Part shown: piece by piece, positions 1-64,000 of the stretch
Layout: each line of letters starts with the position of its first letter
Position numbering within the stretch: the stretch's first letter is position 1
Source of the DNA: Candidatus Aminicenantes bacterium
Lineage (GTDB): Archaea > Nanobdellota > Nanobdellia > Woesearchaeales > JAFCCF01
Length of the DNA: 64,000 bases
Direction: 5' to 3'
Assembly: GCA_017610325.1 (NCBI GenBank)
Contig: JAFCCF010000001.1
Location: 12,950 to 76,949, forward strand
The notes under the pieces: model-generated
Told to the model about the DNA's origin: nothing
The model's database searches: none
The model's input: the letters and a program-made list of their open reading frames with translations, nothing else
Position numbers and translations under genes: made by a program

Positions 1-363
1 GGAAGGCCAAGAGAGTATGGGGGTGAGATATATATTGTGCCCGAGATTGTCAAAAAGGTAAGTAATCTGGCGTGGATAGAAGTTAGGAAGCATGAGCTTG
101 GAGCGTTCAAGGCTGGACCTGCGCAGATGCGTGCGCCTGAACAACAGTCAGAAGAGCAGGTAGTTGAAAAAGTTGTTAGTGGGAAGAGTGAAACTGAACA
201 GATTTATGAACTTATAAAAACACTTGACTTGGGCAATGGTGCTGACCATGAAACTATTGCGGTCAAATCAGGCATTGTAAATCCCGATAAGGTTATCAGC
301 GCCCTTCTGGAACAGGGAGAGATATTTGAGACAAAGCCGGGAAGGCTTAAGGTCTTAGAATAG
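1..363 (+). CDS. partial CDS, C-terminal fragment of an upstream gene; hypothetical protein
   Basis: The reading frame is open from base 1 with no in-frame stop before the listed GTG at 37, so the gene begins upstream of the window. Product is acidic and helical; no family recognised. Confidence 0.4.
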   Translation, partial: GRPREYGGEIYIVPEIVKKVSNLAWIEVRKHELGAFKAGPAQMRAPEQQSEEQVVEKVVSGKSETEQIYELIKTLDLGNGADHETIAVKSGIVNPDKVISALLEQGEIFETKPGRLKVLE

Positions 364-382
364 TTCTCTTTGTAGCTGTTAT

Positions 383-844
383 TTGAATGTTTTTCTAAAC
401 GAAGGATTTAAATACCCAACAGAGATTCCCCACCCCATGGATTATGGAAAATTACTTGAAAAAGCAAGGAAGTCGCTGCCTGATGCTGTGCACAGCGCCG
501 AAAGGTTTGAGATACCAAAAGTGATGGGGCATATCCAGGGCAATCGAACTATACTGAGCAATTTTCATCAAATAGCTAATGTTCTGCGCCGCCCACCTGA
601 ACATCTTCTCAAGTATGTGCTCAAACAGCTGGCAACGCCGGGGGAGCTGAAAAGGATGGCTGTAATAATTGGTTCTAAGATGGGCGCGTCAAGGATTAAT
701 GAGGTAATTAGGCAGTATGCAAAGGAGTTTGTTATATGTATTGAATGTGGCAAGCCTGATACTAAGATTGAAAAAGAGGGTAATGTGACCTTTCTCAGGT
801 GCCTTGCATGCGGTGCCCGCAACCCAGTTAGGGCAAAGATATGA
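383..844 (+). CDS. eif2b: translation initiation factor 2 beta subunit (aIF2-beta)
   Basis: 153 aa with the conserved aIF2-beta core and a C-terminal C4 zinc ribbon (CIECGKPDT...CLACGA). Confidence 0.9.
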   Translation: MNVFLNEGFKYPTEIPHPMDYGKLLEKARKSLPDAVHSAERFEIPKVMGHIQGNRTILSNFHQIANVLRRPPEHLLKYVLKQLATPGELKRMAVIIGSKMGASRINEVIRQYAKEFVICIECGKPDTKIEKEGNVTFLRCLACGARNPVRAKI

Positions 845-1137
845 CGATGATTGTTAAGATGCATAAGACGTCAGATAAGAAGCTTGTTCTTGCAGTCTGT
901 GACGGCGACTTGGTAGGTAAGAAGTTTGAGGAAGGAAACAGGGTGCTGGATTTAACTGGGGGATTCTATAAAGGGGATGAGAAATCTGAAGAGGATGTTA
1001 TTAACCTCCTTAAGAAAGCTTATATTGCTAACCTTGTTGGTGAGAACTCTGTCAAGCTTGCTATTAAGGCCGGTTTTGTCAATAAGGATAGTGTCATAGA
1101 AGTCAAGGGGATCCCCCATGCACAAGTGCTGATGTAG
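841..1137 (+). CDS. small conserved archaeal protein (DUF424-like), translationally coupled to aIF2-beta
   Basis: 98 aa. Start overlaps the aIF2-beta stop by 4 nt (ATGA). From memory, small proteins of this type often sit beside aIF2-beta in archaea. Confidence 0.4.
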   Translation: MTMIVKMHKTSDKKLVLAVCDGDLVGKKFEEGNRVLDLTGGFYKGDEKSEEDVINLLKKAYIANLVGENSVKLAIKAGFVNKDSVIEVKGIPHAQVLM

Positions 1138-1139
1138 GG

Positions 1140-4100
1140 TTAAAACCAGGCACCAAGGCCAACTTGTTTCTCTTTTTGTTTTCCGAAAACCCCTTCAATC
1201 CTCTGTTTTGTGAGAAGGAGAGTTTGCTTTAGGTATGTAGGTACATCATATTTGTCTGCAAGGCTGAGACTTGGCTCAAGATATTTGACGATGGAGCCTT
1301 CGGAGATGGTAAATATTATCTTCCCGCCGCACCTTGTACACTTTCCAATAAGGGGTGGTCTTCTATATTTCTCATTGCACTTCACGCAGCGGAACTGTTG
1401 CTGTGAGAACTTTCTTAGATTTCCCTTAATATCCCTTAAAAAGTGTTTTTCTATTACAAGCCTCGCAACATCACTTTCGTCAACCGAAATTAGCCTCTCT
1501 GCTATCTGCATCTGGCCTGTCAGCTTTTCCCGCATGCTTGGTAGAATTTTATAGGCTGAGCATTGAACACCATTATTAAAATTTTCAGTGTTGTGGGTAA
1601 ATCCCATCTTCTCATACTGTTTTTCTGTGCCTAATCTGTTGCCAAGTTGTTCGATTTTAATATCCCATGGAAATTTGAATTCTTGGGCTGCCTCGTAAAA
1701 TTCAAGTGAATATTTCCATGCAACGTCCAGGCCGTGAACCATGTCGTCTACCTCCGCAGGTATTAATTTTGTAGTAAGGACCAGTGGACTGTCCATTGTC
1801 CTACTGCCGCGCTTGTCTGGCAGGTATTTACGTGAGAAGTTAATAAATGCGTCCATTAACAACATGACGCAACACTCATCCCCATCACAATCCCTCCTAA
1901 GTGCTGCATGCCACAGTGGGTGTGCAAAGCACCCCTGGGTCTTGGAAAACCCAATTATTCTTCCAATCATCCCCGCTGAGATATGTGGTGCAAGTCCAAT
2001 CATCAGGTGACCTATAAGGTCTCCTTGTTTCCCGAGATTATAATATTTTGGAAGGTTGTATAATTTTTGCAGCATCTCGTCAATGAATTTGGATACTTTA
2101 AAGAGGACTTGGCCTGCGGATTCTTCTGCCGGGTTTTCATATCCAGGTAGTATAACATCCTGCGGCTTCAGCTCAAGTATCTGTTCTGTGTTGGACAATC
2201 CCACGCCATTGATGTCCTTAACATAACCAAGCTCTTTTAACTGCCCAATTGTTGTTCCAATCTCTACTGGTTTAAAATGGGTAATTGGCAACTCAGTCAT
2301 GTCGTACCTAGTGGTTCCGTCTTTGTTAACGTAAATCTCGTTGCTTGCCCTGAGAATCCCCTTGGCAAGGTTTTCAGGCACGTGGTCTTTGTTGCTTGTT
2401 CCCCTAACCCCCTTTATTAGGTCCGGGTATACCTTTGCTTTAATTTTATTAAGCGCATTATCAAAATAGTGCTTGATGTCGATTTCCTTCTTCCTGAACT
2501 GCTGGTTTGGCCCATGCTTTGGACAGGTTTCTGAATCTGTAACACCGCAGTCCCTACAATAGTATTGTTTTTTTGTCTTTTTATCGCATACCTCGCAAAT
2601 CGGGTATATGGTTTCGCGGTTACACTTACTACAATGAAATATTGGGAAATCTCCAGTTATCCTGCCCCGTTCAATCGCAGATTGGAATGACCTTAGTCTA
2701 CCCCCTTCCTCCCCCACTGGAAATAGAATTTGTGGCTGCCCGTCTAATTTTCTCAGTTTGGCTTTCTCAGGCCTGCCCATTCTCGCTCCGATGAATGTAC
2801 CGGATTTATCTCTAATCTTAATTGTAGATATTTGATTCAGGATTTCAAGGGTTGGTTTGTCCTGTTCGCAAAGCTCCTTAATCTTCTCCAGATTAATGTT
2901 TTGTAATAAATATGTAAATAGCGCCAGTGCGTGGTCTCCCTTAATTTCAATGCGGTTGTCTTCATTGATTGTGTGGGGTATGCCTGTTTGTTCCAGTGCA
3001 GTTTTGGTTGGGTTTTCATTCACTATATTAATTTTTGCCGCACCCAAATCTTTTTTTATTACTATTGCTTTATCCAGTGCCACACATAGGTGCAAGAATT
3101 GTTTGGCATTTATGGCGCTCCAGAAAGGGGTATATTCTGGGTGCAAAGGTATGTTAAGCTTCAGGCTCAGGTTGATGGCTGCCCTGGCAGTTAGTTTTAT
3201 CTTTCGTGGGTATTTTAGAATCTTCTCTATATTCTCTTTTGATACTTTTATTAAATCTGATAGTTTGTCTGGGTCAAGTGCCCCAAACAGATTTACTGTT
3301 GCCTTTTCAAGTTCAAGTGCCCACCATTCCTCACAATACCCACACGGCACTAGGCGGTGGCCGTTTTCAGAAAAATCACCGTAACTAACCAGGAGATCGC
3401 CCAAGAATAACACCTTGTCTATTTGATTTAGTATCTGTTTTGTGCTTTCTTCTGTTTTGAGTCTTAGAACGGTGCCGTTTGTGAGTTTAACAATCGGTCC
3501 CTCAATCTCATCACAAGTCGTGATGGCTGTTGCTTTTCCAGGGCGCTCGACCTTTAGTTGTGTGCCAATTGCTATATAATTGTTGAGAACGTATGTTGTC
3601 GCGGGGTTGATTGATGCACTTGAGTAACCAGATACCCTACCTCGCCCGTACCTTAATCTAAAACCACCCTGCCTCATAGGGTGGGATAGTATTGGTCTGC
3701 CAGCCACAAGGTCTGCCAGATATGTATAATTTGGTGTTATCTTTTTTTCTGTCCCCCCTGCCTTATCTGCTGCTTTTTTCCTTTTTTGTATCTCTAATAA
3801 TTCTTTTAAAAAACCCCATTCAAGGTCAAACTCCCCTTTAAACTTTGACATCTTTTTCCATATTTTTGGTGCTTTCTGGGCCAGGCCTTCCGCCATTACA
3901 AGGCACATGCCACCCCTAACCCTGTTTGTTTCAACACGTTCAAGGTCCTTGTAGTTGCTAACTTCAATTGTCTCGGTCGGGTCGCCATTTATTTCCACGG
4001 GGATGTTCTTTGCCAAAAATGCCACTTCTTCTTCGCTTGGGTAGTATTGAAGGTTGGTTACCCGTTCATGATAATCCCGGATCTCTGTGCAATACCTCTT

Positions 4101-4673
4101 TACTTCTTTGTCTGAGGGGTCGTATCTTGCATAGCCGAACTTCCGCCTTATATAATCTGTAATTAATACAGAGAATGCTGCAGCTGTGCCGCCTGCGCCC
4201 CTTATTGGTCCAGCATAGAAACAAGATAGATATTCTTTACCGTCCACCCTTTTTTTAATCTTTAATTCTATAAACCCTTCAATGGGTGCTGCAACAATTC
4301 CACTTGTGCTGTAAGCCATACCCACCCTGATTCCTACTTCCATGGCCTTCTTTTTATCCTCGAACCTGCAGAATTGTTCATTCGCCACTTCCCCGGCGAT
4401 TTTAAGGGCAACCTCCCATGCCTGGGTCCCGTATTCTTTCTCGAGCTCATGTACGCGTTTGATAACCTTGGTGTCTGTCAGTTCGGGGGCGACTGTTGAA
4501 ATCAAGCCAAGCACCCGTTCTGCCATATTCTTAGCAAGGATTATGCCAACTTCAGGCTCCGGGTCAATGTTTTTCTTTCTTGCAGCTGTTGCTACTTTGT
4601 GAGCCTTTGATACCTCTTTCTCAATCTCCTTGAAGTACTTGTCCATTTCCCGGCTTTCTTCTGGCACGTTCAA
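1140..4673 (-). CDS. polC: DNA polymerase II (PolD) large subunit DP2
   Basis: 1177 aa. N-terminus typical of DP2, internal Cys clusters (CSKCNRE...CEVCDKK...CRDCG), and a long conserved C-terminal catalytic region. No intein. Confidence 0.95.
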   Translation of the reverse strand: MNVPEESREMDKYFKEIEKEVSKAHKVATAARKKNIDPEPEVGIILAKNMAERVLGLISTVAPELTDTKVIKRVHELEKEYGTQAWEVALKIAGEVANEQFCRFEDKKKAMEVGIRVGMAYSTSGIVAAPIEGFIELKIKKRVDGKEYLSCFYAGPIRGAGGTAAAFSVLITDYIRRKFGYARYDPSDKEVKRYCTEIRDYHERVTNLQYYPSEEEVAFLAKNIPVEINGDPTETIEVSNYKDLERVETNRVRGGMCLVMAEGLAQKAPKIWKKMSKFKGEFDLEWGFLKELLEIQKRKKAADKAGGTEKKITPNYTYLADLVAGRPILSHPMRQGGFRLRYGRGRVSGYSSASINPATTYVLNNYIAIGTQLKVERPGKATAITTCDEIEGPIVKLTNGTVLRLKTEESTKQILNQIDKVLFLGDLLVSYGDFSENGHRLVPCGYCEEWWALELEKATVNLFGALDPDKLSDLIKVSKENIEKILKYPRKIKLTARAAINLSLKLNIPLHPEYTPFWSAINAKQFLHLCVALDKAIVIKKDLGAAKINIVNENPTKTALEQTGIPHTINEDNRIEIKGDHALALFTYLLQNINLEKIKELCEQDKPTLEILNQISTIKIRDKSGTFIGARMGRPEKAKLRKLDGQPQILFPVGEEGGRLRSFQSAIERGRITGDFPIFHCSKCNRETIYPICEVCDKKTKKQYYCRDCGVTDSETCPKHGPNQQFRKKEIDIKHYFDNALNKIKAKVYPDLIKGVRGTSNKDHVPENLAKGILRASNEIYVNKDGTTRYDMTELPITHFKPVEIGTTIGQLKELGYVKDINGVGLSNTEQILELKPQDVILPGYENPAEESAGQVLFKVSKFIDEMLQKLYNLPKYYNLGKQGDLIGHLMIGLAPHISAGMIGRIIGFSKTQGCFAHPLWHAALRRDCDGDECCVMLLMDAFINFSRKYLPDKRGSRTMDSPLVLTTKLIPAEVDDMVHGLDVAWKYSLEFYEAAQEFKFPWDIKIEQLGNRLGTEKQYEKMGFTHNTENFNNGVQCSAYKILPSMREKLTGQMQIAERLISVDESDVARLVIEKHFLRDIKGNLRKFSQQQFRCVKCNEKYRRPPLIGKCTRCGGKIIFTISEGSIVKYLEPSLSLADKYDVPTYLKQTLLLTKQRIEGVFGKQKEKQVGLGAWF

Positions 4674-6256
4674 AACCTCATTATTTTAACTGCCCTGGTC
4701 TTTAGATTCACAACCACCGCCCTAGCTGGCTGTGGTACCAGGCCCATCTTTTCCTGGTAATCTGTTGTGGTGATCCAAGATGATGCATTAATTAGTGTAA
4801 TATTCTTGTAATTGCTTGCGCTTGCGCGATGTATGTGCCCAGTTACAAATAAATCTGGGACCTTGGTGATAATCAAGGGGTCGTAATTGGGTTCTGGTAT
4901 GTAAAGTGAAGATGTCTGGGTTGGGGCCAAGTGCCTCTTTTTCATTAATGCCCCCATTATTAGGTCTACTCTTTCAAGCCCGCCCTTGGAACGTATGCTC
5001 TCAATGGCGTCTGCGTAGTAAGGAAAGCTAAATCCGTGGTATAACAAAATATCAAAGCCAGAAAACCCCTCCTTGGCTCCGATATTCACATAACCTGGGT
5101 TGCTCAAAAGGATTGTGTTGGGGAGTTCCCAAATTGCCTTTGCAAAGTCCTTATCAAGCGGCGGCTGGGGTTCTGAGATACGCATTGCGTCGTGGTTTCC
5201 AGGGCATATAATCATATTAATTCTCTCTGGAACCTGTTTAAGGTACTCTGCAATTCCGTTGTACTGTTCGTATATGTCCGGGACGACAAGATCATTTTCT
5301 TGGTTGGGGTATATCCCAACACCGTCAACAAGATCCCCTAGGACAAAAAGGTATTTCACTTTCTCAGCCATTGTTTTCTGGGTCTTGTTTCCATAGTTAC
5401 TGTTGATCCATTTTATGAAATTCTCAAACCTGTCCTTTAGAAAGTGTTTTGATCCAAAATGGGTGTCCCCAATGAAAACCGCGTATTCTTCCTCGGGCCC
5501 TTTTTTAATCTCTGGGTTATAGGGAACCTCGGGCCAAATGATTTTATTCGCAAACACTATTCGGTCCCCACAACCCCCCACAACCCCTATAACCTCATCA
5601 CGAACTATGTCCCTTGCCTCCTTGTAAAGGTCTGCCTTGTTTTTGTTAACCAAAACCCTTATTTCGCCCGTGGGGTCCTCTAGTGTAATCACAAGATTGT
5701 TGTTCTTTGTTATTTTCAGGTCTTTTACTATCCCAATTAGCGTCACAGTTTCTCTAAGCTTCTTGTTTAATATCCTGACTATAGAGGTTGCCCCGCTTAG
5801 GTCCTCTCTTCCGCTCAAGAGCCTTTCAAGGAACTTGTACCTCTTATTAAACATTGATACAAAATCTTGTACAGTCCTCTTGCCTGACTCTTCCTTATAA
5901 GAAAAAGTTATCTTTACGTCCCCCTTATCTCCGGTTTCTGCCTCTTGTTCGCTCAGCTTGTCCTTTAAGTACCCCATGAAGCGGTGGTACGTGTCCTTGT
6001 GCTTTTCCTTTTCATAGAGGGCCTTTGATTTATCAAATTCAGTCCAATCAAAGTCCGGGTCAGAGGCGCTTAGGACGCTTTTAATCTCTTTTCCAACGAT
6101 GGTGATGTTCTTATCTTTTGTGTTGTCTAGTATATCTTTAAACTCCCCATCGACGCCTATCTCGGTCAATAGGTCTGGTGATATTAATACGTTGTTGTTC
6201 AGGAAGCTTTCCACAATTTCCTTCTTCCTGTGCAGCTGCTCTTCATCTGTTATCAT
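4670..6256 (-). CDS. polB: DNA polymerase II (PolD) small subunit DP1 (calcineurin-like phosphoesterase 3'-5' exonuclease)
   Basis: 528 aa with phosphoesterase motifs (GDTHFGS, GNHDA). Overlaps the DP2 start by 4 nt, so the two form an operon. Confidence 0.9.
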   Translation of the reverse strand: MITDEEQLHRKKEIVESFLNNNVLISPDLLTEIGVDGEFKDILDNTKDKNITIVGKEIKSVLSASDPDFDWTEFDKSKALYEKEKHKDTYHRFMGYLKDKLSEQEAETGDKGDVKITFSYKEESGKRTVQDFVSMFNKRYKFLERLLSGREDLSGATSIVRILNKKLRETVTLIGIVKDLKITKNNNLVITLEDPTGEIRVLVNKNKADLYKEARDIVRDEVIGVVGGCGDRIVFANKIIWPEVPYNPEIKKGPEEEYAVFIGDTHFGSKHFLKDRFENFIKWINSNYGNKTQKTMAEKVKYLFVLGDLVDGVGIYPNQENDLVVPDIYEQYNGIAEYLKQVPERINMIICPGNHDAMRISEPQPPLDKDFAKAIWELPNTILLSNPGYVNIGAKEGFSGFDILLYHGFSFPYYADAIESIRSKGGLERVDLIMGALMKKRHLAPTQTSSLYIPEPNYDPLIITKVPDLFVTGHIHRASASNYKNITLINASSWITTTDYQEKMGLVPQPARAVVVNLKTRAVKIMRF

Positions 6257-7461
6257 AGGCCCAGGTTCTCCTTTAAGGTTTTCTTGACTTTCGGAATTAA
6301 TTGTGTTGGAATAAGCAGGTTTACCTCTTTTGTCCTGCCATAACGGCCTTTTGAAACAACGTGGGTATTGATAATCCCAGAAATATCAAACTCAAGTATT
6401 ATGTCCGATACCCTCCTTTGTGTCAGTGGCCTGATTGCTGTCTTTGTACACAGCTCTTTATAAAAGTTGTAGATGCCCCCGGTGCAGATGGCCCGGTTGG
6501 TTTTGTTTGGTGTTTTTAGTATTGAGTAAAGCACAGCGTGGTATTGTTTTGGTTGGGCCATGATAACTTCCATTATTTTGTCTCTCTCAATCTTTTCTAG
6601 TGCTTTGTCTAAATGCTTTATTCTTAGTTTTGGCGCAGTCTCGCGTTCTGCCAGCTCGCCAGCCACCCTAAGCAATTCAAGGGCTCTCCTTGCATCGCCG
6701 TGCCCCCTAGCAGCGTATGCTGCACATTTCTCTATAACTCCTTGGCCCATACATTCTTTTCTAAATGCGAGCTTGGCACGGTTCTTTAAAATGTGCTGGA
6801 GCTGGATTGCGTTATATGGTGCAAACATTATCTCTTCTTCGGAGAGTGAGCTTTTGATTCTTGGATCTAGATTGTCTATGAAAGAAATTTCATTAGATAT
6901 TCCAATTATTGATACATTGGACTGTTCCAATTCGCTGTTTATCCTAGTAAGGTTGTACAGGACTTCATCTCCTGTTTTTTTAACAAGCTGGTCTATCTCA
7001 TCGAGGATTAATATTACCTGTTGTTTTGTTGAATCTATTGAGTTGAAAAACAATCTGTATATTTCCTCTGTTGGTAAGCCGGTTGGGGGGATCTCCTTTC
7101 CAAGTTCGCGGCATAGGTGAGCTAAAAGCCGGTATTCCGTGTCTGCTACCTTTTTTAATTTGCAGTTCACATAGAATATTTGCACAGGTATCTTCTTATT
7201 CTTTGAGACGTTCTTAATCTGTGAGGTAACATAATGAGTACAAAGGGTCTTGCCTGTGCCAGTCTTGCCGTAAATAAATAAGTTAGATGGCTGTTCAAGC
7301 CTAAGGGCCGGAGCAAGTGCGCTAGCCACCTGGTTGATCTCGCCATCCCGGTGTAATATGGCCTCAGGTGTATATGGTGACTGTAACACCTCCCTATTAA
7401 CAAAGAATGGCTTTTTATTAAGGTATTTTTCAAAATAGTTTTCTAGACCCTTTTTTTGCAT
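6253..7461 (-). CDS. orc1: Orc1/Cdc6 replication initiator (AAA+ plus C-terminal winged helix)
   Basis: 402 aa. Walker A GKTGTGKT, AAA+ sensor regions, C-terminal WH. Overlaps the DP1 start by 4 nt. Confidence 0.9.
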   Translation of the reverse strand: MQKKGLENYFEKYLNKKPFFVNREVLQSPYTPEAILHRDGEINQVASALAPALRLEQPSNLFIYGKTGTGKTLCTHYVTSQIKNVSKNKKIPVQIFYVNCKLKKVADTEYRLLAHLCRELGKEIPPTGLPTEEIYRLFFNSIDSTKQQVILILDEIDQLVKKTGDEVLYNLTRINSELEQSNVSIIGISNEISFIDNLDPRIKSSLSEEEIMFAPYNAIQLQHILKNRAKLAFRKECMGQGVIEKCAAYAARGHGDARRALELLRVAGELAERETAPKLRIKHLDKALEKIERDKIMEVIMAQPKQYHAVLYSILKTPNKTNRAICTGGIYNFYKELCTKTAIRPLTQRRVSDIILEFDISGIINTHVVSKGRYGRTKEVNLLIPTQLIPKVKKTLKENLGL

Positions 7462-7967
7462 GTTGGTTCAAAAAGAATGGTTGATATTTAAAGTTTTAGG
7501 TTATTGAGTACCACACACACCCTTGTTTCTTATGGAGGGGGTTTGGTGTGTTATGGGTGTGGTGCCATTTGTATACTTTAAAATGGGCATTGGGTTGTAT
7601 GTAACATGTTGTATGTTTCTTAATATATATAATTAATAATTGTTTGTTGTCGACTATTATTATATATTATATATTTACTTTCAATATAGATAATAAATAA
7701 TAGATAAGGGTGTTTTTTGAGTCGATGTTTTATTATATATATTACAACATAGATATACGACAACATACCAAGATACACAAACAATCTCTACCCGAAATAT
7801 TTTTCCAGTGGAAATAGGGGTCTCACAGACCAAGCAACCAATAACATGTTGATTAGACCAGTACTTTTGTTATTAGTCACTAATAAAAACAAAACTATTT
7901 ATACTATAAGTTTTTAAAACACCCTATAATAAATATAAGAATATATCTTAAAAAGGAGGTTATCTAA
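7462..7967. promoter_or_regulatory. candidate replication origin (oriC) and orc1 promoter region: AT-rich, ORB-like element, inverted repeats
   Basis: 506-bp non-coding, very AT-rich region directly upstream of orc1. It contains TCCAGTGGAAA followed by a GGGG string at 7804-7820, matching the archaeal origin recognition box core. There is a CA/GT-rich inverted repeat at 7510-7522 / 7543-7566 and poly-AT tracts at 7600-7760 that could serve as a DUE. Confidence 0.5.
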
Positions 7968-8195
7968 ATGGTACAAGACCCGTACGTCGCCGTAACATTA
8001 GCAATCATTATTGGAACATTAGCAGCTGTCGTCTACAGCTTAAGAATATTAGTTCTATTGGAAAGGCGAATCGCCAGAATCGATATAAACATTGAAAAAA
8101 TGACCCAGAGGGTAGCTCGGGAAGAGTTAAAGATAGAGAAAGAAGAGCTGAAGATAGAAAATATTTTGGGCAAGAGAAAAAAGAAAAAGAAATAA
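7968..8195 (+). CDS. small membrane protein with Lys-rich tail; hypothetical
   Basis: 75 aa. One predicted TM helix (VAVTLAIIIGTLAAVVYSLRILVLL). AGGAGG RBS at 7954-7959. Confidence 0.4.
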   Translation: MVQDPYVAVTLAIIIGTLAAVVYSLRILVLLERRIARIDINIEKMTQRVAREELKIEKEELKIENILGKRKKKKK

Positions 8196-8215
8196 TTTAT
8201 TTTCTTCTCCCTTAT

Positions 8216-9127
8216 ATGAAAATGGATGTTAAAAGTATCTTGCAGAACATTAAAACTGTGAAGATTCAGGGCGCAGAGGCAGTGGCAAAGGCCTCTGTGA
8301 AGGCTGTGAGGGCAGCAATATACAAATCAAAGGCCAACAGCGTCACCCAATTATATCGGGAACTTACAGAATTAAAAAAAACCCTACTTTCCTTAAGGCC
8401 AACAGAACCGTGCCTGGCAAACACACTCAATTTTATTCTGTTTAACCTAAATATTTTAGATATAATACACCTAAGGTCGCACCTTGACCTGAGGCTTCAT
8501 AAAACAGACGAGCATTTTGAGGAAGCGAATAAGATTATTATTAAATATGGGGTCAAAAAAATCAGAAAAGGAACAGTTGTTTTCACACATTGCCATTCAT
8601 CTACTGTAACAAACATACTTATTGCTGCTAAAAAACAGGGCAAGAAATTTTCCGTTAATAATACAGAAACAAGGCCCCTTCTCCAGGGTAGGATAACTGC
8701 CCGGCAGCTTGCTGGAGCAGGCATCCAAGTAAAACATTATGTTGATAGCGCAACCAGGCTTGCAGTGAGGGGCGCAGACGTGGTGTTATTGGGCGCAGAT
8801 GCAATCACGACAGAGGGCAGAGCGGTTAACAAGATTGGTTCAGAGCTAGTTGCCGAGGTAGCAAACCGGTACGATGTTCCAGTTTATATCTGCACAGACG
8901 CGTGGAAGTTTGACCCCAAAACCATTTTTGGGTTTGAAGTGCCAATTGAGAAACGCCCAAAAAACGAAATTTGGAAAAATCCACCGAAAAACATAACTAT
9001 TGTGAACCCCGCATTTGAGATAATAAATCCCGGGCTTATAACAGGCATAATCTCTGAGCTTGGCGTATACAAACCAGGCATGTTTATAGAAGAAGTTTTG
9101 CACCATTACCCTTGGATGCTCAGGTAA
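8216..9127 (+). CDS. eIF-2B alpha/beta/delta family protein (aIF-2B subunit or ribose-1,5-bisphosphate isomerase)
   Basis: 303 aa with family motifs (GADAITTEGRAVNKIGS, VLLGADAI). Confidence 0.8.
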   Translation: MKMDVKSILQNIKTVKIQGAEAVAKASVKAVRAAIYKSKANSVTQLYRELTELKKTLLSLRPTEPCLANTLNFILFNLNILDIIHLRSHLDLRLHKTDEHFEEANKIIIKYGVKKIRKGTVVFTHCHSSTVTNILIAAKKQGKKFSVNNTETRPLLQGRITARQLAGAGIQVKHYVDSATRLAVRGADVVLLGADAITTEGRAVNKIGSELVAEVANRYDVPVYICTDAWKFDPKTIFGFEVPIEKRPKNEIWKNPPKNITIVNPAFEIINPGLITGIISELGVYKPGMFIEEVLHHYPWMLR

Positions 9128-9617
9128 GGTCCTCCAGGTTCTTAATCTGCTGTTCAATATATTTTATCTTTTCAGAATTATCTTCCTGCTCTGCTGCACC
9201 CCCGCACTCAGGACACTTAAACTGGAGGGTTGTGGCAGTCTCAAAATCAAGCCGGGTACAATTATTTATGCACGAGAAAAACTGAGTTTCAGTCTCACGA
9301 ACAAGCGCCTTCCGAAGTTCTGTAAGGTGTTTTGTGTTAAGGTTGTTGAATAGGTGTTCTACCATGTTGGTGTTAAATTTCCAATAATATACATACCACC
9401 CGCTCTTTTTTTCTCGTTTTTTCATAAAATTTACAAGATTGGCCTCATATAACTTATATAAGAGGGTCCGCGTTTCATTCACCTCCTTATCAATCTTTTT
9501 TGCAAGTTCAAACTCAGAAAGCCTGACTCCCCCTTTTAGGAGAGCTACGAGAGGTACAACATCTTCTCCTACTATTTCTTTTACTACAGTATTAACCAAA
9601 TTAACTCGAGTTTTCAA
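9120..9617 (-). CDS. tfe: transcription factor E (TFE, TFIIE-alpha homologue)
   Basis: 165 aa. N-terminal winged helix and C-terminal zinc ribbon (CINNC...CPECGG). Confidence 0.8.
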   Translation of the reverse strand: MKTRVNLVNTVVKEIVGEDVVPLVALLKGGVRLSEFELAKKIDKEVNETRTLLYKLYEANLVNFMKKREKKSGWYVYYWKFNTNMVEHLFNNLNTKHLTELRKALVRETETQFFSCINNCTRLDFETATTLQFKCPECGGAAEQEDNSEKIKYIEQQIKNLEDLT

Positions 9618-9673
9618 ACTTAACCCCCCTATAATTCTAGGATTTAAAGTTTATAAAACTTATGGTTTTGAAA

Positions 9674-10060
9674 TCACTTTATGATCTCGTCAAGCAACAG
9701 CCCCCGTCTTTTGATTGTTTCAAGAGATACAGAAAAACCACCGTCGGTTTTTTTTAGGTCATCTAATGTAATAAATAACCAGTCGTGTTTTACAAATCTA
9801 ACAGCGACCCAAGGCTCAGCGCCAAATGTTCGTGCGAACACTTTTAACTCTTCGATTTCTCTTCCTTCAAAGTATTTGTTACTGGCTCCAGAAACCTTAC
9901 ACTCAATGGCCAACCTCCGCGTCCCGTTTCCAGCAAGTAGGTCTGGACTCGGGTATTTTGAAGAGCCGCTACCAGCGACCCTGATCACTGCCCAGCCTAG
10001 GGCCCAGAATTTGTGGACCAGGTCGCGCTCAGCATTAATCCCCTTTGATTTATGGCTCAT
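9674..10060 (-). CDS. hjc: Holliday junction resolvase Hjc
   Basis: 128 aa. PD-(D/E)xK motifs (GINAERDLV...AIECKV) typical of archaeal Hjc. Confidence 0.85.
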   Translation of the reverse strand: MSHKSKGINAERDLVHKFWALGWAVIRVAGSGSSKYPSPDLLAGNGTRRLAIECKVSGASNKYFEGREIEELKVFARTFGAEPWVAVRFVKHDWLFITLDDLKKTDGGFSVSLETIKRRGLLLDEIIK

Positions 10061-10107
10061 GACAATTTAACAGATTCGCTAGAATATAAAACTTTTCAAA
10101 AACACAA

Positions 10108-10117
10108 GATTTAAATA
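10108..10117 (+). promoter_or_regulatory. possible TATA box/BRE for the histone gene
   Basis: TTTAAATA lies 45-50 nt upstream of the histone ATG. Inferred from sequence only. Confidence 0.25.
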
Positions 10118-10160
10118 TCACACAACGTTCTCGACATTGTAACATAACAGGTGACAAATT

Positions 10161-10367
10161 ATGGTAAAAAGACTTATTCCTTTGGCAGCTATGGAGAAAA
10201 TTCTTAAGAAATGTGGTGCAATTAGGGTAGCGGATTCTGCAAAGGTAACCATGAAAAACACCATCGAGGATATTGCCGACGACATTGCAAGAAACGCAGT
10301 GCAGCTTGCAACACATGCAGGAAGAAAAACAGTGAAGGCAGGAGATATAAAACTTGCAGTCAAATAA
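10161..10367 (+). CDS. archaeal histone (HMf-like histone fold)
   Basis: 68 aa. Histone-fold pattern (LPLAAMEKILKK...RVADSAKV...IARNAVQLATHAGRKTVKAGDIKLA). Confidence 0.85.
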   Translation: MVKRLIPLAAMEKILKKCGAIRVADSAKVTMKNTIEDIADDIARNAVQLATHAGRKTVKAGDIKLAVK

Positions 10368-11276
10368 TCAAATCTTTATCTTCATCAAATCATAAGCACA
10401 GACTACATTACTAAAATAATCTTTTGCATCTTCTTCAATCTCCTGCGTGTTCTTGTACCTTTGTGAGAAGTGTGTTAGGATAAGCTTCTTTGCCCCCGCT
10501 TTATTGGCAATAAGCGCAGCTTGTTTGGCAGTTAGGTGTTTATATTCCCTGGCTTTGTCCTCATGTTTGGATGTATAAACAGATTCACTAACTAGGACAT
10601 CGGCATTCTTAGCAAGAGTATAACAATTATTACAAACAAGTGTATCACAGATAAACGAAATTTTCTTCCCCTTAACAATATAAGTTACATCGCCCGGCAT
10701 GATCTTTTTGCCCTTGAAAATCACTGAGTTGCCACGTTGTAATTTTCCAAGGAGCGGGCCTTGCGGGATTCCAAGCGTCTTTACAGTAGCAACCTTTATC
10801 CGTCTCCTGTCCTTTTCAATAAAATTAAAACCAAGACAGGGTATGCTGTGCACCAGGGGTAAACACTCAAGTTTAAAATCAGGACCATCAAAGAACACCC
10901 CGGATTCAATCTCCTTAACAATGAATTTCACACCTTCATGCCCCACAAACGTTTTCTGCACCAATTCGATAAATTTTTTGGTTCCACGCGGACCGTATAT
11001 TTGCAAAGTACCACTGTACTCATTTGCACCAATTGTCTGAATCAATCCAGGCAGGCCAAGTACATGGTCACCATGCCAATGCGAAATTAGGATTTTGGTT
11101 ACTTTAGTTGGTTTGATGCCGGCTATTCGCATCTGCCGCTGTGTACCTTCACCACAATCAACTAGTATCCCTTCATTCTTAAAAGTAATAAAAGCTGCTG
11201 AATGATTCCTTTCTTTTGTAGGTTGCATACATGCAGTGCCCAAAAATATCATCTCCATTTCAAAAGCCCTAAACAA
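10368..11276 (-). CDS. rnz: ribonuclease Z (tRNA 3' processing endonuclease, metallo-beta-lactamase fold)
   Basis: 302 aa. HWHGDH zinc motif, size and motif order of short-form tRNase Z. Confidence 0.85.
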   Translation of the reverse strand: MFRAFEMEMIFLGTACMQPTKERNHSAAFITFKNEGILVDCGEGTQRQMRIAGIKPTKVTKILISHWHGDHVLGLPGLIQTIGANEYSGTLQIYGPRGTKKFIELVQKTFVGHEGVKFIVKEIESGVFFDGPDFKLECLPLVHSIPCLGFNFIEKDRRRIKVATVKTLGIPQGPLLGKLQRGNSVIFKGKKIMPGDVTYIVKGKKISFICDTLVCNNCYTLAKNADVLVSESVYTSKHEDKAREYKHLTAKQAALIANKAGAKKLILTHFSQRYKNTQEIEEDAKDYFSNVVCAYDLMKIKI

Positions 11277-11344
11277 ACGATATTATATAAACCTTAATTA
11301 TTTTCAATATTGAAAATAATTAATAAACGAAAGCTTTTTTAGTA

Positions 11345-11938
11345 GTGAGGAATCCCAAGATACCTATGGTAAAGAAAACAAAGGTCAAGAAAACAGAGAA
11401 AAAGGAAAAACGAATAGTTATAAAGGCAACATTCCAGAAAGAAAGAGTTATTACAGAAGATTCAGGCGCAGCCATAGAGCTTTATAACCAGAGCAGATTT
11501 GGAACAGTGCTTGATAATAATAAGGTGCAGCTGTCATTGTACGAGGCGCTCTATCTTATGGAAAAGGGCAAGATTAAGGTTTATGACATGAGGAATAAGT
11601 GTTTCGAGTTTGACAGGTTCCTGAAGTGGGCAAAGAGAACTGAGCCAAGTTTTTGGGTAAAATACTATGTGTTTAAGGACATAAGGAACCGTGGCTACAT
11701 AATCAAAACAGCGCTCAAATTCGGGGCAGATTTTAGGGTATATGATCGTGGAGTAAAACCAGGAGAAGACCATGCAAGATGGATTGTGTATCCTGTGCAC
11801 GAAGGCGCAGTCATGACATGGTACGAGTTTGCGGCAAAGAACCGCGTTGCACATAGCACGAAAAAAAGATTGCTTATTGGTATAGTCGATGAAGAGAACT
11901 CTGTAACCTATTACGAGATTAAATGGACAAGACCCTGA
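11345..11938 (+). CDS. endA: tRNA-splicing endonuclease catalytic subunit EndA
   Basis: 197 aa. N-terminal Lys-rich extension then a conserved EndA catalytic C-terminal domain (YLxxKG...FLKW...YIIK). Confidence 0.8.
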   Translation: MRNPKIPMVKKTKVKKTEKKEKRIVIKATFQKERVITEDSGAAIELYNQSRFGTVLDNNKVQLSLYEALYLMEKGKIKVYDMRNKCFEFDRFLKWAKRTEPSFWVKYYVFKDIRNRGYIIKTALKFGADFRVYDRGVKPGEDHARWIVYPVHEGAVMTWYEFAAKNRVAHSTKKRLLIGIVDEENSVTYYEIKWTRP

Positions 11939-11975
11939 CAAAAGATATATATATGTTATTATTTCTTAAAATCAT

Positions 11976-12902
11976 ATGGGTACCAAGGACAGAATACTGG
12001 CAATTATAAGGCAGAAAGGGCCAGTTATACCCGTACATGTATCAAGGGAAATAAATACGTCAATTCTTATGGCATCTGCGCTGCTTAGCGAACTTGTCAA
12101 AAACAAACAGGTATTAATTTCAACTATTAAAATAGGAAGTTCACCCCTTTACTACACCACAGGACAGGAACAGAAACTGCAGCAATACTCAAATCATTTG
12201 TCTGCCAGGGAGAGGGAAGCATATGAACTTATCAAGCAAAAACTGGTGCTGCAAGATTCAAAACAGCAGCCAGTGACGCGCGCAGCGCTTAGGCAGATAC
12301 GCGATTTTGCAAAGCCAATCGAAGTAACGATTGAGGGAAAGAACGAACTTTTCTGGAAGTGGTACCTTGCTTCTGCAACTGATGTTGAGAAGCAGGTAAA
12401 GGAAACCCTCGGTGTAAAAGAACCAAGGGCACCGGAACCTGAAAAACCCAAAGCAGAACCCGTGCCAAAACCAGAAATCCTGAAAGAACAACCAAAACCC
12501 ACGTTCAAGAGAGGGCCGGAACCTAAAGAACCCAAACCTAAACTCAAACCAGAACCAAAACCCAAACTACAATTTGTTGACAAGACTGTAGAGGACGAAT
12601 TCCTGAGTAAGGTTGTTTGGTACTTTAAAAAGAGCGAGATAGAGATAATTGAAAAAAATGTTATACGTAAAAAATCAGAGATTGATTTCATAATTAAGAT
12701 TCCAAGCCCCGTAGGTACCCTAAAATATTATTGCAAGGCAAGGAACAAGGCAAAGATCAATGACCGCGATTTAAGCTCTGCGTATGTACAGGGTCAGATG
12801 AAAAAACTTCCTGTCTTGTTTATATACGCCAGCGATATCACCAAAAAGGCAAGGGAGATGCTGTACAGGGAGTTTGAAAATATGACACTCAAAAAAATAT
12901 AA
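11976..12902 (+). CDS. hypothetical protein: N-terminal wHTH-like, central (K/E)P(K/E)P low-complexity linker, C-terminal possible PD-(D/E)xK-like domain
   Basis: 308 aa. Central run PEPEKPKAEPVPKPEI...PEPKEPKPKLKPEPKPK. C-terminal segment ...EIDFIIK...YYCKARNK... is reminiscent of restriction-endonuclease-like folds; this is inference. Confidence 0.5.
   Translation: MGTKDRILAIIRQKGPVIPVHVSREINTSILMASALLSELVKNKQVLISTIKIGSSPLYYTTGQEQKLQQYSNHLSAREREAYELIKQKLVLQDSKQQPVTRAALRQIRDFAKPIEVTIEGKNELFWKWYLASATDVEKQVKETLGVKEPRAPEPEKPKAEPVPKPEILKEQPKPTFKRGPEPKEPKPKLKPEPKPKLQFVDKTVEDEFLSKVVWYFKKSEIEIIEKNVIRKKSEIDFIIKIPSPVGTLKYYCKARNKAKINDRDLSSAYVQGQMKKLPVLFIYASDITKKAREMLYREFENMTLKKI
12400..12590 (+). repeat. 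coding low-complexity (K/E)P repeat tract inside the hypothetical gene 11976-12902
   Basis: Repeated aaaccagaa/ccaaaaccc units encode PEPKPK.... Confidence 0.6.
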
Positions 12903-12903
12903 A

Positions 12904-13935
12904 ATGGGAACCCAGATAACCCCACTGCTAGTTTCAAAGAACATAAGCATTAGCGATTTACGAGATAAGAAGCTTGCTGTAGACGCGTTTAATGTTCTTT
13001 ACCAGTTTCTTTCTACAATCCGTGGCAGAGATGGTTCGCAGCTTATGGATTCAAGAGGCAGAGTGACCTCCCACCTTACCGGGCTTTTTTCAAGGACCAC
13101 TCGGCTTATGCAGGCAGGACTAAAACTTACGTTTGTTTTTGATGGCGAGCCACCAAAGCTCAAGGAAAAAGAACGCAGGCGAAGGCATGAGCTAAAACAG
13201 GAAGCCAAAGCCAGATACAAGGAAGCTGAGGCAAGGGAAGACATAGGGGCAATGAAAAAATATGCTATGCGCACAACAACCCTAACGCCAGAACTGGTTG
13301 ATGAGGCAAAAGAGCTCATAACTGCCCTTGGCTTGCCTGTTGTACAAGCTCCGTCCGAAGGAGAGGCGCAGGCAGCTTATATGGCCAGCAAGGGCGATGT
13401 TGATTATATCGTGTCTCAGGACGCAGACGCGCTGCTATTCAAAGCGCCGTTTGTTGTTAAGAACCTGGCAATAACCCAGCGCAGAAAAAAACCAAACCAG
13501 CTTAGCTATGAAGCAGTTGAGCCAGAACTTATCTCATTGTCCGAAAACCTTAAGGCACTTAATATCAACCAAGACCAACTGATTTGCCTTGCGATGCTTG
13601 TTGGCACAGATTATAATATCGGCGGCATCAAGGGCATTGGACCGAAAAAAGCGCTCCCTCTTGTTATAAGATATAAGACACCTGACAAGATTTTCAAGGA
13701 AGCAGAGTGGGCCAAGTATTTTGACCTTGACTGGAAAGATGTGTTTAACACATTTAAGAAGATTCCAACAACAGACGATTATAATCTAAAATGGGAAGAG
13801 CCAAACCATGGCAAGGTAGTTAATATTTTGTGCGATGAGCATGACTTTAGCAAGGACAGGGTGAAGGCTACATTGAATAAGCTTAGTACAGTAATAAAAA
13901 AACAGGACCAGAAAGGACTGCAAGACTTTTTTTAA
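12904..13935 (+). CDS. fen: flap endonuclease FEN1
   Basis: 343 aa. XPG N and I regions (AVDAFNVLYQFL, SQDADALLF) and a C-terminal PIP-like tail. Confidence 0.9.
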   Translation: MGTQITPLLVSKNISISDLRDKKLAVDAFNVLYQFLSTIRGRDGSQLMDSRGRVTSHLTGLFSRTTRLMQAGLKLTFVFDGEPPKLKEKERRRRHELKQEAKARYKEAEAREDIGAMKKYAMRTTTLTPELVDEAKELITALGLPVVQAPSEGEAQAAYMASKGDVDYIVSQDADALLFKAPFVVKNLAITQRRKKPNQLSYEAVEPELISLSENLKALNINQDQLICLAMLVGTDYNIGGIKGIGPKKALPLVIRYKTPDKIFKEAEWAKYFDLDWKDVFNTFKKIPTTDDYNLKWEEPNHGKVVNILCDEHDFSKDRVKATLNKLSTVIKKQDQKGLQDFF

Positions 13936-13943
13936 TATTCAAA

Positions 13944-14708
13944 ATGAGGCAACTTGTAATCGGGCATAGGGGGGCTGCAGGACTGGCACCAGAAAACACT
14001 GCAGCAGCAATCCGCACAGCAGTAAAGCTCAAAGTAGATGTTATTGAATTAGATATGCAGCTAACAAAAGATTACGAACTTGTACTGTTCCATGATTATA
14101 AAATGGATAGGACAACAGGTAAATTTGGTGTTGTCAATGATTTGACCTTTAAACAGTTGAGTGGCCTGGATGTTGGAAGTTTTTTTAGCAAGGAATTTTC
14201 AAGTGAAACACCAATTACACTGGAGGAGACCCTTAAGATGGTGGGGGGTAGATGTCAGATTATAATTGACATCAAGGACAGGAATCTAAGGGAGGCAGAA
14301 ATTCTAGCCAGGTTATTAATAGAGAAGATTAAAAAAAGCAAATTCAAGAAACAGATAAGAATAAGCAGCTGGAACCATTATGTTGATAGGTATGTTGATA
14401 AGGAAATTAAGGAAGCAGGCCTGAAAAATGTAGCGCTTGCATATCTTCACAGGAAGCGCGGCAGCCCATTTAAGAACCTCAAAAACCTCAATTATATCTC
14501 AATCCACCCACATTTTCTGCGCACATCCAAACACCTGATTAGGGAAGCACACAAGCTTGGGCTGCAGGTGTTTCCATGGGGGGTTGGCAAAAAAAAGCTC
14601 ATGAAAAAGCTGCTTAAGATGGGTGTGGATGGAATCATAACAGATTATCCGAATCGTTTGCAGGAGGTATTAAATGATTACAGTAAAAGTACCGCTAAAA
14701 AACGCTGA
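13944..14708 (+). CDS. glycerophosphodiester phosphodiesterase (GDPD/UgpQ family)
   Basis: 254 aa. VIGHRGAAGLAPENT and ELDMQLTKD...LFHD motifs. Confidence 0.85.
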   Translation: MRQLVIGHRGAAGLAPENTAAAIRTAVKLKVDVIELDMQLTKDYELVLFHDYKMDRTTGKFGVVNDLTFKQLSGLDVGSFFSKEFSSETPITLEETLKMVGGRCQIIIDIKDRNLREAEILARLLIEKIKKSKFKKQIRISSWNHYVDRYVDKEIKEAGLKNVALAYLHRKRGSPFKNLKNLNYISIHPHFLRTSKHLIREAHKLGLQVFPWGVGKKKLMKKLLKMGVDGIITDYPNRLQEVLNDYSKSTAKKR

Positions 14709-15696
14709 GCAAGTTAAGAACCAGCTTATTACAAAGAATCTTTTCAATAACAAATACAAGGTTCTGAAGAAAGGCAGCTATCTCTATATTCCAGTCACTA
14801 GCAAACAACAGGTTAAAGAAACAGTTCCAGAAGCACAGTTTTCCAGCATCCAGCTGCCGAGAATCAAGCAAAAACCTAGTATAAGGGAAGCACTAACAAA
14901 AAAACTAACACACAACGAGCTTGAGCAGTTGAAGACAGCCCACGACCAGATTGGCAGCATTGCGATAATCGAGGTGGATCCAGAACTTAGCAAGAGAGAG
15001 AAACAGATAGCAAACACTTTATTGAAACTCAATCCAAGCATCAAGACAGTTTACAAGAAAGCAGCTGCTCACGAGGGCAAATTCAGGGTGCAAAAGTTGA
15101 GGTATTTGGCAGGAGAGAGAAAAAGCGAGACAGAGTACAAAGAAAATAACATAACCATTCAGCTTGATGTTAAAACTGTGTATTTCTCACCTAGGTTGGG
15201 CAATGAGAGAAAAAGAATAACAAAGCAGGTTAAGAAAGGTGAGAAGGTTATGGTGCTCTTTTCAGGTTGCGGACCTTATGTATGTTCAATTGCAAAGAAC
15301 TCAAAAGCAAGTGAGGTATGGGGGATTGAAATCAACCCAGAAGCAAGCAGGTATGCTTTTGAGAATACAATACTGAACAAGCTGAGCAACACAAGGTTGT
15401 TTAGGGGAGATGTTAAAAAGATTGTGCCAAAACTAAAGCAGAAATTTGACCGGATTCTTATGCCTCTTCCAAAAACCAGCGAATCATTTCTTTCAAGCGC
15501 GTTAACGCTTGCAAAAAAAGGCACAATTATCCATTTTTACAGCTTCCAAAAACAAGGGGAGTTTAAAAAGGCAGTGAATAAGATAAAAAAAGCATGCAAA
15601 AAAGCCAAGAAAACGAGCAAGATACTGGAAATTGTGAAATGTGGACAACATGCCCCATATATTTATAGAATCTGCGTTGATTTTAAGATTAGCTGA
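14674..15696 (+). CDS. tRNA (guanine37-N1)-methyltransferase Trm5/Taw-type class I SAM MTase
   Basis: 340 aa. Met-10+ like C-terminal MTase (VLFSGCGPY...IEINPEA...FDRILMPLP). Overlaps the GDPD gene by 35 nt. Confidence 0.75.
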   Translation: MITVKVPLKNAEQVKNQLITKNLFNNKYKVLKKGSYLYIPVTSKQQVKETVPEAQFSSIQLPRIKQKPSIREALTKKLTHNELEQLKTAHDQIGSIAIIEVDPELSKREKQIANTLLKLNPSIKTVYKKAAAHEGKFRVQKLRYLAGERKSETEYKENNITIQLDVKTVYFSPRLGNERKRITKQVKKGEKVMVLFSGCGPYVCSIAKNSKASEVWGIEINPEASRYAFENTILNKLSNTRLFRGDVKKIVPKLKQKFDRILMPLPKTSESFLSSALTLAKKGTIIHFYSFQKQGEFKKAVNKIKKACKKAKKTSKILEIVKCGQHAPYIYRICVDFKIS

Positions 15697-16069
15697 TTAG
15701 CATTAGAACAATCAGGAAGACAAAGATGCCCCCTACTAAAAGAACAGGGGTATTTCCAACTTCTGTGTTTTTCTTTGGAACCCGCAGTTTCTGCTTCTCA
15801 ATCTCTACGAGTGTCTTGTTATAATTCATCATATGCAATCACTGTGGTCCTCCTTTTGCTAACAAGTTGTATTTAAGCTTTTCTATTGTTGTTTCGGTGT
15901 GCGCTCTCGTGACATATGTCATGATACTACACACTATTGTTGTTTCGGAAAGGTTTTTATACACCTGACTCCCTCTGTTTATCGTGCGTGCGTGATGATC
16001 GTGTGAACACCCGAGGAATCCGAGAGGATGATGACTTACGGATGTAACTGGTGAACTCGCGCACAATTT

Positions 16070-16408
16070 TCACACATACTTCTCCTTGATAAAGGCATAT
16101 CTCTCATTTTTTGGCCTGGGGCTGATTGGCTCTGCACTTTGGACAGCTTCTGCTATGTTATCTATTAGCTTTGGCTCTGCCTGGTTTGCCTCTACTTTGT
16201 CTTTGGTGCCTATGCCATTTCCATTTGAGCTGTAATCTGCCCCGCCCCATGGCGAGAACATCATCCACCTCAAGTTACCACCATAATAAAACTCTTCTAA
16301 ATCAAAATCCATTTTCATTTCCTCCTTGTTGTTTATCATGGTCTCTAACCTTGGTTTCGAATCCCCTTCCAGAATCTTTAGCAAGAAAGGGGGGTAATTA
16401 TAATACAA
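16070..16408 (-). CDS. hypothetical protein
   Basis: 112-aa ORF with no recognised family. Coding status is uncertain. Confidence 0.3.
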   Translation of the reverse strand: MYYNYPPFLLKILEGDSKPRLETMINNKEEMKMDFDLEEFYYGGNLRWMMFSPWGGADYSSNGNGIGTKDKVEANQAEPKLIDNIAEAVQSAEPISPRPKNERYAFIKEKYV

Positions 16409-16592
16409 TAACCAGGATTAGAGCAATGAATAGGTTAATCTTCCATACATAATACATATGATTAATCCTGCTCATTTTAATATTTTAACTTAGGTGAATC
16501 AGGTTATATTTAAAATTAACTGAAAAAGAAATCGCACCAATCATCCAAACATACTAAGAAATCAGAGATTTCTAGTCGTTCAGACAACTTCG

Positions 16593-17732
16593 TTATCCAA
16601 ACATATGCATGTAATCGTCGCCCTCAAGCTGCTGCTCAACCTTTATCTTTTTAATTGCTTCTGAGAAGTCTATGTGGGTGACAATGAACCTATTCTGGCG
16701 TATTGCAAAGTAGCCAGCTTCTGTGCACACTGCCTTGACCTCTGCGCCCGAGAAACCATCCATTTGTTTGATTAGCTTCCCAACCTTTATCTTCTTATCA
16801 AGCGTCATGTTCCGCGTATGAATCTTGAATATAGCTTTCAAGCCATCTATATCAGGCACATCAACACGTATCAACCTATCCAGCCTACCTGGCCTGAGAA
16901 CTGCAGGGTCCAGTATGTCCCGCCTGTTTGTGCATCCAATAATCTTGACATTGCCGAGGTGCTTGAAGCCGTCAATCTCTGCCAGCAACTGCATAAAGGT
17001 TCTCTGGACCTCCCTCTCTCCGCTTGTTCCAATCTCAACCCTGGTTGCAGCGATTGCGTCAAGCTCATCAATAAATATAATGGATGGAGCCTTTCTTTTT
17101 GCAAGCTCAAAAATTTCCTTAACAAGCTTTGCACCTTCTCCTATAAATTTCTGCACCAGCTCACTACCAACAACTTCAATAAATGTGCTCTTTGTTGATT
17201 TTGCAACTGCCTTAGCCAGAAGTGTCTTGCCTGTACCTGGTGGGCCATAAAGCAGCACCCCTTTTGGTGGTTGTATACCCACTTTCTTGAAAAGCTCAGG
17301 TTTCTTAAGCGGGAGCTCAATAACTTCCTTGACTTCCCGTATCTGCTTGTCAAGCCCCCCTATATCCTTCCAGCCAATCTTTGGCTTTTCAATAATCACA
17401 AATTTCTCAACATCAAACCTTTTGCTTGCATCAACTTTCTTCACCACAGTAAGGTTTTTCTGCTCACATAACACAAGCTCTCCTGCTTTCAGGTTCTTAA
17501 TGTCAGATGAAATACTTACAAAGAACTGGTTGCCATTTGGCACCCTGATTATCGCACCATCACCAATAATATCCGAAATTTCACAAACCATGAGCGCTGG
17601 CTGTTTGAACTTGTCAATCTCCAACTTAAGCTGATTAACGGTTTCTTTAAGAATCCTATTTTCATCTTCAAGCCCGTCGCGCAGTGTAGTATAGCTAAAC
17701 GCAACATTGTCAAACTCCCTGTTAGTCGCCAT
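16593..17732 (-). CDS. pan: proteasome-activating nucleotidase PAN (AAA+ ATPase)
   Basis: 379 aa. N-terminal coiled coil, OB region, Walker A GPPGTGKT, Walker B IIFIDELD and second region of homology. Confidence 0.9.
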   Translation of the reverse strand: MATNREFDNVAFSYTTLRDGLEDENRILKETVNQLKLEIDKFKQPALMVCEISDIIGDGAIIRVPNGNQFFVSISSDIKNLKAGELVLCEQKNLTVVKKVDASKRFDVEKFVIIEKPKIGWKDIGGLDKQIREVKEVIELPLKKPELFKKVGIQPPKGVLLYGPPGTGKTLLAKAVAKSTKSTFIEVVGSELVQKFIGEGAKLVKEIFELAKRKAPSIIFIDELDAIAATRVEIGTSGEREVQRTFMQLLAEIDGFKHLGNVKIIGCTNRRDILDPAVLRPGRLDRLIRVDVPDIDGLKAIFKIHTRNMTLDKKIKVGKLIKQMDGFSGAEVKAVCTEAGYFAIRQNRFIVTHIDFSEAIKKIKVEQQLEGDDYMHMFG

Positions 17733-17796
17733 ATGCCTAGAGAAGCAGATACCATTTATAAGTTTTTGGGTTTTTGTTTATTATAAGTGGTAAAAA

Positions 17797-19572
17797 TTAA
17801 ACAACGAGCTTTCCCTGTTTTACCATCCAAATCATTCTGCCTGATTTTGTCAGGCCATAAATATTCATCTTTTGCTTTCGACAGTTGCACACAATATCAT
17901 AGTGATACTCGGTTGCCCTGTCAGCATCAAAGCCAGAACCCAACGCAATATGAATCATACCTGCAACCTTTTCATCAACAATTAGGTAACCAGATAACTT
18001 TGCTTTTGGGTTTGTGTTAATGGCAAATTCCCCTATTCTGTGAAAATTCTTCTTTTTTAGGTTTGTTATGGATTTTGGAACAGCACCGCTTTTTTCCTCA
18101 AGAAGGATTTTGTTCCAGCTATCTTTTTTCTTTTTCTTTAGTATGTTCAGAACGCGTTTTGGGCCAGCAACAACCCTATATTTTTCCATTTTACAGTTTA
18201 TAACCATCGGGTTTTTCTGGGAGAGCCTATAACTGTCATCAATTGCAATCACCACATCCCCAACAACAGTGCCCTCTACTGCTTCAGGTGTTAGGAACAT
18301 CTCCCCTCCAGGGATGTTTGCCATTGTCCCACATTTTATTTTGGTTTTCTTATAGAACTGCTTGTCGTATCTGTTCCTTATGTCAACATCACTTCTCTTT
18401 GGAGCTCTCCTGCCCCCTTTCTTGTCAACAAGGTGGACAACAAAATCTGTCTGATATTTACCAACCGGAATCCCCTTAACAACAATCTTCTCGCATTTGT
18501 CGGCCTTTTTCGCAAGCTTTTTGTTTGTCTCAGCCATTTTGAGCCAGTCAATGTTACATGTAAGGATAAAGTCATCAATCGGAATAGTTTGTGTAAATCC
18601 AATCCTTGACCTTGGCTTACGCGTGTCAAACCTGGCTTGCGGAGCCCAGCTTAACTTGTATAGTATCCCCGAAGGAGATAACCACCTGCTCTTTTTGTTA
18701 GGTGTTGGATAGCCAAACACATACCCAAACTGGTGCTTTCCGCCATAGCCCTTGCCAGAAATTGCAAAAATTGCGCTAGCTGTTATAATCCTGCTTATTT
18801 TGAAAAGCCTTGAGACTGCCCTAAATTTTTTGAACACTGGTTCGCTAATGTTTTTGCTAAGCTCACAGCCCAGCAACGTGGTTTTTAGGTCACCCACTAG
18901 TTCAGATGGCTCAAGCACAGACATTCTTGAGGTGGAAGTGCCCATAGACACCTTGCTGCACCTGCCCTTTACAGTCTCGTACATTGCCCTTGCAATAAGA
19001 TAAGAATCAAGATAATCAACAAGCGGCTTTTCCAAATCTTTCTGCTTAGGTATCAGCTCAAAGCGCAGACTGACAATTTCTGATTTTTTTAGGTCATAAA
19101 GCTGGTTCCATAAGACATTTGCAGTTTGTAAGAGTTCCTTCCACCTATGTGCCTTGAACCAACCTGCTCTTATTTCCAGGGACGTAACACCACAAACAAA
19201 CTTGCCTGCCCTGTATTCAAATATCACTGGGGCTTCAAACATGCGCCTTAACTTGCCTTTGGCTTTCTTGTCAATGAAATCAATAAATTCTTTGAGCGCA
19301 GCTTCTTTTTTCCCAACCTTATTATTTCGTATGTTGTCATAACTCTTCCAGATATCTTTCAACACATTGTATGAGTGTGACGTCCCAGGCGCCATCATCA
19401 CGTGTAGATCAGATTTGAGGTTGTGCACTGCCCTGGACAACGGAGCCATAGCATAGTATGCGGCTTCGTGCTTACAGTTAAACACAAACAGGAAATTCTT
19501 AGATTTAATTCCCTTAAGTGCGTTCTGGTAATACCTCACCGCAGAATTAAATTCCTTTATATTATATTTCAT
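17797..19572 (-). CDS. hypothetical protein, C-terminal half resembling an M29/AmpS-type aminopeptidase fold
   Basis: The ORF tool extends it to 19680, but the M24 peptidase gene ends at 19595, so the likely start is the Met at 19572 (MKYNIKEF...). C-terminal EFAINTNP...HIALG-like segments recall M29; this is a weak, inferred call. Confidence 0.4.
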   Translation of the reverse strand: MKYNIKEFNSAVRYYQNALKGIKSKNFLFVFNCKHEAAYYAMAPLSRAVHNLKSDLHVMMAPGTSHSYNVLKDIWKSYDNIRNNKVGKKEAALKEFIDFIDKKAKGKLRRMFEAPVIFEYRAGKFVCGVTSLEIRAGWFKAHRWKELLQTANVLWNQLYDLKKSEIVSLRFELIPKQKDLEKPLVDYLDSYLIARAMYETVKGRCSKVSMGTSTSRMSVLEPSELVGDLKTTLLGCELSKNISEPVFKKFRAVSRLFKISRIITASAIFAISGKGYGGKHQFGYVFGYPTPNKKSRWLSPSGILYKLSWAPQARFDTRKPRSRIGFTQTIPIDDFILTCNIDWLKMAETNKKLAKKADKCEKIVVKGIPVGKYQTDFVVHLVDKKGGRRAPKRSDVDIRNRYDKQFYKKTKIKCGTMANIPGGEMFLTPEAVEGTVVGDVVIAIDDSYRLSQKNPMVINCKMEKYRVVAGPKRVLNILKKKKKDSWNKILLEEKSGAVPKSITNLKKKNFHRIGEFAINTNPKAKLSGYLIVDEKVAGMIHIALGSGFDADRATEYHYDIVCNCRKQKMNIYGLTKSGRMIWMVKQGKLVV

Positions 19573-19594
19573 GCAACTTTTGTTTCGCAGCTCA

Positions 19595-20653
19595 TTAATA
19601 TACTTTTTGTTTAATAACCCTAAGTTCCCGCGGCATCTTTGTGAGAATCTTAACACCCTTCTTTGTAACAGCAATAACATCCTCTATTCGTATTCCGTAT
19701 TTTTTTGGTATATATATCCCAGGTTCAATTGTAAAAACCTGGTTTAGCTTAATCCTGTCTTTAGATTTTTGCTTAAGGTTAGGCAATTCATGAACTTCAA
19801 CCCCAACACCATGACCAAGACCGTGAGTAAAATAGCGGCTCATCGGCCTTAATCGTTTTTTTGCAATTTCATAAACCTCACTGCATTTCTTTCCAACTTT
19901 TACAGCATCAATTGCAGCCTGCTGCGCTTTCAAAACCAAAATATAATTTTCAACCTCTTTTTTTGTGGGCTTGCCAATATAGAACGTTCTTGTGATATCG
20001 CTACAGTAGCCATTAAGCCACAACCCAACATCAATCACGAGGAAACCCTTGCTGATTTTTCCAGGTATTGGCGGGTGGTGTACAAAGGCGCCGTGCTTTC
20101 CAGACGCAACTATTGGAGTAAATGCAAACGCAATGCCCTTTTTTCTTGCTTCGGCTTCAATAAAGCCGATAACCTCTTTCTCATACCTGAATCTGAAATT
20201 CTTTATGCATTTTTCCAGAATATGGACAATAGAGTTACAGCTTTTTTGAATTAACTCTATTTCTCCTTCAGTTTTTATCGCTCTTATCTTGCTAAGGTCC
20301 TTACTCACGTCTGTGAACCGCACTTTCAGCTTTTTCCTAAGCTCGCTGTATTCGGTTACTGTAAGGAAAGAGTTATCAATGCCAATCCTTTTGCTCCTTC
20401 CAATAACCTGTTTGAGTGCAGAATAAAAACCCTTCTTGTAAACTTTCACTTTGTTCTTGGTTAGCCTTGCCCTTGCACCCTCCATTTTTGGCACAAGCAG
20501 CGTAGGTACTCCCTTCTTTGGAATTACCAAGCAGCCAAACCCCTCAAACTTAGTAAAATAATAGAAAGAAGGATAGAAAAACTTGAAATTTATTAACAGC
20601 ACATAACTTAACTTTTTCTTTTTCATCCTTTCCTGCAATTCAATTAATCTCAT
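19595..20653 (-). CDS. M24-family Xaa-Pro aminopeptidase / prolidase
   Basis: 352 aa. Creatinase/prolidase pita-bread motifs (HGLGHGVGVEVHE, IEPGIY, IEDV). Confidence 0.8.
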   Translation of the reverse strand: MRLIELQERMKKKKLSYVLLINFKFFYPSFYYFTKFEGFGCLVIPKKGVPTLLVPKMEGARARLTKNKVKVYKKGFYSALKQVIGRSKRIGIDNSFLTVTEYSELRKKLKVRFTDVSKDLSKIRAIKTEGEIELIQKSCNSIVHILEKCIKNFRFRYEKEVIGFIEAEARKKGIAFAFTPIVASGKHGAFVHHPPIPGKISKGFLVIDVGLWLNGYCSDITRTFYIGKPTKKEVENYILVLKAQQAAIDAVKVGKKCSEVYEIAKKRLRPMSRYFTHGLGHGVGVEVHELPNLKQKSKDRIKLNQVFTIEPGIYIPKKYGIRIEDVIAVTKKGVKILTKMPRELRVIKQKVY

Positions 20654-20699
20654 AGCAATAACAAAAATTAAATATAGTATTTAATTATTTCTAAATAAC

Positions 20700-21899
20700 A
20701 TGAAGAGAAAGACCCTAGGGAATGGTCTCACACTAGTGTATGAGAAAAAACCAGGAGAATCTGTTGCAATTGGCGTGACAGTGCGCGTTGGTTCAAAAGA
20801 CGAGCCAGACAAAATAATGGGAATCAGCCATTTTATCGAGCATATGCTTTTCAACGGCACAACGAACAGGAAAGCGATTGAGATCGCAAGCGAGATTGAA
20901 GCAATTGGCGGAGAGCTTAATGCAATGACTGGAACAGATAGGACATTCTACTATACGCGCGTCCCAAAGAAACACTTTGAAAAAGGTTTGGAAATTCTTT
21001 CTGACATTATCCAAAACCCATTGTTTGACAAAAAAGAGATTGAGAAGGAAAGGAAGATTATCCTGGATGAAGTGAACCTTACACATGACCAGCCAAGATT
21101 CTACCAATGGGTGTTATTTTACAAGAGCTTGTTCAGGGGAAGGCTTGGCAGAGAGACAATTGGGACAGAAAAGTCAGTAAAATCAATACAAAGAAAAGAC
21201 TTAACTAGGTTTCATAGCATAAATTATGTTCCAAGAAACATGGTAGTCACTGTTGTTGGCAATACAACAAACATAATTGGAAAAGTTGAGAAGAACTTTA
21301 CTGGCTTCAAGACAGCAGGCAAAAAGAGGAAAAAATCAGTGTTTGTTCCAAGGAACAAGCACAGGATTAAAATAGAAAAGAGACCTGTAACACAATCATA
21401 TCTTGTTCTTGGCTACCAGTCCCCTGGTAGGTCGCATAAAGATAGTTTTTGCCTAGACATTATCAGGTCACTTCTTGGCAGGGGCCAGTCTGGAAGGCTG
21501 TTCCAGGAGATTAGGGCAAAGCAGGCGCTTGCATATGAGGTAGGGGTACATCACGAAGCTTCAGCAAACTATGGCTTTTTCTCAGTTTATGTTAATACAG
21601 ACAAGAAAAACATTCCAGCAATCAAGAAAATCGTAATTACAGAGTTCAACAAGCTAAAAAATCTGACTAATAAGGATATTCTGGATGCAAAAAGGCAGAT
21701 TGAAGGAGAATATCTGCTCTCAGGTGAGGATAATGCCAAACTTTCTGAACAACTTGGGTTTTTCGAGGTTGTGAAAGGCGCAGCTGAGTCAAAGAATTAC
21801 ATAAAAAAGATTAGAAAGGTTACGCTTAGTGATGTTAAGCGCGTTGTAGGCAAATACCTTGATGATAGATACACCTTAAGTATTCTGGAGCAGAATTAG
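20700..21899 (+). CDS. M16-family zinc peptidase (pitrilysin/insulinase-like)
   Basis: 399 aa. Inverted zinc motif HFIEH near the N-terminus and an E in the downstream helix. Confidence 0.8.
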   Translation: MKRKTLGNGLTLVYEKKPGESVAIGVTVRVGSKDEPDKIMGISHFIEHMLFNGTTNRKAIEIASEIEAIGGELNAMTGTDRTFYYTRVPKKHFEKGLEILSDIIQNPLFDKKEIEKERKIILDEVNLTHDQPRFYQWVLFYKSLFRGRLGRETIGTEKSVKSIQRKDLTRFHSINYVPRNMVVTVVGNTTNIIGKVEKNFTGFKTAGKKRKKSVFVPRNKHRIKIEKRPVTQSYLVLGYQSPGRSHKDSFCLDIIRSLLGRGQSGRLFQEIRAKQALAYEVGVHHEASANYGFFSVYVNTDKKNIPAIKKIVITEFNKLKNLTNKDILDAKRQIEGEYLLSGEDNAKLSEQLGFFEVVKGAAESKNYIKKIRKVTLSDVKRVVGKYLDDRYTLSILEQN

Positions 21900-22976
21900 C
21901 TATCTTGTAACTTCAAAGCCTTTTACCTGTTCTAACAGCTTCTTAGCCTTGTTGTTTGTCTTGAAATGCTTCCTTACCGGCTCAAGCAACAGGTTTATGT
22001 ATTCTGCAACCGCAGTTTTCAAGTCTTGGGGGTGAAGCTGGTCATCTGCATATATATTTACGAGTTCATCATAACTTCCAATGCTGAGGTCCCCACCAAA
22101 TTTTGCAGGCCTCTTTATCTCAATGCTCTTGAACTTCTCAAATAGAATGTACCTACAGTATTCCATTATTGGGTTTTCTGCAACCTGCTTCTGCGGGCAG
22201 TACGCCTTTGCAATCTTTTTCCTGACATCTTCTTCTGAATCAGTCATGAACACTGCGGTGTCTGGTTTAGACTTTGACATCTTCATGTCAATCGCCCTTT
22301 CAACAGCATCCTTCTCTTCCGATGCCGGCTTACCAAGACCCATTAACATGTGGTGGCTAACTACAACCGGTTTCCAGAAGCCTAGGCTAGGTCCAACCTC
22401 CCTGGCAAGCACATTAACCTTTCTCTGGTCCATGCCAAGCTGGGTGATGTCGCACTTAAGCTCAAATATGTCAGCGCACTGCATGCACGGATACAAAATC
22501 TGTGATGCCTGCAAGGATTCATCCTCTTTCCTGCCCATTATCTGGGCACACCGTGTGATTCTTTTTACTGTGCTGTTCCTGGCAATTCTCATGACAGTCT
22601 TCCAGTAAGTATCAATATTTACCAAATCTGATGAGCGCACAAATTCAACCTTTGAAAGGTCCATACCACAGACCTTCCACACCTCAATAAGATAATCTCC
22701 TGCGGTGTTTATCTTTTCAAGGTCGCCGCCAAGCTTGTTATTTGCCCAGCCATGCCAGTCAGCTGCCAGCATCTTGAATTTAATGCCTGTCTTGGTCATC
22801 TTATTGACATTAATCGCCCTGAGAATACCCTGCGCTACGTGGATTAATCCACTTGGTTCAAAGCCGTCATAGGCTATTGGCTGTTTCTTTGTCTCGAACA
22901 AGGTTTTTAGGTCCTGCTCTGTTATTATTTCCTCACCAACCTGCCTTACCAAGTCAATCTTTGTTTCAATATCCAT
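21900..22976 (-). CDS. tyrS: tyrosyl-tRNA synthetase (archaeal type)
   Basis: 358 aa. KMSKS present. Strong similarity to archaeal TyrRS blocks (AYDGFEPSG, KAYCP, NPIMEY, KRPAKFGGDL, LHPQDLKTAVAE). Confidence 0.9.
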   Translation of the reverse strand: MDIETKIDLVRQVGEEIITEQDLKTLFETKKQPIAYDGFEPSGLIHVAQGILRAINVNKMTKTGIKFKMLAADWHGWANNKLGGDLEKINTAGDYLIEVWKVCGMDLSKVEFVRSSDLVNIDTYWKTVMRIARNSTVKRITRCAQIMGRKEDESLQASQILYPCMQCADIFELKCDITQLGMDQRKVNVLAREVGPSLGFWKPVVVSHHMLMGLGKPASEEKDAVERAIDMKMSKSKPDTAVFMTDSEEDVRKKIAKAYCPQKQVAENPIMEYCRYILFEKFKSIEIKRPAKFGGDLSIGSYDELVNIYADDQLHPQDLKTAVAEYINLLLEPVRKHFKTNNKAKKLLEQVKGFEVTR

Positions 22977-23017
22977 TATAACACTCCATTATCTCCCAGA
23001 TTATAAAAAACTTTTGA

Positions 23018-23090
23018 TGGGGCCAGGTGGATTCGAACCCCCGCTTCAGCCCCCCGAAGGCTGAGTCATACCAAGCTAGACTATGGCCCC
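23018..23090 (-). tRNA. tRNA-Pro (anticodon CGG), 73 nt, CCA not encoded
   Basis: The reverse complement folds as a cloverleaf: acceptor GGGGCCA/TGGCCCC, anticodon stem CAGCC/GGCTG, loop TTCGGGG (anticodon CGG), T-loop TTCGAAT. There is one G-A mismatch in the T stem as I read it. Confidence 0.75.
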
Positions 23091-23230
23091 GCATCTTTTA
23101 CAGTCGCAAAAGCTGCACCAAAAGTTGTGCGGGCTACGCTTCGCTAGCCCCAACTTATACAGTGTGTACTCACTGGACACTGGACATGCGTACGTAATAT
23201 ATATAAATTACTAGGTTTTCTTACCTTGAT

Positions 23231-24070
23231 ATGATCTCAGTTACAACATTGTCAGGCTATCAATACTGCCCCAGGAAGCTGTTTTTGCAGTATGTACTCA
23301 GGCTTGTGCCAATTCCCAAAGTCGTGCTTGTCCTTGGAAGTGTCAAGCATGAAGTATTTGATGGAATAAACAAGGTCGAAGAAAACATAGTAAAGAGCAT
23401 CACAAAAAAGATTCAGATGGAAGATATACTCAACCGGTACAGGTCAGACTATGGCCGTATTCTTAAAACATCAATCCTAAAGTTTAAGAGGGAGTTAAGG
23501 AAGTTCGACATCTCCTTATCCCAGCTGTTTAAAGATAACTGGCCAATCTTCCTTGAGGAAGCACACTTCAGGGCAAAAAACATCCATGGGCTTATTGAGG
23601 AAAAAAATGTTTTTGGAGAAGAACTCTGGGAACTTCTGCCAAAAATCAAGAGCGAATTCAGGGTTGAGTCAGAAAAACTTGGTTTAAGGGGGATAGTTGA
23701 TAAGATTGAGTTTAGGGGAAAACTAGTTATTCCGTTTGAGCTCAAGACAGGCAAGGCACCAACAGACGGTGTCTGGCCAGGTCATAAAACCCAGATTGCA
23801 GCTTACATGTTAATGCTCGAAGAAGCATTTAACACAGAAATTAAGGAAGGTTTTATCCAGTACCTTGGAGTGAGCGACCTGCGCAAGGTTGTGATGAATC
23901 CCTTCCTGAAGATGGAAATAATAGAACTCAAACACAAGGTGCAAGACCTACTAAATTCCAAAGTCCTCCCACCAATTTGTAAGAATGAAAACAAGTGCAA
24001 TGCCTGCGGCCTAAAAGATGACTGCTTCAATGAAAAACTAGTAAATGAAAAGCTCAGTACCATTCAATAA
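23231..24070 (+). CDS. Cas4-like PD-(D/E)xK exonuclease with 4-Cys (Fe-S) signature (DUF83/RecB family), solo
   Basis: 279 aa. N-terminal YQYCPRKLFLQY (a Cas4 hallmark including the first Cys), ELKTGK motif, and a C-terminal CxnCxxC cluster (CKNENKCNACGLKDDC). No CRISPR repeats or other cas genes are nearby. Confidence 0.65.
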   Translation: MISVTTLSGYQYCPRKLFLQYVLRLVPIPKVVLVLGSVKHEVFDGINKVEENIVKSITKKIQMEDILNRYRSDYGRILKTSILKFKRELRKFDISLSQLFKDNWPIFLEEAHFRAKNIHGLIEEKNVFGEELWELLPKIKSEFRVESEKLGLRGIVDKIEFRGKLVIPFELKTGKAPTDGVWPGHKTQIAAYMLMLEEAFNTEIKEGFIQYLGVSDLRKVVMNPFLKMEIIELKHKVQDLLNSKVLPPICKNENKCNACGLKDDCFNEKLVNEKLSTIQ

Positions 24071-24122
24071 AGTTATATTCTAAAACGAAAGGTTTATAAA
24101 CCATACATGAATTCTACATCAT

Positions 24123-24422
24123 ATGATTTGCCATTCATATAACCTATTTTTTGACAATTTTTCAAACAAGACACGCATAAAGATAATAGAATCCCTTATT
24201 TTAGGGCCAAAATCTGTGACTGATATATGCAATATGACCAAAGAAGAACAGAGCAAAGTAAGCCATAACCTAAGGAACCTGAAAGAATGCCATTTCCTGG
24301 ATGTGAAAAAAAACGGCAAGCAGAGGATATATTCTTTGAACAAGGGTACAGTTGTGCCAATCCTGAAACTAGTAGAGAAGCATGTTCATAAGTATTGCGG
24401 CGAGGTGTGCAATAAAAAATGA
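24123..24422 (+). CDS. ArsR-family wHTH transcriptional regulator
   Basis: About 99 aa. HTH (SVTDICNMTKEEQSKVSHNLRNLKE) and wing. Overlaps the iscS start by 4 nt. Confidence 0.55.
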   Translation: MICHSYNLFFDNFSNKTRIKIIESLILGPKSVTDICNMTKEEQSKVSHNLRNLKECHFLDVKKNGKQRIYSLNKGTVVPILKLVEKHVHKYCGEVCNKK

Positions 24423-25576
24423 AGGTTTATCTTGACAATGCTGCCACCACCATGACAGACCCGGGGGTAGCTAAGGCCATGCAGCCATACCTCACCCAGG
24501 AGTTTGGAAATGCAAGCTCTCTGCACCAGTTTGGCAGGGAGGCAAGTGGGGCACTGGACCAGGCAAGGGTGGCAATTGCAAAAAAGATTAATGCAGAGCC
24601 AGAAGAAATCATATTTACCTCTGGCGGCACAGAGTCAGACAACCTTGCCATCAGGGGGGTGGCCTATGCAAACAAGAACAAAGGCAATCACATAATCACT
24701 TCTACAATTGAACATCCTGCTGTGCTTAACACCTGCAAACAGCTTGAGAAAGAGGGATTCAAAATAAGTTACCTTAAAGTTGACAAACGGGGTTTTATTG
24801 ATTTTGAGCAACTGAAAAAAGAAATAACAGACAAGACAATCCTTGTATCAATCATTCATGCCAATAATGAGATTGGGACAATACAAGAGATTGAAACAAT
24901 TGCAAACATCTGCAAGGAAAAAAAGATAGTGTTTCATTCTGATGCTGTGCAGAGCTTTACCAAGGTTCATATTGATGTTAAAAAAACAAAAATTGACCTG
25001 ATTTCTTTCTCAGCACACAAAATACACGGGCCAAATGGTATTGGCGCATTATACCTAAGAAAAGGAACCAAGATTAAGAAACAGCTTGAAGGCGGTTCCC
25101 AGGAGTTTAACCTGCGCGCAGGCACAGAATATGTTGCAGGGGCTGTTGGCTTTGCAAAGGCAGTTGAGCTTGTTGAGGATAAACATTACAGTTATGTCAA
25201 ACAACTAAGAGACCAGTTGATTAAAGGCCTGGAGGAAATCCCAAACTGCCAGCTTAATGGTCCAAGGGGCGACAGTAGGGTGTGTAACAATGCGAATATC
25301 ATATTTAATTTTATTGAGGGTGAGGCAATGCTTCTGAGGCTTGACATGAAGGGCATTGCAGTATCAACTGGCTCAGCATGTTCTCAGCGGGACCTTAAAC
25401 CAAGCCATGTGCTGACTGCAATTGGATTAAAAGCAGCAGTTGCACACGGAAGCATAAGGTTTACACTTTCACGGTTCAACACAACAGAGGAGATTGATTA
25501 TACAATCAAAACAGTTAAAGAGGTTGTTAAGGCCTTGCGCGAGATTAGTCCTTTAAGGAGGGGTTATAATGGCTGA
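24419..25576 (+). CDS. iscS: cysteine desulfurase IscS/NifS (PLP-dependent)
   Basis: 385 aa. PLP-lysine region SFSAHKIHGPNGIGALY and the active-site Cys loop GSACSQ. Confidence 0.9.
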   Translation: MKVYLDNAATTMTDPGVAKAMQPYLTQEFGNASSLHQFGREASGALDQARVAIAKKINAEPEEIIFTSGGTESDNLAIRGVAYANKNKGNHIITSTIEHPAVLNTCKQLEKEGFKISYLKVDKRGFIDFEQLKKEITDKTILVSIIHANNEIGTIQEIETIANICKEKKIVFHSDAVQSFTKVHIDVKKTKIDLISFSAHKIHGPNGIGALYLRKGTKIKKQLEGGSQEFNLRAGTEYVAGAVGFAKAVELVEDKHYSYVKQLRDQLIKGLEEIPNCQLNGPRGDSRVCNNANIIFNFIEGEAMLLRLDMKGIAVSTGSACSQRDLKPSHVLTAIGLKAAVAHGSIRFTLSRFNTTEEIDYTIKTVKEVVKALREISPLRRGYNG

Positions 25577-25964
25577 CTTATATTCGAAAAAAGTTATGGA
25601 ATATTTCCAGAAACCAAAAAACATGGGTGAGATTGAGAATGCAGACGGTATTGGCAAGGTAGGCAACCCAACCTGTGGTGATATGATGTATGTGTATATC
25701 AAAGTGACTAAAAAAGACGATAAGGAGATTATAAGCGACATCAGGGTCAAGACTTTTGGTTGTGTTGCAGCTATCGCCTCTAGTTCGGTGACCACAGAGT
25801 TGGTAAAGGGAAAGACAATCGAAGAAGCAGAAAAGATTTCAAAAGATGATGTTGCAAAAGCCCTGGGCGGCCTGCCGCCAGTCAAGATGCATTGTTCACT
25901 GCTGTCCATTGACGCTCTAAAAACCGCAATCAATGATTATCGTGAGAAAAAATCAGAAGGATGA
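25569..25964 (+). CDS. iscU: Fe-S cluster scaffold IscU/NifU-like
   Basis: 131 aa with the three scaffold cysteines (NPTCGDMM, FGCVAA, MHCSLL). Overlaps iscS by 8 nt. Confidence 0.9.
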   Translation: MADLYSKKVMEYFQKPKNMGEIENADGIGKVGNPTCGDMMYVYIKVTKKDDKEIISDIRVKTFGCVAAIASSSVTTELVKGKTIEEAEKISKDDVAKALGGLPPVKMHCSLLSIDALKTAINDYREKKSEG

Positions 25965-25967
25965 GGG

Positions 25968-27536
25968 GTGGGTACGCACAAAATGAATAAAAAAGTACTC
26001 TTAGTCTATACACCAGGTCTATATAGGGACTATACAAATGAAAACCAGTACCTTGAATTCCCTGTGGGAATCCTCTCCATAGCATCTTTGCTAAAGGAAC
26101 ACGGTTTTCAAGTAGAAATCATAGACGGGAACATTGACGGGGGCTACACAGAAAAAATCAGGAAAAACCTGGGCAATGCCCTGTTTGTTGGTTTTAGTGT
26201 GATGACAACCCAGGTAAAGAAGGCTCTTGAAGCTTCAAGGATGATTAAGAAGATAAACAAGAATATCCCTGTTGTGTGGGGGGGGGTTCATCCATCCCTT
26301 GTTCCTGCCCAAACGTGCGAAGACCCTAATGTTGACATTGTAGTTTATGGAATGGGGGAAGCAACAACACTGCATTTGGCACAGAAGTTAAGAGACGGGA
26401 AACCGCTTTCTGAGATTCAGGGGATTTATTATAAGGAACATGGCAAGCTACTAAAGACAGCTGTGCGGCCTATTACACAATCAGAAGCCCTACAAGCTAT
26501 AGATTTTGACCTGGTGGATTGGGCAAGGTACGGTACATATAATCTTGAGCTCTGGCAGAAGGAGCGCGTTTTTATACGAAAGCCAACCAAGAGCAAGAAA
26601 GAGCTTAGCAGGTTTTTTTCTATTCAGACTTCAAGAGGGTGCCCTTACAAGTGCGTCTTCTGTACAATTCCCCTTATATATGGTTCAGAAGGAGACTACA
26701 GGAAAATGACGTACCTTAAAAGGTCAGCTGAGTCAGTGCTGGATGAAATTGAGGACCTTATCAAAAAATACAGTGTGCGGCAAATAATGTTCCAGGATGA
26801 GTGTTTTCTCAACAGTAGAAAGTGGCTGGAGGATTTCCTTGCTGGAATAGAAGCGCGAAAACTGAAGTTTGTGTGGAACATAAATGCGCGGTCTGACATA
26901 TTTGCTAAGGGCATTGTGTCTGAGGGGTTGCTTAAAAGAATGAAAAAAGAAGGTTGCATTTCAATGTTCATCGGAGCAGAGTCCGGTTCAAATAGGCTTT
27001 TGAAAAAAGTCCAAAAGTACATCACAGTAGAAGAGACAATTCAGACAGCAAGAATACTCAACAGGTACAACATTCCTTGTATATACGGCTTGATGATGGC
27101 TATTCCCGGAGAGACCCGGGCAGATTTGGTTTCAACGCTTGATCTCATCCTAAAACTTTATAAGATTGGTGGCAGGCACGTGAGAATCTCTGGCCCCGTT
27201 ATATTCCTGCTATTTCCAAGATGTAAATTATGGGGTGAGTGCAAGCGCCATGGCTATGAGGAACCTTTAAATCTACAGGAATGGGCAGATTTGCCTATGG
27301 AAGAAATCGTGCGCCCCGATTTTAGAAAACTGCCCTGGGTATCAAAAAAAAATTATGCTCTTATGGACTATCTCAAATTAATGGGGGCCCGCCATTTGCC
27401 AACAAACAAGTTTTTGCTGGCATTTCTTGAGCTAATTTGCCGGTTTAGAAAGAAGATTAATTGGTTCAGGTTTCCAGTTGAGCTTCTGGCTTGGAATTAT
27501 TACGAATACCGAAGGTTAAAACTAAGGATGGGATGA
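25968..27536 (+). CDS. B12-binding domain radical SAM protein (class B rSAM), paralogue group A
   Basis: 522 aa. N-terminal Rossmann-like B12-binding region, radical SAM CxxxCxxC (RGCPYKCVFC). Starts 4 nt after iscU. Confidence 0.8.
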   Translation: MGTHKMNKKVLLVYTPGLYRDYTNENQYLEFPVGILSIASLLKEHGFQVEIIDGNIDGGYTEKIRKNLGNALFVGFSVMTTQVKKALEASRMIKKINKNIPVVWGGVHPSLVPAQTCEDPNVDIVVYGMGEATTLHLAQKLRDGKPLSEIQGIYYKEHGKLLKTAVRPITQSEALQAIDFDLVDWARYGTYNLELWQKERVFIRKPTKSKKELSRFFSIQTSRGCPYKCVFCTIPLIYGSEGDYRKMTYLKRSAESVLDEIEDLIKKYSVRQIMFQDECFLNSRKWLEDFLAGIEARKLKFVWNINARSDIFAKGIVSEGLLKRMKKEGCISMFIGAESGSNRLLKKVQKYITVEETIQTARILNRYNIPCIYGLMMAIPGETRADLVSTLDLILKLYKIGGRHVRISGPVIFLLFPRCKLWGECKRHGYEEPLNLQEWADLPMEEIVRPDFRKLPWVSKKNYALMDYLKLMGARHLPTNKFLLAFLELICRFRKKINWFRFPVELLAWNYYEYRRLKLRMG

Positions 27537-28970
27537 CTATCGAGACAGGAAATCAGTTACATATCCCCACAGAAGCTCAAACTCATCTCTCAATTCACCC
27601 AGTGCCAGCATGACTGTCAAATATATTACTATTCCTACGGGGATTAACAAAAACAGGTTAACATCCCTTACAAGGAAGACCATAATGCCCATAAGAACAG
27701 AGGCAAAGACACTCTTATATGTAAGTTTTATTAAGCCAATCTTACAGAATGTTCTTGAGATGTATACAAAATTCATCAAAACAACAACAGCATAGCTAAC
27801 TAGGGTTGCAAAAGCACAACCCAATAAGCCATACCTTGGAATAAGCATTAGATTCAGAACAATGTTCAATGCCCCTGCCATGAGGAGGGCATACAGGTTA
27901 ACCTTCTCTTTCTTGAGAGCATAGAGAAGAGACCTTATAACCATATGTAGTGTTAGCAAGAGGCCATATATGAAGAACAACTTGAGTGCTAGGTCATATT
28001 GTGCAAAAGAGGGGCCCATAAATTGAGTGATTATCTTTTTTGAAAGGATAACCAACCCCGCAAATCCCGGAAGGGCGACGTACAAGGAATATTTCAGGAT
28101 TTTCCTGAACACTGGAACCAATTTTGCTTTCTTTTTTACAGTGTAAAGCAGCGTCATTGATGGAAAAGCTGCAAAAACCAATGAACCTGGAATCATAACA
28201 ACAAAATTAATAATCCTGAGAGTAAACTCATAGAGTCCAACAATCTTAAAGCTTGTGAGCTTTGTCAAGAACAGAATGTCTACGTTGTAGAAAAGAGCCG
28301 TCCCAAGCCCAATAAGCACAAAGAGGTAAGATGATTTGGTAAGGGAAGTGCACTTCTTGAAATCAAATGAAAAAACAATTTTTGGAAATCTCTTCATAGT
28401 GATTAGGAACAGCACAATAAAGCGCATTATTGATACACCCAGGAATGCCAAAAACAAAGCATTTATGCTGCCAGAAGATGAGAGTAGCGCATAGGCACTA
28501 ATTAACAGGACCAAGGTCAATAATGGGTTTATCAGCAGATACACCATTTTTTGGTATGCAACATAAATTGTGGAAAAAATGTTCGCAAAGTTGGATATAA
28601 TTGAGGATAAACCAATTATAAGGATACCCCAAGTGAATTGGCCGTAGGACCCACTCACCTTCAAAACGAGCAAAACTAGGAAGCAGAAGGTCAGTGAGGT
28701 GAAAACCTTCAGCACAAGGATGCTGGACACATAACCATTAAAATTCTTGTCTTTAGGGGATAAGGCCCGGATCGATGGAGTAAACATTCCAAACTGTAGG
28801 AAGACGCCAAGGAAACCAACAAATGCAAACACGAAACTGAACTTGCCCAGGCCCCCACTCCCCAAAAATCTAAGGATAGTCAGGATAAGGCCAAGATAAA
28901 GTAGTTTATTCAGTATGTTACTTATTAGGTGGTAATTAGCATTTGCAAATATTTTTTTTATTTCCATCAC
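27537..28970 (-). CDS. Wzx-like oligosaccharide/polysaccharide flippase (MOP superfamily)
   Basis: 477 aa, roughly 12-14 predicted TM helices, typical polysaccharide-biosynthesis-protein topology. Confidence 0.7.
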   Translation of the reverse strand: MMEIKKIFANANYHLISNILNKLLYLGLILTILRFLGSGGLGKFSFVFAFVGFLGVFLQFGMFTPSIRALSPKDKNFNGYVSSILVLKVFTSLTFCFLVLLVLKVSGSYGQFTWGILIIGLSSIISNFANIFSTIYVAYQKMVYLLINPLLTLVLLISAYALLSSSGSINALFLAFLGVSIMRFIVLFLITMKRFPKIVFSFDFKKCTSLTKSSYLFVLIGLGTALFYNVDILFLTKLTSFKIVGLYEFTLRIINFVVMIPGSLVFAAFPSMTLLYTVKKKAKLVPVFRKILKYSLYVALPGFAGLVILSKKIITQFMGPSFAQYDLALKLFFIYGLLLTLHMVIRSLLYALKKEKVNLYALLMAGALNIVLNLMLIPRYGLLGCAFATLVSYAVVVLMNFVYISRTFCKIGLIKLTYKSVFASVLMGIMVFLVRDVNLFLLIPVGIVIYLTVMLALGELRDEFELLWGYVTDFLSR

Positions 28971-30190
28971 CCACTAAGATAATTTATCCATTCCTCTGGC
29001 TTAATTTTTGCCCTGTCAAGTTCTAGGGCAAGGCTATAGCACACCTCACATTTAATAGGTACCTTGGACAATGAAGGTGTACTACCAATTATGTCAACCA
29101 CCTTGCCAGTTCTTTTTAGGATTAACTCTTCGCCTCGCCTGATCAGTTGCCTGAAATTATGGGTGGGTGAAGTGTTTTTAAGGAATTTAGCCATGTTGCT
29201 TGCCCCCATCTGTTCAACCTCTTTACGAAGCTGTTTGATTATCATCGTCTTGTCTTCTGAGACTAAATCCTGTACACAAACACTTGAGGGAAAAACAATG
29301 TAGGGATTCATACCAACATGGCAGCAAGGAAGGTGCCTGATGCATACCTTAGAGCCACTCTTCTCAAAAAATATTTTCATGTCATCAGAGAAGCAGTTAA
29401 GCTCATGGTAACTGTAGTCGTTACTCTTATTTACACAACCAGCGTATATCTTATTATTGTCTACCTCTGACCTAAGCCTGCCAGTTACCATCAACCCATA
29501 ACTTATCAATCTGAACCATTTGAATATACCCAACACAAGATTGCTCTCTTTTAGCCCAAACAATGAGCTCAGTTTTCGGATTGTGTGGCGTGCTTTGTTC
29601 TTGATTTTAAAAAATAGAATCCTGTTCTCCAGAACAATTTTCCCTTCCTTTATGCTAGCATGACAATTGAGGTATTTTTTGACATATCTCAACTTGTATC
29701 TTTTTGAGAGCAGAAGGAAGAAATCATGGGCTAGTTTTTGCAACGAAGGTTCAGTAAAGCATTTGGAATCAACACTTATTGCAACAAAATCAAGTTTTTT
29801 CAAAATATTCAAGATATCCTGGGTTTTCCTATTAAGCGTGTTATTTTTGACACGTTCTTTCAAGAGGACCATCAATTTGCCAGTGTCTCTTGTCGCGGGT
29901 AATTTCTTAAGTTCCAGCTTCAAGATGCTTAGCGGATTAATCACCACCTTTTTTTCTTTGTCGTAGTATGTGGTAAGCGACTCTAAAAATGGTAGATTCA
30001 AAAGGGGATCGCCGCCTGTAACAGATATTTTGTCACTCATCTCTGAGAAGATTCCGAACAGATTCTTCAACGCCTTCTTCTCAGTATTGGTTTTACCAAT
30101 ATCATCAAACTTGATACTTATCTCCCCAAAATGGGAACAGTAGTAGCACTCGTTGTCACACTTTCCTGTTGGAAAAATAATTATCTCCAT
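28967..30190 (-). CDS. radical SAM protein with C-terminal Cys-rich (SPASM-like) region
   Basis: 407 aa. N-terminal CxxxCxxC (GKCDNECYYC) and C-terminal Cys clusters (CIRHLPCCH...CVQD...CEVC). Overlaps the flippase by 4 nt. Confidence 0.7.
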   Translation of the reverse strand: MEIIIFPTGKCDNECYYCSHFGEISIKFDDIGKTNTEKKALKNLFGIFSEMSDKISVTGGDPLLNLPFLESLTTYYDKEKKVVINPLSILKLELKKLPATRDTGKLMVLLKERVKNNTLNRKTQDILNILKKLDFVAISVDSKCFTEPSLQKLAHDFFLLLSKRYKLRYVKKYLNCHASIKEGKIVLENRILFFKIKNKARHTIRKLSSLFGLKESNLVLGIFKWFRLISYGLMVTGRLRSEVDNNKIYAGCVNKSNDYSYHELNCFSDDMKIFFEKSGSKVCIRHLPCCHVGMNPYIVFPSSVCVQDLVSEDKTMIIKQLRKEVEQMGASNMAKFLKNTSPTHNFRQLIRRGEELILKRTGKVVDIIGSTPSLSKVPIKCEVCYSLALELDRAKIKPEEWINYLSG

Positions 30191-30193
30191 TTT

Positions 30194-31270
30194 CTAAATC
30201 TTTGACGGCAGCTTTACAAGCCAGTTTTTTATAAAATAAAGGTCCTGCACAATATTTTTTGCTTTGTTACCAAAACTGGTTGGCCAAAGAACCGGATATA
30301 TAAGTGATTTTATCTTATAATTCCAACTTACTTTGAAAAGATTTTCCTTCATAGAATCAAGCAAAATCCTCTTTAGCAAAGAACCCTTTATACCCAACTT
30401 AGTGCGGAAGTCTTCTGGCAAACTACATCTAAAAAACGTTTCGCAGAGCACAAGGCAATAATACACTAATTGGTTTGTGTTTGTCTTTGTGCATTTTTCA
30501 TAGAGTGCTGACCAATTAATTTTTTGTTTTCTTAACATCTCATTAAGTTCATAAAGTGTTCTTAAACCACCTGCAAAAGAATGCCCCATCAGATGTATGC
30601 ACGAATAAATTATTTGGTCTTCCAACTTTAGGATATCTATCTTGTCATCCTTAATCTCAATCGTTTTGGTTTTAAAGGAGGCTTTGAACCCATGGTGACC
30701 AAAGAAAAGCCTATCATGGACCTCAACCAATATTGTCCAGTTTCCAATCTTTTTTCTGCAATCAAAGTGATGGTAATGGGGGTGCCTGTCAACTGAGTAG
30801 CCTTTCCTAATCATTTCTGTTCTTATCTTTTTGGAGTCATTTGAATCAATAAGCAGGTCAATGTCTTGCATTGGCCTTTTAAGCAGATTGATTTTTCTGT
30901 AATGGTTCACGGAGTAACCTTTCAAAAGCACAAACTTGACAGAATGCTTCCAAAACAGTTTACAGAGTTCAGTAAACTCCATTAGCATTAGCATACTGTT
31001 CGCAATAGAATAATCCTTATACCTGACAAGCCTCTGCTCAAACCTCTTAGGCACAGCCAGTCTTAAAGTCCTTACACAATCAAGAGCATCTATATGTAGC
31101 AGATTATTTGAGATAATTTCCCATATAATATCCCACTTAATGGAAACAATAAGCGCCTTAACCCTTTTTCTATCACGATTCAGCAAAGCCAGCATAAATT
31201 CCTCCTCTTTGCCCAGCGAAGGGTTTCTTGATTTCCTGGTTTTGGTCATGGGCTTTTTCACCATGTGCAT
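30194..31270 (-). CDS. uncharacterised nucleotidyltransferase (NTP_transf_5 / PF14907-like)
   Basis: 358 aa. Segment VLLKGYSVNHYRKINLLKRPMQDIDLLIDSND...IRKGY fits the family pattern LKG...R...DiDlLv.... Confidence 0.55.
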   Translation of the reverse strand: MHMVKKPMTKTRKSRNPSLGKEEEFMLALLNRDRKRVKALIVSIKWDIIWEIISNNLLHIDALDCVRTLRLAVPKRFEQRLVRYKDYSIANSMLMLMEFTELCKLFWKHSVKFVLLKGYSVNHYRKINLLKRPMQDIDLLIDSNDSKKIRTEMIRKGYSVDRHPHYHHFDCRKKIGNWTILVEVHDRLFFGHHGFKASFKTKTIEIKDDKIDILKLEDQIIYSCIHLMGHSFAGGLRTLYELNEMLRKQKINWSALYEKCTKTNTNQLVYYCLVLCETFFRCSLPEDFRTKLGIKGSLLKRILLDSMKENLFKVSWNYKIKSLIYPVLWPTSFGNKAKNIVQDLYFIKNWLVKLPSKI

Positions 31271-31314
31271 AACGAGACAAAAAGTATATATAAAACCTTG
31301 TTTAATTTAAACAT

Positions 31315-32883
31315 ATGTTCTCCAAGAATTTATCACAAAGAAAGATACTCCTTCTAATAATCCTCTTTGCTTTGCTAGTAAGGTTACCCTGGTTGTATAC
31401 AACCATAGAAAGGGATGAAGCAACCAATGCGCTCACTGCCTGGAGGGTTTTGCATGGCGAAACTCTCTACAAGGATATCCACGCCGACAAACCACCCCTA
31501 CTGTATGTTTTTTACCTTGTGCCCATCTCAATATTCGGCAATTCAATTATCCCAATAAGGCTTCTTAACAACCTCCTCTTTGTTTTTTCCATCATCATCT
31601 TTTTCAGGATTGCTGAAAACATCTTTAAGAGAAGGGTCGCAATATACTCAACTATTCTCTTTGCATTTGCCATGAACATCCCTGTATTTGAGGGGCAGTT
31701 GGCAATGTCAGAGTCTTTGCTGACCCTGTTTGTTTTGTTGTCTGTTTATTCTTATTATAAATTTGCAAAAGAACACAAACCAGTTAACTTATTCCTCTCG
31801 TCTTTGTTTATGACACTTTCTGTTCTCACAAAGCATCAGGCAATTATCCTTTGGTTTATGCTGCTAACATTGTTTCTTATCCACACCAAATCTGCAGGTT
31901 TTATCAAGAAAAATCGCCCACTTTTTCTCAAGAGCTTACTATATCTCATATTACCAATGGGTTTTGTGACATTTGCTACACTTATCCTGATGGTCTTCAT
32001 GGAGTTTGATGGAATCTTGATTATAATTAAGCTTAGTGCAATCAGGGCAATATCTACTGTAACTGATTTATTCAAAGCTATTTTTGGTCTTAGACAGATT
32101 GGAGAAGCAAAGGCAGTGGTAACATTGAGCATGTGGCGCTCGTACAAGTATGTCCCATTCGGTTACGTGCTGCTTTATCTTTTGGAGGGTGCTTTCCTCT
32201 TCTTTTTATCCTTGGTTGGTATGTTTAAATTATTCAAGGAAAAGAGCAGACCTAAATGCAACTTTAGCAAGCAACTTGTTATTGTCTGGTTCTCTTTTTC
32301 ACTAATGGTTTCCTTAGTTCCAAAAGCCTTCGGCCATTTTTTTATCTTCCTGATACCACCCGCATCGCTTCTAGCAGGTTTCGCGTTATATAACATTATA
32401 AAGAAAAAGTCTGTTCGCAACAACCTGTTTTTGGTCTTGGTTTTAGTTTTATTAATGGTGTCTCTATTTTTTCAGGTTAAACATTACCCAGACTTTCACA
32501 TCACCTATGGCCCATACAGGATGGGGTTCAGTGATTTTGGTAGTTATTCTGACCAGCTGGCGTTCGGCAAATTCATAAAAGAAACCAAATCAAAGGATGA
32601 TTCCATCATTGTCTTTGGGTGGGCGCCGGTAATCTACTGGCTAAGTGAAACCAAACCAATAACTCAAAGCAGCTTTAATTTCAATGCAGACGACCTATTT
32701 CAGGCAATTCAAGAAAAACAACCGCGATACATAATAATCATGCCATACTCAGATATTGACCACCTATCTATCTTTCCTGTCAGGGGGCTAACTACAGAGA
32801 AAAAAAAGGAGTTCGAGGAATATCTAGAGCATTACATACTTTCAAACGTTGAAGGTATTAGGGTATATTCAAAGAAAGAATAA
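31315..32883 (+). CDS. GT-C fold glycosyltransferase (PMT_2/ArnT-like, GT39/GT83-type), polytopic membrane protein
   Basis: 522 aa, more than 10 TM helices. N-terminal DEATNALTA...KPPLLYV loop typical of PMT_2. No WWDYG motif, so it is not AglB. Confidence 0.6.
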   Translation: MFSKNLSQRKILLLIILFALLVRLPWLYTTIERDEATNALTAWRVLHGETLYKDIHADKPPLLYVFYLVPISIFGNSIIPIRLLNNLLFVFSIIIFFRIAENIFKRRVAIYSTILFAFAMNIPVFEGQLAMSESLLTLFVLLSVYSYYKFAKEHKPVNLFLSSLFMTLSVLTKHQAIILWFMLLTLFLIHTKSAGFIKKNRPLFLKSLLYLILPMGFVTFATLILMVFMEFDGILIIIKLSAIRAISTVTDLFKAIFGLRQIGEAKAVVTLSMWRSYKYVPFGYVLLYLLEGAFLFFLSLVGMFKLFKEKSRPKCNFSKQLVIVWFSFSLMVSLVPKAFGHFFIFLIPPASLLAGFALYNIIKKKSVRNNLFLVLVLVLLMVSLFFQVKHYPDFHITYGPYRMGFSDFGSYSDQLAFGKFIKETKSKDDSIIVFGWAPVIYWLSETKPITQSSFNFNADDLFQAIQEKQPRYIIIMPYSDIDHLSIFPVRGLTTEKKKEFEEYLEHYILSNVEGIRVYSKKE

Positions 32884-32889
32884 AGCGTC

Positions 32890-33945
32890 CTACCCCAACA
32901 GTTCTTTTAGAATCTTACTGTTATTTTCATCAATACTGTTGTATGCAAATCTCATGCTGACAACGGAATAATTATAACAAGAATTGAACTCACCCATTCC
33001 GCCCTCCATGGATTTTATATCTCCAGCGTATGCTTTTGCTTTGTCAGCATCCCCTTGTTTATAACTGTCCAGGGCCAGTTGTATTGTAGTATCACAAAAT
33101 ACCCTTCCATCTTGGGCTTCATTTATTATATCATGGTAAATCAAAACTGCTGTATCCTGCTCTCCCTGTAATTTATAAAGTGCAGCTAATATATTTTTCA
33201 ACATCAACAAACTATCGCCCTGGAATGTTGAAGGGTATTTTGGACTCTGCATTATGTCTTTTAAATACTTAGTAGCATTTTTAATGTCAAGACCCCATTG
33301 ACTAGCCATCAGGGGATAAATGTGCAGGTGTAGCTCTTGTAGGTCTGGTCTCTGAGAAGCCACCCTGAGACCATCAATATTTTTTGTCTTACTAAAAAAA
33401 TCAACCAACAGTATAGGTAAAATCCTTGCCTCTTTGGTGTCTAGATTAGAGGTTTCTACCGATTCTGCCCTCTCAATTATGGCTACTTCTTCTTCTGGGG
33501 TAGGTGATTTAGAAAGATTTGCCCCTACTAATTCCAGGTCATAGACAATTCGTGTTAGATAGAAAAAATTTGCAAGATTCACTCTATCGTTCCAAGTGAA
33601 ATTTAATAGGGTTGATATGTTATAGTACTCTTGACTTTTTTTAAAGACGTTACTAAGCATTTTAAGGTCTTCATCTTCACTTAGTGTATCTTTAATATCG
33701 TCGTAACCACCCGTTAAAAAGAGGTCACTCTGGTATAAGAAATCTAGGTATTCGTCAGCGAATGCCTCCACCTCTGCATTGGATGGGGTAGCTGTAGTTT
33801 GGGGAGTAGTTGTTGTCGAGGTTGTATCACCTGGTTCTGTTTTCCAAGGTGCGAACAATAAGACAACCACCCCTATACATGCAATTAGAATTATAACGAG
33901 TAGAACTGATTTTTTCACCTTCTTTTTTTCTTTTGACTTAGCCAA
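32890..33945 (-). CDS. membrane-anchored extracellular protein with Thr-rich linker; hypothetical
   Basis: 351 aa. N-terminal Lys-rich stretch plus a TM anchor, a TTSTTTTPQTTATP linker, then a globular helical domain. Confidence 0.45.
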   Translation of the reverse strand: MAKSKEKKKVKKSVLLVIILIACIGVVVLLFAPWKTEPGDTTSTTTTPQTTATPSNAEVEAFADEYLDFLYQSDLFLTGGYDDIKDTLSEDEDLKMLSNVFKKSQEYYNISTLLNFTWNDRVNLANFFYLTRIVYDLELVGANLSKSPTPEEEVAIIERAESVETSNLDTKEARILPILLVDFFSKTKNIDGLRVASQRPDLQELHLHIYPLMASQWGLDIKNATKYLKDIMQSPKYPSTFQGDSLLMLKNILAALYKLQGEQDTAVLIYHDIINEAQDGRVFCDTTIQLALDSYKQGDADKAKAYAGDIKSMEGGMGEFNSCYNYSVVSMRFAYNSIDENNSKILKELLG

Positions 33946-34034
33946 CTTACCCCAACAATATTATTATTATTTTGTTCCTTAAATATTTATCGGAAAACTA
34001 AAACTATTTAAATAAAGTTAATTCCTAATCCAGC

Positions 34035-34862
34035 ATGCAAGAAGATGCTCATGTCTCTCTGGAGCTGTTAGGCATAGTGTTTAAGATACACATCAAGAAT
34101 GAAGATTATCACAGAATCATTTCAGAGCAATACAAAAATTTTTTAACAAAAAGAAGAGAAGATTATTTTCTGAGCGTAGATTTTGCAAAAACATCGCAAA
34201 AAGAAAAGGATGCATGCATTAAGATTGATAAGGTGGGGGATTCTTTTGTCATTGGAAACTCATTTTTCAGGGGCACATTCTATCCGGGACGGAAAAAATC
34301 ACAGGTAACGCTTTTTAGGACCCCGCTTAAGCAGATATATGCGCCAGGAGTTTTATCTGATTTTTTGGCAACATGTTATTCCATACTTTTACTTGATAAA
34401 GGATACTTCATCTTACACAGCTCAGGCTTGGTAAAAGATAGAAAAGGGTACATTTTTTGCGGTCAAAGTGGTGCTGGCAAAACAACAATCGCAGAGAAGA
34501 GCGGGGCAGTTGTGCTAAATGATGACTTTGTCTTTGTCAAGGCAAGCAACGGGAAATGGAATGTGTACGGCACGCCTTTTTCAGCCACATTTCCTGGAGT
34601 AAATAAGGCCCATAAACTAGATAAAATCTTCTTAATCAAACATGCCAAAACCAATTACACGCGTAGGCTTAAGAAGATTAATGCAATAGGTCCATTGCTT
34701 TCACATATGGTCTTAGTTGGTAGGATGATGGAGGGAAATTATCTTGACCACAATCGAAAGATATTTAACCTTCTTGTGGATATTGTAAAATCTGTCCCGG
34801 TGTACTGGCTGGGTTTCACATCAGATTGCTCGTTTTTGGGTGAACTGGATGAATTTAAATAA
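34035..34862 (+). CDS. HPr kinase C-terminal domain-like P-loop protein (putative peptide/substrate kinase)
   Basis: 275 aa. LHSSGLVKDRKGYIFCGQSGAGKTTIAEKSGAVVLNDDFVFV matches the HprK_C core (P-loop followed by DD). Confidence 0.6.
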   Translation: MQEDAHVSLELLGIVFKIHIKNEDYHRIISEQYKNFLTKRREDYFLSVDFAKTSQKEKDACIKIDKVGDSFVIGNSFFRGTFYPGRKKSQVTLFRTPLKQIYAPGVLSDFLATCYSILLLDKGYFILHSSGLVKDRKGYIFCGQSGAGKTTIAEKSGAVVLNDDFVFVKASNGKWNVYGTPFSATFPGVNKAHKLDKIFLIKHAKTNYTRRLKKINAIGPLLSHMVLVGRMMEGNYLDHNRKIFNLLVDIVKSVPVYWLGFTSDCSFLGELDEFK

Positions 34863-35163
34863 CTATGTTAAGATCAAATCTCATGTAGAGTGGAAACAGG
34901 TAGATAAAGAAATCATAATATTTGATACAAAAAATACCTCATTCTACAAACCAAATGAGACCGGGGCCCTTATCTGGTGGAGCCTGGTAAAGGGGAACAA
35001 CCTCCTGGCTGCTTTGAAATCAGTGCAGAATTCCTGCGAAGCAGATTCAGCTGAATTGCAGAAGGATGTAATTGATTTTCTAAATGAACTCGTTGCAAAG
35101 GATTTGGTTCAGCCAATCGCCAAAAAACCCTCAAGTGTTAAGGAACAGATTAATTTGAGTTAG
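34840..35163 (+). CDS. PqqD-family protein (RiPP recognition element-like peptide chaperone)
   Basis: 107 aa. Pattern KQVDKEIIIFDTKNTSFYKPNETGALIW...DVIDFLNELVAKDLV typical of PqqD/RRE. Overlaps the HprK-like gene by 23 nt. Confidence 0.55.
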   Translation: MNWMNLNNYVKIKSHVEWKQVDKEIIIFDTKNTSFYKPNETGALIWWSLVKGNNLLAALKSVQNSCEADSAELQKDVIDFLNELVAKDLVQPIAKKPSSVKEQINLS

Positions 35164-36317
35164 GGTGGCAGGTATTTCTTAAGAAAACTAAATAGTATCT
35201 TTCTATCTTCTCCCTCTACCTGTGATATTATCCATTTGCAGCAATCAAAGTAAATTAGCTTCATCATACAGCCTTCCATGGTGTGCTTGAAAGAGTTACC
35301 CGTTTCAACGAAATTCCTGTAAACACAGGGACACTTGATGCAATAGTCCCGCATCCTACATTTCTTGCACTCGTTGTTTGTTAGGGAATATTCTTCAACG
35401 CACTGAGCATACATCTTGAATTTTACTGAATCAAATTTGCTAATTTTTCCAAAATCATTTTTGTCTAGATACAGGAACTGTCCACAACCATACACCTTTC
35501 CTTCTGGTGAAACAGTGAAAGTCTGGCCAGCTGCACTGCAGCATGAGTGCGGAACAACCTTCCCAAGTACCTCCCGGTCATAAATAGTTTTCAGGATATT
35601 GCAATATTCTATAAGATGGGGCACTGCTTTGTTCTTTTTAATATATTCAATGAACCACTCAGCAATTTTTAATCTATTATTCCTCAATCTTACTTTATTT
35701 TTTCTTTTGATTAAATTGATATCCTCCATTACAATAATATCATTTGGTTGTAGACTAGTTATGAAGTCAAGGTTTTTCTTAACATCCCTATCAGAAAACA
35801 AATATACATACTTGATTCCCAGGTGATTGGATATTTTATTTAGTCTCTTGATGTTTTTAACTACTACCTCCCAGGTTGGCTTACCCTGTTTTGTTCTTCT
35901 CCTAGAATCATGATTCTCTTTGACTCCATCCAAGCTGACGTCAACCATCAAATTGTGTTTTTTAATCAAATCCTGAATCCTTTTATTTAGGATAGTGAGG
36001 TTTGACGTGAATCTTATTTTAAGTTCTTTGTTTAACTGCTTTGCTTTTCTGTAGGCATATTCGCTAACAACATCAATAAGTTCAGGTTCCAGAAACGGTT
36101 CACCACCTATAAAATCCAATGAAAGCTTTTTTTCCTTGCTCTCAAACAACAGGTCAACAGCCATTTTGGCATCATCCAAAGAAATCCTCCTGTCGTTCTT
36201 TTCACCAACTAAACAATAAGAACAATTTAGATTACAATTCCTATTAAGGAAAATATCAACTCTTCTGTGACGCATTTTAACATCATATATGTCAGAAAAT
36301 AACTTTCTTGCCCCCAT
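35160..36317 (-). CDS. radical SAM / SPASM-domain protein (peptide- or cofactor-modifying type)
   Basis: 385 aa. CNLNCSYC radical SAM motif and a C-terminal twin Cys-rich auxiliary-cluster region (CCSAAGQ...GCGQF...CKKCRMRDYCIKCPC). Confidence 0.8.
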   Translation of the reverse strand: MGARKLFSDIYDVKMRHRRVDIFLNRNCNLNCSYCLVGEKNDRRISLDDAKMAVDLLFESKEKKLSLDFIGGEPFLEPELIDVVSEYAYRKAKQLNKELKIRFTSNLTILNKRIQDLIKKHNLMVDVSLDGVKENHDSRRRTKQGKPTWEVVVKNIKRLNKISNHLGIKYVYLFSDRDVKKNLDFITSLQPNDIIVMEDINLIKRKNKVRLRNNRLKIAEWFIEYIKKNKAVPHLIEYCNILKTIYDREVLGKVVPHSCCSAAGQTFTVSPEGKVYGCGQFLYLDKNDFGKISKFDSVKFKMYAQCVEEYSLTNNECKKCRMRDYCIKCPCVYRNFVETGNSFKHTMEGCMMKLIYFDCCKWIISQVEGEDRKILFSFLKKYLPP

Positions 36318-36443
36318 CTTAACAGGGTGTTAAAGCAGGACCAGTAACACAGGTTATCGCACCGAAGTGAATTTTCTCTTTGATACAAATTAACTTTGGC
36401 TTAACATACTCCTTCTTTTTTTTATGCATAGTTAATAAATATA

Positions 36444-36986
36444 ATGACAAGATATATAAATCTTTTTGTTTTTAAGATGTCCATGAATAAGGATATATCT
36501 AGTATGTTAAAACAGTTTGTTAGGGAGAAAAAACTACCTATTAAAATATCTGGCGAGAGCATGCAGCCACTGATAAGGTCTGGTGAAAAGGTTATAATAG
36601 TTAGTGCTAATGCCCTTAAACCAGGGGATATAATCTGTGCCAAGGGCTCCTGCGGAATAATGGTGCATAGGATAATAAGGCGCTTAAAAAATCAGCGTTT
36701 CCTGGTTAAAGGAGATAATAATTTTATAGGGGACCCTATACTAAGCAACAAAGACGTAATTGGGAAGGTGATTGCAATTAGGTCTGGCAAGATAAGGATA
36801 AACACAATGCCGTGGCGCTTTGCTAACAGAATGATTGCGTTGTTTTCTTACCTACAACTGGCCGTTTATGCTGGTTTTATGGCTAAAAGTAGCTCAGGAG
36901 ACAAGTTTTCTAAGCAGTTCAAAAACGCAGTTGTTATGATTTCAAACCCTTTCTTGTTTATTGTCCACATTCTTCACAAACAATGA
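36444..36986 (+). CDS. S24/S26-family serine peptidase-like protein (LexA/signal-peptidase fold)
   Basis: 180 aa. SGESMQPLIRSGEKVII is the GxSMxP catalytic-Ser motif with a downstream Lys (IIRRLKNQRFLVKGDNN). Confidence 0.5.
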   Translation: MTRYINLFVFKMSMNKDISSMLKQFVREKKLPIKISGESMQPLIRSGEKVIIVSANALKPGDIICAKGSCGIMVHRIIRRLKNQRFLVKGDNNFIGDPILSNKDVIGKVIAIRSGKIRINTMPWRFANRMIALFSYLQLAVYAGFMAKSSSGDKFSKQFKNAVVMISNPFLFIVHILHKQ

Positions 36987-38536
36987 AAAATAAAATACTG
37001 CTTGTGTATACCCCAAGGCCTTTTAGGGATTATTCAGATAAGGATGATTTCTATGAAGTTCCTCTTGGACTTCTGTCTATTGCATCAACCTTAAAAGGCA
37101 ACGGGTTTGACATAGAAATAATTGATGGAAACTTGGATAAAAATTATCAGGAAAAGGTGGGGCAAGCCAGCCAGGATGCGCTTTTTGTTGGGCTCAGTGT
37201 GATGACCACTCAAATAAAGGAAGCACTGGAGGTTTCAAAGCTTGTTAGAAGGGTTAACAGCAATACCCCAATTGTTTGGGGCGGCGTCCATCCATCCCTT
37301 GTTCCAATTCAAACCTGTGAAAACCCTTATGTGGATATTGTAGTATATGGCCAGGGAGAGATGACCACACTTGATTTGGCAAAAAAACTACAGAGCAAAG
37401 AACAACTTTCCAATGTACAGGGCATATACTATAAGAAAAATAACAAAGTTTTCAGGAATCAGGTAAGACAACCAACTGAGCTGGATGATATCCCTCCACT
37501 AAACCTGGGGTTAATTGATTTGCAGGACTATCTGAAAATAAATTACACCCTATGGAAAAACTCACTAAGGTTTTCAAGGCACAGTTTGAGGAAAGGGGAT
37601 GAGGTTATAAATAGGTTCCCACTATATACTGGGAGGGGGTGTCCGTATAATTGCGCATTCTGTACTATCCCTATAGTGTATGGCCCTAAAGGTGATTATG
37701 GGAAAAAGGTGTACATGAAAAAATCTGCTAAGAAAATCCTGGACGAGATGGAACATCTGATTAAAGAGAAAAACATACAACTTATTCTCTTCCAGGATGA
37801 GTTGTTTTTTAATGACAGGAAAACAATAGAAGATTTTCTGGATGAGCTGGAGGCAAGGGAGCTGAAGATTAAGTGGACAGTACTAGTGAGGGCAAGTTTC
37901 TTTACCAACTGCTATAAACCAGGCAATCTGATAGAACGAATCAGGAAAAATGGGTGCATTGCTCTGCTTATGGGAGCAGAATCAGGTTCAAATAAAACCC
38001 TTAGAGCTATGAAAAAAGACCTTACCAGAGAGCAACTGCTTACAACAACCAAGTTACTTGCGAAGCACAAAACCTATTTCTCGTATTCTTTTATTGTTGG
38101 GTTTCCTGGAGAAAATAAGAAAGATTTGCTAGCGACTTTAGATATTATGAAAGAAATGAAAAAAATTGCAGGGAGATATGTTGATGTATGCTTGCCGCAT
38201 ATATTCATGCTGTTTCCAAGAAGCGATTTGTGGAGCATTTGTGAAAAGTATGGCTACAAAGAACCCGGTTCTCTCCAGGAATGGGCCGGGCGTGCCATAG
38301 ATGATACCCTCAGCACAGATTTTCGGAAACTACCATGGATACCAAAATCTAACTATTCTTTAATAAGATTCCTCATGCTGGATGGTGCAAGCGCAATTCC
38401 AAATGGGAAATTATTAAAATGGATATACAACCAGATTTACCAGGTTAGAAGAAAGACTAGGTATTTTGGATTCCCTATTGAGATATTTGCGTGGAAGTAC
38501 TACGGAAAACTGAAGTTGAGACTTTTTGGCCATTGA
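36983..38536 (+). CDS. B12-binding domain radical SAM protein, paralogue group A (second copy)
   Basis: 517 aa. Collinear with 25968-27536 (same N-terminus KILLVYTP.., GRGCPYNCAFCTIP, C-terminal RKLPW...). Overlaps the peptidase gene by 4 nt. Confidence 0.8.
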   Translation: MKNKILLVYTPRPFRDYSDKDDFYEVPLGLLSIASTLKGNGFDIEIIDGNLDKNYQEKVGQASQDALFVGLSVMTTQIKEALEVSKLVRRVNSNTPIVWGGVHPSLVPIQTCENPYVDIVVYGQGEMTTLDLAKKLQSKEQLSNVQGIYYKKNNKVFRNQVRQPTELDDIPPLNLGLIDLQDYLKINYTLWKNSLRFSRHSLRKGDEVINRFPLYTGRGCPYNCAFCTIPIVYGPKGDYGKKVYMKKSAKKILDEMEHLIKEKNIQLILFQDELFFNDRKTIEDFLDELEARELKIKWTVLVRASFFTNCYKPGNLIERIRKNGCIALLMGAESGSNKTLRAMKKDLTREQLLTTTKLLAKHKTYFSYSFIVGFPGENKKDLLATLDIMKEMKKIAGRYVDVCLPHIFMLFPRSDLWSICEKYGYKEPGSLQEWAGRAIDDTLSTDFRKLPWIPKSNYSLIRFLMLDGASAIPNGKLLKWIYNQIYQVRRKTRYFGFPIEIFAWKYYGKLKLRLFGH

Positions 38537-38553
38537 TTTTGGTTTCTAGCGAG

Positions 38554-39978
38554 TCAAATAACCATCTGCCTAATGGCCCTGAGCGTGTCGTAAGGCCTCT
38601 TCATGTATATATGCTGGATCTTGTCCTTGAATGACAGCTGGGAGAACATGTACCTTGTAACCTGCCTCTTTTTTCTGGTAACATATCTCCTTGCGAACCT
38701 TTCTTGCCTTTTGTTAAGCTTCCACAAACTCACCTTTGCGTACTGCTGCATAACATTCTTTTGTAAGTCAATGTGTTTACTGTTTAATCCATAAAGAACA
38801 CCCTTTTTCACAAGCTCAGCGAACAGTTTGGTGCTAGGCATGGGCACTAGGTTATTTATGTTTACTATCTTTAGCTGATTATCTTCTATCTGTTTTATGT
38901 TGTACAACACGTCCTCATAGCTCATGCCAGGATAATTAAAAATTATTGAGTATGCAGCAGGGATGCCTGCGTTTTCAATCATTTTGTTTTTTCTCTTGAA
39001 TTCTTCGATTGAGAAGGTCTTGCCAATCGCTTTCTGAATATTCTGTGAGAATGATTCAAGCCCCATCCCAACAAATACACAATTGCTTTCTTTCAACAGC
39101 TTCAGGTTCTTCTCATTTATGTATTTTAGCTTGGTCATGATACCTAAACCCAATCTCTTGTTGAGCCCTTTCTTATTGAAAAGGTCAAGAAACTCCCTTA
39201 CCTTGGGGTGCGACAAGATGAAACAAGAATCAGTGAAGTAAACGCATTTGATAAACGGGTATTTTGAAATAATTCCCTCAATCTCTTTGATAACCTTCTT
39301 TGGTGCCCTAGCCTTATATACTCCTTTGGACTGACCCTCTACACAGAAGCTGCAGCCACCTGTACAACCTAAAGAAAGAGTCATTGTTACTGTTGGAATC
39401 CTCTTGTATACAAGAGACACACTCCGAGAATGGAACTTCATATTGAAGCTGTCTCTGTCAGGCTTCTCAATCTCATCAATCCCAAAATTATAATTGGGCA
39501 CTCTTTTTGTCTTGATAATTTCACCGCTCCTTCTGAAAACAATGTTTGGTATCTTATCGAGTTTCTCTTTGTTAAGTATCTGTGATAATACTAATTCACC
39601 CTCACCAAGTATTAGGATATCAATATCTTTCAATCCTTCAAGCAACTTCCCCCCAACAGAGGTTGCGTATATCCCAAAAAGTATTATCCTGCATGAGGGT
39701 GCTTCTTCTTTTATAATTCTTGCATACTTCACAAACTGTTCCAACTCCCCAAGAAACACTTCAAATGCAGCGTAATCTGGTTTTTCCTTAATAATGAAGT
39801 TTTTAAAAACCCCCAGGCACCACCTTAAACTCATCTTTTCATACCTGAAGTGATATGTTTCATCAAACAGAATCGGTTTGTAACCAGTATATTTTTTTGT
39901 GTTGCTGATTAGTGAAGCTAATTTCATTGGAAAGAGTTTTATGTTCCCTGGATCAAGATTCACAAAAAGTGCCTTCTT
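38554..39978 (-). CDS. B12-binding domain radical SAM protein, paralogue group B
   Basis: CxxxCxxC motif GCTGGCSFC. The likely start is MKKALFVNL at 39978, by alignment with the paralogue at 40050-41477; the ORF tool extends it to 40023. Confidence 0.75.
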   Translation of the reverse strand, partial: KKALFVNLDPGNIKLFPMKLASLISNTKKYTGYKPILFDETYHFRYEKMSLRWCLGVFKNFIIKEKPDYAAFEVFLGELEQFVKYARIIKEEAPSCRIILFGIYATSVGGKLLEGLKDIDILILGEGELVLSQILNKEKLDKIPNIVFRRSGEIIKTKRVPNYNFGIDEIEKPDRDSFNMKFHSRSVSLVYKRIPTVTMTLSLGCTGGCSFCVEGQSKGVYKARAPKKVIKEIEGIISKYPFIKCVYFTDSCFILSHPKVREFLDLFNKKGLNKRLGLGIMTKLKYINEKNLKLLKESNCVFVGMGLESFSQNIQKAIGKTFSIEEFKRKNKMIENAGIPAAYSIIFNYPGMSYEDVLYNIKQIEDNQLKIVNINNLVPMPSTKLFAELVKKGVLYGLNSKHIDLQKNVMQQYAKVSLWKLNKRQERFARRYVTRKKRQVTRYMFSQLSFKDKIQHIYMKRPYDTLRAIRQMVI

Positions 39979-40049
39979 CATGTATTTAAGAAAAGCACAG
40001 ATAATATATATTCTTATCGGCAACCACCAGAAAACCCAATAAATTACTT

Positions 40050-41477
40050 TTAAATATTTTTTGCAAATGACTTGGCCATAAGAACAGGGTTAAACCTAGT
40101 TTTAAGATAAACATATTTTAATTTCTGTTTTGGTGTGAGTCGGAAAAACCAGTACCAGAACCTGTACTTTGTCTTCTTTTTAATGTATTTTATAGTATCT
40201 TCTTCCTGTTTTCTGGTGAGGTTCCAGAATCTTTTTTTCTGGAAATCATTGATGAAATCAGCGTGCCAGTTTATCTTCTCATAATCTAAGGAAGGCAAGA
40301 TTTTATTACTCACAAGTTCTTTGAATATTCTCGTTCCAGGGATAGGATTAAGATACACAATACCAACATTCTTTAATTTGTTTTCCTCTATTGTTTTTAT
40401 ATTATATTTTACATCTGCATAGTCCATGCCAGGGTAATTAAATATTAAAGAGTAAGCAACAAACATCCCTGACTTTTTTAAGATTATATTTTTTTTCTCA
40501 AAATCTTTTAATGAGAATATTTTACCTATGCTTTTCTGAATTTTTAGAGAAAAGGACTCAATCCCTATTGAAACAAAGGAACATCTGCTTTTTTTTAACA
40601 GTCCAACTGTTTCTTCATCTATGTAATCTACCCTTGTCTGGATTCCAAAAGTTAGCTTCTTATGAAGCCCCAGCTTATTATATGATCTTAGAAATTCTTT
40701 TACTTTTGGATGCTTTAAATGGAAACAGTTGTCTGTAAAGTATATATACCTGATATAAGGGTATTTGGTGATTATATCACATACTTCTCTGATTGCATCC
40801 TTTGGGTCTCTTACCCTGAACTCTTCGTAAACCTCTTGAGATACACAAAAAGCACAATCCCCAGTACACCCCCTGGACAAAAGCATGGTTGCTGTGGGGA
40901 GCATCATGTACTGCAACATTGGGCTGTTAGAATAAAGTTCCATATCAAACAACTTTCTGCTTGGCCAAGGGATGTTATCAATATCCAGATTGTAATTTTT
41001 AAGTTCTTTTGTCTGGACAAGCTTATTTTTTTTTCTGAATACTATATTGGGTATATTCTCTAATTTCTTGCCATTTAAAATCTCAGCAATTATCAACTCC
41101 CCTTCTTTCCGAACCAGTATGTCAATCTCTTTTATGTTTTTTATAAGGTTTTTGCCAAGCACAGTGGATTGGACGCCGCCCACAATTATTCTACACAAGG
41201 GAAATTTTGATTTAATTAATCGCGCATATTTAAGGAAATTATTTATCTCATTTTGAGATAAGGTGAATGCAACATAATCTGGTTTTTGTTTGATTATCAA
41301 ATCATCAAAACTCTTGATGCACTGCCCAGGTTTCTTTTTTTCCCGATAGATGTTTTCATCAAAAAGGATTGGTATGTAATGCGTTTTTTTCTTTATTGTG
41401 CTTATAAGATATGCTATGCCAAGTGGGAAGCGTTTGATAATTGGTGTATAGAAATTAACAAAGATAATTTTGTTCAT
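40050..41477 (-). CDS. B12-binding domain radical SAM protein, paralogue group B (second copy)
   Basis: 475 aa. GCTGDCAFC motif, collinear with 38554-39978. Confidence 0.75.
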   Translation of the reverse strand: MNKIIFVNFYTPIIKRFPLGIAYLISTIKKKTHYIPILFDENIYREKKKPGQCIKSFDDLIIKQKPDYVAFTLSQNEINNFLKYARLIKSKFPLCRIIVGGVQSTVLGKNLIKNIKEIDILVRKEGELIIAEILNGKKLENIPNIVFRKKNKLVQTKELKNYNLDIDNIPWPSRKLFDMELYSNSPMLQYMMLPTATMLLSRGCTGDCAFCVSQEVYEEFRVRDPKDAIREVCDIITKYPYIRYIYFTDNCFHLKHPKVKEFLRSYNKLGLHKKLTFGIQTRVDYIDEETVGLLKKSRCSFVSIGIESFSLKIQKSIGKIFSLKDFEKKNIILKKSGMFVAYSLIFNYPGMDYADVKYNIKTIEENKLKNVGIVYLNPIPGTRIFKELVSNKILPSLDYEKINWHADFINDFQKKRFWNLTRKQEEDTIKYIKKKTKYRFWYWFFRLTPKQKLKYVYLKTRFNPVLMAKSFAKNI

Positions 41478-41597
41478 AAGCTTGGGAAAAGTGGGAATTA
41501 TATTTAATTTTATCTATACCAATAAGCTTTTAAATTCTGGTTATTAACCTTTATAAATGCCCTGGGCGGGGCAAAATACTTATAAGGGCGAAAAGAG

Positions 41598-42539
41598 ATG
41601 AATCAATGTTGTAAATCAAAGCCAGTGTACAGGCAGTACAATGGAGAAGATCTGTGTAAAAAGCACTTTCTTGAATATTTTGAGAGAAAAGTAAAACGAA
41701 CAATTGGTAGTCATAAGCTCCTTACAAAGAAAGAAAAGGTGCTGGTTGCATGTTCAGGTGGCAAGGACAGTACAGCTGTCCTGTATATTCTTCACAAAAC
41801 CAACAAAAATCCAAACATCAAGATTGAGGCGTTTCACATTGATGAGGGTATTGAGAAATATTCTGATAAAAATACAAAAAACATTAGGGAATTCTGCAAA
41901 ACACATAAAATTAAGCTGCATGAAACCTCGTTCAGGAAAGAGTTTGGTTATTCCTTGTGTTATATCCACACAGCACTGAAAGAAAAAGGTGTTAAGGCAA
42001 AATCATGCACTATATGCGGAACACTCAGACGTTACCTGATGAATCTTTATGCAAGAAAGACAAAGGCAACAAAGCTCGTCACTGGTCATAACCTTGATGA
42101 TGAAGCGCAATCAATAACCATGAACCTGTTCAAGAACAACACAGAGGTCATGAGGCGGCTTGGGCCATTAACTGGCATAATCAGAGATAAAAAGTTTGTT
42201 CCAAGAATCAAGCCATTATATTTCTGCACTGAAAAAGAGGTTGAACTTTATTCCAGGCTGCAGAAATTCAAGGTCTCGTATGGCAAATGCCCCTGCTCTG
42301 TTGATGCATACAGGCGGCAGGTTGGCAATATGCTGGACGAGTTTGACAAGATACATCCAGGAACAAAGCATTGTGTTGTGAATTCGCTGCTTGAACTGCT
42401 TCCAAGCATAAGAAAGGGTGTTAAGGCTAAGCTGAACTATTGCAGTAATTGCGGGGAGCCAACAAGCAGAGACAAGTGCAGTGTATGTACCATGATATCA
42501 AAAATTAAACCCAAAACATTAAATAAAAAGAAGAAATAA
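41598..42539 (+). CDS. tRNA thiolation PP-loop ATPase (TtuA/Ncs6/NcsA family)
   Basis: 313 aa. PP-loop SGGKDS, N-terminal CxxC (CCKSK..C) and C-terminal CSNCG...CSVC zinc/Fe-S ligand pairs. Confidence 0.75.
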   Translation: MNQCCKSKPVYRQYNGEDLCKKHFLEYFERKVKRTIGSHKLLTKKEKVLVACSGGKDSTAVLYILHKTNKNPNIKIEAFHIDEGIEKYSDKNTKNIREFCKTHKIKLHETSFRKEFGYSLCYIHTALKEKGVKAKSCTICGTLRRYLMNLYARKTKATKLVTGHNLDDEAQSITMNLFKNNTEVMRRLGPLTGIIRDKKFVPRIKPLYFCTEKEVELYSRLQKFKVSYGKCPCSVDAYRRQVGNMLDEFDKIHPGTKHCVVNSLLELLPSIRKGVKAKLNYCSNCGEPTSRDKCSVCTMISKIKPKTLNKKKK

Positions 42540-42548
42540 TACAATACA

Positions 42549-43190
42549 ATGATTGATGTTATTTTTCCAAAAAATAATGAGAATGAATTCCTCAATGTAG
42601 CTGAAAAACTTGGCATAAAAAAACTGTGCTTTGCATATCCTCTGAAGGAATTTAATAAAGTTGAGAAAAAGCCAGGTTTTTTCTATGCTGTGGTAGCAGA
42701 GCCAGATGAGTTAAGGAAAATAAAGCATGCTGACCTTGTTATTGTGAAAAATTCGCCAGGAAACAGGGCAGTATTTGAGAGCAAGAAGGCAGATATGTTG
42801 TTTGAGCTTGAGAATAATCCCGTAAATGATTTCATGCACCATCGTAACTCTGGCCTGAACCAGGTGCTGTGCGCTATAGCGCACAAGAACAAAGTGGTTG
42901 TTGCATTTAGTTTTAATTCTATCTTAAACTCAAGAGAGCCTGCCAGGGAATTGGGCAGGATGATGCAGAATGCAATGCTGTGCCGAAAATACAAGGTTGA
43001 TATGGCGGTTGTATCCTTTGCAACAACACCTTATGAAATGAGGGACTTGAATGATTTAGCAGCTTTTGCAAGGCTTATTGGGGTACAGAATGCAAAGCAC
43101 TCACTAAATGTGATACAGCAGAAAATTCTGAGCAACAGGAAAAAACAATCTCCAAACTACATCCAAGAGGGGGTTAAACTCGTTAGATGA
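42549..43190 (+). CDS. rnp3: RNase P protein subunit Rpp30 (Rnp3)
   Basis: 213 aa. Matches the remembered Rpp30 blocks (ADLVIV...NSGLNQVLCAIAHKNKVVVAFSFNSIL...CRKYKVDMAVVSFA). Confidence 0.65.
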   Translation: MIDVIFPKNNENEFLNVAEKLGIKKLCFAYPLKEFNKVEKKPGFFYAVVAEPDELRKIKHADLVIVKNSPGNRAVFESKKADMLFELENNPVNDFMHHRNSGLNQVLCAIAHKNKVVVAFSFNSILNSREPARELGRMMQNAMLCRKYKVDMAVVSFATTPYEMRDLNDLAAFARLIGVQNAKHSLNVIQQKILSNRKKQSPNYIQEGVKLVR

Positions 43191-43981
43191 AAGTTAGCAT
43201 AGGGGTATTTGCTCACAATGAGGGATCCACTATTGGTTTCCTGCTGCAGAGATTAAACGAACAAAAAACAGATACAGTAGACATTGCTGAAATCATTGTG
43301 GTGAGCTCTGGAAGCACTGACAGCACAAATAAGATTGTGCGCAATTTTGCGAGAAAGAACAAAAATATTAATCTGTTTACACAGCAGCAGAGACTGGGTA
43401 AGGCATCTGCAGTGAATATTTTCCTGAAGGCAGCCAAGTCAGACATCTGCCTTTTTGTAAATGCAGACGCACTACCTAAAAAAGATACAATTGAGAAACT
43501 CTGCAACAAATTCTCAGATTCCAAAATTGGCATGACCGGAGGGAGAGTCATACCCTTAACTCATAAAAATTCAATCCTGGGCTTTACCAATCATCTGCTT
43601 TGGCAGCTCCATCATGAAATCTCCTTAAAATATCCTAAGATGGGTGAAATGGTGGCTTTCAGAAAGATATTTACACAGATAGACGAAAAAACTGCAGTGG
43701 ATGAGGCATATATTGAACCGTTGATTCAGAAGCAAACACTAAGTGCTTTCATCAGGCAGAGGAGAAGGATTTATGCAGGTCATAGCTATCTCAGGAAAAC
43801 GGATAATTATTCTGTGTCAACATTCAATAATTTCATGGTTCTAAAGGTTTGGCTGAAGCATCTTGGCAAAGACCCTTGGCATAAGCTTGCAGGAGCTTTG
43901 GTTTTGGAAGGTTGTGCAAGATTCCTTGGGTATTATGATTTCCTCACAAAAAAAGACCATTCTATCTGGAAAAGGATTTAG
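43187..43981 (+). CDS. family 2 glycosyltransferase (GT-A fold)
   Basis: 264 aa. N-terminus VSIGVFAHNE...IIVVSSGSTDST and a DxD-like FVNADA motif. Overlaps the Rpp30 gene by 4 nt. Confidence 0.8.
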   Translation: MKVSIGVFAHNEGSTIGFLLQRLNEQKTDTVDIAEIIVVSSGSTDSTNKIVRNFARKNKNINLFTQQQRLGKASAVNIFLKAAKSDICLFVNADALPKKDTIEKLCNKFSDSKIGMTGGRVIPLTHKNSILGFTNHLLWQLHHEISLKYPKMGEMVAFRKIFTQIDEKTAVDEAYIEPLIQKQTLSAFIRQRRRIYAGHSYLRKTDNYSVSTFNNFMVLKVWLKHLGKDPWHKLAGALVLEGCARFLGYYDFLTKKDHSIWKRI

Positions 43982-44018
43982 AAAACCTTTTATATTAGTA
44001 ATCTCATAATTTCAATTT

Positions 44019-47000
44019 ATGGTAGTTGTAAGTGTAAAAGAGCTAAAAAGGGGGAAAATCACCAATATCTGGAAATTAAGTGCGTTATTGTTCATTGCTA
44101 TTATAGTATTTCTTATAATGTCATCTCCTCTTTTCAGTCTTCCACCCCCATGCGACTGTGACTATGATGACGAATGTGATCTAGGCCAGGCATGCAACAT
44201 AGGTTCTAACATCTGCTCCTCCTCACCGGATTTCATAGGTTTATGTGGTGATTCAAGCCCCACCACCACCACTACCAGTGGCAGCCCCACCACCACTACC
44301 CTCGTTTGCAATAACGATGGAATCAGAGATGCGAATGAGGCATGCGATGGATATGATTTTGAAATTGCCCCAGGTGTCCAATCTAAGGATTGCAGCGCCT
44401 ATAATAGCAACTGGCACACAGGCACATTAAGGTGTAATAATTGCGTAATCAACACTAACGGGTGCTGCAAAGATACAGATTATGACGCTACCCAGGCTGT
44501 AGAACCAAGCACAAGACCATATGAGCCTGGAACAGTCACAAAGAGAGGTGTTGAATATCTAGATGAGTGCATCATAGGTACTAACAAATTAAAAGAGCAG
44601 AAGTGTAATTCTGGTGGCGGTAATGGTGTGGCTGAAAGAGATTGTCCGCTTGGATGCTACGACGATCCAGCAGGTGGTCCAGATTATTGCATAAGGTGCA
44701 TTGATAATGAAACAATGACTGTTGCCCTAGCCAACTCACCACAAATAACACCGAAAACACTTGCCCCACCAGAAGATAAATATCATAGGGGTAAAGTTTC
44801 ATATGCAACTTTTAAAGATGAAAACGGAGACCCATTTGGTGGTTGGAAGGCAAGATGGGGTGTTGAACTCGAGATTAATGAATCTTGTTTGAACTGTCAT
44901 GTTACAACAGAAGTAAGCTGTAAACCAGGTGTAAACAATCCTAACTTTGACATAACCCAGGATTTCTTTACGTATAAGGGGAGTACTACTATCGGCGATA
45001 TTACTGGAACATTGTGCAGCTCTCTTGGGTGTTCTGGCGGCGCATGCGTTGACATTAGCAACCCTCCATCTTGGGCATTGGGGTACGAAACATGTTTTGA
45101 ACATACATCAAAGCGTTGCGACCCAGCCAATCCTTTAACAAACTGGCAGCGCTGCACATGGTTTGGCGTGAATATAGAAGAAGAGCCAGGTTTAGGCAGG
45201 GAACATGGCGGAACTGGATGGCAGTGCGAGCCGTGTTGGGATTACTGCAGTGCAGGTGTTAATGCGCCCTATGGCTGTGACCAGGGAGGTAGTTTACCAG
45301 AGCCATATTATGGCTGCTGGATGAGTACACACTGTATGAAAGATGCAGGATATTATGAGAACCCAAGCGAGTATGAGTTTTATGATTGCACGCCTGTTAC
45401 TGGCCTGCTCTGGGGTGTTGAGACTGGGCCAGGCAATAGCGGAGACTGCTTCATGGATGCTCCAGTTTGCAGTGAGCATTCAAGTTCCCACCATAATGAT
45501 TCTAAGCTTGGCATATGCCATTTCTGCGACGAAAAAAGTGATGGCTGCACACAAGTATGTGGCGGGCAGTGGAACCAGCATGAATGCTGCGATAGCCATT
45601 TTTATGATGATTGGACCATGGTTAACGGCGAGAGAGTGCCCCTCCCAGATTGTGGGGTTACTGCCAATAATCAAATCTGCGATGCGCCTGATTACAGATA
45701 TCTTGATCCATATTACATGAATACAGAGGAAATGGCCCTGGCAAAGGACGAGCCTGTGCGGGGACAACGATTTCCAGGTTCAGAAGAAGGCAAGCTGTAT
45801 GAAGGTGGCCAGTGGTATGATGGTTCTGCTTCAGAGACTGTGACGCTGCTCTGCGACAATATGGATTATTTATATAATGGCTCATGGCACAAGTCAGAGG
45901 GAACTTGCACAGAGGTCAACACATCTGCTGGCAACATGTATCTTGATTATGAGAACAGCACATGGGGTGTTTGCAATCCTGGCACTTATTTCACCACACT
46001 TAACTGCTCAGCAAATACTTATATCTGTACAATATATGGCTGGGAGCTGCAAGATGCTATTAACTGCTCAAGTGACATAGATACATGCACCAGCTTGTGT
46101 TATGGGGATTGGAGCGAGGACACGTTAGAATGCTGCGAGAGTTATGTATATGATGATACAGACTGCGCAACGCCCAGCATGAGCAGGATTTGCGATGCAA
46201 AGGTGTACCCTGCAGATACCACAGACCATGTCTTGCTTTTTGAGGGCGGGTCCTGGATATCAGACGGCTATCCAAACGAGGTTGTATCTTTAACATGCGA
46301 TAATTGCTCACACCTGTATGACGGCCAGGCCTGGCACAAGTCAAATGGCAGCTGCACTGAGGTTAATACAACCTATAATGTGATGTACCTTGATTATGAT
46401 AATTGTTCATGGCAGGCTTGCACTAATTTATCTTACTGGACTAATATAACCTGTGGCAATGACCAATATTACTGCACAGACCTTGGCTGGCAAAAAAACC
46501 TTGAGCTGAGGTGCACACCAGACAAGAGCACATGTAGCTACTGTACAAGCCCAGACATGTGCCTGCTTAACCCACTTAGCACAAAAAATGAGCAGCCTAA
46601 TCCGCGCTGCATCCCTCTCGGGGAGTATTACAGCGATGATTACTGCCTAAATGGCACCTGGTCAACAAGGACAGCGCTAATAGCTACACAGCTGCTGAAT
46701 TTTGCAAGCACAAAAACAGACTATACATTATTCTGCGACACGCCCCAGTATGCAGCGAATAATTACCAGGACCTGTCATTGTATGGCGACGGTGGAAGCT
46801 GGCTGCAGGGTGTTAATAAGTTATGTACACTTGAATATAAGGAAGGCAGTAATCGCTACAGGGCATTTGGAACATCTATCAATGACCAGCAAAATTACTT
46901 CATCAACACAGACTATGGGTTTCTGCCAGTTATACTGAAATTCAGCAAGGATTACTGCGACAGCGCAGTTCATACAGATAATAAATATTACAGGTGCGGC

Positions 47001-47537
47001 ACAAACAATTCTCTATGGCTGAACAATGACACTTATTCAGTTATATACTCAAGGAAGGGCATAAATCTTGACGGAAGCCTTATCTCAAATGTTTTCATAA
47101 CATTCAGGAGTTTATTATACGACCCAATCACTTCTATAATCAATACTATTAAGGGGCTGTTTACGCCAACAATTGGTGCAAGCAAGATACACGAATTCCT
47201 GGAAGACATACATGACTTTGACCAGGTCTATTACAAGAAGGTAGGCACCAAAGAAGTGAGGGGCTTTGTCAGGCAGGAAGCTGACTGCGCAGCATCTGGC
47301 GTTTGCGGCTGGTATATCTCTGTTAATTATTTTAATTTCAATTATGATGTTTGTAACAAGATTGCGCAATGGGACCTCTATGACGGAATAAGCACTGGAA
47401 ACCCAATGGAACACGAGATACATTGCACTCAGTCTGCTAATAATTATCATGTAGTCAGTCATGTTGATGAAGGCGGCGAGTTCCAGGAAGTTGGGCAAAT
47501 CTGGACAGACCTGACCTCGAAGCTCAGGATTGAGTAG
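44019..47537 (+). CDS. large Cys-rich secreted/surface protein with N-terminal TM anchor, Thr-rich linker and tandem ~180-aa repeats
   Basis: 1172 aa. Hydrophobic N-terminus, a TTTTTSGSPTTTT linker, more than 90 Cys, and many N-x-S/T sequons. Two tandem repeats, each starting CC(D/E)S(H/Y)xYDD, lie at roughly nt 45580-46570. Confidence 0.7.
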   Translation: MVVVSVKELKRGKITNIWKLSALLFIAIIVFLIMSSPLFSLPPPCDCDYDDECDLGQACNIGSNICSSSPDFIGLCGDSSPTTTTTSGSPTTTTLVCNNDGIRDANEACDGYDFEIAPGVQSKDCSAYNSNWHTGTLRCNNCVINTNGCCKDTDYDATQAVEPSTRPYEPGTVTKRGVEYLDECIIGTNKLKEQKCNSGGGNGVAERDCPLGCYDDPAGGPDYCIRCIDNETMTVALANSPQITPKTLAPPEDKYHRGKVSYATFKDENGDPFGGWKARWGVELEINESCLNCHVTTEVSCKPGVNNPNFDITQDFFTYKGSTTIGDITGTLCSSLGCSGGACVDISNPPSWALGYETCFEHTSKRCDPANPLTNWQRCTWFGVNIEEEPGLGREHGGTGWQCEPCWDYCSAGVNAPYGCDQGGSLPEPYYGCWMSTHCMKDAGYYENPSEYEFYDCTPVTGLLWGVETGPGNSGDCFMDAPVCSEHSSSHHNDSKLGICHFCDEKSDGCTQVCGGQWNQHECCDSHFYDDWTMVNGERVPLPDCGVTANNQICDAPDYRYLDPYYMNTEEMALAKDEPVRGQRFPGSEEGKLYEGGQWYDGSASETVTLLCDNMDYLYNGSWHKSEGTCTEVNTSAGNMYLDYENSTWGVCNPGTYFTTLNCSANTYICTIYGWELQDAINCSSDIDTCTSLCYGDWSEDTLECCESYVYDDTDCATPSMSRICDAKVYPADTTDHVLLFEGGSWISDGYPNEVVSLTCDNCSHLYDGQAWHKSNGSCTEVNTTYNVMYLDYDNCSWQACTNLSYWTNITCGNDQYYCTDLGWQKNLELRCTPDKSTCSYCTSPDMCLLNPLSTKNEQPNPRCIPLGEYYSDDYCLNGTWSTRTALIATQLLNFASTKTDYTLFCDTPQYAANNYQDLSLYGDGGSWLQGVNKLCTLEYKEGSNRYRAFGTSINDQQNYFINTDYGFLPVILKFSKDYCDSAVHTDNKYYRCGTNNSLWLNNDTYSVIYSRKGINLDGSLISNVFITFRSLLYDPITSIINTIKGLFTPTIGASKIHEFLEDIHDFDQVYYKKVGTKEVRGFVRQEADCAASGVCGWYISVNYFNFNYDVCNKIAQWDLYDGISTGNPMEHEIHCTQSANNYHVVSHVDEGGEFQEVGQIWTDLTSKLRIE

Positions 47538-47603
47538 ATTTTTCTAAAAAACATTAAATTAATAAGTATCTAATCTAATTTTATTCTAAAAAAGAGGTAG
47601 AGC

Positions 47604-50585
47604 ATGTCAAAAAAAGGACAGATTACACTATTTATGGTATTAGGGTTAGTTATTTTGTTCATCTTTGGCTTTGTTCTTATTCTAAGCAATAGTTCTACAG
47701 ATACAACTGAGGTTGAAGAGATATATGCGGATTTTCTCAAGAGTGTTCCAGTTAAGGAATATGCGACCCTGTGCATTGGTGAGGCAACAAAAGAAGGTCT
47801 GAGGCTGCTCGGCAACCAGGGCGGTAAAATCTATAATCACCAGGCAAATGCAACCAGTGTTGCACTAGCACCAATCTATCATTTAAATCCGCAGCCAAAA
47901 CCAATCGCATATGGTTATTATGTAATTCCTTACAATATAAGTGGCAGATGGTACAATGTGTCGTTTGGCATAAAGGATCGCATATCATACCCTTTTACAG
48001 GAGCGCAGAATTACCCTTATATTGACCTTATCCAGAAAAAGAATGTATCGCTTCTTGTGGAACCAAACCTGCTTATACCAACAGAAGACCCGTTCCTTCC
48101 ATTTTCAAAGAAACACCCTCGCAGGTCATTTGGCTACCTGAACCAGTTATGCGATTGCGAGGGTCTTAACAAGCCAGGAAGCAATGTGGCAAGCTGGAGC
48201 TGTGAAACATATGACTGTGAATATGACCTTAGTATGAACCTGCTCCCTGTCAGGAAATCAATGCAGGATTATCTGCAGTTGTATATCAAGAACAAGACAT
48301 TAGAATGCTTGAACATCTCTATTTTTAGGGGATATAATATTAAGGTGGGAAAGCCAGTAGTAAGCTCTGTAATCGGCGATACAGATGTATCAGTGCATGT
48401 TAACCTGCCGCTATTAATAAATGTGTCTGGCAAGGTTTACACAGAGACATTATACTTCTATAAAAATGAAAAAGTCAGGCTCAAGCTTATACATGAGCTT
48501 GCCACCCGTTTGATTAGGGATGATGCAAAAAACATATTCTTTGTTCCAGAGGTTCATACAGATTATCTGCAGGACTGCAGGCTGATTCAGGGCTCTACAA
48601 AATGCCTGCGAGATGGCATGAGTGTCACACGCATAAGAGACCCTGGCACCAGCACAGAAGTAACAGACAGGTATGGGCATGACAACACTTTATATTATTA
48701 TAATGGAAGGTTTGCAGATATAATCAACATAACAGACACAGAATCTGAGCTTGACGGCAAGCCATATTCTTTTTTCTATGCAATTGAGAACAGAAGACCG
48801 GCTTTGGACCTGATGCATGAAACAGAAGGCAGTAATTATGATTCCCTGTATGACTTTGTTGTTTATGAGGGAACTGAACTGCTGCTTGAGCCGTGGGGAT
48901 TTGACCCAGATGGAGATTCTTACGGGGTATGCAAGAGAAACGAACAGGATTGCATGGATTACACTTACCAATATACTGGCTGGAAAGCAGAGTATGAGCA
49001 GGACTTTATCTGGGACAGCTCAGGAAATATTACAGGTGTCTGGCTGACTGAAGCGCACAACCCACAATCAATGAACTTTACACTTACAAACCGGTTTGAC
49101 CCGCACAAGCACAATGACCCATATATATCTGAAAGATTTTTTTCAGATTATCAAGCACAACAGAAATTTACCTGCAGATACCCTTCTGCTTATCCTATAC
49201 TTTCATCTATTTGTTCAGATTACGGTAATAAATGGGAAACATCAAAAGCATACACCCAGACAAACCGCGTTGCAAACTACACAACAAACAGCTCAGATGT
49301 AGGGCCGCATGTTGTTAATATTACAATTATAGATAACAATGGCTTAATGGATTGGCAGTTGATAAGGATACTAGTGTATAATGTGATTGGGCCAGGACAC
49401 CCAGGCACAGATGCCCAAGCAATGACTCCTAACAAGATTGAAAATATCCGCGCTTCGGTTGAAGACCCATACACATTCAAGATTACACCCCTAAACACAA
49501 GGATAGATGGAACAACACACTATACCTGGAAAGACTATGATGAATCTCCAAACCCGCGTAAGTGGGGTCCGTTTGCAGACAGCAATGGCTATGCTGTACA
49601 GCAACTGTTGAAAAACACCGATAATCCAATAGGCATATTCACTAGCACGGGAACCCACAACATAAAGCTTGCGATAACAAACCCATTAGTGATTGCCACC
49701 TTTAATGTTGAGGTATACAATTGCCTGCCATACAGGAACCCAAACTCAGCACCATACCCTTTCAACAGGTTTGCATATGATTTATTTACTGATGATAATA
49801 TTCCAAGCACCCCTGGCTTTGATCCTGAGAAAGACTTTCTTGCAGATCATATATGCTGCAGTGGCATTGGCACTGCGCCAGGCGGCACTATTTGGGGTAC
49901 GCTAAAGTTTGGTGGGCTCCCTTGTTATACTTTTCATGTGCCAGAAACCTGCGGTCCGCCAGGCAACCAACCAATACCCCCAGCAGACCTTGTTGTCAGG
50001 TCAGTCTCAGGCAAGCAGCTCCAGCACATAGCTGAAAGACCAAGTGGAATAGGCGCAACCACTACTTCACCTTCAAATGCAGTTTATGTAAGAACATTTA
50101 CCCAAGCATGCAGTGGCAGCAGGGGAAATGCATGTTCAGGAACCCCCATAGATGATTGGAGGGTCAAGTTTGATTGCGACACCAGAACACCAATCAACAC
50201 ACATAAACAAGAATCTTGTCAGGGTATATTTGGAACAGCAACACAGTATAATACATGTATGAATGATGTCAAGACAACAGGAAAGCCATCAGCTTCAACA
50301 ACATTCCCTGCAGATACAAGTCAATGTCATTTGTTTGATGCTGGTGAGAGCTGGGAAAAAAATGTGCTTGGAACAGGTAATGGTATTTGCCATAAGGAAT
50401 ACAAATGCACAAAAAACCCTGGCGCAGGTGACGGCTACAAAAATCCAGGCACCTCCACCCCATCTGCCCCATATACTCATCGATGTCAAGCTGGGTGCAG
50501 TAATGGGGGCTGCACAGCAGCAATTAACTGCGTACAGTGCCCAACTAAATGTATTCCGCAGAGCGGCGATGATGTGTGCATTTAA
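47604..50585 (+). CDS. large Cys-rich extracellular protein with class III (archaeal prepilin-like) signal peptide
   Basis: 993 aa. N-terminus MSKKGQITLFMVLGLVILFIFGFVLIL has basic residues, G-Q, then a hydrophobic helix, as in type IV pilin-like signals. The rest is a Cys-rich, sequon-rich ectodomain. Confidence 0.7.
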   Translation: MSKKGQITLFMVLGLVILFIFGFVLILSNSSTDTTEVEEIYADFLKSVPVKEYATLCIGEATKEGLRLLGNQGGKIYNHQANATSVALAPIYHLNPQPKPIAYGYYVIPYNISGRWYNVSFGIKDRISYPFTGAQNYPYIDLIQKKNVSLLVEPNLLIPTEDPFLPFSKKHPRRSFGYLNQLCDCEGLNKPGSNVASWSCETYDCEYDLSMNLLPVRKSMQDYLQLYIKNKTLECLNISIFRGYNIKVGKPVVSSVIGDTDVSVHVNLPLLINVSGKVYTETLYFYKNEKVRLKLIHELATRLIRDDAKNIFFVPEVHTDYLQDCRLIQGSTKCLRDGMSVTRIRDPGTSTEVTDRYGHDNTLYYYNGRFADIINITDTESELDGKPYSFFYAIENRRPALDLMHETEGSNYDSLYDFVVYEGTELLLEPWGFDPDGDSYGVCKRNEQDCMDYTYQYTGWKAEYEQDFIWDSSGNITGVWLTEAHNPQSMNFTLTNRFDPHKHNDPYISERFFSDYQAQQKFTCRYPSAYPILSSICSDYGNKWETSKAYTQTNRVANYTTNSSDVGPHVVNITIIDNNGLMDWQLIRILVYNVIGPGHPGTDAQAMTPNKIENIRASVEDPYTFKITPLNTRIDGTTHYTWKDYDESPNPRKWGPFADSNGYAVQQLLKNTDNPIGIFTSTGTHNIKLAITNPLVIATFNVEVYNCLPYRNPNSAPYPFNRFAYDLFTDDNIPSTPGFDPEKDFLADHICCSGIGTAPGGTIWGTLKFGGLPCYTFHVPETCGPPGNQPIPPADLVVRSVSGKQLQHIAERPSGIGATTTSPSNAVYVRTFTQACSGSRGNACSGTPIDDWRVKFDCDTRTPINTHKQESCQGIFGTATQYNTCMNDVKTTGKPSASTTFPADTSQCHLFDAGESWEKNVLGTGNGICHKEYKCTKNPGAGDGYKNPGTSTPSAPYTHRCQAGCSNGGCTAAINCVQCPTKCIPQSGDDVCI

Positions 50586-50639
50586 AACAAAATTTTTTTC
50601 TGCAAGGAACCCAATATTACTAAATATGTAATAGTATTA

Positions 50640-50760
50640 CTTAACTTAGTCTAATGTGCCTTAGTATCATTTAGTGTGTATTAGTATTCTTTAATATGTG
50701 TTAATATTCCTTAATATTCCTTAATGTGTTTTAATGTGTCTTAATATTCAGTTAGATCTA
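50640..50760. repeat. degenerate tandem short repeats (CTTAATATTC / CTTAATGTGT units) in the 5' intergenic region of the RHH/giant-adhesin genes
   Basis: Direct reading: ...tattctttaatatgtgttaatattccttaatattccttaatgtgttttaatgtgtcttaatattc.... Confidence 0.5.
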
Positions 50761-50856
50761 GTAAGAATATATGGTAAGAATATAATCATATAGAAAACTT
50801 TAAATAATACTTAGTATGTAATTATACACAATAGTATACACTAATGTGATTTTAAG

Positions 50857-51003
50857 ATGAAGGAACGGATTACAATCACTATTGATAAAAAATTTCTTAA
50901 GTGGTTAGATGAAAAAGTCAAGGCAAGAGTCTTTGCAAATAGGTCTCATGGCTTTGAATTTTTGATACAAAAGAAAATTGAGGGAGAAAATGAGGAAAAG
51001 TAG
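50857..51003 (+). CDS. small ribbon-helix-helix (CopG/Arc/MetJ-like) DNA-binding protein, unannotated in ORF track
   Basis: 48-aa ORF MKERITITIDKKFLKWLDEKVKARVFANRSHGFEFLIQKKIEGENEEK. Beta-strand ITITID, then helix, then the RSHGFEFLI helix, which is the RHH pattern. It overlaps the ATG (50990) of the giant adhesin gene in another frame. Confidence 0.5.
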   Translation: MKERITITIDKKFLKWLDEKVKARVFANRSHGFEFLIQKKIEGENEEK

Positions 51004-54000
51004 TGGATTTACTTATTTTGCGATTATTTCACTAGTTTTTATTATCTTTAACTCTTATCCTATTCTCGCAGATGGTGAATGCTGTGCAAATCCTTTGGCA
51101 ACAGATATCTGGTGTGTTCCTGGGACATCTGGGGCACCTGTAACTCAGGTTCTTTGCTGTTCAGATGCACTTTTTAGCAGCTTCTGGGACACAAGCCAGC
51201 AATATGCCTCTGTTCCTGACAGTGAAAATAATTGCATAAGCAACTTTTATGATGCTGGTCCAAGCCCTGACTGCACCACAACTAGTAATGCCTGGGTTAA
51301 TACAATGTGTTTCCAAGGTTCTACAACAAGTACGACCACCACCACGCTGGCAACATCTTCCACATCAAGCACAACAACAACCCTTGGTTCAACCACATCT
51401 TCCACTATTAGTTCCACAACAACGATAAGCATAACCTCAACAAGTTCCACATCAACTTCGTCTACCACCACCACACTATGGCTGTACGAGGTCTGCGACA
51501 ATGGCATTGACGACGATGGCAATGGCAGGATTGACTGCGCTGATGGCTATTGTCTTGCAACAAATGCGGTTTGTACCCCTGGGATTTCAGGTAGTAAATG
51601 CTCATGGACAACAAATAGTGGGTCCACTTACAGGTGTTGTGCTTTTTCCAGTGACTGTGATAATGACAACTATGACGAAACATGCGGCGAATGCCCATGC
51701 ATAGTTTTAGCAGAAGCACCTTCCAGCCTCGCTGTTGCACATCAATCTGGCTGGAATTTCAGGCTTACCTGGTTAGTGAGTTGCACAGCAGGAGTCACGT
51801 TTGATGTTTATAGGTGCGAGGGCATTGGCTGTAACCCAATCCTTAAGAGGAATTCTGCACCAGTAACTAATATGTATTTCACAGATACAATCCAGAAAGC
51901 AAACACAGGATATTGTTATGAAGTAAGGGCAAATTATGGGGGTATCCAAGTAAGGTCTAATATTGTGTGCCAAACTTCTGGAGATAGAATCTGCCTGGAT
52001 AATCCGCAGGGCGGGGAATTCTGCGAGACAGCAGTAACACCTACGAAGAGGACCAGATGCGATTCAAGCAACCGCAAGATAGAGGTAGAGGACTGTTTGG
52101 TGGATTATGGTTATGATTATAGGTGTTATGGCCCGTATGGCCAGGGTAGAGAGACAAAGTGCGTACAATATTCTGGCTGCTGGCGCTGTAATTACCTTCT
52201 TGAATTTTTTGGTAACCCATCATACTCAATGGTTTCATATCTTGATGGCATAGAGCTTAAGCAGACACTCTGCAAGGATTATGAATTCTGTTACTATGAT
52301 TCAACTCCAACAATCGCAAACGAGTACATTGACTGCAGTGTTGTTACTGCTGGCAATGGCTGTTATGAATATAATTCAAGGCAGGCATGCGAACAATCAA
52401 ATTTGCAGGATTCGCCTTTCAACAACCGCTGCTTGCAGAGAAACTGTACTTGGAACTGGATATCACAGGAGCTTGGAACCGGAGTGTGCATTGAACAGGA
52501 TGTAAATCTTCAGAAGTGCGAGCTATGTACCCCAGACTTTGTTGCTGGAGATGCTTCACCAAATAAGGTATTTAATCTGTGTGATGTAGCCACATGCAAA
52601 TTATATGGTGAATGTTATCCAAAGGATATTGATAAAGATGGCACGCTGAAAAATTATAATGCACTGGGCCTCACCCAGAACGAAGAGTGTATATCAAAAT
52701 CAAGGGTTTCCTGCGAGGACTTTGGGCAGCAGGAATGCATTGCAACACCATCAGATGGCCAGAGCGGTTCTCAGGCAGTGGCAGTGGATGCAGCTTATCA
52801 AGACCCGAATGACAGGACAACGCGAATTAGCGGCACACACCAGCTGAAAAGAACAAGTTATGATTATTTTGAGTTCGGGGTTTGTGCATATCGGGGCAAC
52901 AGGTGCTTCAAGGACGCAGATAATACAACCACATCTGACCCCAATCCATTGGACATGACCCCACCAATGACAATCATTGACAATGGCCTTGTGCTTGGAA
53001 CACTACAGCTTGCTGTGCAGGTTGTAGATGAAAAGCCAGCAGGCACAGTATGCTCGCCTGCAAGTAATTGTACCGGTCCTCTGGCACTTTACACATGCAT
53101 TGTTAATTCAACCCCTACCCAGGACAACTGTTATCCAACTGATTCTGTTACAATTGATTCAAATGGAATTGGAATCATCGATAATTATATTGGCTATGGC
53201 AATGGCACATACAAGATATTTTATTATGCAGAGGATAATGCAAACAACCTTGAAGAAATCAAATATATTAATGTAACCATTGACAGGGACCCGCCATCCA
53301 TTGACCTGGATTATTTTGTTCTAAGGTCAAATTCTGCGCCTTTCAATGACAGTAATGTTACTATGTTTATCACCACGGACCAGATTGCAGTGTGCAATGA
53401 CCGCTTCTACACCTCACCATCATCTTATCGATCAAGGCTGAATAGCAGCAACGGGGCATTCTTTGAGGTAAACTACACCAGCCTCTTTGATGGTTATTAC
53501 AATTACTTTATCTCGTGCATTGATGGGTTTGGAAACAACAGAACACTGGACACATACATTAGGGTTAATGCAGATGACCGGATTAATACAACCTATCCAA
53601 ATGGTACAATTGATACTACAAGCCCCACTTTGATTATTTCAACAAACAGCCAGGCAACAGAGTGCGTCTACAAGCTCGCAGACCAGGACTGGTCAGATGC
53701 AATACAGTTTGATGTTGGGACAGAAAGCAGTTCACGCACTTATTGGAATTATTCCAAGCAATTAACTGGCCTTGCAGACGGAAGATACACTTATGATGTA
53801 AGGTGCACAATCAATCTGCAGCCATCATATGACCAGATAAGCTTTGTTGTGGACACTGCATCTCCAACCACCTTGGCAATTGACGGGTTAGGCCTTCCAT
53901 ATGATTTTATTGAGCCAAAGAGCTCCCATCGGGTCTACCTGCGGTGCAATGACCAGCCAGCTGGCGGCTTTGGCTGCATGAATACATATTACTGCAAGGG

Positions 54001-57000
54001 CTCTTTCCAGTGCACGCCCGACACAATTTACACAACAGGTCCAATTGAGATTATCGGCGAGCCTTTCTTCTGCTTTTTCTCTGAGGAGAACAGCAGGACC
54101 CACCTTGGTCAGACAATGGGTGGCAAGAACGAATCTGTTGTATGCAGGACCCTAATTACAGATAACATGGACCCACACTTATTTGTGGATATACTGGCTG
54201 AGCTTGCCTTAAATGAATATTTCCTCACAAACCAGAACCCGCTTACAGTAACCGGAACAATAATCGATTATACTTATGACATGTGGGACAGTGATGCTAC
54301 CTGGATAAGCAGTCTATCAAATAATGAGTATGTTGAAGACAATTACGTGTTCACAGATTATAACCTCAGCGCAAACTTCACATTCACTGGTGAATCTGTT
54401 GAGTTTTGGTTTGCGCATGTAAATTCAAGCAAATATTATTATATTTATATTGATAGTTCTGATGACTTCCCAAACAAACAGAATATATACCTTTACAAAA
54501 AAGGCCAGACAGCGCCAGTTGTACCAGGTCAGGAAAACATTAATGTGCTTGAAAACAAAGAGATTATCCTAAATATCACAATTAAGTTAGGCAACTTTGA
54601 GGTTATTCTTAACGGCGAGGCACTGCCTGGTGGGGCAATCACATTTGCATTTGGAGATGCTAGCTATGGCGCAGGAAAAATTGGCGCAAAGGCCCATGCA
54701 AGCAGCACAATTGACTTTGAGGACTTGGTTATCCTTGAATCTGATATGGCTTCCAATAATGAGATTAGGTTAGTGGTGAATGGCGAGACACTGACTACCG
54801 GAGTTTTGGAAAGCAATTTAAGGAACTTTCAACAGTTCAGCTTGGATTCTAACTTAATTGGTGATTATTCAAACTGTAAACAGTGCAGCAGGCTCCAGTT
54901 AACTGCAATTGACAGAGCAGGTAATGATTATGTTAAATATTATCATGTGTATCTTGACCAGAACGGTCCATTCTTTGACAACACATCTATTAAAATGTAT
55001 GATTTTGAGGGAAGTGAAGCCCAGAATGTGGAATACGGAGAAAACACCACTCTGAAAATAAGGGTTTATGATACAGACAATTACAAGGCAACAGTAAATG
55101 TAACAAATGTGACACTTGAGTTTAACAACCATAATTATACACTTGTTAATATAAGCGAACAGTTGCATGACACTTACTGGGAATCTATGGTTGTGACTGA
55201 TGACCTAGGGGTTGGAAGTTATATTCTAACATTTTATGCAAGAGACGCCCTGAACAACATAAACAGCACAATTATTTCAAGAACATTGAATATAACTGAT
55301 ACAAGGGCGCCTTCCTTTGATGTAGTTATATATAATGATTCAGCTAGGACAAACCAGGTTGGTGTTGTAACAATGGGTGCTTATTATGCAAAGATGAACT
55401 CAAGCGAACCATCATTAATAAGGCATTTTAACCTCACGCCACTGGGCTTTACTGCAGAAAACATATTTGTAAACTGTGATAATCGCGGACAATATGCCAC
55501 CAGCTGGCAATGTTCATTTTCAATTGATAATGTGAATTTCCTGGATAAAAACGAGAGATTGCTTAATTTCAAGTTCCTGGCAACAGACAACCATGGAATA
55601 AACCAGACGCAGATTCAGCCAGGATATATAATCCTAAACACAACAGGACCGCAGCCGCCAATATTTGACCCAAACATAAACCACGGTAGTTCGCCAAATA
55701 CCTACGCAAACACATATCCAGACTACCTTACTTCTTACAGTGATGAGTCAACAGACGTGTTCTACACAAACAAGAGCAAGTTGTTTATCACAGGGGCAAG
55801 TGCCCAGTCAAACCATGTAATACTATCAACGCAGGTTGCAGAGAACCAGCCAAATGATGTGATATACACTCAGCAGACAGTCACTAAGCTAGCAGATACA
55901 GCAAACCTGAACTCAGCAGGATTTGGTGTTTCAGTTGCAAATGTTGGCGCAACTGAGATTAAGTTTGAGGGAATTGATTTAACAAGCGATCTAATTAGCA
56001 CTGCTGGTAGCTACCTCATGTTCACAAACCACGACAGGAAAACATACGAGCATTACAAAGAATATTATGCTGTCACAAACAGTATGTATGATGGTTACCT
56101 GACCACAATCTACCTGGCCTCCCCTTTAGAAGGTGCAGTTTCCAAGGATGAGCTTATCAATGTTTATGACAAGCAAAGGTCCAGGGACACGTTTGCCCTA
56201 TACTCAGCCGAACTTACAGACGGCGTAAACAAATTGTTTGCAAAAGGCGTTAACCAACTGGGAAACAAGGGCAGGGAATCAGTAATCCATAACATCTTCT
56301 TTGATGACGAATCTCCGGATGATGTGTTCAGCATACCCTACAGGAACTGGACAATTGGTGATTATTATACAAACATTACCTTCGAAGTGAGGGATAGAAA
56401 TCCAAGTTCAGGCATCAGGCTGATTGATACAAACATAGCCCTGAGATATACGAACACAACTGGAACATATACTCTATACACCAACACAATCCCTTATCTC
56501 CTAGATGCAACATATGCGAATGGCACCTCAAAGGACGGCAATTATAATTATTCATTGCTTGTGTTTGACACAGGGGAGTTCATAAGCACAAGCTACTATC
56601 CTTTGCCAGATGGAAAATATGATGTTACTATATTTCTTAGGGACAGGGCTCATAACTACCTCGCAGGGCAATGGCAGTTCTGGATTAAGCTTGGTGTGCC
56701 TGATATGCCAAACATATCCCTAGCTGACAACGCAGCGTTTACTGCCATAGATAATCCAAATGACATGAATGCCGTTGACGATAGGTTCTTCATAAACCAG
56801 ACCACAGGATATGGTGTGTTGATTGAATATCCAGTAACAGAGACAAACATTGACATAATCTACATCAACATGAGCCCACATGATGCAAAGATAACATGCA
56901 GCAAGGCAACCAATACAAGGTTTGAGTGCAGCTTTGACAATGCACTTGTTGCAAACAAGGATTATGAGATAATGTACACCTCACAAAGGGTGCTGAGCAA

Positions 57001-60000
57001 TGGAAGTAATGGGCCCAAGGTAAACCGCACATTTTACATCACAACTGATAACATTAGCCCCCAGGTAACAGCTATGCAGTTCTTTGATGTGTCGCGCGTA
57101 AACAACACAAACTTTGAGCTGAATATCACCGGATTAAATGAGATGTATGATGTTCTGGTTAAAGTATACCTCGGTAATATCACGCTGGATGAAATTATAA
57201 CCTCTGACAGCTTGATACAGTTCAACAACCTTAACATACCTGATCTTGCTGATATGGGATATAACTTGAAAGCAATCCTGATTGACCAGGCAGGAAATTC
57301 ATTCCCAAAATCAGGCATCCTGACAATTGATAACACTGCACCTGGCGTGAGCGTAACTTCTGTTGCACCAGTAACTAAGGGCATAATGAATACTGGCCTG
57401 ACAAGCTGGATAACTGGCGATGATAATGTTTCTATCAAGGGTGTATATGCTGATGCAAGCATTGATTATATCTGCTACTTTAACCCACATTTTGCACTGT
57501 TTAGCTGTAGCAGGAATGTAAACACAGCAACCATACACCAAGGTAATAATACCTATCAATTGTATGCAAGGGTCTTTGGCCAGGAAAATGGCTCTGATGT
57601 ATATAATAACATAACAATCACCGCAGTTGACAGGGCTGGAAACAGCAGAAGCAGGAGCATAAACCTAACTGCAGATAGGTCACCGCCTATTGTGAATCTG
57701 ACAGCACCCAGGGTTGGAATCACAAGCATACTGACTCCAACAATTGTTGTGTCTACAGACGAAGTATCAAACTGTAATCTGTCATACAATACTATATCTA
57801 ACGCAGCAATGACCGGAGCGCCAAACAACACGCACGTGTACACTGTTACAACCAGTTTGGCAACTAACCAGAACAACACATTCAGGGTAGAGTGCAGGGA
57901 CCAGCTAGGCAACATTGGCGAGGAAACATACTACATTTATGCAGATACCATAACTCCAATAATCAACGGTGTGACTGTGACACCAGGTTTCCTTAACCAT
58001 AGCTCAACTAGCTTTAGCATGTATGTTGTGTACAGTCAGGTAGTTGAGCCATACCTAACAGTAAACCTTAATGAGTTGTCAATATGTAGGTATGGCACAA
58101 GCAATATATACAATACAATGCAGAAATTCCCTGGATATAATGAGTCACAGTATAGCATACAGCACAATTCTCTTTCAATTAGGAATATGTTGGTTGAGAA
58201 CCAAACAACTTACTTATATGTGGCATGCGAGGACCGGGGCGGAAACGTTGCAAATGTTTATAGGGTTGGAATCAAGCTTGACCCTGATGCGCCAATTATG
58301 CCGTTTAACCCCCAACCAACAGGATTTGTTACAACAAATGAGCCAAATGTGTCTGTGAACACGTACAGGTTAGCAAGATGGTGTGGAATAACATCTATAA
58401 ATGGTGGTGCACCAATCAACATTTCACTTGAATGGAAGGGGCAGGATACAACTACTGGAATCCAAACATATGCCCGCATATTACAGGGATTGCAAGAAGG
58501 CCAGACATACACTATCGAGATAAGCTGTGCAGCAAGTCCGCGCGGCTCAGTTACATTCAGCTTTACGATTGACACAGAAGGCCCAGCAACGATTATTGAG
58601 GTCCAGTCAAGCTCATACAAACCAAATATATATGTGATGTTTAATGAGGGTGTCACGATTAAGAGCGCCATCTTGACAGGCCCTTCTGGCACAGTTACAG
58701 TCCAAGGTCAGCAGCACACTACCAGTAATTACACATATGTCCCTATTCAGAATCTGACAAACACAACATACACGTTCAGTGTTGTTGCAACTGATTCAAG
58801 GGGCAATTCAAAGGAAACAACAAAATTATTTACCCTTCCAATTGATTACCTTAACATAACCCTTATAAAGCCAATCGATGGCTGGATAAATGAGACAACC
58901 TTTGAGGTTGTAATAGAAACAGACAGGAGAGCAATGTGCAGGTATGACCGAAATTATCGCAACTATACTGGAATGAACAAGGACTTCACAACAAGCAATA
59001 GAATAACCCACAAGATAGATGATTTTAATTACAGCGAGACCAATAAGCTTATCTTTGTAACATGCAGGGACCTGTACGGGGCAGCCACACCTGTGCCAAA
59101 ATTAATAGAATTCATGTATGATCCAGTTGCACCAGTAATAACTACAAGTGTAAGCCCAAGAACAGTTGCAGAATACCTTGTATTAAATGGAAGCTCGCAG
59201 TTATTTACAAAACTCACGATTGATTCAGATAAGCCCGCATTCTGTAGATACAGTCGCACCTCTGACGTGTACGAACTAATGGAACACCAGACAAAGAACA
59301 AGTCAAGGCACCACGAAGTTTACATAACTGGCTTGGTTGATGGCATGTCTTATAATTATAATGTGCGATGCATAAGCCTGGCAAATGTTGTAAGTAATTA
59401 TGAAGTTGTATCATTTGATGTTGACATAACACAGCCAGTGCAGATCATAAGCGTGACACCTGCATCAGGTTCATACCTTGGCAGCGGCTCAGGAGTAAAA
59501 CTAAATGTATCAACCAATAAGCATGCAGACTGTAGGGTAAACTCATCAAGCAATGGCCTGAGTTATATTTCTTCGCTGAGCTTAAACAAGGTTAACCATT
59601 GGTTTAACCTGCCAACACTTACAAGGGAGGGCGAGTTTGACTTTAATATTTGGTGTATGGATATTAACCGGGATACTGTTTCTGCTGTTGTAAGGCTTAT
59701 ATTTGACAAGACAGCCCCTTCAGACCCAGAGATTGAATATGTGTATGCCTGCACAGACAACGAGATTAAGGCAAGGGTCAAGTCAGAGGATAACCTGACT
59801 GGCATAGTTGGTTACAATTATTCGCTTGTTGACGATACAAATGGTTCAGACTTGATAGAGCACAAGTACGAGAGCGGTGATGATGATGAGATTATAAGGA
59901 TTAGATATGATGATTATGGTAGGCTGGAGCTTAACACGAGCCACTATTATGTACTGAGTGTGTGGGCTAAGAATGGCGCTGGCTTGTACAGCAGAGAGGT

Positions 60001-61543
60001 TGAATCAAGCACATTCAAGGTTGACCCAACAGACACTGACTATTGCCCATACCAACCGCCAACTAACTGCTCAGACCACTGTGATGACAACCTCAAGAAC
60101 TGCGGCGAGACTAGCAAGGACTGCGGCGGCACATGCGTGTCAGAAGGAAAGAAGTGCCCAAATACAAAATCCTGTGTAATTGATTCAGACTGTGAGTCAG
60201 GTTACTGCAACCCAACAACCAAGAAGTGCGAGACCTCGCTGTGCGAGAACGAAGAATTGGATATAACCAACCTTGAGACTGATGAGGACTGCGGCGGCAG
60301 CAATTGTCCTGCTTGCGGTATTGGCGAGAACTGTAAGGTAGATAATGATTGTGAGGGAAACAATTACTGTGATAGCAATACAAAAAAATGTGTAAGTCCG
60401 TCTTGTAGTGATAATAAGATGAACATACATGATGGGCAAGCAGAGACAGATCGTGATTGCGGCGGTCCATGCGTACTAATTGGCAAGCTATGTGCAAACG
60501 GTCTTGGCTGTGCAGATGACACTGATTGCGAATCAGGATTCTGCGTGCCAATAACTAACTTATGCGCGCAGCCAACGTGCACCGACGGTTATAAGAACCA
60601 GGATGAGACCGGCCCAGATTGCGGCGGTAGCTGCGTTGCAGAAGGCAAGAAATGCCTAGATGGCGAACAATGCACATCAAAAGAAGATTGTATCAGCGAT
60701 TACTGCGGTTCAGGTTACTGCAGGGCAGAACCTGGCCAGGATTCAGACGGAGATGGAATGCCTGATGAATGGGAAGACAAATACCAGCTTGATAAAAATG
60801 ATCCAACTGATGCAACCTGGGACAATGATGGGGATGGTCTGACAAACCTTGAAGAATACAGAAAGCAGACAAATCCACTTGATCAGGACACAGATGGTGA
60901 TAATTATAATGATGGTGATGAAATTACCAACAGAACAGATCCAACTGACCCTAATTCATACCCAAAAAAATCAAACCTATTCAGAACAATTCTGCTTATT
61001 ATTATATTCTTGATACTGCTCGGAGCTGCAGGTTACCTTGGATATATTGAACTAAGAAAGATGGGGGGGATTGGCAAGAAGAAAATGCCACCACCAAGAG
61101 GATCACCACAGCAGAGGACACTCAACCTGATGAAAGGTACGATGCCAGGTGTACCAACACAACCACGGCAACCAAGACCAATGCAGCCAAAAACACCAGC
61201 GCCCCTTATGCCGTTCCAGATTCAAGCAAGAAAGCAAAAAGCCACCATTGTAAAGAAAAAAGACAGGAGAAAACTGTTTGATTCATTTTCTGGAGCAGAA
61301 CCAATAAAACCAGTTGTTAAGGAGATACCTAAACCAACTGAAGAACCTAAGAAAGAAGGGGTTGGGTGGATTACACTCAAGGCTAAAAAACCGTCAAAGA
61401 AGCTGTCAAGGAAGCCTATAGAAGGGGATGTCTTTGCAAGACTAAAAAAGATAGCAGAAGAAGGTAAAACCCCCAAAACTGGCAGAAAAAAGGATGTTTT
61501 TAAGGAATTGAGCAAACAAAAGCCAAAAAAGAAAAAGAGGTAG
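50990..61543 (+). CDS. giant (about 3518 aa) membrane-anchored surface adhesin-like protein
   Basis: The ORF tool starts at TTG 50978; ATG 50990 gives MRKSSGFTYFAIISLVFIIFNSYPILA|DGE, a Sec signal peptide. Downstream are a Cys-rich module, an S/T linker (51322-51480) and a very long beta-rich region with many NxS/T sequons. Four about 55-aa 8-Cys repeats lie at 60090-60735, and Asp-rich DxDxDG Ca-binding-like repeats at 60737-60960. A C-terminal TM helix is at 60978-61050, followed by a basic/Pro-rich cytoplasmic tail. Confidence 0.8.
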   Translation: MRKSSGFTYFAIISLVFIIFNSYPILADGECCANPLATDIWCVPGTSGAPVTQVLCCSDALFSSFWDTSQQYASVPDSENNCISNFYDAGPSPDCTTTSNAWVNTMCFQGSTTSTTTTTLATSSTSSTTTTLGSTTSSTISSTTTISITSTSSTSTSSTTTTLWLYEVCDNGIDDDGNGRIDCADGYCLATNAVCTPGISGSKCSWTTNSGSTYRCCAFSSDCDNDNYDETCGECPCIVLAEAPSSLAVAHQSGWNFRLTWLVSCTAGVTFDVYRCEGIGCNPILKRNSAPVTNMYFTDTIQKANTGYCYEVRANYGGIQVRSNIVCQTSGDRICLDNPQGGEFCETAVTPTKRTRCDSSNRKIEVEDCLVDYGYDYRCYGPYGQGRETKCVQYSGCWRCNYLLEFFGNPSYSMVSYLDGIELKQTLCKDYEFCYYDSTPTIANEYIDCSVVTAGNGCYEYNSRQACEQSNLQDSPFNNRCLQRNCTWNWISQELGTGVCIEQDVNLQKCELCTPDFVAGDASPNKVFNLCDVATCKLYGECYPKDIDKDGTLKNYNALGLTQNEECISKSRVSCEDFGQQECIATPSDGQSGSQAVAVDAAYQDPNDRTTRISGTHQLKRTSYDYFEFGVCAYRGNRCFKDADNTTTSDPNPLDMTPPMTIIDNGLVLGTLQLAVQVVDEKPAGTVCSPASNCTGPLALYTCIVNSTPTQDNCYPTDSVTIDSNGIGIIDNYIGYGNGTYKIFYYAEDNANNLEEIKYINVTIDRDPPSIDLDYFVLRSNSAPFNDSNVTMFITTDQIAVCNDRFYTSPSSYRSRLNSSNGAFFEVNYTSLFDGYYNYFISCIDGFGNNRTLDTYIRVNADDRINTTYPNGTIDTTSPTLIISTNSQATECVYKLADQDWSDAIQFDVGTESSSRTYWNYSKQLTGLADGRYTYDVRCTINLQPSYDQISFVVDTASPTTLAIDGLGLPYDFIEPKSSHRVYLRCNDQPAGGFGCMNTYYCKGSFQCTPDTIYTTGPIEIIGEPFFCFFSEENSRTHLGQTMGGKNESVVCRTLITDNMDPHLFVDILAELALNEYFLTNQNPLTVTGTIIDYTYDMWDSDATWISSLSNNEYVEDNYVFTDYNLSANFTFTGESVEFWFAHVNSSKYYYIYIDSSDDFPNKQNIYLYKKGQTAPVVPGQENINVLENKEIILNITIKLGNFEVILNGEALPGGAITFAFGDASYGAGKIGAKAHASSTIDFEDLVILESDMASNNEIRLVVNGETLTTGVLESNLRNFQQFSLDSNLIGDYSNCKQCSRLQLTAIDRAGNDYVKYYHVYLDQNGPFFDNTSIKMYDFEGSEAQNVEYGENTTLKIRVYDTDNYKATVNVTNVTLEFNNHNYTLVNISEQLHDTYWESMVVTDDLGVGSYILTFYARDALNNINSTIISRTLNITDTRAPSFDVVIYNDSARTNQVGVVTMGAYYAKMNSSEPSLIRHFNLTPLGFTAENIFVNCDNRGQYATSWQCSFSIDNVNFLDKNERLLNFKFLATDNHGINQTQIQPGYIILNTTGPQPPIFDPNINHGSSPNTYANTYPDYLTSYSDESTDVFYTNKSKLFITGASAQSNHVILSTQVAENQPNDVIYTQQTVTKLADTANLNSAGFGVSVANVGATEIKFEGIDLTSDLISTAGSYLMFTNHDRKTYEHYKEYYAVTNSMYDGYLTTIYLASPLEGAVSKDELINVYDKQRSRDTFALYSAELTDGVNKLFAKGVNQLGNKGRESVIHNIFFDDESPDDVFSIPYRNWTIGDYYTNITFEVRDRNPSSGIRLIDTNIALRYTNTTGTYTLYTNTIPYLLDATYANGTSKDGNYNYSLLVFDTGEFISTSYYPLPDGKYDVTIFLRDRAHNYLAGQWQFWIKLGVPDMPNISLADNAAFTAIDNPNDMNAVDDRFFINQTTGYGVLIEYPVTETNIDIIYINMSPHDAKITCSKATNTRFECSFDNALVANKDYEIMYTSQRVLSNGSNGPKVNRTFYITTDNISPQVTAMQFFDVSRVNNTNFELNITGLNEMYDVLVKVYLGNITLDEIITSDSLIQFNNLNIPDLADMGYNLKAILIDQAGNSFPKSGILTIDNTAPGVSVTSVAPVTKGIMNTGLTSWITGDDNVSIKGVYADASIDYICYFNPHFALFSCSRNVNTATIHQGNNTYQLYARVFGQENGSDVYNNITITAVDRAGNSRSRSINLTADRSPPIVNLTAPRVGITSILTPTIVVSTDEVSNCNLSYNTISNAAMTGAPNNTHVYTVTTSLATNQNNTFRVECRDQLGNIGEETYYIYADTITPIINGVTVTPGFLNHSSTSFSMYVVYSQVVEPYLTVNLNELSICRYGTSNIYNTMQKFPGYNESQYSIQHNSLSIRNMLVENQTTYLYVACEDRGGNVANVYRVGIKLDPDAPIMPFNPQPTGFVTTNEPNVSVNTYRLARWCGITSINGGAPINISLEWKGQDTTTGIQTYARILQGLQEGQTYTIEISCAASPRGSVTFSFTIDTEGPATIIEVQSSSYKPNIYVMFNEGVTIKSAILTGPSGTVTVQGQQHTTSNYTYVPIQNLTNTTYTFSVVATDSRGNSKETTKLFTLPIDYLNITLIKPIDGWINETTFEVVIETDRRAMCRYDRNYRNYTGMNKDFTTSNRITHKIDDFNYSETNKLIFVTCRDLYGAATPVPKLIEFMYDPVAPVITTSVSPRTVAEYLVLNGSSQLFTKLTIDSDKPAFCRYSRTSDVYELMEHQTKNKSRHHEVYITGLVDGMSYNYNVRCISLANVVSNYEVVSFDVDITQPVQIISVTPASGSYLGSGSGVKLNVSTNKHADCRVNSSSNGLSYISSLSLNKVNHWFNLPTLTREGEFDFNIWCMDINRDTVSAVVRLIFDKTAPSDPEIEYVYACTDNEIKARVKSEDNLTGIVGYNYSLVDDTNGSDLIEHKYESGDDDEIIRIRYDDYGRLELNTSHYYVLSVWAKNGAGLYSREVESSTFKVDPTDTDYCPYQPPTNCSDHCDDNLKNCGETSKDCGGTCVSEGKKCPNTKSCVIDSDCESGYCNPTTKKCETSLCENEELDITNLETDEDCGGSNCPACGIGENCKVDNDCEGNNYCDSNTKKCVSPSCSDNKMNIHDGQAETDRDCGGPCVLIGKLCANGLGCADDTDCESGFCVPITNLCAQPTCTDGYKNQDETGPDCGGSCVAEGKKCLDGEQCTSKEDCISDYCGSGYCRAEPGQDSDGDGMPDEWEDKYQLDKNDPTDATWDNDGDGLTNLEEYRKQTNPLDQDTDGDNYNDGDEITNRTDPTDPNSYPKKSNLFRTILLIIIFLILLGAAGYLGYIELRKMGGIGKKKMPPPRGSPQQRTLNLMKGTMPGVPTQPRQPRPMQPKTPAPLMPFQIQARKQKATIVKKKDRRKLFDSFSGAEPIKPVVKEIPKPTEEPKKEGVGWITLKAKKPSKKLSRKPIEGDVFARLKKIAEEGKTPKTGRKKDVFKELSKQKPKKKKR

Positions 61544-61556
61544 GCTTCGTTCTAAA

Positions 61557-62042
61557 ATGAAAAAGGGGCAGGTAACTGGGCAGGTTTTCATCTACATCAT
61601 TTCAGCAGTTATTATTGGATTTGTGCTTTTGTTTGGAATCCAGGCAGTGCTTAAGATACTGAAGACTGGCTGTGATGTTGAGATGATAGAATTTAAGCAG
61701 GGGCTTGAGGATAGGTTTAAGAAAGGCATGCAGCATGGTGTTGTTAATGACAGGCCAATTAGCGTACCTTCATGCTCTAATTTTGCAGAGGTTTGTTTTG
61801 TTCAGCTTGACAAAGAAGCCCCACCCTCCTTGTATTCTTCAAGGCCGCTTATATATAACAGCTGGGAGGATAAGGTTGAGGCGAATGTCTTCTTTATTGC
61901 TGATGGTCCTGAATTATTTATGTATGTTAAAGGTTTAGAAGTAAAGAACCCATTCTGGTTATGTGAACCTGTGGTCAGCGGAAGGATAAGCACGCTGCGC
62001 TTCATTGGTCAGGGAGATGGCATACTAGTAGACCAAATCTGA
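61557..62042 (+). CDS. pilin-like protein with class III signal peptide
   Basis: 161 aa. MKKGQVTGQVFIYIISAVIIGFVLLFGI: KKGQ followed by a hydrophobic helix. Confidence 0.55.
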   Translation: MKKGQVTGQVFIYIISAVIIGFVLLFGIQAVLKILKTGCDVEMIEFKQGLEDRFKKGMQHGVVNDRPISVPSCSNFAEVCFVQLDKEAPPSLYSSRPLIYNSWEDKVEANVFFIADGPELFMYVKGLEVKNPFWLCEPVVSGRISTLRFIGQGDGILVDQI

Positions 62043-62046
62043 GAAA

Positions 62047-63138
62047 ATGCTTAAAAAAAGGGGTGCGATTGAGATACAGTTTAATTGGATTTTTGTTCTT
62101 ATAATCGGAGCCCTGATTCTTGGATTCTTTGGCAAGATAGTATATAACCAGATACAGCTTTCAAAGGAGGAAACAGATATAGCAATCCAGACAAAGCTAA
62201 AAACCATAATCAAGAATGCCAAGGAAAGTACTGGTTCGGTCTTCGAGGTTAACCTAAAGAGGACAGAGATAAGGTATAATGATTGCACAGAGGGCCTGGA
62301 AACAGGAGGTACCCTTACTCCAATCAAGATAACCACAGCATTTGCTCCGAATCTTGTCAAAAGCGCGACAGGTAAGGTATATTTCTGGGCAGTTGACTGG
62401 AACATGCCATATCGTGTTGAAAATTTCATATTTATCACATCCCCTGATATAAAATATGTGGTTGTCAACACCAGCGAAGATACAGAAAAGTATGCGCTCG
62501 AGATATACAATGGAACACAGGTGATAAGCCTCCCTGACAGGTTCAACAAGCTCTTCATGGATTTTGATGAAGCAAAAAACCTGCAACCAAACAATTACTA
62601 CAAGACCCGCTTTATCTTCTTTGATGTTTTGGATTTCCATGCTTTTAACCCGCAGAACAGCTTTTTCCTGGATGATGCCATTGATGTATCTGCTGTGCTG
62701 ATAAATCCAACCTCAGGTAACCTGGACGGTTATGGTGATGTGGAATATCGCGTGAAAAAAACAACATCATCCACTCTAGAGTATGTTGGCGACTCAAAGT
62801 ATCTTGCAAGGGCATCTATGTTTGGTGCTATAATCTCTGAGAATATCAGCCATTATGATTGTGTGATGGAAGAGGCAATAGAGCGCCTTAACTTAGTAAG
62901 CTTGGTTTACAAGAAGCGCACAGAAAATTTACAAACCCAGCTTCCAGTTGGTGGTGACTGTACTGATTATGGTATATACCCACTTGCAGCCGGCCATCTT
63001 CAGAATATCATTGATATGTCAACCATTTTTAAAACAGACAATTTTGTCAGCATCTACACAGATGCATTTTCAGACGCAGGAAGCGTGAAAACACTTAATC
63101 ATCTCGCAATCATGAAGAGCTGTCCTTTGGTGTATTAA
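62047..63138 (+). CDS. pilin-like / pilus-associated protein with class III signal peptide
   Basis: 363 aa. MLKKRGAIEIQFNWIFVLIIGALILGFFG: a KRGA cleavage-like motif with Glu at +3 and a hydrophobic helix. Confidence 0.55.
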   Translation: MLKKRGAIEIQFNWIFVLIIGALILGFFGKIVYNQIQLSKEETDIAIQTKLKTIIKNAKESTGSVFEVNLKRTEIRYNDCTEGLETGGTLTPIKITTAFAPNLVKSATGKVYFWAVDWNMPYRVENFIFITSPDIKYVVVNTSEDTEKYALEIYNGTQVISLPDRFNKLFMDFDEAKNLQPNNYYKTRFIFFDVLDFHAFNPQNSFFLDDAIDVSAVLINPTSGNLDGYGDVEYRVKKTTSSTLEYVGDSKYLARASMFGAIISENISHYDCVMEEAIERLNLVSLVYKKRTENLQTQLPVGGDCTDYGIYPLAAGHLQNIIDMSTIFKTDNFVSIYTDAFSDAGSVKTLNHLAIMKSCPLVY

Positions 63139-63162
63139 CACAACAAAATTCCTGGCGGAATT

Positions 63163-63666
63163 TTGAGTGCTCAAAAACAGAAGGTTTTTGACATGCGCAA
63201 GTCACAGATAAAAATGGGAGAGACAATCGCGGTCTTGATAGTCTTCTTCATACTTCTGCTTGTGGGCATGGTATTCTATGCAAAGTTTAAAGGAGATAGC
63301 ATAGAAAGGAAAAGGGAAGAGATGGATATCATGAACACTATTGAGATTGCAATCAAGGCATCGCGGCTGCCAGAACTGCAGTGCACAACAGCAGGCATAG
63401 AATGCGGCAACACAATTGACCTGCTGAAGCTCCAGGCCCTTGAGGAGATAATAAAATATGACCTTATTGGAAACCCATACTATGACATGTTCTATGCAAG
63501 CGAGATTGTTATTGAGCAGGTTTATCCAACAACAAACAGCTGGATACTCTATAACTTTTCAGGCGGCAAGACATCTGTGCAGCCAGTTTATGTCCCAGTT
63601 ACAATACATGATGTTATTACAGATGAATATAGCTTTGGATTCATAAGAGTTGGTGTTTATGTCTAA
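63163..63666 (+). CDS. pilin-like protein (class III signal-like N-terminus); start possibly Met at 63193
   Basis: 167 aa. ...MRKSQIKMGETIAVLIVFFILLLVGMVF, a basic motif followed by a hydrophobic helix. Confidence 0.45.
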   Translation: MSAQKQKVFDMRKSQIKMGETIAVLIVFFILLLVGMVFYAKFKGDSIERKREEMDIMNTIEIAIKASRLPELQCTTAGIECGNTIDLLKLQALEEIIKYDLIGNPYYDMFYASEIVIEQVYPTTNSWILYNFSGGKTSVQPVYVPVTIHDVITDEYSFGFIRVGVYV

Positions 63667-64000
63667 AAAGAGCCAGATGGAAATATTAGGATTGGCGGTA
63701 GTGATAGTGCTTATTTTGCTAGGTTTTCTGCTATATCTTAGATTTGGAATGAATGGCAATAATGCTGACTTTGAGGAGTTTGCTGACCCAAAAATGGCAG
63801 CATCAACACTCAATGCAATGCTCAAGACAACTGTTTCCTGCGATTCAAAAAAATATTCAATCACCGAATTGCTGCAGGATTGCTATAACTGGAAGATGGT
63901 TTATTGCGGAGGGCAGGATTCATGCACATTTGCCGAAAACAGCCTGGGAATCATGCTCGATACTTCGCTCAAGCAATGGGGTAAGGGTTACTGGTTCCTT
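63663..64000 (+). CDS. pilin-like protein, 3'-truncated by window end
   Basis: MSKKSQMEILGLAVVIVLILLGFLLYL... then a Cys-containing ectodomain. Open to the end of the window. Overlaps the previous gene by 4 nt. Confidence 0.45.

Follow-up and report, generated by a model that had tools for sequence, protein, structure and literature searches.

A predicted archaeal RiPP locus containing all six parts of a bacterial radical SAM, kinase and nucleotidyltransferase cassette

Described systems closest to the locus

In lasso peptide biosynthesis PadeK and PsmK, both homologues of HPr kinase, phosphorylate the Ser at the C-terminus of their precursors, and PsmN, by annotation an "uncharacterised NTP transferase", adds a hexose to that Ser phosphate; D158/D159 of PsmK, the equivalents of the Asp-Asp pair discussed below, are essential, and fusions of the leader protease with a nucleotidyltransferase of this kind occur in some cases (PMC6993621, PMC8498205). 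The DNA analysed here is a stretch of 64,000 nucleotides, referred to as the window, and its archaeal origin is confirmed by genes for PolD DP1/DP2, Cdc6/Orc1, FEN1, PAN and RNase P p30. Like the paeninodin (PadeK) and pseudomycoidin (PsmK/PsmN) systems, it contains an HPr-kinase homologue, a nucleotidyltransferase of the uncharacterised family and a PqqD-type RRE in one cluster, and the likeness to lasso peptide tailoring drawn in an earlier note on this DNA is apt (PMC6993621, PMC8498205). A radical SAM (rSAM)/SPASM enzyme and an S24 peptidase, however, replace the lasso cyclase and the B2 cysteine protease. A scan of the principal ORFs from 16.6 to 50.6 kb revealed no Asn-synthetase-like cyclase and no transglutaminase-like B2 protease; it left aside the 3521-aa ORF with the three genes that follow, and NifS (24419-25576), NifU (25569-25964) and an ArsR-like ORF (24123-24422) were read by eye only. 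A lasso pathway is not supported: neither enzyme occurs in the scanned genes, and the candidate precursor ends in Cys, not Ser.

The SynChlorMet system (TIGR04248-04251: ScmC, ScmD, ScmE, ScmF) shares with the window a ScmC-type HprK-like protein, a PqqD homologue and rSAM/SPASM proteins. Membership is not supported, with scores of 14.1 bits for ScmC (cutoff 125) and 14.6 bits for ScmD (cutoff 100), and the 25 top-scoring models for the rSAM enzyme of the window included neither ScmE nor ScmF. To our knowledge, the Scm set has no S24 peptidase or nucleotidyltransferase. The HPr-rel-A (TIGR04352) and HprK-related kinase B (TIGR04355) families belong to the same P-loop superfamily as the kinase-like protein of the window, and the match is restricted to the P-loop region (residues 110-181). 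The protein scored 17.4 bits against TIGR04352 and 25.5 bits against TIGR04355, far below the cutoff of 200 that applies to each, and the proposed link to the HPr-rel-A system is not supported.

The ranthipeptide and SCIFF maturases PapB and CteB are the best family and structure match of the rSAM/SPASM enzyme, sharing with it the CX3CX2C motif, a complete set of SPASM cysteines and a Cys-containing substrate. Unlike them, the window enzyme has no fused N-terminal RRE, since its alignment with CteB begins only at residue 97 and PqqD is encoded by a gene of its own. The window precursor is also unlike PapA or SCIFF peptides.

The bacterial cassette and its counterparts in the window

The best point of comparison is a cassette that we defined from 81 bacterial loci with relatives of the kinase-like protein. 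Its usual order is PqqD, rSAM/SPASM enzyme, a peptide of 45-70 aa, kinase-like protein, S24 peptidase and nucleotidyltransferase, and its hosts, many of them anaerobic, are Desulfobacterota, Acidobacteriota, Chloroflexota, Omnitrophota, Nitrospirota and others. In fifty loci the sequence reaches 3 kb or more beyond the kinase-like gene in both directions; PqqD was present in 46 of these, the nucleotidyltransferase in 42, the rSAM/SPASM enzyme and the precursor in 40 each, and the S24 peptidase in at least 23. A conserved precursor-like ORF lies beside the kinase-like gene in 65 of the 81 loci. The 65 distinct cassette peptides have a common leader, KKxYxKPx[LIV]...AVLxxCK, and the last residue is always Ser (60) or Thr (5), usually within C-x3-G-S, which suggests C-terminal phosphorylation and further decoration, as in paeninodin and pseudomycoidin. 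Those two precursors are likewise Ser-ended, in contrast to the window peptide. One locus (L011) encodes a peptidase-nucleotidyltransferase fusion, reminiscent of the fusions to the leader protease found sometimes in lasso systems, and blast clusters read by eye place chain-length-regulator (Wzz-like) or other membrane proteins near some loci. Kinase-like proteins of this type have thousands of representatives, with matches in at least 453 GTDB species genomes. Neither a curated model nor a searchable paper covers the cassette and its precursor family, and the cassette is common in anaerobic bacteria and apparently unstudied.

The window contains all six gene families and the leader motif KKxYxKPx[LIV]. 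All ORFs of the earlier note were found where it had placed them, and its reading of a RiPP-type system is supported. The assembly that it called unusual is, as a set of families, a cassette conserved across bacteria, in no fewer than 81 loci; unusual features of the window are its archaeal host, the rearranged gene order and the divergence. Instead of the collinear one-strand bacterial order, the window has the nucleotidyltransferase (minus strand), then the kinase-like protein and PqqD (plus), the rSAM/SPASM enzyme and the precursor (minus) and the peptidase (plus), with unrelated genes interspersed. The GC content is reduced across 30-42 kb of the window, and homologue searches turned up neither another archaeal relative of the locus nor a closer one. 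We take the locus to be a real RiPP cluster with all six cassette parts present, rearranged and divergent.

The kinase-like protein (34035..34862, plus strand) is a P-loop protein of the HprK/PEPCK fold and of the Pfam "ScmC" type. Its proposed assignment as HPr-kinase C-terminal-like stood at the level of the superfamily but not of the family: no Pfam family was matched at cutoff (HprK_C was unmatched and PEPCK_ATP gave just 18.9 bits), while the best NCBIfam match was HprK_rel_B (25.5 bits, 6e-6), a precomputed Pfam match was to PF27840 "ScmC", and the AlphaFold model (pLDDT 77) matched PEPCK and HprK/P structures in Foldseek. A profile made only from the bacterial cassette proteins gave a full-length match of 131.7 bits (profile positions 5-286 of 291, protein residues 4-271 of 275). 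The P-loop GxSGxGK[ST] (here GQSGAGKT) and the DD metal site (D163-D164) expected in this fold are retained, as is H128. On the other hand, it has other residues in place of R165, W182, H183 and G184, whose conservation across the bacterial family is at least 94%.

The end of this gene overlaps the start of the gene for the PqqD-family RRE or peptide chaperone (34840..35163, plus strand), which begins at GTG 34840 or, as in the JGI annotation, at ATG 34849, and the two genes are predicted to form a translationally coupled unit. The PqqD assignment held (PF05402 at 41.7 bits and 1.5e-10, cutoff 23.4 bits), with lasso-type PqqD models at 2e-9 and the cassette profile at 39.2 bits. The rSAM/SPASM gene (35160..36317, minus strand) converges on the PqqD gene, and the stops of the two (35160 and 35163) overlap; for the rSAM/SPASM gene, Radical_SAM (3.8e-17) and full-length matches to SPASM maturases bore out the earlier call. 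This enzyme matched the PapB model at 170 bits (residues 22-342 on 7-327 of 330), short of the equivalog cutoff of 340, and CteB (5wgg) was the best solved structure at 3.7e-20. It has the rSAM core and the auxiliary-cluster cysteines of a ranthipeptide maturase, as CX3CX2C, CX(18)C with GX4C, and CX2CX5CX2CXC. Against the cassette rSAM profile it reached 76.7 bits, compared with the 170 bits for PapB, and orthology with the cassette's own rSAM enzyme is not supported. The bacterial enzymes are AhbD/MftC-like and not PapB/CteB-like; that of locus L058, for example, scored about 120 bits against AhbD/MftC, its best match, and 62 bits against PapB.

The S24/S26 peptidase (36444..36986, plus strand; possible start 36483) is a putative leader peptidase of the ER/archaeal signal-peptidase-I type. 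It matched Peptidase_S24 at 33.5 bits (cutoff 23.3), the archaeal-type signal peptidase I model at 47.9 (cutoff 51.85) and the cassette profile at 83 bits, and its catalytic Ser39, His75 and Asp91 are conserved. The NTP_transf_5 nucleotidyltransferase (30194..31270, minus strand), recognised as such in the earlier note, matched PF14907 at 118 bits and the cassette profile at 111 bits and retains the DxD pair (D136, D138) and His226/His230. The genes for PqqD, peptidase and nucleotidyltransferase lie within a few kb of the kinase-like gene with their catalytic residues intact.

Several neighbours have a less certain place in the pathway. A B12-binding rSAM enzyme (36983..38536, plus strand) starts with an ATG that overlaps the peptidase stop (ATGA) and is therefore probably co-expressed with the peptidase, as a predicted further transcription unit. 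This coupling is not a feature of the bacterial cassette, beside which B12-rSAM genes are rare (2 loci); cassette membership is uncertain, and a paralogue with 47% identity lies at 25968-27536. The enzyme may be a C-methyltransferase of the pathway. The nucleotidyltransferase gene, with a TATA box at -24, is predicted to lead another unit, in which it is joined by an orphan rSAM-like gene (28967..30190, minus strand) and, last and with a 4-nt overlap, by a Wzx/MurJ-type (Polysacc_synt) flippase (27537..28970, minus strand), which could be an exporter or part of a separate glycan function. The orphan had been read as a second rSAM enzyme. Its N-terminus is rSAM-like (CDNECYYC, then TGGDPLL), but its motifs are limited to CX3CX2C and GGDPLL and its Pfam score of 21.6 bits is below the cutoff of 29.5; homologue searches found no relative anywhere. 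Between the nucleotidyltransferase and the kinase-like gene lie a PMT_2 (GT-C) glycosyltransferase (31315..32883, plus strand), whose link to the pathway is uncertain, and a 351-aa protein (32890..33945, minus strand) that has a membrane anchor at its N-terminus and a segment rich in Thr, matches no family and is absent from the bacterial cassette. A GT2 glycosyltransferase is also near the locus.

A candidate precursor gene and its promoter

The earlier note saw no precursor gene and no obvious small ORF in the intergenic gaps. Both statements have to be revised: the gap 36318-36443 contains an unannotated minus-strand ORF (36319..36429) of 36 codons, encoding MHKKKKEYVKPKLICIKEKIHFGAITCVTGPALTPC and followed by a TAA stop that lies 1 nt ahead of the rSAM/SPASM ATG. 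The option, also raised there, of a very short peptide below the ORF threshold was the right one. We consider it probable, judging from sequence comparison and gene context, that the missing substrate of the cluster is this 36-residue peptide, encoded from 36429 to 36319, and that the pathway is a RiPP pathway.

The principal alternative is that the RiPP enzymes are real but the ORF arose by chance in a divergent promoter region, the substrate being a distant gene or the 351-aa membrane protein; we regard this as unlikely. The similarity of the peptide to the bacterial KKxYxKPx[LIV]...AVLxxC leader is weak but specific. With a profile of the bacterial precursors the ORF ranked second among 1756 window segments (12.6 bits, E 0.009), a match that spans only the N-terminus of the leader and is weak in absolute terms, and a clearly spurious out-of-frame segment scored equally, as a chance ORF would allow. 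Its score was reached by 13 of 5000 shuffles. Against a chance origin, the alignment shows the bacterial leader motif KKxYxKPx[LIV] in the peptide, the best 11 non-self matches in a reverse phmmer search of 12,254 ORFs were all cassette precursors, and the peptide holds the sole [YF]xKPx[LIVM] site preceded by at least 3 Lys/Arg in the six-frame translation. A strain variant with 99.74% identity points the same way: 4 of the 14 SNPs fall inside the ORF, which makes up 2% of the compared length (binomial P about 1e-4), yet the frame and all cysteines are kept. The C-terminus, by contrast, gives a chance ORF some support. The peptide is shorter than its bacterial counterparts, contains no Ser, ends in ...LTPC with Cys in place of Ser or Thr, and lacks the third Cys and the xxxGS tail of the family; what is more, neither the NCBI nor the JGI pipeline calls the ORF. 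As for the other proposed substrate, nothing in the bacterial loci corresponds to the 351-aa protein.

The position of the ORF also argues for a real gene. An archaeal TATA box, TTTATATA, lies at 36453..36460 on the minus strand, 31 nt upstream of the precursor ATG; on the plus strand it reads TATATAAA and precedes, by 30 nt, ATG 36483 inside the peptidase gene. The strict TATA motif occurs just 16 times in 128 kb (both strands counted). At least 9 other operon-leading genes of the window have a box at -28 to -33, the kinase-like gene among those with a box of their own (-28), and -31 is the spacing used by leaderless genes of this genome. If there were no precursor ORF, the 5' UTR in front of the rSAM gene would exceed 110 nt, which would set it apart from the other genes here. 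The box at 36453..36460 is thus likely to be the promoter of a leaderless transcript, with the precursor gene predicted to come first and the PapB/CteB-like rSAM/SPASM gene after it.

A proposed pathway

In the pathway that we propose, PqqD would bind the Lys-rich YxKPxL leader and present the peptide, and the rSAM/SPASM enzyme, in the manner of CteB and PapB, would form at least one thioether (or other radical) cross-link from Cys27 and/or Cys36. The P-loop protein would phosphorylate a hydroxyl, which in the bacterial cassette would be that of the invariant C-terminal Ser/Thr, and the nucleotidyltransferase would then decorate the phosphate. Since the window peptide is free of Ser, a Thr, for example Thr34, would serve as the target here; alternatively, the step may have been altered or lost. 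The signal-peptidase-like enzyme would cleave off the leader, and the coupled B12-rSAM enzyme may act as a C-methyltransferase.

A rival reading is that the locus is a decaying or repurposed remnant of a cassette acquired from bacteria, its genes intact but the kinase and nucleotidyltransferase no longer acting on the peptide, and the latter perhaps taken over by the neighbouring glycan machinery (flippase, PMT_2). The scrambled gene order, the operon that the nucleotidyltransferase shares with the orphan rSAM-like gene and the flippase, and the lower GC content are in keeping with this, and the residues lost from the kinase-like protein and the Ser tail lost from the peptide make a consistent pair of changes. 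We think such decay quite improbable, however, as the P-loop, DD pair and H128 of the kinase-like protein and the catalytic residues of the nucleotidyltransferase and peptidase are intact, the coupling to PqqD persists, and the kinase-like protein is identical in the two strains, which differ by 14 SNPs. That no peptide is involved, and that the enzymes modify a glycan, lipid or cofactor of the glycosylation/flippase neighbourhood, is very improbable: flippase, PMT_2 and GT2 genes are close by, and Wzz-like or other membrane proteins were seen near some bacterial loci, but PqqD/RRE proteins are peptide binders, a precursor-like ORF accompanies most of the bacterial kinase-like genes, the rSAM enzyme is most closely related to peptide maturases, and the set includes a signal-peptidase-type protease.

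Returning to the peptide pathway, we put forward a broader reading tentatively, with more doubt than confidence. The bacterial cassette may represent an undescribed RiPP class of rSAM-cross-linked Cys peptides, in which the C-terminal Ser is phosphorylated and then decorated, the lasso tailoring module being used on another scaffold together with a signal-peptidase-type leader protease. The window would be its first archaeal member. Its lost Ser tail and the changed residues of its kinase-like enzyme would then mean a different acceptor (a Thr, or the Cys or carboxylate at the C-terminus) or a role other than that of a kinase, and the product may be C-methylated by the B12-rSAM enzyme.

For genome annotation, the locus is one more case in which a 60-aa ORF threshold conceals the key gene of a RiPP cluster. 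The comparison reveals a large cassette with a clear precursor family and leads to a testable prediction, C-terminal Ser phosphorylation and decoration on a non-lasso scaffold, for which the cassette loci provide ready pairs of precursor and enzymes for heterologous expression. Few characterised archaeal RiPPs are known to us, and an archaeal radical SAM RiPP with kinase and nucleotidyltransferase tailoring would lengthen that list.

Gene layout and a small ORF in the 36318-36443 gap

All of the ORFs named in the earlier note were found where it had placed them, and the cluster comprises six relevant transcription units or genes. On the minus strand (31270..27537), the genes for an NTP_transf_5 nucleotidyltransferase (N), a 407-aa rSAM-like protein (28967-30190), and a Polysacc_synt flippase follow one another, either separated or overlapping by 3-4 nt. 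Beside them are a PMT_2 glycosyltransferase gene (31315-32883, plus strand) and a gene for a 351-aa membrane-anchored protein that matches no family (32890-33945, minus strand). The HprK/PEPCK-fold kinase-like protein (K, 34035-34862) and PqqD (34840/34849-35163) are encoded together on the plus strand, the PqqD gene being convergent with the minus-strand gene for the rSAM/SPASM enzyme (R, 36317..35160). The last unit, on the plus strand, consists of the S24 peptidase gene (P, 36444-36986) and a B12-binding rSAM gene (36983-38536) whose ATG is overlapped by the peptidase stop codon. This is one of four B12-binding rSAM genes (25968-27536, 36983-38536, 38554-40023, and 40050-41477) that fall into two pairs of paralogues, with 47% and 46% identity; the genes of the first of these pairs (25968-27536 and 36983-38536) bracket the entire cluster.

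The host is an archaeon, as the presence of genes for PolD DP1/DP2, Cdc6/Orc1, FEN1, PAN, and RNase P p30 establishes. An AT-rich gap of 750 nt (7462-8215), containing several inverted repeats, adjoins cdc6/orc1 (6253-7461) and the PolD DP1/DP2 genes (1140-6256), and is a candidate replication origin. A tRNA-Pro(CGG) gene adjoins a Cas4/PD-(D/E)XK nuclease gene (23018-24070); no CRISPR array was found within the window. Three very large ORFs are present at 44019-47537 (1172 aa), 47604-50585 (993 aa), and 50978-61543 (3521 aa), the last preceded by a short tandem repeat (50661-50749); a Pfam scan of the first two gave no match. The GC content is 0.33-0.38 across 30000-42000 versus about 0.40-0.45 in the flanks, a difference that would fit an acquired island containing the cluster.

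It had been thought that the intergenic gaps contain no obvious small ORF. When the ORF listing was extended down to 12 codons, however, the 126-nt gap 36318-36443 was found to encode, on the minus strand, the 36-aa peptide MHKKKKEYVKPKLICIKEKIHFGAITCVTGPALTPC (36429..36322; stop codon 36321..36319), which ends 1 nt short of the ATG of R at 36317. Neither the NCBI nor the JGI pipeline calls this ORF. A perfect archaeal TATA box (TTTATATA) begins 31 nt upstream of its ATG, and the strict motif occurs only 16 times in 128 kb, counted over both strands. A TATA-like box at -28 to -33 also precedes nine or more other genes that lead operons in the window, K among them at -28, so the genome appears to make leaderless transcripts with this spacing, and the small ORF is in register. 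On the other strand the same box reads TATATAAA, 30 nt upstream of an internal ATG of the peptidase gene at 36483 (stretch 36453-36483). The element may be one bidirectional promoter; in that case the peptidase would begin at Met14 and share the N-terminal length of its bacterial relatives.

Domains and conserved residues of the window enzymes

The PqqD, NTP_transf_5, Peptidase_S24, and Radical_SAM assignments of the earlier note all exceed the Pfam thresholds. K reached no Pfam-A threshold in the local library, and HprK_C in particular was unmatched. K does match the NCBIfam model for HprK-related kinase B (6e-6) and carries the precomputed Pfam label PF27840 'ScmC', and its AlphaFold model (pLDDT 77) resembles the structures of ATP-dependent PEPCK and HprK/P. 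The P-loop, Asp163-Asp164, and His128 are retained in K, while Arg165 (replaced by Phe), Trp182, His183, and Gly184, each of which is found in no fewer than 94% of 83 bacterial members, are lost. The peptidase keeps its catalytic Ser39, His75, and Asp91, and the nucleotidyltransferase keeps Asp136, Asp138, His226, and His230.

The 385-aa rSAM enzyme R can be aligned over its whole length with SPASM peptide maturases and contains the CX3CX2C motif and a complete set of SPASM cysteines. Its best model is PapB, at 170 bits (cutoff 340), and its best match among solved structures is the ranthipeptide maturase CteB (5wgg, 3.7e-20), beginning downstream of the RRE domain fused to CteB. The 407-aa protein (28967-30190) is rSAM-like only at its N-terminus (CX3CX2C, GGDPLL) and has extra Cys pairs; neither a set of 5.8 billion proteins nor the PDB yielded a homologue, and its single-sequence AlphaFold model was unusable (pLDDT 33).

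The locus resembles a ranthipeptide-type rSAM pathway combined with the tailoring module, kinase plus nucleotidyltransferase, of lasso peptides from Firmicutes. A lasso cluster was rejected because neither a cyclase nor a B2 protease was found among the genes scanned between 16.6 and 50.6 kb. Membership in SynChlorMet was also rejected, the scores being under the curated thresholds, and the suggested link to the HPr-rel-A system likewise fell short of its curated threshold.

A bacterial cassette and its precursor family

Word-indexed protein searches for closer relatives of K, R, and the 407-aa protein returned self or strain copies and a few distant matches; at a strict 1e-20, the search with R gave one match, in an unrelated phage-like context, and a metagenome scan with R gave nothing useful. 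A profile search with K yielded 13,185 cluster representatives at E<=1e-3. Scanning one genome per GTDB species with the pattern GTPWHG gave 453 confirmed relatives of K, the best 80 of which are all from bacterial MAGs (Desulfobacterota, Acidobacteriota, Chloroflexota, Omnitrophota, Nitrospirota, and others). The window K does not match GTPWHG, so its source genome and any archaeal relatives fall outside the catch of that scan.

The gene content of the bacterial loci was determined by iterated profile searches of their ORFs, with the window proteins as seeds. The recurrent order is PqqD, rSAM/SPASM, small ORF, K, S24 peptidase, and NTP_transf_5. Among the 50 loci that extend 3 kb or more to both sides of K, PqqD is present in 46, rSAM/SPASM in 40, the small ORF in 40, the nucleotidyltransferase in 42, and the S24 peptidase in at least 23. 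The last two are fused into one protein in L011 (10786-12396), and an ABC-transporter ATPase gene comes next in 16 loci. Desulfobacterales also have a minimal form (L016, L051, L052, and similar) composed of PqqD, precursor, K, and nucleotidyltransferase, with neither rSAM nor peptidase; the leaders in these loci carry an additional Cys (LDAKCAVLGFCK). The database protein closest to the window K (P0002, 34% identity) is encoded in L002 (58-1843), arranged as rSAM/SPASM, precursor, K, with an inserted 23S-rRNA-intervening-sequence-protein gene separating the rSAM gene from the precursor and a 1190-aa Peptidase_C25 protein encoded downstream. Canonical cassette members reached no NCBIfam cutoff other than that of the generic 'signal peptidase I' model, and the small ORFs match no NCBIfam or Pfam model. 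A full-text literature search found no description of the cassette, only the lasso precedents.

The bacterial small ORFs form one clear family of 65 distinct sequences. The leader has a Lys-rich start followed by Y-x-K-P-x-[LIV]-x-x-[VI]-x-L-x-P-E-E-A-V-L-x-x-C-K, and the tail of 16-31 residues is rich in Gly, Ser, Ala, Pro, and Thr. Two further Cys are found in 57 of the 65 tails, and in 46 the last Cys is followed by exactly five residues. The C-terminal residue is Ser in 60 precursors and Thr in the other 5, with 46 ending in Gly-Ser. The window peptide can be aligned to this family as far as the second Cys, where it ends; its identity to precursors from Desulfobacterales is 39-42%. It thus has neither the third Cys nor the xxxGS tail.

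When the window was searched with a profile of the bacterial precursors, the small ORF segment ranked second of 1756 stop-to-stop segments (12.6 bits, E 0.009), a score reached by 13 of 5000 composition-preserving shuffles. The first-ranked segment (23230-23349, plus strand) was judged spurious, lying out of frame inside the Cas4-like gene, which has its own start with a TATA box at -31; because this segment outranks the window peptide, the score alone is weak evidence. In the reverse search, which set the 36-aa peptide against all 12,254 ORFs from the fetched loci, cassette precursors took the top 11 non-self places, and 13 of the best 14, although precursors make up less than 1% of the ORFs. 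The pattern [YF]xKPx[LIVM] has 12 sites in the entire six-frame translation, and only the one in the small ORF follows at least three Lys/Arg.

A hypervariable core is the usual pattern of RiPP precursors. A metagenomic contig from a strain variant (L001) is 99.74% identical, with 14 differences in 5451 nt, and four of these fall inside the 111-nt small ORF (two synonymous, plus I25V and T29S), introducing no stops or frameshifts and retaining every Cys. The chance of at least four of 14 SNPs falling within 2% of the length is ~1e-4, and in this one variant the clustering follows the hypervariable-core pattern. Where the ORF lies, the register of its promoter, the outcome of the reverse search, and the distribution of the SNPs make it unlikely that the ORF arose by chance and that the true substrate lies elsewhere.

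Cassette profiles built from bacterial members only were used to score the window enzymes. K scores 131.7 bits over its full length, versus 25.5 for the best curated model, and the peptidase 83 bits, versus 47.9 for archaeal signal peptidase I; the nucleotidyltransferase reaches 111 bits and PqqD 39. R scores only 76.7 bits, compared with 170 for PapB, whereas the cassette rSAM of L058 is closest to AhbD/MftC-type models and scores just 62 bits against PapB. The rSAM step of the window thus seems to reflect either a very deep split or replacement by a non-orthologous enzyme. By these comparisons, the window locus is a divergent member of this unnamed bacterial cassette, sharing its kinase, PqqD, peptidase, nucleotidyltransferase, and leader but not its C-terminal Ser, rSAM orthology, or gene order.

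A scrambled gene order and the loss of the Ser and of the conserved K residues would also be expected of a decaying or repurposed remnant of the cassette. We consider this improbable, since two strains have all of the ORFs and most of the catalytic residues intact. A glycan or lipid rather than a peptide substrate, which the flippase/glycosyltransferase neighbourhood might suggest, is very improbable given the presence of PqqD, the affinities with peptide maturases, and the existence of a precursor family.

A proposed pathway

We regard a RiPP pathway with the small ORF as its precursor as the probable function of the cluster, and hold any specific chemical step with much less confidence. In the lasso-peptide systems, the HPr-kinase homologues PadeK and PsmK phosphorylate the C-terminal Ser of the precursor and recognise essentially that residue alone, and a DD pair is essential in PsmK (PMC6993621, PMC8498205). 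The addition of one or two hexoses to this phosphate requires PsmN, termed an uncharacterised NTP transferase, and PsmN-like nucleotidyltransferases are at times fused to the leader protease (PMC6993621, PMC8498205). In the bacterial cassette, PqqD would bind the leader, the rSAM/SPASM enzyme would cross-link the Cys residues, K would phosphorylate the invariant C-terminal Ser/Thr, and the nucleotidyltransferase would decorate the phosphate. The signal-peptidase-like enzyme, at times fused to the nucleotidyltransferase, would remove the leader, and an ABC transporter would export the product.

The same logic would apply to the window, with three departures. The cross-linking enzyme is CteB/PapB-like, which makes Cys-to-Thr or Cys-to-acidic-residue thioethers the obvious guess. 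Since the C-terminal Ser is missing and K is altered at conserved positions, two changes that fit each other, either a new acceptor would be used (Thr34, Thr29, Thr26, or a less orthodox one) or the phosphorylation step has been lost. Finally, the B12-rSAM enzyme that is translationally coupled to the peptidase may C-methylate the core. The interest of the locus lies in its archaeal host, in a precursor that had been missed, and in its pointing to a large and apparently uncharacterised cassette.

Follow-up and report, generated by a model that had tools for sequence, protein, structure and literature searches.

Two pairs of radical SAM proteins of the B12-binding-domain type in an archaeal island with peptide-maturation and glycosylation genes

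The island and its four radical SAM genes

The window, by which we mean the whole stretch of 64,000 nucleotides analysed here, carries four intact open reading frames for radical SAM (rSAM) proteins, A1, A2, B1 and B2, in an island with a GC content of 37.3% as against 41.6% in the remaining window (Table 1). The lowest GC content in the island is that of B2 (32.7%). All four frames are present where a preliminary description had placed them, with some adjustment of the starts. A1 probably begins at an internal ATG, since the alignment with A2 begins there, and the start of B1 given in the table is preferred to a longer TTG at 40023 because it is supported by the family alignment. A1 also contains a G9 tract at 26278-26286.

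The proposed arrangement in two pairs holds. A1 and A2 share 46.7% identity over 516 aa and B1 and B2 45.8% over 467 aa, whereas group A and group B are only 21-25% (about 23%) identical (all by BLASTP), and tblastn searches of the window with all four proteins found no fifth copy. Common to the four is a CxxxCxxC motif within the radical SAM core, which reads SRGCPYKCVFCTIP in A1, GRGCPYNCAFCTIP in A2, GCTGGCSFC in B1 and GCTGDCAFC in B2. The archaeal origin of the DNA is borne out by genes for PolD, Cdc6, tRNA-intron endonuclease, RNase P p30, Hjc and TFE.

Table 1. Features of the island and its flanks, with the basis of each assignment
Feature	Position	Strand	Basis or remark
ArsR-type regulator	24123-24422	+	Pfam, NCBIfam
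Cysteine desulfurase NifS/IscS	24419-25576	+	Pfam, NCBIfam
Fe-S scaffold NifU/IscU	25569-25964	+	Pfam, NCBIfam
A1, group A B12-binding-domain radical SAM protein	25968-27536	+	probable start ATG 25983
Wzx/MurJ-type Polysacc_synt flippase	27537-28970	-	
Divergent radical SAM-like protein, 407 aa, N-terminal CDNECYYC	28967-30190	-	
NTP_transf_5 nucleotidyltransferase-fold protein	30194-31270	-	
PMT_2 (GT-C, ArnT/PMT-like) polyprenyl-phosphate-sugar-dependent glycosyltransferase	31315-32883	+	Pfam
351-aa protein, N-terminal membrane anchor, Thr/Pro-rich linker	32890-33945	-	translation
HPr-kinase-like P-loop protein	34035-34862	+	weak HprK_rel_B, HprK_rel_A and ScmC matches
PqqD-family RiPP recognition element	34840-35163	+	41.7 bits, cut-off 23.4
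Radical SAM/SPASM peptide-maturase-like enzyme	35160-36317	-	PapB best match, under cut-off
Candidate 36-aa precursor peptide MHKKKKEYVKPKLICIKEKIHFGAITCVTGPALTPC	36319-36429	-	Cys-containing; homologues in L003, L007
Archaeal-type signal peptidase I (S24/S26 fold)	36444-36986	+	47.9 bits, cut-off 51.85
TTTATATA box	36453-36460		near candidate precursor
A2, group A B12-binding-domain radical SAM protein	36983-38536	+	
B1, group B radical SAM protein, divergent Rossmann-type N-terminal domain	38554-39978	-	
B2, group B B12-binding-domain radical SAM protein	40050-41477	-	
GT2 glycosyltransferase	43187-43981	+	Pfam/NCBIfam; system membership uncertain

The neighbouring rSAM/SPASM, PqqD and glycosylation genes reported earlier are real by Pfam and NCBIfam. 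The first three genes of the table are tightly packed on the same strand directly upstream of A1, and an IscS-NifU pair is also linked to an A-like gene in a Saccharibacteria locus (L047). The rSAM/SPASM enzyme scores 170 bits against the PapB model (NF047865, cut-off 340), with the CcpM, CXXX-repeat and SCIFF maturases as its nearest named homologues. The PqqD gene adjoins it, and the stop codon of the candidate precursor lies 1 nt ahead of its ATG. The PqqD gene in turn overlaps that of the HPr-kinase-like protein, whose matches are very weak (25 bits, cut-off 200), and this part of the island has homologues in two further loci, L003 and L007. The signal peptidase I gene overlaps the A2 start codon and has a homologue in L003. 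Whether the GT2 gene belongs to the system is uncertain because housekeeping genes for TtuA/NcsA and RNase P p30 separate it from B2. Its product shares 45% identity with a GT2 from a Patescibacteria locus (L033) that also holds an rSAM/SPASM enzyme, a sugar epimerase and three B12-rSAM genes.

Domain architecture and the putative cobalamin site

Pfam, hhalign and AlphaFold/Foldseek agree on a radical SAM core preceded by a Rossmann-like domain. The Radical_SAM family (PF04055) matches all four proteins with E values of 1e-15 to 1e-21. The B12-binding family (PF02310) matches A1 (E 1.5e-20, 73.7 bits), A2 (E 1.5e-18, 67.2 bits) and B2 (E 4.7e-8, 33.3 bits, cut-off 32.1), while B1 gave no Pfam B12-binding match at E<0.01. 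Group B aligns with group A across the entire N-terminal domain (hhalign probability 100%, E 3e-45). AlphaFold models (pLDDT 89.7 for B2 and 86.5 for A2) gave full-length Foldseek matches to the solved class I B12-rSAMs TsrM (6WTE), MgmA/QCMT (9CCB), TokK (7KDX), OxsB (5UL4) and CysS (9N1B), with E values of 1e-16 to 1e-22 and TM-scores of 0.6-0.74. The order of domains, a five-stranded Rossmann-type domain at the N-terminus and then a radical SAM barrel with CxxxCxxC, is the same in the four as in these enzymes. The four differ from them in the C-terminal regions, share only 13-21% identity with them, and have none of their substrates encoded nearby. By motif, barrel and N-terminal domain, all four belong to the class B (cobalamin-domain) radical SAM superfamily.

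The group A profile can be aligned across the true cobalamin-binding domains of OxsB, TsrM and TokK but not across the corresponding domain of AprD4, so that the earlier view of the N-terminal domain as a B12-binding fold stands. The group A loop GLSVMTTQ aligns with GLSVNFGQ of OxsB and GVTVRNTD of TsrM, and the nearly invariant group A Met74 aligns with the below-corrin residues N186 of OxsB and R69 of TsrM. In group B this column is aromatic in seven of eight members and Ser in B2 (hhalign). A search for aligned B12 ligands, as the preliminary description had suggested, is not a valid test, because in the solved structures of B12-rSAMs the cobalamin is base-off and receives no ligand from the protein (PMC12931638). 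Radical methylases are associated with a hydrophobic lower face (PMC12931638), in keeping with the hydrophobic residue found at the lower-axial column. The Ser of B2 at the putative lower-axial position and the missing Pfam B12-binding match of B1 count against this chemistry. Overall, the four are probably cobalamin-dependent C-methyltransferases, both cobalamin use and methyl transfer being predictions.

Whatever the substrate, the four might instead be something other than cobalamin-dependent methyltransferases. They could bind no B12, as is the case for AprD4 and ArsL, which have the same fold without cobalamin (PMC12931638), or could use it for rearrangement, cyclisation or ring contraction, as do OxsB, HpnJ and BchE. 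We regard this as fairly unlikely. AprD4 matches the models structurally as well as the true B12 enzymes do (TM 0.71-0.75) and has the highest target-normalised TM-scores (0.74-0.75), although the group A domain does not align through that of AprD4. CPR and DPANN lineages, in which the A family is widespread, rarely make cobamides. Methylases and non-methylating enzymes are indistinguishable by sequence, but every functionally characterised SSN group includes C-methyltransferases (PMC12931638).

Relation to curated families

Membership was judged by the whole-protein score against the curated NCBIfam cut-off. The best scores of the four went to two non-methylating families, BchE (TIGR02026, 95-120 bits, cut-off 481) and HpnJ (TIGR03471, 97-122 bits, cut-off 577.6), with HpnJ the best curated match for B1 and B2; this again favours a chemistry other than methylation. 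Scores were likewise far under the cut-offs for ApyD (NF050148, 70-102 bits, cut-off 750) and MgmA/QCMT (TIGR04014, 50-93 bits, cut-off 360). At most 114 bits, against cut-offs of 360-600, were found for TsrM (TIGR04428), PhpK (TIGR04479), the ladderane B12-rSAM (TIGR04072), BzaD (TIGR04385) and AprD4 (NF033070). Hence no single characterised housekeeping family, the outcome that would have spoken against the earlier description, claims any of the four, and groups A and B are two unnamed subfamilies outside known curated families.

The model for RiPP B12-rSAM C-methyltransferases (TIGR03975) gave 60-85 bits against a cut-off of 281.85, less than BchE or HpnJ. This argues against direct tailoring of the peptide. 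In that reading the 36-aa precursor would be methylated at unactivated carbons of its side chains or backbone by at least some of the four enzymes, with B1, B2 and A2 the best candidates, much as polytheonamide is by PoyB/PoyC and bottromycin by BotRMT1-3, and the sugar genes would form a separate pathway. On the other side, the best PDB match by sequence is MgmA, a protein C-methyltransferase (E 1e-10, rSAM core only), the precursor-maturase-PqqD module abuts A2, B1 and B2, and several B12-rSAM methyltransferases per RiPP cluster are established (PMC12931638). We consider direct peptide tailoring rather improbable.

Neighbourhoods of group A and group B genes

The uncharacterised family to which group A belongs is very large. 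It spans bacteria and archaea and is common among CPR bacteria, Chloroflexota, Bacteroidota and Planctomycetota. Four copies had seemed remarkable; they are not unusual, since 27 of 80 group A-related loci hold at least two and one holds eight. A survey of 35 loci gave 130 proteins encoded no more than two genes away from an A-like gene, among them 12 GT1/GT4 and 8 GT2 glycosyltransferases, 16 radical SAM proteins and 13 class I methyltransferases. A second survey of 67 neighbours in 14 archaeal loci found 4 GT4, 4 PMT_2, 3 GT2 and 2 flippases, PMT_2 being near A-like genes in 4 of the 14 loci and also in L091. Two fusions join the enzyme to sugar chemistry, a methyltransferase-GT1-B12-rSAM protein (P0073) and a B12-rSAM-polysaccharide pyruvyl transferase (P0085), whereas none to a recognition element was seen. 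Furthermore, L001, L033, L049 and L091 are glycosylation loci with one to three B12-rSAMs each. Glycosyltransferases thus dominate the group A neighbours while PqqD is not among the 25 most frequent families (35 loci), which also weighs against direct peptide tailoring.

The same surveys bear on modification of membrane lipids or polyprenols, in which the enzymes would act on isoprenoid lipids like GrsA/GrsB and Gmm, with the rSAM/SPASM enzyme resembling Gms. In Thermococcus guaymasensis the genes for GrsA/B and Gmm, which are radical SAM proteins of the B12-binding kind, cluster with that for Gms, a radical SAM protein of the SPASM/Twitch type (PMC11214058); some A-like matches occur in Bathyarchaeota and Methanobacteriaceae. 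That cluster is like the island in being archaeal and in combining B12-rSAMs with a SPASM-type radical SAM, but here the surrounding genes are for glycosylation and peptides rather than for lipids. The top 25 families of the 197 neighbour proteins of both surveys include no lipid-pathway family, leaving the earlier lead to lipid-ring synthases without contextual support. The bacterial abundance of the A family also speaks against it, as does the SPASM enzyme of the window, which adjoins PqqD and the precursor and whose Pfam/NCBIfam matches are only Radical_SAM, Fer4_12 and peptide-maturase models. Action on lipids is very improbable.

Members of group B are rare: 1.84 billion proteins yield only 2 clusters of them at 50% identity. 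Each of the three archaeal loci with group B holds, next to glycosyltransferases and genes for peptide maturases, a small peptide that resembles a precursor. These peptides are homologous and about 35 aa long; the N-terminus is rich in K, the leader has the motif Y-x-(K/S)-P-x-(I/L/V) and the tail contains Cys. No further homologue turned up among 92 sequences, nor in any of the 80 group A loci of the genome scan. Since all three loci carry the precursor, direct peptide methylation fits group B equally well. Against this, the group B homologues of L004 and L005 lie in nucleotide-sugar/GT4/AsnB loci with no such peptide. In L003 and L007 a GT2 gene directly follows the B gene, and in L003 an S-layer gene comes next.

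A model for the island

We tentatively favour a reading, itself somewhat short of probable, in which the two class-B-type subfamilies carry out tailoring steps for a single accessory island of higher AT content (about 25.9-41.5 kb) that makes a modified, probably glycosylated peptide or surface glycoconjugate. The peptide module would comprise the Cys-containing precursor, the PapB-like rSAM/SPASM enzyme, PqqD, the HPr-kinase-like protein and the signal-peptidase-type protease. NTP_transf_5, the PMT_2 transferase, the Wzx-type flippase and the nearby GT2 would serve glycosylation and export, and IscS/IscU the supply of Fe-S clusters. In each enzyme the [4Fe-4S] cluster at CxxxCxxC would cleave SAM reductively, the 5'-deoxyadenosyl radical would take hydrogen from an unactivated carbon, and methyl-cobalamin in the N-terminal domain would then give the methyl group. 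The most likely target is a secreted or surface glycoconjugate, whose sugar residues, lipid- or nucleotide-linked or already on a peptide or surface protein, would be the substrates, and two paralogue pairs could perform several distinct or iterative modifications.

We infer a sugar substrate and a single product of the peptide and sugar genes from the gene content and neighbourhoods above. The island in the window encodes no nucleotide-sugar-modifying enzyme (epimerase, dehydratase or aminotransferase), which weighs against a sugar substrate, and in genomes as compact as the DPANN-like ones adjacency by itself says little about a common function. For the B12-type radical SAM class, tailoring of a glycoconjugate would be interesting and not exceptional.

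Likeness to known systems and possible products

GenK, GenD1, MoeK5 and HpnJ are class B enzymes that act on carbohydrates in glycosyltransferase-rich clusters, HpnJ by rearranging the sugar. The loci here share that setting but resemble envelope-glycan loci, unlike the antibiotic or hopanoid pathways of the GenK/MoeK5/HpnJ type. With the PoyB/PoyC and BotRMT1-3 clusters the island shares paralogous B12-rSAMs beside a precursor peptide and other maturases; unlike them, it has a PapB-like rSAM/SPASM enzyme with PqqD as core maturase, and a flippase, a GT-C transferase and NTP_transf_5 are also present.

Haft's SynChlorMet (Scm) cassette reportedly sets an HPrK-like protein, PqqD and rSAM/SPASM around a small peptide. 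The lasso-peptide tailoring systems of paeninodin (PadeK) and pseudomycoidin (PsmK/PsmN) likewise combine an HPrK-like P-loop protein, PqqD, a nucleotidyltransferase-fold protein and a small peptide, PsmN presumably being a member of PF14907. PsmN, of an uncharacterised nucleotidyltransferase family, is needed for hexose addition to the phosphorylated lasso peptide (PMC6993621). Unlike in those systems, no lasso cyclase or B2 protease is found in the window and the peptide ends in Cys rather than Ser.

These likenesses raise the idea, which we hold to be doubtful, that a small family of uncultured archaea makes a glycocin-like or phosphoglycosylated RiPP. Its precursor would be cross-linked by the rSAM/SPASM enzyme (YcaO in one relative). 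Glycosylation would follow, and the rare group B together with the glycan-type group A would C-methylate the sugar or the side chains. The archaeal RiPPs characterised so far are haloarchaeal lanthipeptides only (PMC12144867). No cobalamin gene or riboswitch occurs within the window, and such a product would depend on cobamide scavenged from a host or community.

[quoted passage not shown] For group A, glycosylation context and sugar-enzyme fusions suggest a function; for group B, the conserved archaeal precursor peptide is a concrete candidate substrate. If the favoured reading of glycoconjugate tailoring is true, radical C-methylation would join the chemistry of archaeal surface or secreted glycoconjugates, with cobamide dependence in an apparently reduced archaeon. 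The 351-aa protein, which has no Pfam or NCBIfam match, is a possible glycosylation acceptor.

The gene island and its four B12-rSAM genes

The four B12-binding-type radical SAM (B12-rSAM) genes of the window form two pairs, A1 and A2 (group A) and B1 and B2 (group B), as the preliminary description had it, and no fifth copy was found in the window. Identities are 46.7% for A1/A2, 45.8% for B1/B2 and 21-25% between the groups. In each of the four proteins the CxxxCxxC motif is intact, and Pfam recognises Radical_SAM at E 1e-15 to 1e-21. The archaeal host read from the sequence is borne out by the PolD, Cdc6, tRNA-intron endonuclease, RNase P p30, Hjc and TFE encoded in the window. Functional readings throughout are based on homology and gene context.

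Coordinates of features in the window and in comparison loci
Feature	Location	Coordinates	Strand	Remarks
tRNA-Pro(CGG)	window	23018-23090		
Cas4/PD-(D/E)XK nuclease gene	window	23231-24070		stand-alone
A1	window	25968-27536	+	group A
G9 run	window	26278-26286		within A1
Sixth rSAM-like protein	window	28967-30190	-	407 aa; CDNECYYC at residues 11-18
PMT_2	window	31315-32883		PMT-like GT-C transferase
Thr/Pro-rich protein	window	32890-33945	-	351 aa; N-terminal membrane anchor
rSAM/SPASM maturase	window	35160-36317	-	PapB-like
Candidate precursor	window	36319-36429	-	36 codons
A2	window	36983-38536		group A
B1	window	38554-39978		group B
B2	window	40050-41477		group B
Three giant ORFs	window	44019-61543	+	consecutive; 1172, 993 and 3521 aa
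Stretch with YcaO gene and precursor homologue	L003	1-1428		
Precursor homologue	L003	382-498		
GT2	L033	2947-3849		Patescibacteria
IscS and NifU	L047	8554-10165		Saccharibacteria
B12-rSAM-like array	L048	1-15218		Eubacteriales MAG
G8 run	L090	352-359		5-kb contig

Genes are tightly packed from ~24.1 to 41.5 kb. This island starts on the plus strand with ArsR-IscS-IscU-A1, followed on the minus strand by a flippase, the sixth, divergent rSAM-like protein and NTP_transf_5. Then come, in order, PMT_2, the membrane-anchored Thr/Pro-rich protein, an HPrK-like protein with PqqD, the candidate precursor with the rSAM/SPASM maturase, a signal peptidase with A2, and B1 with B2. The signal peptidase could be a plain housekeeping enzyme. 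GC content is 37.3% over 27537-41477 compared with 41.6% elsewhere, and 32.7% in B2. Upstream of the ArsR block lie a tRNA gene and a nuclease gene; downstream of the island is a GT2 gene and then the three giant ORFs, which probably encode surface proteins. The largest of these has Ig-like (Big_13, Big_3_3) and TSP3 repeats, and the other two have no Pfam match.

The N-terminal domain and cobalamin

A cobalamin-binding N-terminal domain had been ascribed to all four proteins. By Pfam this holds for A1 and A2 and marginally for B2, whereas the search did not match the B12-binding domain in B1. In profile comparisons, the group A alignment extends over the cobalamin domain in each of OxsB, TsrM and TokK, and homology between the two groups covers the entire N-terminal domain (hhalign probability 100%, E 3e-45), in agreement with the B12-type fold first proposed. 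Furthermore, the AlphaFold models of B2 (pLDDT 89.7) and A2 (pLDDT 86.5) match TsrM, MgmA, TokK, OxsB and CysS over their full length (Foldseek E 1e-16 to 1e-22), with TM-scores of 0.6-0.74 against solved cobalamin-dependent rSAM enzymes.

A separate doubt concerns the chemistry itself, namely that the enzymes may do without B12 or may catalyse something other than methyl transfer. AprD4, which works without cobalamin, is structurally as near to the models as the true B12 enzymes, but only its radical SAM half aligns with the group A profile, the N-terminal domain of group A aligning with those of OxsB, TsrM and TokK and not with that of AprD4; we consider this doubt unlikely to be justified. 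Because of the structural closeness of AprD4, we go no further than to infer cobalamin use by A1, A2, B1 and B2. No cobalamin gene or riboswitch was found anywhere in the window, and the Rfam search returned one tRNA and no cobalamin riboswitch.

In the solved enzymes cobalamin is bound base-off, without a protein ligand to the cobalt (PMC12931638), so that a comparison of B12 ligand residues is not possible; that test was dropped as uninformative and the lower-axial column used in its place. Here the nearly invariant Met74 of group A aligns with the OxsB (N186) and TsrM (R69) residues that lie under the corrin, and group B has an aromatic residue in seven of eight members and Ser in B2. A hydrophobic lower face is associated with radical methylation (PMC12931638), and the lower-axial alignment is suggestive, and only suggestive, of a fit to that chemistry.

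Every curated B12-rSAM family in NCBIfam was matched weakly and the cut-off was reached for none. Scores were 95-120 bits for BchE (cut-off 481), 97-122 for HpnJ (578), 60-114 for the ladderane B12-rSAM (360), 50-93 for MgmA (360) and 60-85 for the RiPP C-methyltransferase (282), with TsrM, PhpK, BzaD and AprD4 below the other B12-rSAM families. Hence the four genes group with no one characterised enzyme among these families. The enzyme class is well known and mostly uncharacterised.

A rare group B clade and a candidate precursor peptide

Group B is a rare clade. Only seven relatives at 42-57% identity were found among 5.8 billion proteins, the rest lying at or below 30%. When 1.84 billion representative proteins were searched exhaustively with HMMER, only two full-length clusters scored above 760 bits and the next ~330 bits or less; metagenomes scanned with the group B profile yielded only two matches, both distant. 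In the HMMER search the next-best matches are giant proteins of 1000-2700 aa with two to four fused B12-rSAM modules (P0162-P0165 and others).

Directly upstream of the window rSAM/SPASM gene is the 36-codon ORF MHKKKKEYVKPKLICIKEKIHFGAITCVTGPALTPC, whose stop lies 1 nt ahead of the ATG of the maturase. Some 24 nt upstream of the ORF's own ATG is a TTTATATA box, which is weak evidence, the region being AT-rich. Of the named proteins, the CcpM, CXXX-repeat and SCIFF peptide maturases are most closely related to the window maturase. Homologous peptides occur in two archaeal group B loci, in L007 adjoining PqqD (MKKKKYESPEITEFTAEVEGAGTCVECFDTDWN) and in L003 between the YcaO gene and an HPrK-like gene (MMADGKRKLRYIKPIVTEFTRQITVARASSSLPAPCQF). 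All three have a basic N-terminus, then Y-x-(K/S)-P-x-(I/L/V)-x-x-(F/I), then 19-20 residues with Cys; the leader motif is similar to that found in PqqA-type peptides, the ligands of PqqD domains. A composite pattern, composed after the peptides were seen, returned these three and one spurious match in 2.2 million six-frame residues from 92 sequences. No NCBIfam model matches the candidate precursors. The gene that precedes the L003 peptide is YcaO rather than rSAM/SPASM, so the primary maturase seems to differ between members of one peptide family.

In both L003 and L007 the B gene is directly followed by GT2, and in L003 an S-layer gene also follows. L003 shares the HPrK-like protein, an S24-type peptidase and NTP_transf_5 with the window, and L007 shares PqqD and the PapB-like rSAM/SPASM protein. 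Of the other group B loci, two (L004 and L005) are of the nucleotide-sugar type and encode GT4, AsnB and WbqC, and L006 is a 7.5-kb contig with three B12-rSAMs and a CapK-like ligase. A 56-aa ORF between the L006 B12-rSAM genes was considered as a precursor and rejected, having no resemblance to the precursor family. The peptide module is specific to archaeal B loci. RiPP clusters with rSAM and YcaO enzymes had been predicted by genome mining in archaea at large, DPANN included (PMC12144867). New here are the rare group B clade, the consistent presence of a conserved precursor peptide alongside it, and the hybrid make-up of the island, with peptide and glycosylation genes together.

Sugar enzymes as the common context

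Group A is widespread. A2 had 631 matches among the scored candidates, the best other than A1 at only 35% identity, scattered over Omnitrophota, Patescibacteria, Chloroflexota, Smithella and unclassified archaea. A genome scan gave at least 472 relatives in species genomes, with very diverse bacterial hosts and with Woesearchaeota, Nanoarchaeota, Aenigmatarchaeota, Iainarchaeum, Bathyarchaeota and methanogens as archaeal hosts. At least two B12-rSAM-like genes are present in 27 of 80 related loci (mean length 11.4 kb) and at least three in 13. Four copies had been taken as a sign of elaborate chemistry; by this count the number is not exceptional, paralogue arrays being ordinary. The largest, in L048, has eight such genes in 15 kb.

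In 35 loci, the 130 proteins encoded no more than two genes away from an A-like gene include 16 radical SAM proteins (six with a B12 domain, four with SPASM), 13 class I methyltransferases, 12 GT1/GT4 and eight GT2. A survey of 14 archaeal loci (67 proteins) gave four GT4, four PMT_2, three GT2 and two Polysacc_synt flippases. Modification of a lipid is very improbable, as no lipid-pathway family is among the 25 most frequent neighbour families. Two database proteins fuse a group A-type module to sugar enzymes or methyltransferases, P0073 with a methyltransferase and GT1 and P0085 with a polysaccharide pyruvyl transferase. Individual loci contain AsnB, GT4, a formyltransferase and a flippase (L001, Omnitrophota), GT2, rSAM/SPASM, a sugar epimerase and three B12-rSAM genes (L033), a methyltransferase, PMT_2, GT2, a B12-rSAM and one more rSAM (L049, Iainarchaeum), or three B12-rSAMs, PMT_2, GT2 and methyltransferases (L091, an archaeon).

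Sugar enzymes are the one feature common to nearly all A and B contexts, L006 being the exception. Tentatively, and at somewhat less than even confidence, we favour the reading that fits the largest number of loci. The B12-rSAM enzymes would tailor carbohydrate moieties, which here and in related archaea may be borne by a RiPP-like peptide. There is a precedent in the hexose added to a phosphorylated lasso peptide, for which the nucleotidyltransferase-fold protein PsmN is required (PMC6993621). Direct methylation of side chains of the peptide is a doubtful alternative. Literature searches on B12-rSAMs in polysaccharide synthesis and on PF14907 found nothing directly relevant.

Other features of the island

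The Thr/Pro-rich protein, with its TTSTTTTPQTTATPS linker, has no family match and adjoins PMT_2, beside which it could be an O-glycosylation acceptor. The sixth rSAM-like protein, between the flippase and NTP_transf_5, has only a sub-threshold Radical_SAM match (E 2.6e-4) and no assigned family. There is some likeness to CPR bacteria: IscS and NifU adjoining an A-like gene in L047 are 47% and 44% identical, respectively, and the window GT2 is 45% identical to that of the L033 operon.

L090, from another metagenome, was considered as an independent relative with a conserved A1-flippase-rSAM-NTP_transf_5 order and rejected; being 99-100% identical to the window, it belongs to the same population. 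This population or related ones also occur in the JGI samples 3300033388, 3300033153 and 3300033144. The G9 run in A1, the longest G/C run of the 64-kb window, encodes the invariant VWGGVHP motif, which A2 encodes by interrupted codons. In L090 the run is G8, so that A1 is frameshifted and split into pieces of 119 and 394 aa. This difference could be a sequencing error or could reflect on/off switching by slipped-strand mispairing.

Follow-up and report, generated by a model that had tools for sequence, protein, structure and literature searches.

The window, as we call the 64,000-nt stretch of DNA analysed here, devotes 10,554 nt (16.5%, the "about one sixth" of an earlier note on this DNA) to one gene, and the question it raises is what so large a protein does for the cell that makes it. 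Based on the similarity of PolD, that cell is a Woesearchaeota/Nanoarchaeota (DPANN) archaeon: PolD DP2 shares 59-64% identity with its best named relatives, every one of which belongs to Woesearchaeota, Nanoarchaeota or Nanoarchaeia. We take the cell for a tiny symbiont, in agreement with the small-genome DPANN archaeon proposed earlier. Archaeal replication and RNA genes are also present in the window. We propose, with a confidence somewhat better than even, that the giant, a type I membrane glycoprotein of a Woesearchaeota (DPANN) archaeon, resembles a fibrillar adhesin and works with pilin-like partners.

Reading frame, anchor and stalk

The plus-strand frame opens at TTG 50978 or ATG 50990 and closes with a stop at 61543 (open reading frame list and translation). 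ATG 50990 is preceded by a Shine-Dalgarno-like motif (GAGGGAG) and aligns with the start position in both orthologues; counted from it, the reported frame stands but encodes 3517 rather than 3518 residues. The two orthologues, P0002 and P0003, derive from independent metagenomes; both are full-length (3539 and 3548 aa; identity 43-46%) and collinear with the giant from the signal peptide through the last residue. The match of the small ORF overlapping the start to Pfam RHH_1 (E 0.0048) is under the model's cut-off. All features are listed in Table 1.

Table 1. Features of the giant protein and of its gene neighborhood in the window
Feature	Positions	Strand	Basis or remark
1172-aa Cys-rich protein (6.7% Cys), signal-bearing, upstream	44019..47537	+	translation
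993-aa protein, class III (type IV pilin-like) N-terminus, MSKKGQITLFMVLGLVILF	47604..50585	+	N-terminal motif
48-aa RHH/CopG-like ORF	50857..51003	+	overlaps start of giant; window-specific
Giant gene	50990..61543	+	3517 aa + stop; ORF/translation, collinear orthologues P0002, P0003
Sec-type signal peptide, aa 1-28	50990..51073	+	MRKSSG, 14-aa h-region, NSYPILA-DG; hydropathy
N-terminal "CCANP" Cys-rich module, aa 29-110	51074..51319	+	Cys pattern kept in orthologues
Thr/Ser-rich linker, aa 111-162	51320..51475	+	translation; in all three orthologues
Acidic double-disulfide repeat-like motif (CDNGIDDDGNGRIDCADGYC) and Cys-rich segment, aa 163-244	51476..51721	+	NCBIfam acid_disulf_rpt, below cut-off
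FN3 domain, aa ~245-331	51722..51982	+	AlphaFold2
Cys-rich head core, aa ~332-655	51983..52954	+	invariant cysteines
Four Ig-like beta-sandwich domains of head module, aa ~656-1062	52955..54175	+	AlphaFold2 with DSSP
Central stalk, aa 1063-2231	54176..57682	+	diverged beta-sandwich domains with terminal xDxAGN...D..P motifs; motif scan
Seven Cys-pair Ig-like repeats, aa 2232-2909	57683..59716	+	self-HMM, E 1e-20 to 1e-36
Four 8-Cys modules, aa 3027-3244	60068..60721	+	C..N..ETDxDCGG.C..C..G..C....DC.SG.C......C; regex, alignment
Three bacterial TSP3 repeats, aa 3251-3321	60740..60952	+	Pfam TSP3_bac; regex
Single TM helix, aa 3331-3352	60980..61045	+	hydropathy 2.55
Lys/Arg/Pro-rich cytoplasmic tail	61046..61540	+	162 aa, net charge +35
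161-aa pilin-like protein (MKKGQVTGQVFIYIISAVIIGF)	61557..62042	+	13 nt past giant's stop
363-aa pilin-like protein (MLKKRGAIEIQFNWIFVLIIGALILGF)	62047..63138	+	N-terminal motif; neighbor comparison with L001, L002, L043, L044
157-aa pilin-like protein from internal Met (MRKSQIKMGETIAVLIVFF)	63193..63666	+	167 aa if from TTG 63163
Fifth pilin-like gene (MSKKSQMEILGLAVVIVLILLGF)	63659..64000	+	continues beyond window end

The earlier note had described a cell-anchored surface giant with a cleavable Sec-type signal, an S/T linker, four tandem 8-Cys modules, Ca-binding-like repeats of the TSP3 type, and a single C-terminal TM helix followed by a basic, Pro-rich tail, and all of these were recovered in our analysis. 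Hydropathy revealed exactly two hydrophobic segments, aa 7-29 and the TM helix. The first leads into the ILA-DG site, and the orthologues share this layout with AxA-like sites of their own (SATA-SG and SFASA-YG); a class III pilin signal was rejected for this N-terminus, as the h-region is too short. The 8-Cys modules (aa 3027-3080, 3085-3134, 3139-3192 and 3197-3244) also occur in Myxococcota proteins, and no Pfam model matches them. Pfam TSP3_bac matched three stretches (E 1.7e-9) with 37.7 bits, above its cut-off of 25; the repeats lie at aa 3251, 3278 and 3300. No segment is better conserved among the orthologues than the TM helix, 64% of which is invariant. The tail, with 36 K, 12 R and 22 P, carries two D-V-F-x-x-L motifs, at aa 3480 and aa 3502, and the more general D-φ-F-x-x-L recurs in 13 of the 33 family tails, where 0.1 would be expected. 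Read from these sequences, the conserved tail motif is a new point that the earlier note had missed.

Between head and membrane, Pfam-type matches were obtained to Big_3_3 (aa 2090-2223) and Big_13 (aa 2565-2619), and a PDB profile search matched the Cys-pair Ig-like repeats to the BIg domains of SiiE (2yn3). A putative jelly-roll insert is possible at aa ~1095-1260, a segment for which no PDB match was found. The giant contains 78 N-x-S/T sequons (2.2 per 100 aa), compared with 49 +/- 6 in shuffled sequences (z ~5) and twice the count of the reversed motif. Thirty of these positions are kept in all three orthologues; the enrichment is seen in both orthologues as well and is absent from the window's cytoplasmic proteins. 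The sequons noted earlier are indeed enriched and positionally conserved, but their description as a very high density was overstated. The glycosylation genes said to flank the giant do not do so: two 1000-aa genes separate it from the GT2 gene (43187-43981), which is absent from the corresponding place in both orthologous loci, and the GT-C and Wzx-like genes lie 19 kb and 22 kb away, respectively. The GT-C enzyme is of the PMT_2 type rather than an AglB/STT3 N-oligosaccharyltransferase, and no AglB was found in the window.

A conserved, disulfide-rich head and its family

Residues 163-1060 make up a conserved, disulfide-rich head module, which the family profile covers to ~position 965. Ahead of it, the "CCANP" module has a paralogous counterpart that opens a separate ~300-aa protein in L001 and L002, and the consensus GCC...C...GCCC repeatedly opens family members. 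The acidic motif that begins the head scored 28 bits with NCBIfam acid_disulf_rpt, under the cut-off of 41; this motif is frequent in Myxococcota proteins. We carried out the structure prediction that the earlier note had suggested, and AlphaFold2 returned an FN3 domain, a Cys-rich region without known match, and Ig-like domains, two stretches of which (aa 777-865 and aa 863-958) were also matched by the repeat HMM. The Cys-rich core was modelled mostly at pLDDT 75-90, its cysteines are invariant in 46-68 family members, and it matched nothing in Pfam, NCBIfam or the PDB sequences. Nor did our searches identify an adhesive, lectin or enzymatic domain of known type in the head. The structures closest to the models in Foldseek were giant adhesins, including SiiE and GhpA, and FN3/Ig arrays.

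The head matched 968 representative proteins, 398 of them at E<=1e-10. Hundreds of large, unannotated archaeal proteins are among them, and all named members belong to Woesearchaeota, Nanoarchaeota or "archaeon". This large family with a shared Cys-rich head is a second point missed by the earlier note. Its members range from 1700 to 6100 aa, as Ig-like domains were gained or lost. The head is the best conserved extracellular part of the giant, with 43-50% of residues invariant among the three orthologues, compared with ~32% in the stalk. Adhesin tips usually evolve fast, and such strong conservation of a head is unusual for one.

The architecture has the stalk, distal head and anchor by which fibrillar adhesins are defined (bioRxiv 10.1101/2020.12.07.414375). 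Like SiiE (PDB 2yn3/2yn5) and Aureispira GhpA (PDB 9flw, 9g8b), the giant is very long, with Ca-binding elements, a stalk of tandem Ig/FN3-like domains and, distally, a region without repeats; its sequence-profile and Foldseek matches include SiiE BIg domains and GhpA fragments. Unlike them, it is an archaeal type I membrane protein, disulfide- and sequon-rich, with a cytoplasmic tail and a head devoid of known adhesive domains. Salmonella SiiE relies on type 1 secretion and outer-membrane retention, whereas the giant has a Sec signal and a TM helix.

The pilin-like gene cluster

The giant is embedded in a cluster with at least four pilin-like genes, an assignment that refers to the N-terminal motif; this cluster, too, was missed by the earlier note. 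Two ~1000-aa proteins, the giant, and small genes of ~165, 363, 160 and 170 aa follow one another in the same order in every one of the six further loci that allowed a judgement (L001, L002, L043, L044, L045 and L047). This order is held across distant lineages and beside RNase P p30, with operon-like downstream spacing, from 13 nt down to overlap. Sequence homology of the neighbors was tested in L001, L002, L043 and L044, and all four have orthologues of the 993-aa and 161-aa proteins. The 1172-aa protein has orthologues in L001 and L002 (43-46% identity); its place is taken by proteins of ~1050-1264 aa in L043 and L044 and of 1757 aa in L045. The N-terminus of the fifth pilin-like gene resembles that of the fourth downstream gene in L001 and L002, a comparison of N-termini alone. 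In P0036, the 161-aa protein is joined to the giant through read-through. The window has no class III-like N-termini except beside the giant. The pilin-like proteins matched no Pfam or NCBIfam profile.

An Amidase_3 gene lies within the pilin-like run of L001 and a Peptidase_M23 gene after that of L044. Such neighbors would agree with the giant touching the cell walls of bacteria; host cell wall contact has been proposed for large extracellular Woesearchaeota and Pacearchaeota proteins that carry a murein lytic transglycosylase domain (PMC8204110). The giant resembles those proteins in lineage, size and location, but Pfam and NCBIfam searches found no lytic transglycosylase or other catalytic domain in it.

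Instead of standing free as an adhesin, could the giant be part of a pilus-like or secretion-like surface machine? It would serve as a membrane-embedded base or scaffold on or around which the 993-aa and small pilin-like proteins assemble, its head binding pilin-like partners or a substrate for uptake and its tail coupling to a cytoplasmic motor or partner, much as minor pilins and PilY1 form a tip complex. The strict gene order, the tight spacing, and the conservation of TM helix, tail motif and head all agree with such a machine. So does the rereading as secretion devices of the nanohaloarchaeal "SPEARE" giants (SVXNc_0300 and BNXNv_0298), for which a role in host contact has been proposed (PMC10266531; Hamm et al. 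2019). Like the giant, these DPANN proteins have a Sec signal and Ig-like or fibronectin-like arrays, cross the membrane close to the C-terminus and extend into the cytoplasm. However, homology and profile searches detected no sequence homology to them, they are much longer (5998-9409 aa), their heads differ, and they have a VirB4/TraG-like ATPase domain and neighboring secretion ATPases where the giant has a basic tail with short motifs and pilin-like genes. The Omnitrophota "dockerin-type" giants (bacterial, >30,000 aa, dockerin-rich) offer another parallel, being membrane-anchored and extracellular, with bacterial TSP3 repeats and small class III signal peptide genes alongside (bioRxiv 10.1101/2023.11.21.568195), but they are flanked by a T2SS/T4SS-like system that is absent from this window, and Pfam searches found no dockerin in the giant. 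Against the machine, neither the window nor the loci examined contain a pilus assembly ATPase, a platform protein or a prepilin peptidase, and none of these loci has a secretin-like gene; the tail is short and of low complexity, without an enzymatic domain; and length variation by Ig-like gain and loss is typical of a spacer stalk. We regard this possibility as rather unlikely, and it overlaps the fibrillar-adhesin-like reading more than it excludes it.

Envelope alternatives and a proposed mode of action

An envelope structural glycoprotein, either S-layer-like or a canopy or spacer of a pseudo-periplasmic space without a specific ligand, is less probable still. The Sec signal, conserved sequons, Thr-rich linker, Ig-like folds and C-terminal anchor are all traits of archaeal S-layer glycoproteins, the family occurs very widely across the lineage, and a reported DPANN S-layer candidate has Ig-like folds and many glycosylation sites (bioRxiv 10.1101/2023.10.27.564410). 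Nevertheless, a linear array of ~20 or more beta-sandwich domains suggests a fibre rather than a lattice, a PGF-CTERM-type signal is replaced by the long tail with its conserved motifs, and the giant changes faster than housekeeping genes (44-46% identity versus 69% for PolD). The size of the giant and the length range of its family also speak against this role; we know of no archaeal S-layer protein as long or as length-variable. Finally, although long repetitive genes from metagenomes are often misassembled, an assembly chimera, frameshifted pseudogene or mis-called ORF can be dismissed, given an uninterrupted 10.5-kb frame, two independent collinear orthologues, no DNA tandem repeats within the gene, and hundreds of proteins that share the head, with 8-Cys modules and a C-terminal TM helix also present in 23 of the 148 top matches; on this sequence evidence, the gene is real.

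We return to the fibrillar-adhesin-like glycoprotein, for which adhesion, Ca dependence of function and host attachment are roles that we infer from sequence. After the Sec signal, a small Cys-rich cap and the Thr/Ser linker lie distally, followed by the ~900-aa head with its FN3 domain, Cys-rich core and four Ig-like domains. Some 2000 aa of further, diverged beta-sandwich domains form the sequon-rich stalk, and the 8-Cys modules and TSP3 repeats stand beside the membrane, ahead of the TM helix and the basic tail ending in D-V-F-x-x-L motifs. The stalk may be N-glycosylated, could draw stiffness from disulfides and Ca2+, and would project the head tens of nm past the cell envelope; ~20-25 domains of ~4 nm each would give a reach of roughly 80-100 nm. 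As there are only three TSP3 repeats, beside the membrane, Ca2+ may matter for local structure only. The head might recognise a conserved ligand that sits on another cell or on a surface, but given its high conservation, its partner could instead be a protein of the cell itself and not of a host. The tail motif may dock a cytoplasmic partner, and the giant could join its conserved neighbors (the 1172-aa Cys-rich protein, the pilin-like protein of 993 aa and the small pilin-like proteins, at least four in number) in a pseudopilus-like or tip-like assembly. Since it is constantly found beside pilin-like genes, the giant is probably part of a cell-contact apparatus, and together with the pilin-like set it probably represents one that is undescribed so far.

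The giant gene, its product and its host

The giant is encoded on the + strand by an uninterrupted single frame, in which the ATG is preceded by a Shine-Dalgarno-like GAGGGAG motif and is aligned with the starts of both orthologues. A single gene of this size had been proposed in the earlier note, and it stands at one residue fewer than the 3518 aa given there (3517 aa from the ATG). Both orthologues are full length: P0002 (3539 aa) comes from a JGI metagenome, P0003 (3548 aa) from an SRA run. At 43-46% identity, they align collinearly with the giant from the signal peptide to the last residue. No DNA tandem repeats were found inside the giant gene, which makes repeat collapse unlikely. On sequence grounds we consider the gene genuine, and an artefact is extremely improbable. 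An integrated virus or mobile element was ruled out by the unremarkable composition of the window and by the constant presence of a neighbouring RNase P p30 gene in several lineages.

Judged by its gene content, including PolD DP2 and DP1, Orc1/Cdc6, aIF-2B, tRNA-splicing endonuclease, FEN1, TFE and RNase P p30, the window is a piece of an archaeal chromosome. The closest named relatives of PolD DP2 (59-64% identity) all belong to Candidatus Woesearchaeota, Nanoarchaeota or Nanoarchaeia, which supports the DPANN host proposed earlier. The two nearest sequences are 69% identical to the PolD DP2 of the window, and when the same genomes are compared, the giant (44-46% identity) diverges faster than PolD (69%). 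Few DPANN groups are as widespread as the Woesearchaeota, of which, to our knowledge, no member has been cultured. The window also carries a stand-alone Cas4 / PD-(D/E)XK nuclease gene adjoining a tRNA gene; no CRISPR array or further cas genes were found within the window.

Hydropathy analysis revealed exactly two hydrophobic segments in the giant. The first contains a 14-residue h-region and continues into NSYPILA↓DG, and the second is followed by a 162-aa tail that carries a net charge of +35 (36 K, 12 R, 22 P), with -185 on the ectodomain. The predicted topology is type I and obeys the positive-inside rule; the Sec signal, the C-terminal membrane anchor and the basic, proline-rich tail described previously were all recovered from hydropathy and tail composition. 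A class III (type IV pilin-like) signal, in which a [KR]-[GA] cleavage site runs directly into a ~20-aa hydrophobic helix, was rejected for the giant itself because the h-region is short and is followed by an AxA-like site, with a polar c-region, in all three orthologues.

Among the three orthologues, no segment is better conserved than the transmembrane (TM) helix (64% invariant versus 36% overall), which suggests a specific intramembrane partner. The tail is of low complexity and has no Pfam match, and near its C-terminus it repeats an amphipathic-looking motif of the form D-φ-F-x-x-L(x)K, followed by poly-Lys. The core D-φ-F-x-x-L was detected in 13 of 33 family tails, compared with 0.1 expected from shuffled tails, and looser variants occur in others. 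Several copies are visible by eye in the tail of P0049, a 6098-aa family member, where the strict pattern counts four within the last 250 residues. It resembles a short linear motif that would bind a cytoplasmic partner, and the tail is more than a stop-transfer sequence.

Positions of features in the window, in the giant and in related loci
Feature	Position	Remarks
tRNA-Pro(CGG)	window 23018-23090	
Cas4 / PD-(D/E)XK nuclease gene	window 23231-24070	stand-alone
Radical-SAM block	window 25968-41477	five clear radical-SAM genes and one sub-threshold; three with B12-binding domain
Wzx-like flippase	window 27537-28970	inside radical-SAM block
NTP_transf_5 nucleotidyltransferase	window 30194-31270	inside radical-SAM block
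GT-C, PMT_2-type	window 31315-32883	inside radical-SAM block
S24/S26-like signal peptidase	window 36444-36986	inside radical-SAM block
GT2	window 43187-43981	7 kb upstream of giant; missing there in L001 and L002
1172-aa protein		further upstream than the 993-aa protein; secreted or anchored, 6.7% Cys
993-aa protein	window, from 47604	upstream of giant; class III N-terminus MSKKGQITLFMVLGLVILF
Gap upstream of giant	window 50586-50989	404 nt; degenerate 10-bp tandem array, consensus TTAATATGTC
10-bp array	window 50661-50749 (TRF); 50620-50750 (by eye, from ~50620)	roughly 13 copies
TATA-like box	window ~50800	TTTAAATA, after the array
Ribbon-helix-helix/CopG-like ORF	window 50857-51003 (+)	48 aa, MKERITITIDKKFLKWLDEKV...; stop overlaps giant's ATG
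Giant ORF	window 50978 (TTG) to 61543 (stop), +	ATG at 50990
161-aa protein	window, from 61557	13 nt past giant's stop; class III N-terminus MKKGQVTGQVFIYIISAVIIGF
363-aa protein	window, from 62047	pilin-like
157-167-aa protein	window, from 63193	pilin-like
Fifth pilin-like gene	window, from 63659	leaves the window
First hydrophobic segment	aa 7-29	signal
Acidic double-disulfide repeat	aa 168-195	NCBIfam, sub-threshold
FN3 domain	aa ~245-329	AlphaFold2 model
Cys-rich region	aa ~332-655	short hairpins and helices; AlphaFold2, pLDDT mostly 75-90
Four beta-sandwich domains	up to aa ~1062	AlphaFold2 model
Putative ConA/LamG-like jelly-roll	aa ~1095-1260	
Cys-pair Ig-like repeats	aa 777-958; aa 2232-2909	two; seven
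8-Cys modules	aa 3027-3244	four
TSP3-like repeats	aa 3251-3321	three
TM helix	aa 3331-3352 (window 60980-61045)	second hydrophobic segment
Tail motifs	aa 3479 and aa 3501	GDVFARLKK; KDVFKELSK
Tail end with motifs	aa 3480-3517 (window 61427-61540)	
NifU gene	L002 1-219	upstream of cluster
Extra ~300-aa gene	L001 9021-9917; L002 8996-9928	directly upstream of giant orthologue
Split giant	L045 8001-16786	
Amidase_3 gene	L001 27017-28009	pilin-like N-terminus
Peptidase_M23 gene	L044 26173-26399	after pilin-like run

A cysteine-rich head, a beta-sandwich stalk and their predicted glycosylation

The N-terminal ectodomain of the giant, from aa 163 to about aa 1060 (the head), is its best conserved extracellular part, with 43-50% invariant positions versus ~32% in the stalk that follows (three orthologues). 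When a profile of aa 163-1330 was used in an exhaustive HMMER search, 968 representative proteins matched at E<=1e-3, of which 398 reach E<=1e-10 and 101 reach E<=1e-30. Many of the family members, with lengths of 2000-2300 aa, align to profile positions 5-965 without a break, and a small number are giants that reach 4000-6100 aa. At least 14 cysteines are invariant in alignments of 46-68 members, and the giant itself is a full-length match that carries them. All named members come from Woesearchaeota, Nanoarchaeota or an 'archaeon', and they are described as 'hypothetical protein' or, in one case, as a 'carboxypeptidase regulatory-like domain' protein. A word-indexed homology search with the head returned a short motif only for the N-terminal third of the giant and did not see the family; a scan of genome contigs recovered only Myxococcota and other bacterial proteins with a CDNGIDDD / IDCADGYC motif or the 8-Cys module.

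An AlphaFold2 model of aa 163-1130, built with 46 family members in the alignment, reached pLDDT 79.5 and pTM 0.58, compared with pLDDT 31 for aa 163-1330 with the three-orthologue alignment. A PDB profile search with the head-family alignment gave Ig/FN3 matches only. As far as these searches reach, this lineage-wide cysteine-rich family is new, and no relative was identified.

Within the giant, Pfam and NCBIfam recognised only Big_13, Big_3_3 and TSP3_bac, along with one sub-threshold match in the head. Both Big matches are marginal, lying just above the Pfam gathering cut-off (33.1 bits versus 27 and 29.9 versus 27, respectively). A self-built HMM detected at least nine Ig-like repeats with a cysteine pair, and motif and HMM counts together put the beta-sandwich array at ~20-25 domains. 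The three-orthologue profile, searched against the PDB, matched BIg domains of SiiE, a giant adhesin of Salmonella. The jelly-roll is putative, with no PDB profile match for a six-sequence alignment and with sub-threshold Pfam matches only (CE2_N within it, Wzt_C downstream).

Cysteines number 120 in the giant (3.4%), clustered in aa 1-720 and 3019-3244 and regularly spaced as pairs in the Ig-like repeats. The four 8-Cys modules and the TSP3-like repeats of the earlier note were both recovered. TSP3_bac (PF18884) scored 37.7 bits versus a cut-off of 25 (E 1.7e-9; three stretches, aa 3010-3330), and 27.5 bits over the whole protein. No Pfam model exists for the 8-Cys module. Its pattern, C..N..E[ST]D[VI]DCGG.C..C..G..C....DC.S..C, is present in Myxococcota proteins too, and we therefore consider it a widespread, uncurated extracellular module; its 'ETDVDCGG' version stands in tandem in bacterial proteins from Proteobacteria and Myxococcota MAGs (L006 and L008).

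The giant contains 78 sequons; composition-preserving shuffles give 49 +/- 6 (z ~5) and the reversed motif occurs 37 times, bearing out the sequon enrichment reported earlier. Both orthologues are enriched too (z 4.3 each; range over the three proteins 4.3-5.0), and although pairwise identity is only ~45%, 30 sequon positions are common to all three. No such enrichment was seen in cytoplasmic proteins of the window. The GT2, GT-C and Wzx genes, described as flanking in the earlier note, had also been cited in support of glycosylation; this argument fails, as the GT2 gene lies beyond two large genes and none of the three is syntenic with the giant, so a functional tie to them was rejected. No AglB/STT3 candidate emerged (no STT3 match among scanned window ORFs of >=150 aa). 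N-glycosylation of the giant is supported, at the level of prediction, by sequon statistics and not by gene neighbourhood. The radical-SAM block, likewise not syntenic with the giant, may encode a modified glycan or lipid pathway.

A conserved cluster of pilin-like genes

The main feature missed in the earlier note is that the giant gene sits within a cluster of pilin-like genes. We scanned all 74 window ORFs with a relaxed, FlaFind-like class III pattern (signal motif and hydrophobic helix), and it matched only the five neighbours listed in the table and one spurious antisense ORF. None of the five matches Pfam or NCBIfam pilin profiles, and the label 'pilin-like' is used here at the level of the motif.

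The gene order, namely two ~1000-aa proteins, the head protein, then proteins of ~165, 363, 160 and 170 aa and more, is repeated in six further loci: the two orthologous loci L001 and L002, and L043 (around P0049), L044 (around the 2132-aa P0030), L045 and L047, each with a further family member. Sequence homology of the neighbours was covered in L001, L002, L043 and L044; a further locus, L046, is truncated where its contig ends. The cluster comes after the RNase P p30 gene in the window, L001, L002 and L045, which argues for a stable chromosomal locus and not a mobile island. In L045 the giant is split into an 1855-aa head gene without a TM helix and an adjacent 1062-aa Big_13/TSP3 gene, and such splits may explain the many ~2000-aa family members without a C-terminal anchor. 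Another member, P0036, is fused by read-through to its downstream pilin-like gene. The run of small pilin-like genes reaches at least 12 genes in L001 and L044; an Amidase_3 gene lies within the L001 run, at or near its end, and a Peptidase_M23 gene follows the L044 run. These peptidoglycan hydrolase genes hint at bacterial hosts.

Several local differences were observed between the loci. The extra ~300-aa gene in L001 and L002 encodes a Sec signal, a cysteine-rich 'CCANP' module paralogous to aa 29-110 of the giant and a C-terminal TM helix; it was either lost from the window or never there. The window has a 48-aa ribbon-helix-helix-like ORF that is absent from both orthologous loci. It matches Pfam RHH_1 below the cut-off (E 0.0048) and is a possible lineage-specific regulator of the giant gene, for which the 10-bp array just upstream could be an operator array. 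In one relative, the NifU gene contains an intein with a LAGLIDADG endonuclease.

Candidate functions and known systems

We lean slightly towards reading the giant as an adhesin-like contact protein that acts with pilin-like partners. The beta-sandwich array would form a glycosylated fibre of ~80-100 nm, assuming ~4 nm per domain, which would hold the head out beyond the cell envelope as in the fibrillar-adhesin design, and the giant would work alongside the pilin-like proteins encoded around its gene. Fibrillar adhesins are surface-attached, with tandem repeated domains as a stalk and at least one adhesive domain (bioRxiv 10.1101/2020.12.07.414375). The giant is predicted to be surface-attached (Sec signal, one C-terminal TM helix, positive-inside tail), although its anchor type is unlike the bacterial ones, and it has a stalk of tandem domains (at least nine Ig-like repeats, Big_13, Big_3_3 and the FN3/Ig domains of the model). 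The interpretation in the earlier note, a Ca-dependent host-attachment adhesin, is partly supported, and the observation behind it is confirmed.

The strongest point against a classical adhesin is that the head is highly conserved across the whole lineage. Alternatively, the giant could be the core of a pilus-like or secretion-like machine, with a head that binds partners of its own or a substrate; we consider this unlikely. Neither a pilus ATPase nor a platform protein or prepilin peptidase turned up in the window cluster or the six loci. An envelope structural or S-layer-like role is less plausible again, and we rate it as quite improbable. Its strongest contrary point is the variable length of the family together with the long conserved tail; in addition, the C-terminus has neither a PGF motif, as in PGF-CTERM / archaeosortase-type anchors, nor a short anchor of another kind, but a TM helix followed by the 162-aa tail.

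Giant surface proteins are already known in DPANN, and the giant belongs with the stalked giants of episymbiotic microbes. The nanohaloarchaeal SPEARE and SVXNc_0300 proteins have the same general plan, with a Sec signal, Ig-like arrays, a membrane span and a cytoplasmic part, and they contain a cytoplasmic VirB4/TraG-like ATPase domain (PMC10266531) that is missing in the giant. No annotated SPEARE-like protein was found among the homology matches of the giant or head, and they are unrelated to it in sequence as far as these searches show, SPEARE being judged by annotation only. Omnitrophota dockerin-type giants (bioRxiv 10.1101/2023.11.21.568195) share TSP3 repeats and nearby genes with class III signal peptides; unlike the giant, they come from bacteria, have ten times the length and are flanked by a secretion system. 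Contact with bacterial walls has been proposed for large Woesearchaeota and Pacearchaeota proteins that carry lytic transglycosylase domains (PMC8204110). Such a domain is absent from the giant, and hydrolase genes lie in or just after related clusters.

As a bolder reading, we tentatively raise the possibility, somewhat doubtful at present, that the giant and its fixed neighbours (the 1172-aa and 993-aa proteins and at least four small pilin-like proteins) form an undescribed, lineage-wide contact apparatus of Woesearchaeota. The disulfide-locked head, for which no structural relatives were found, would recognise the host envelope; around or beside the stalk, the pilin-like proteins would assemble into a short pseudopilus or tip complex; and the TM helix and D-φ-F-x-x-L motifs would couple binding outside to a cytoplasmic partner. 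The locus is sometimes trailed by a peptidoglycan hydrolase gene and often adjoins RNase P p30. Full-text literature searches found no published description of the head family or the locus. According to one groundwater study, DPANN genomes lack type IV pilus components (bioRxiv 10.1101/2020.05.14.094862). Besides the head family, what appears to be new is the fixed pilin-like gene cluster and the conserved cytoplasmic motif.

Several hundred sequence clusters labelled 'hypothetical' in databases are now grouped as one family. If the apparatus is real, it would be to Woesearchaeota what the SPEARE system is to nanohaloarchaea, made of unrelated parts. The locus is conserved and easy to recognise, and it offers a candidate contact apparatus in a lineage that is still little understood.
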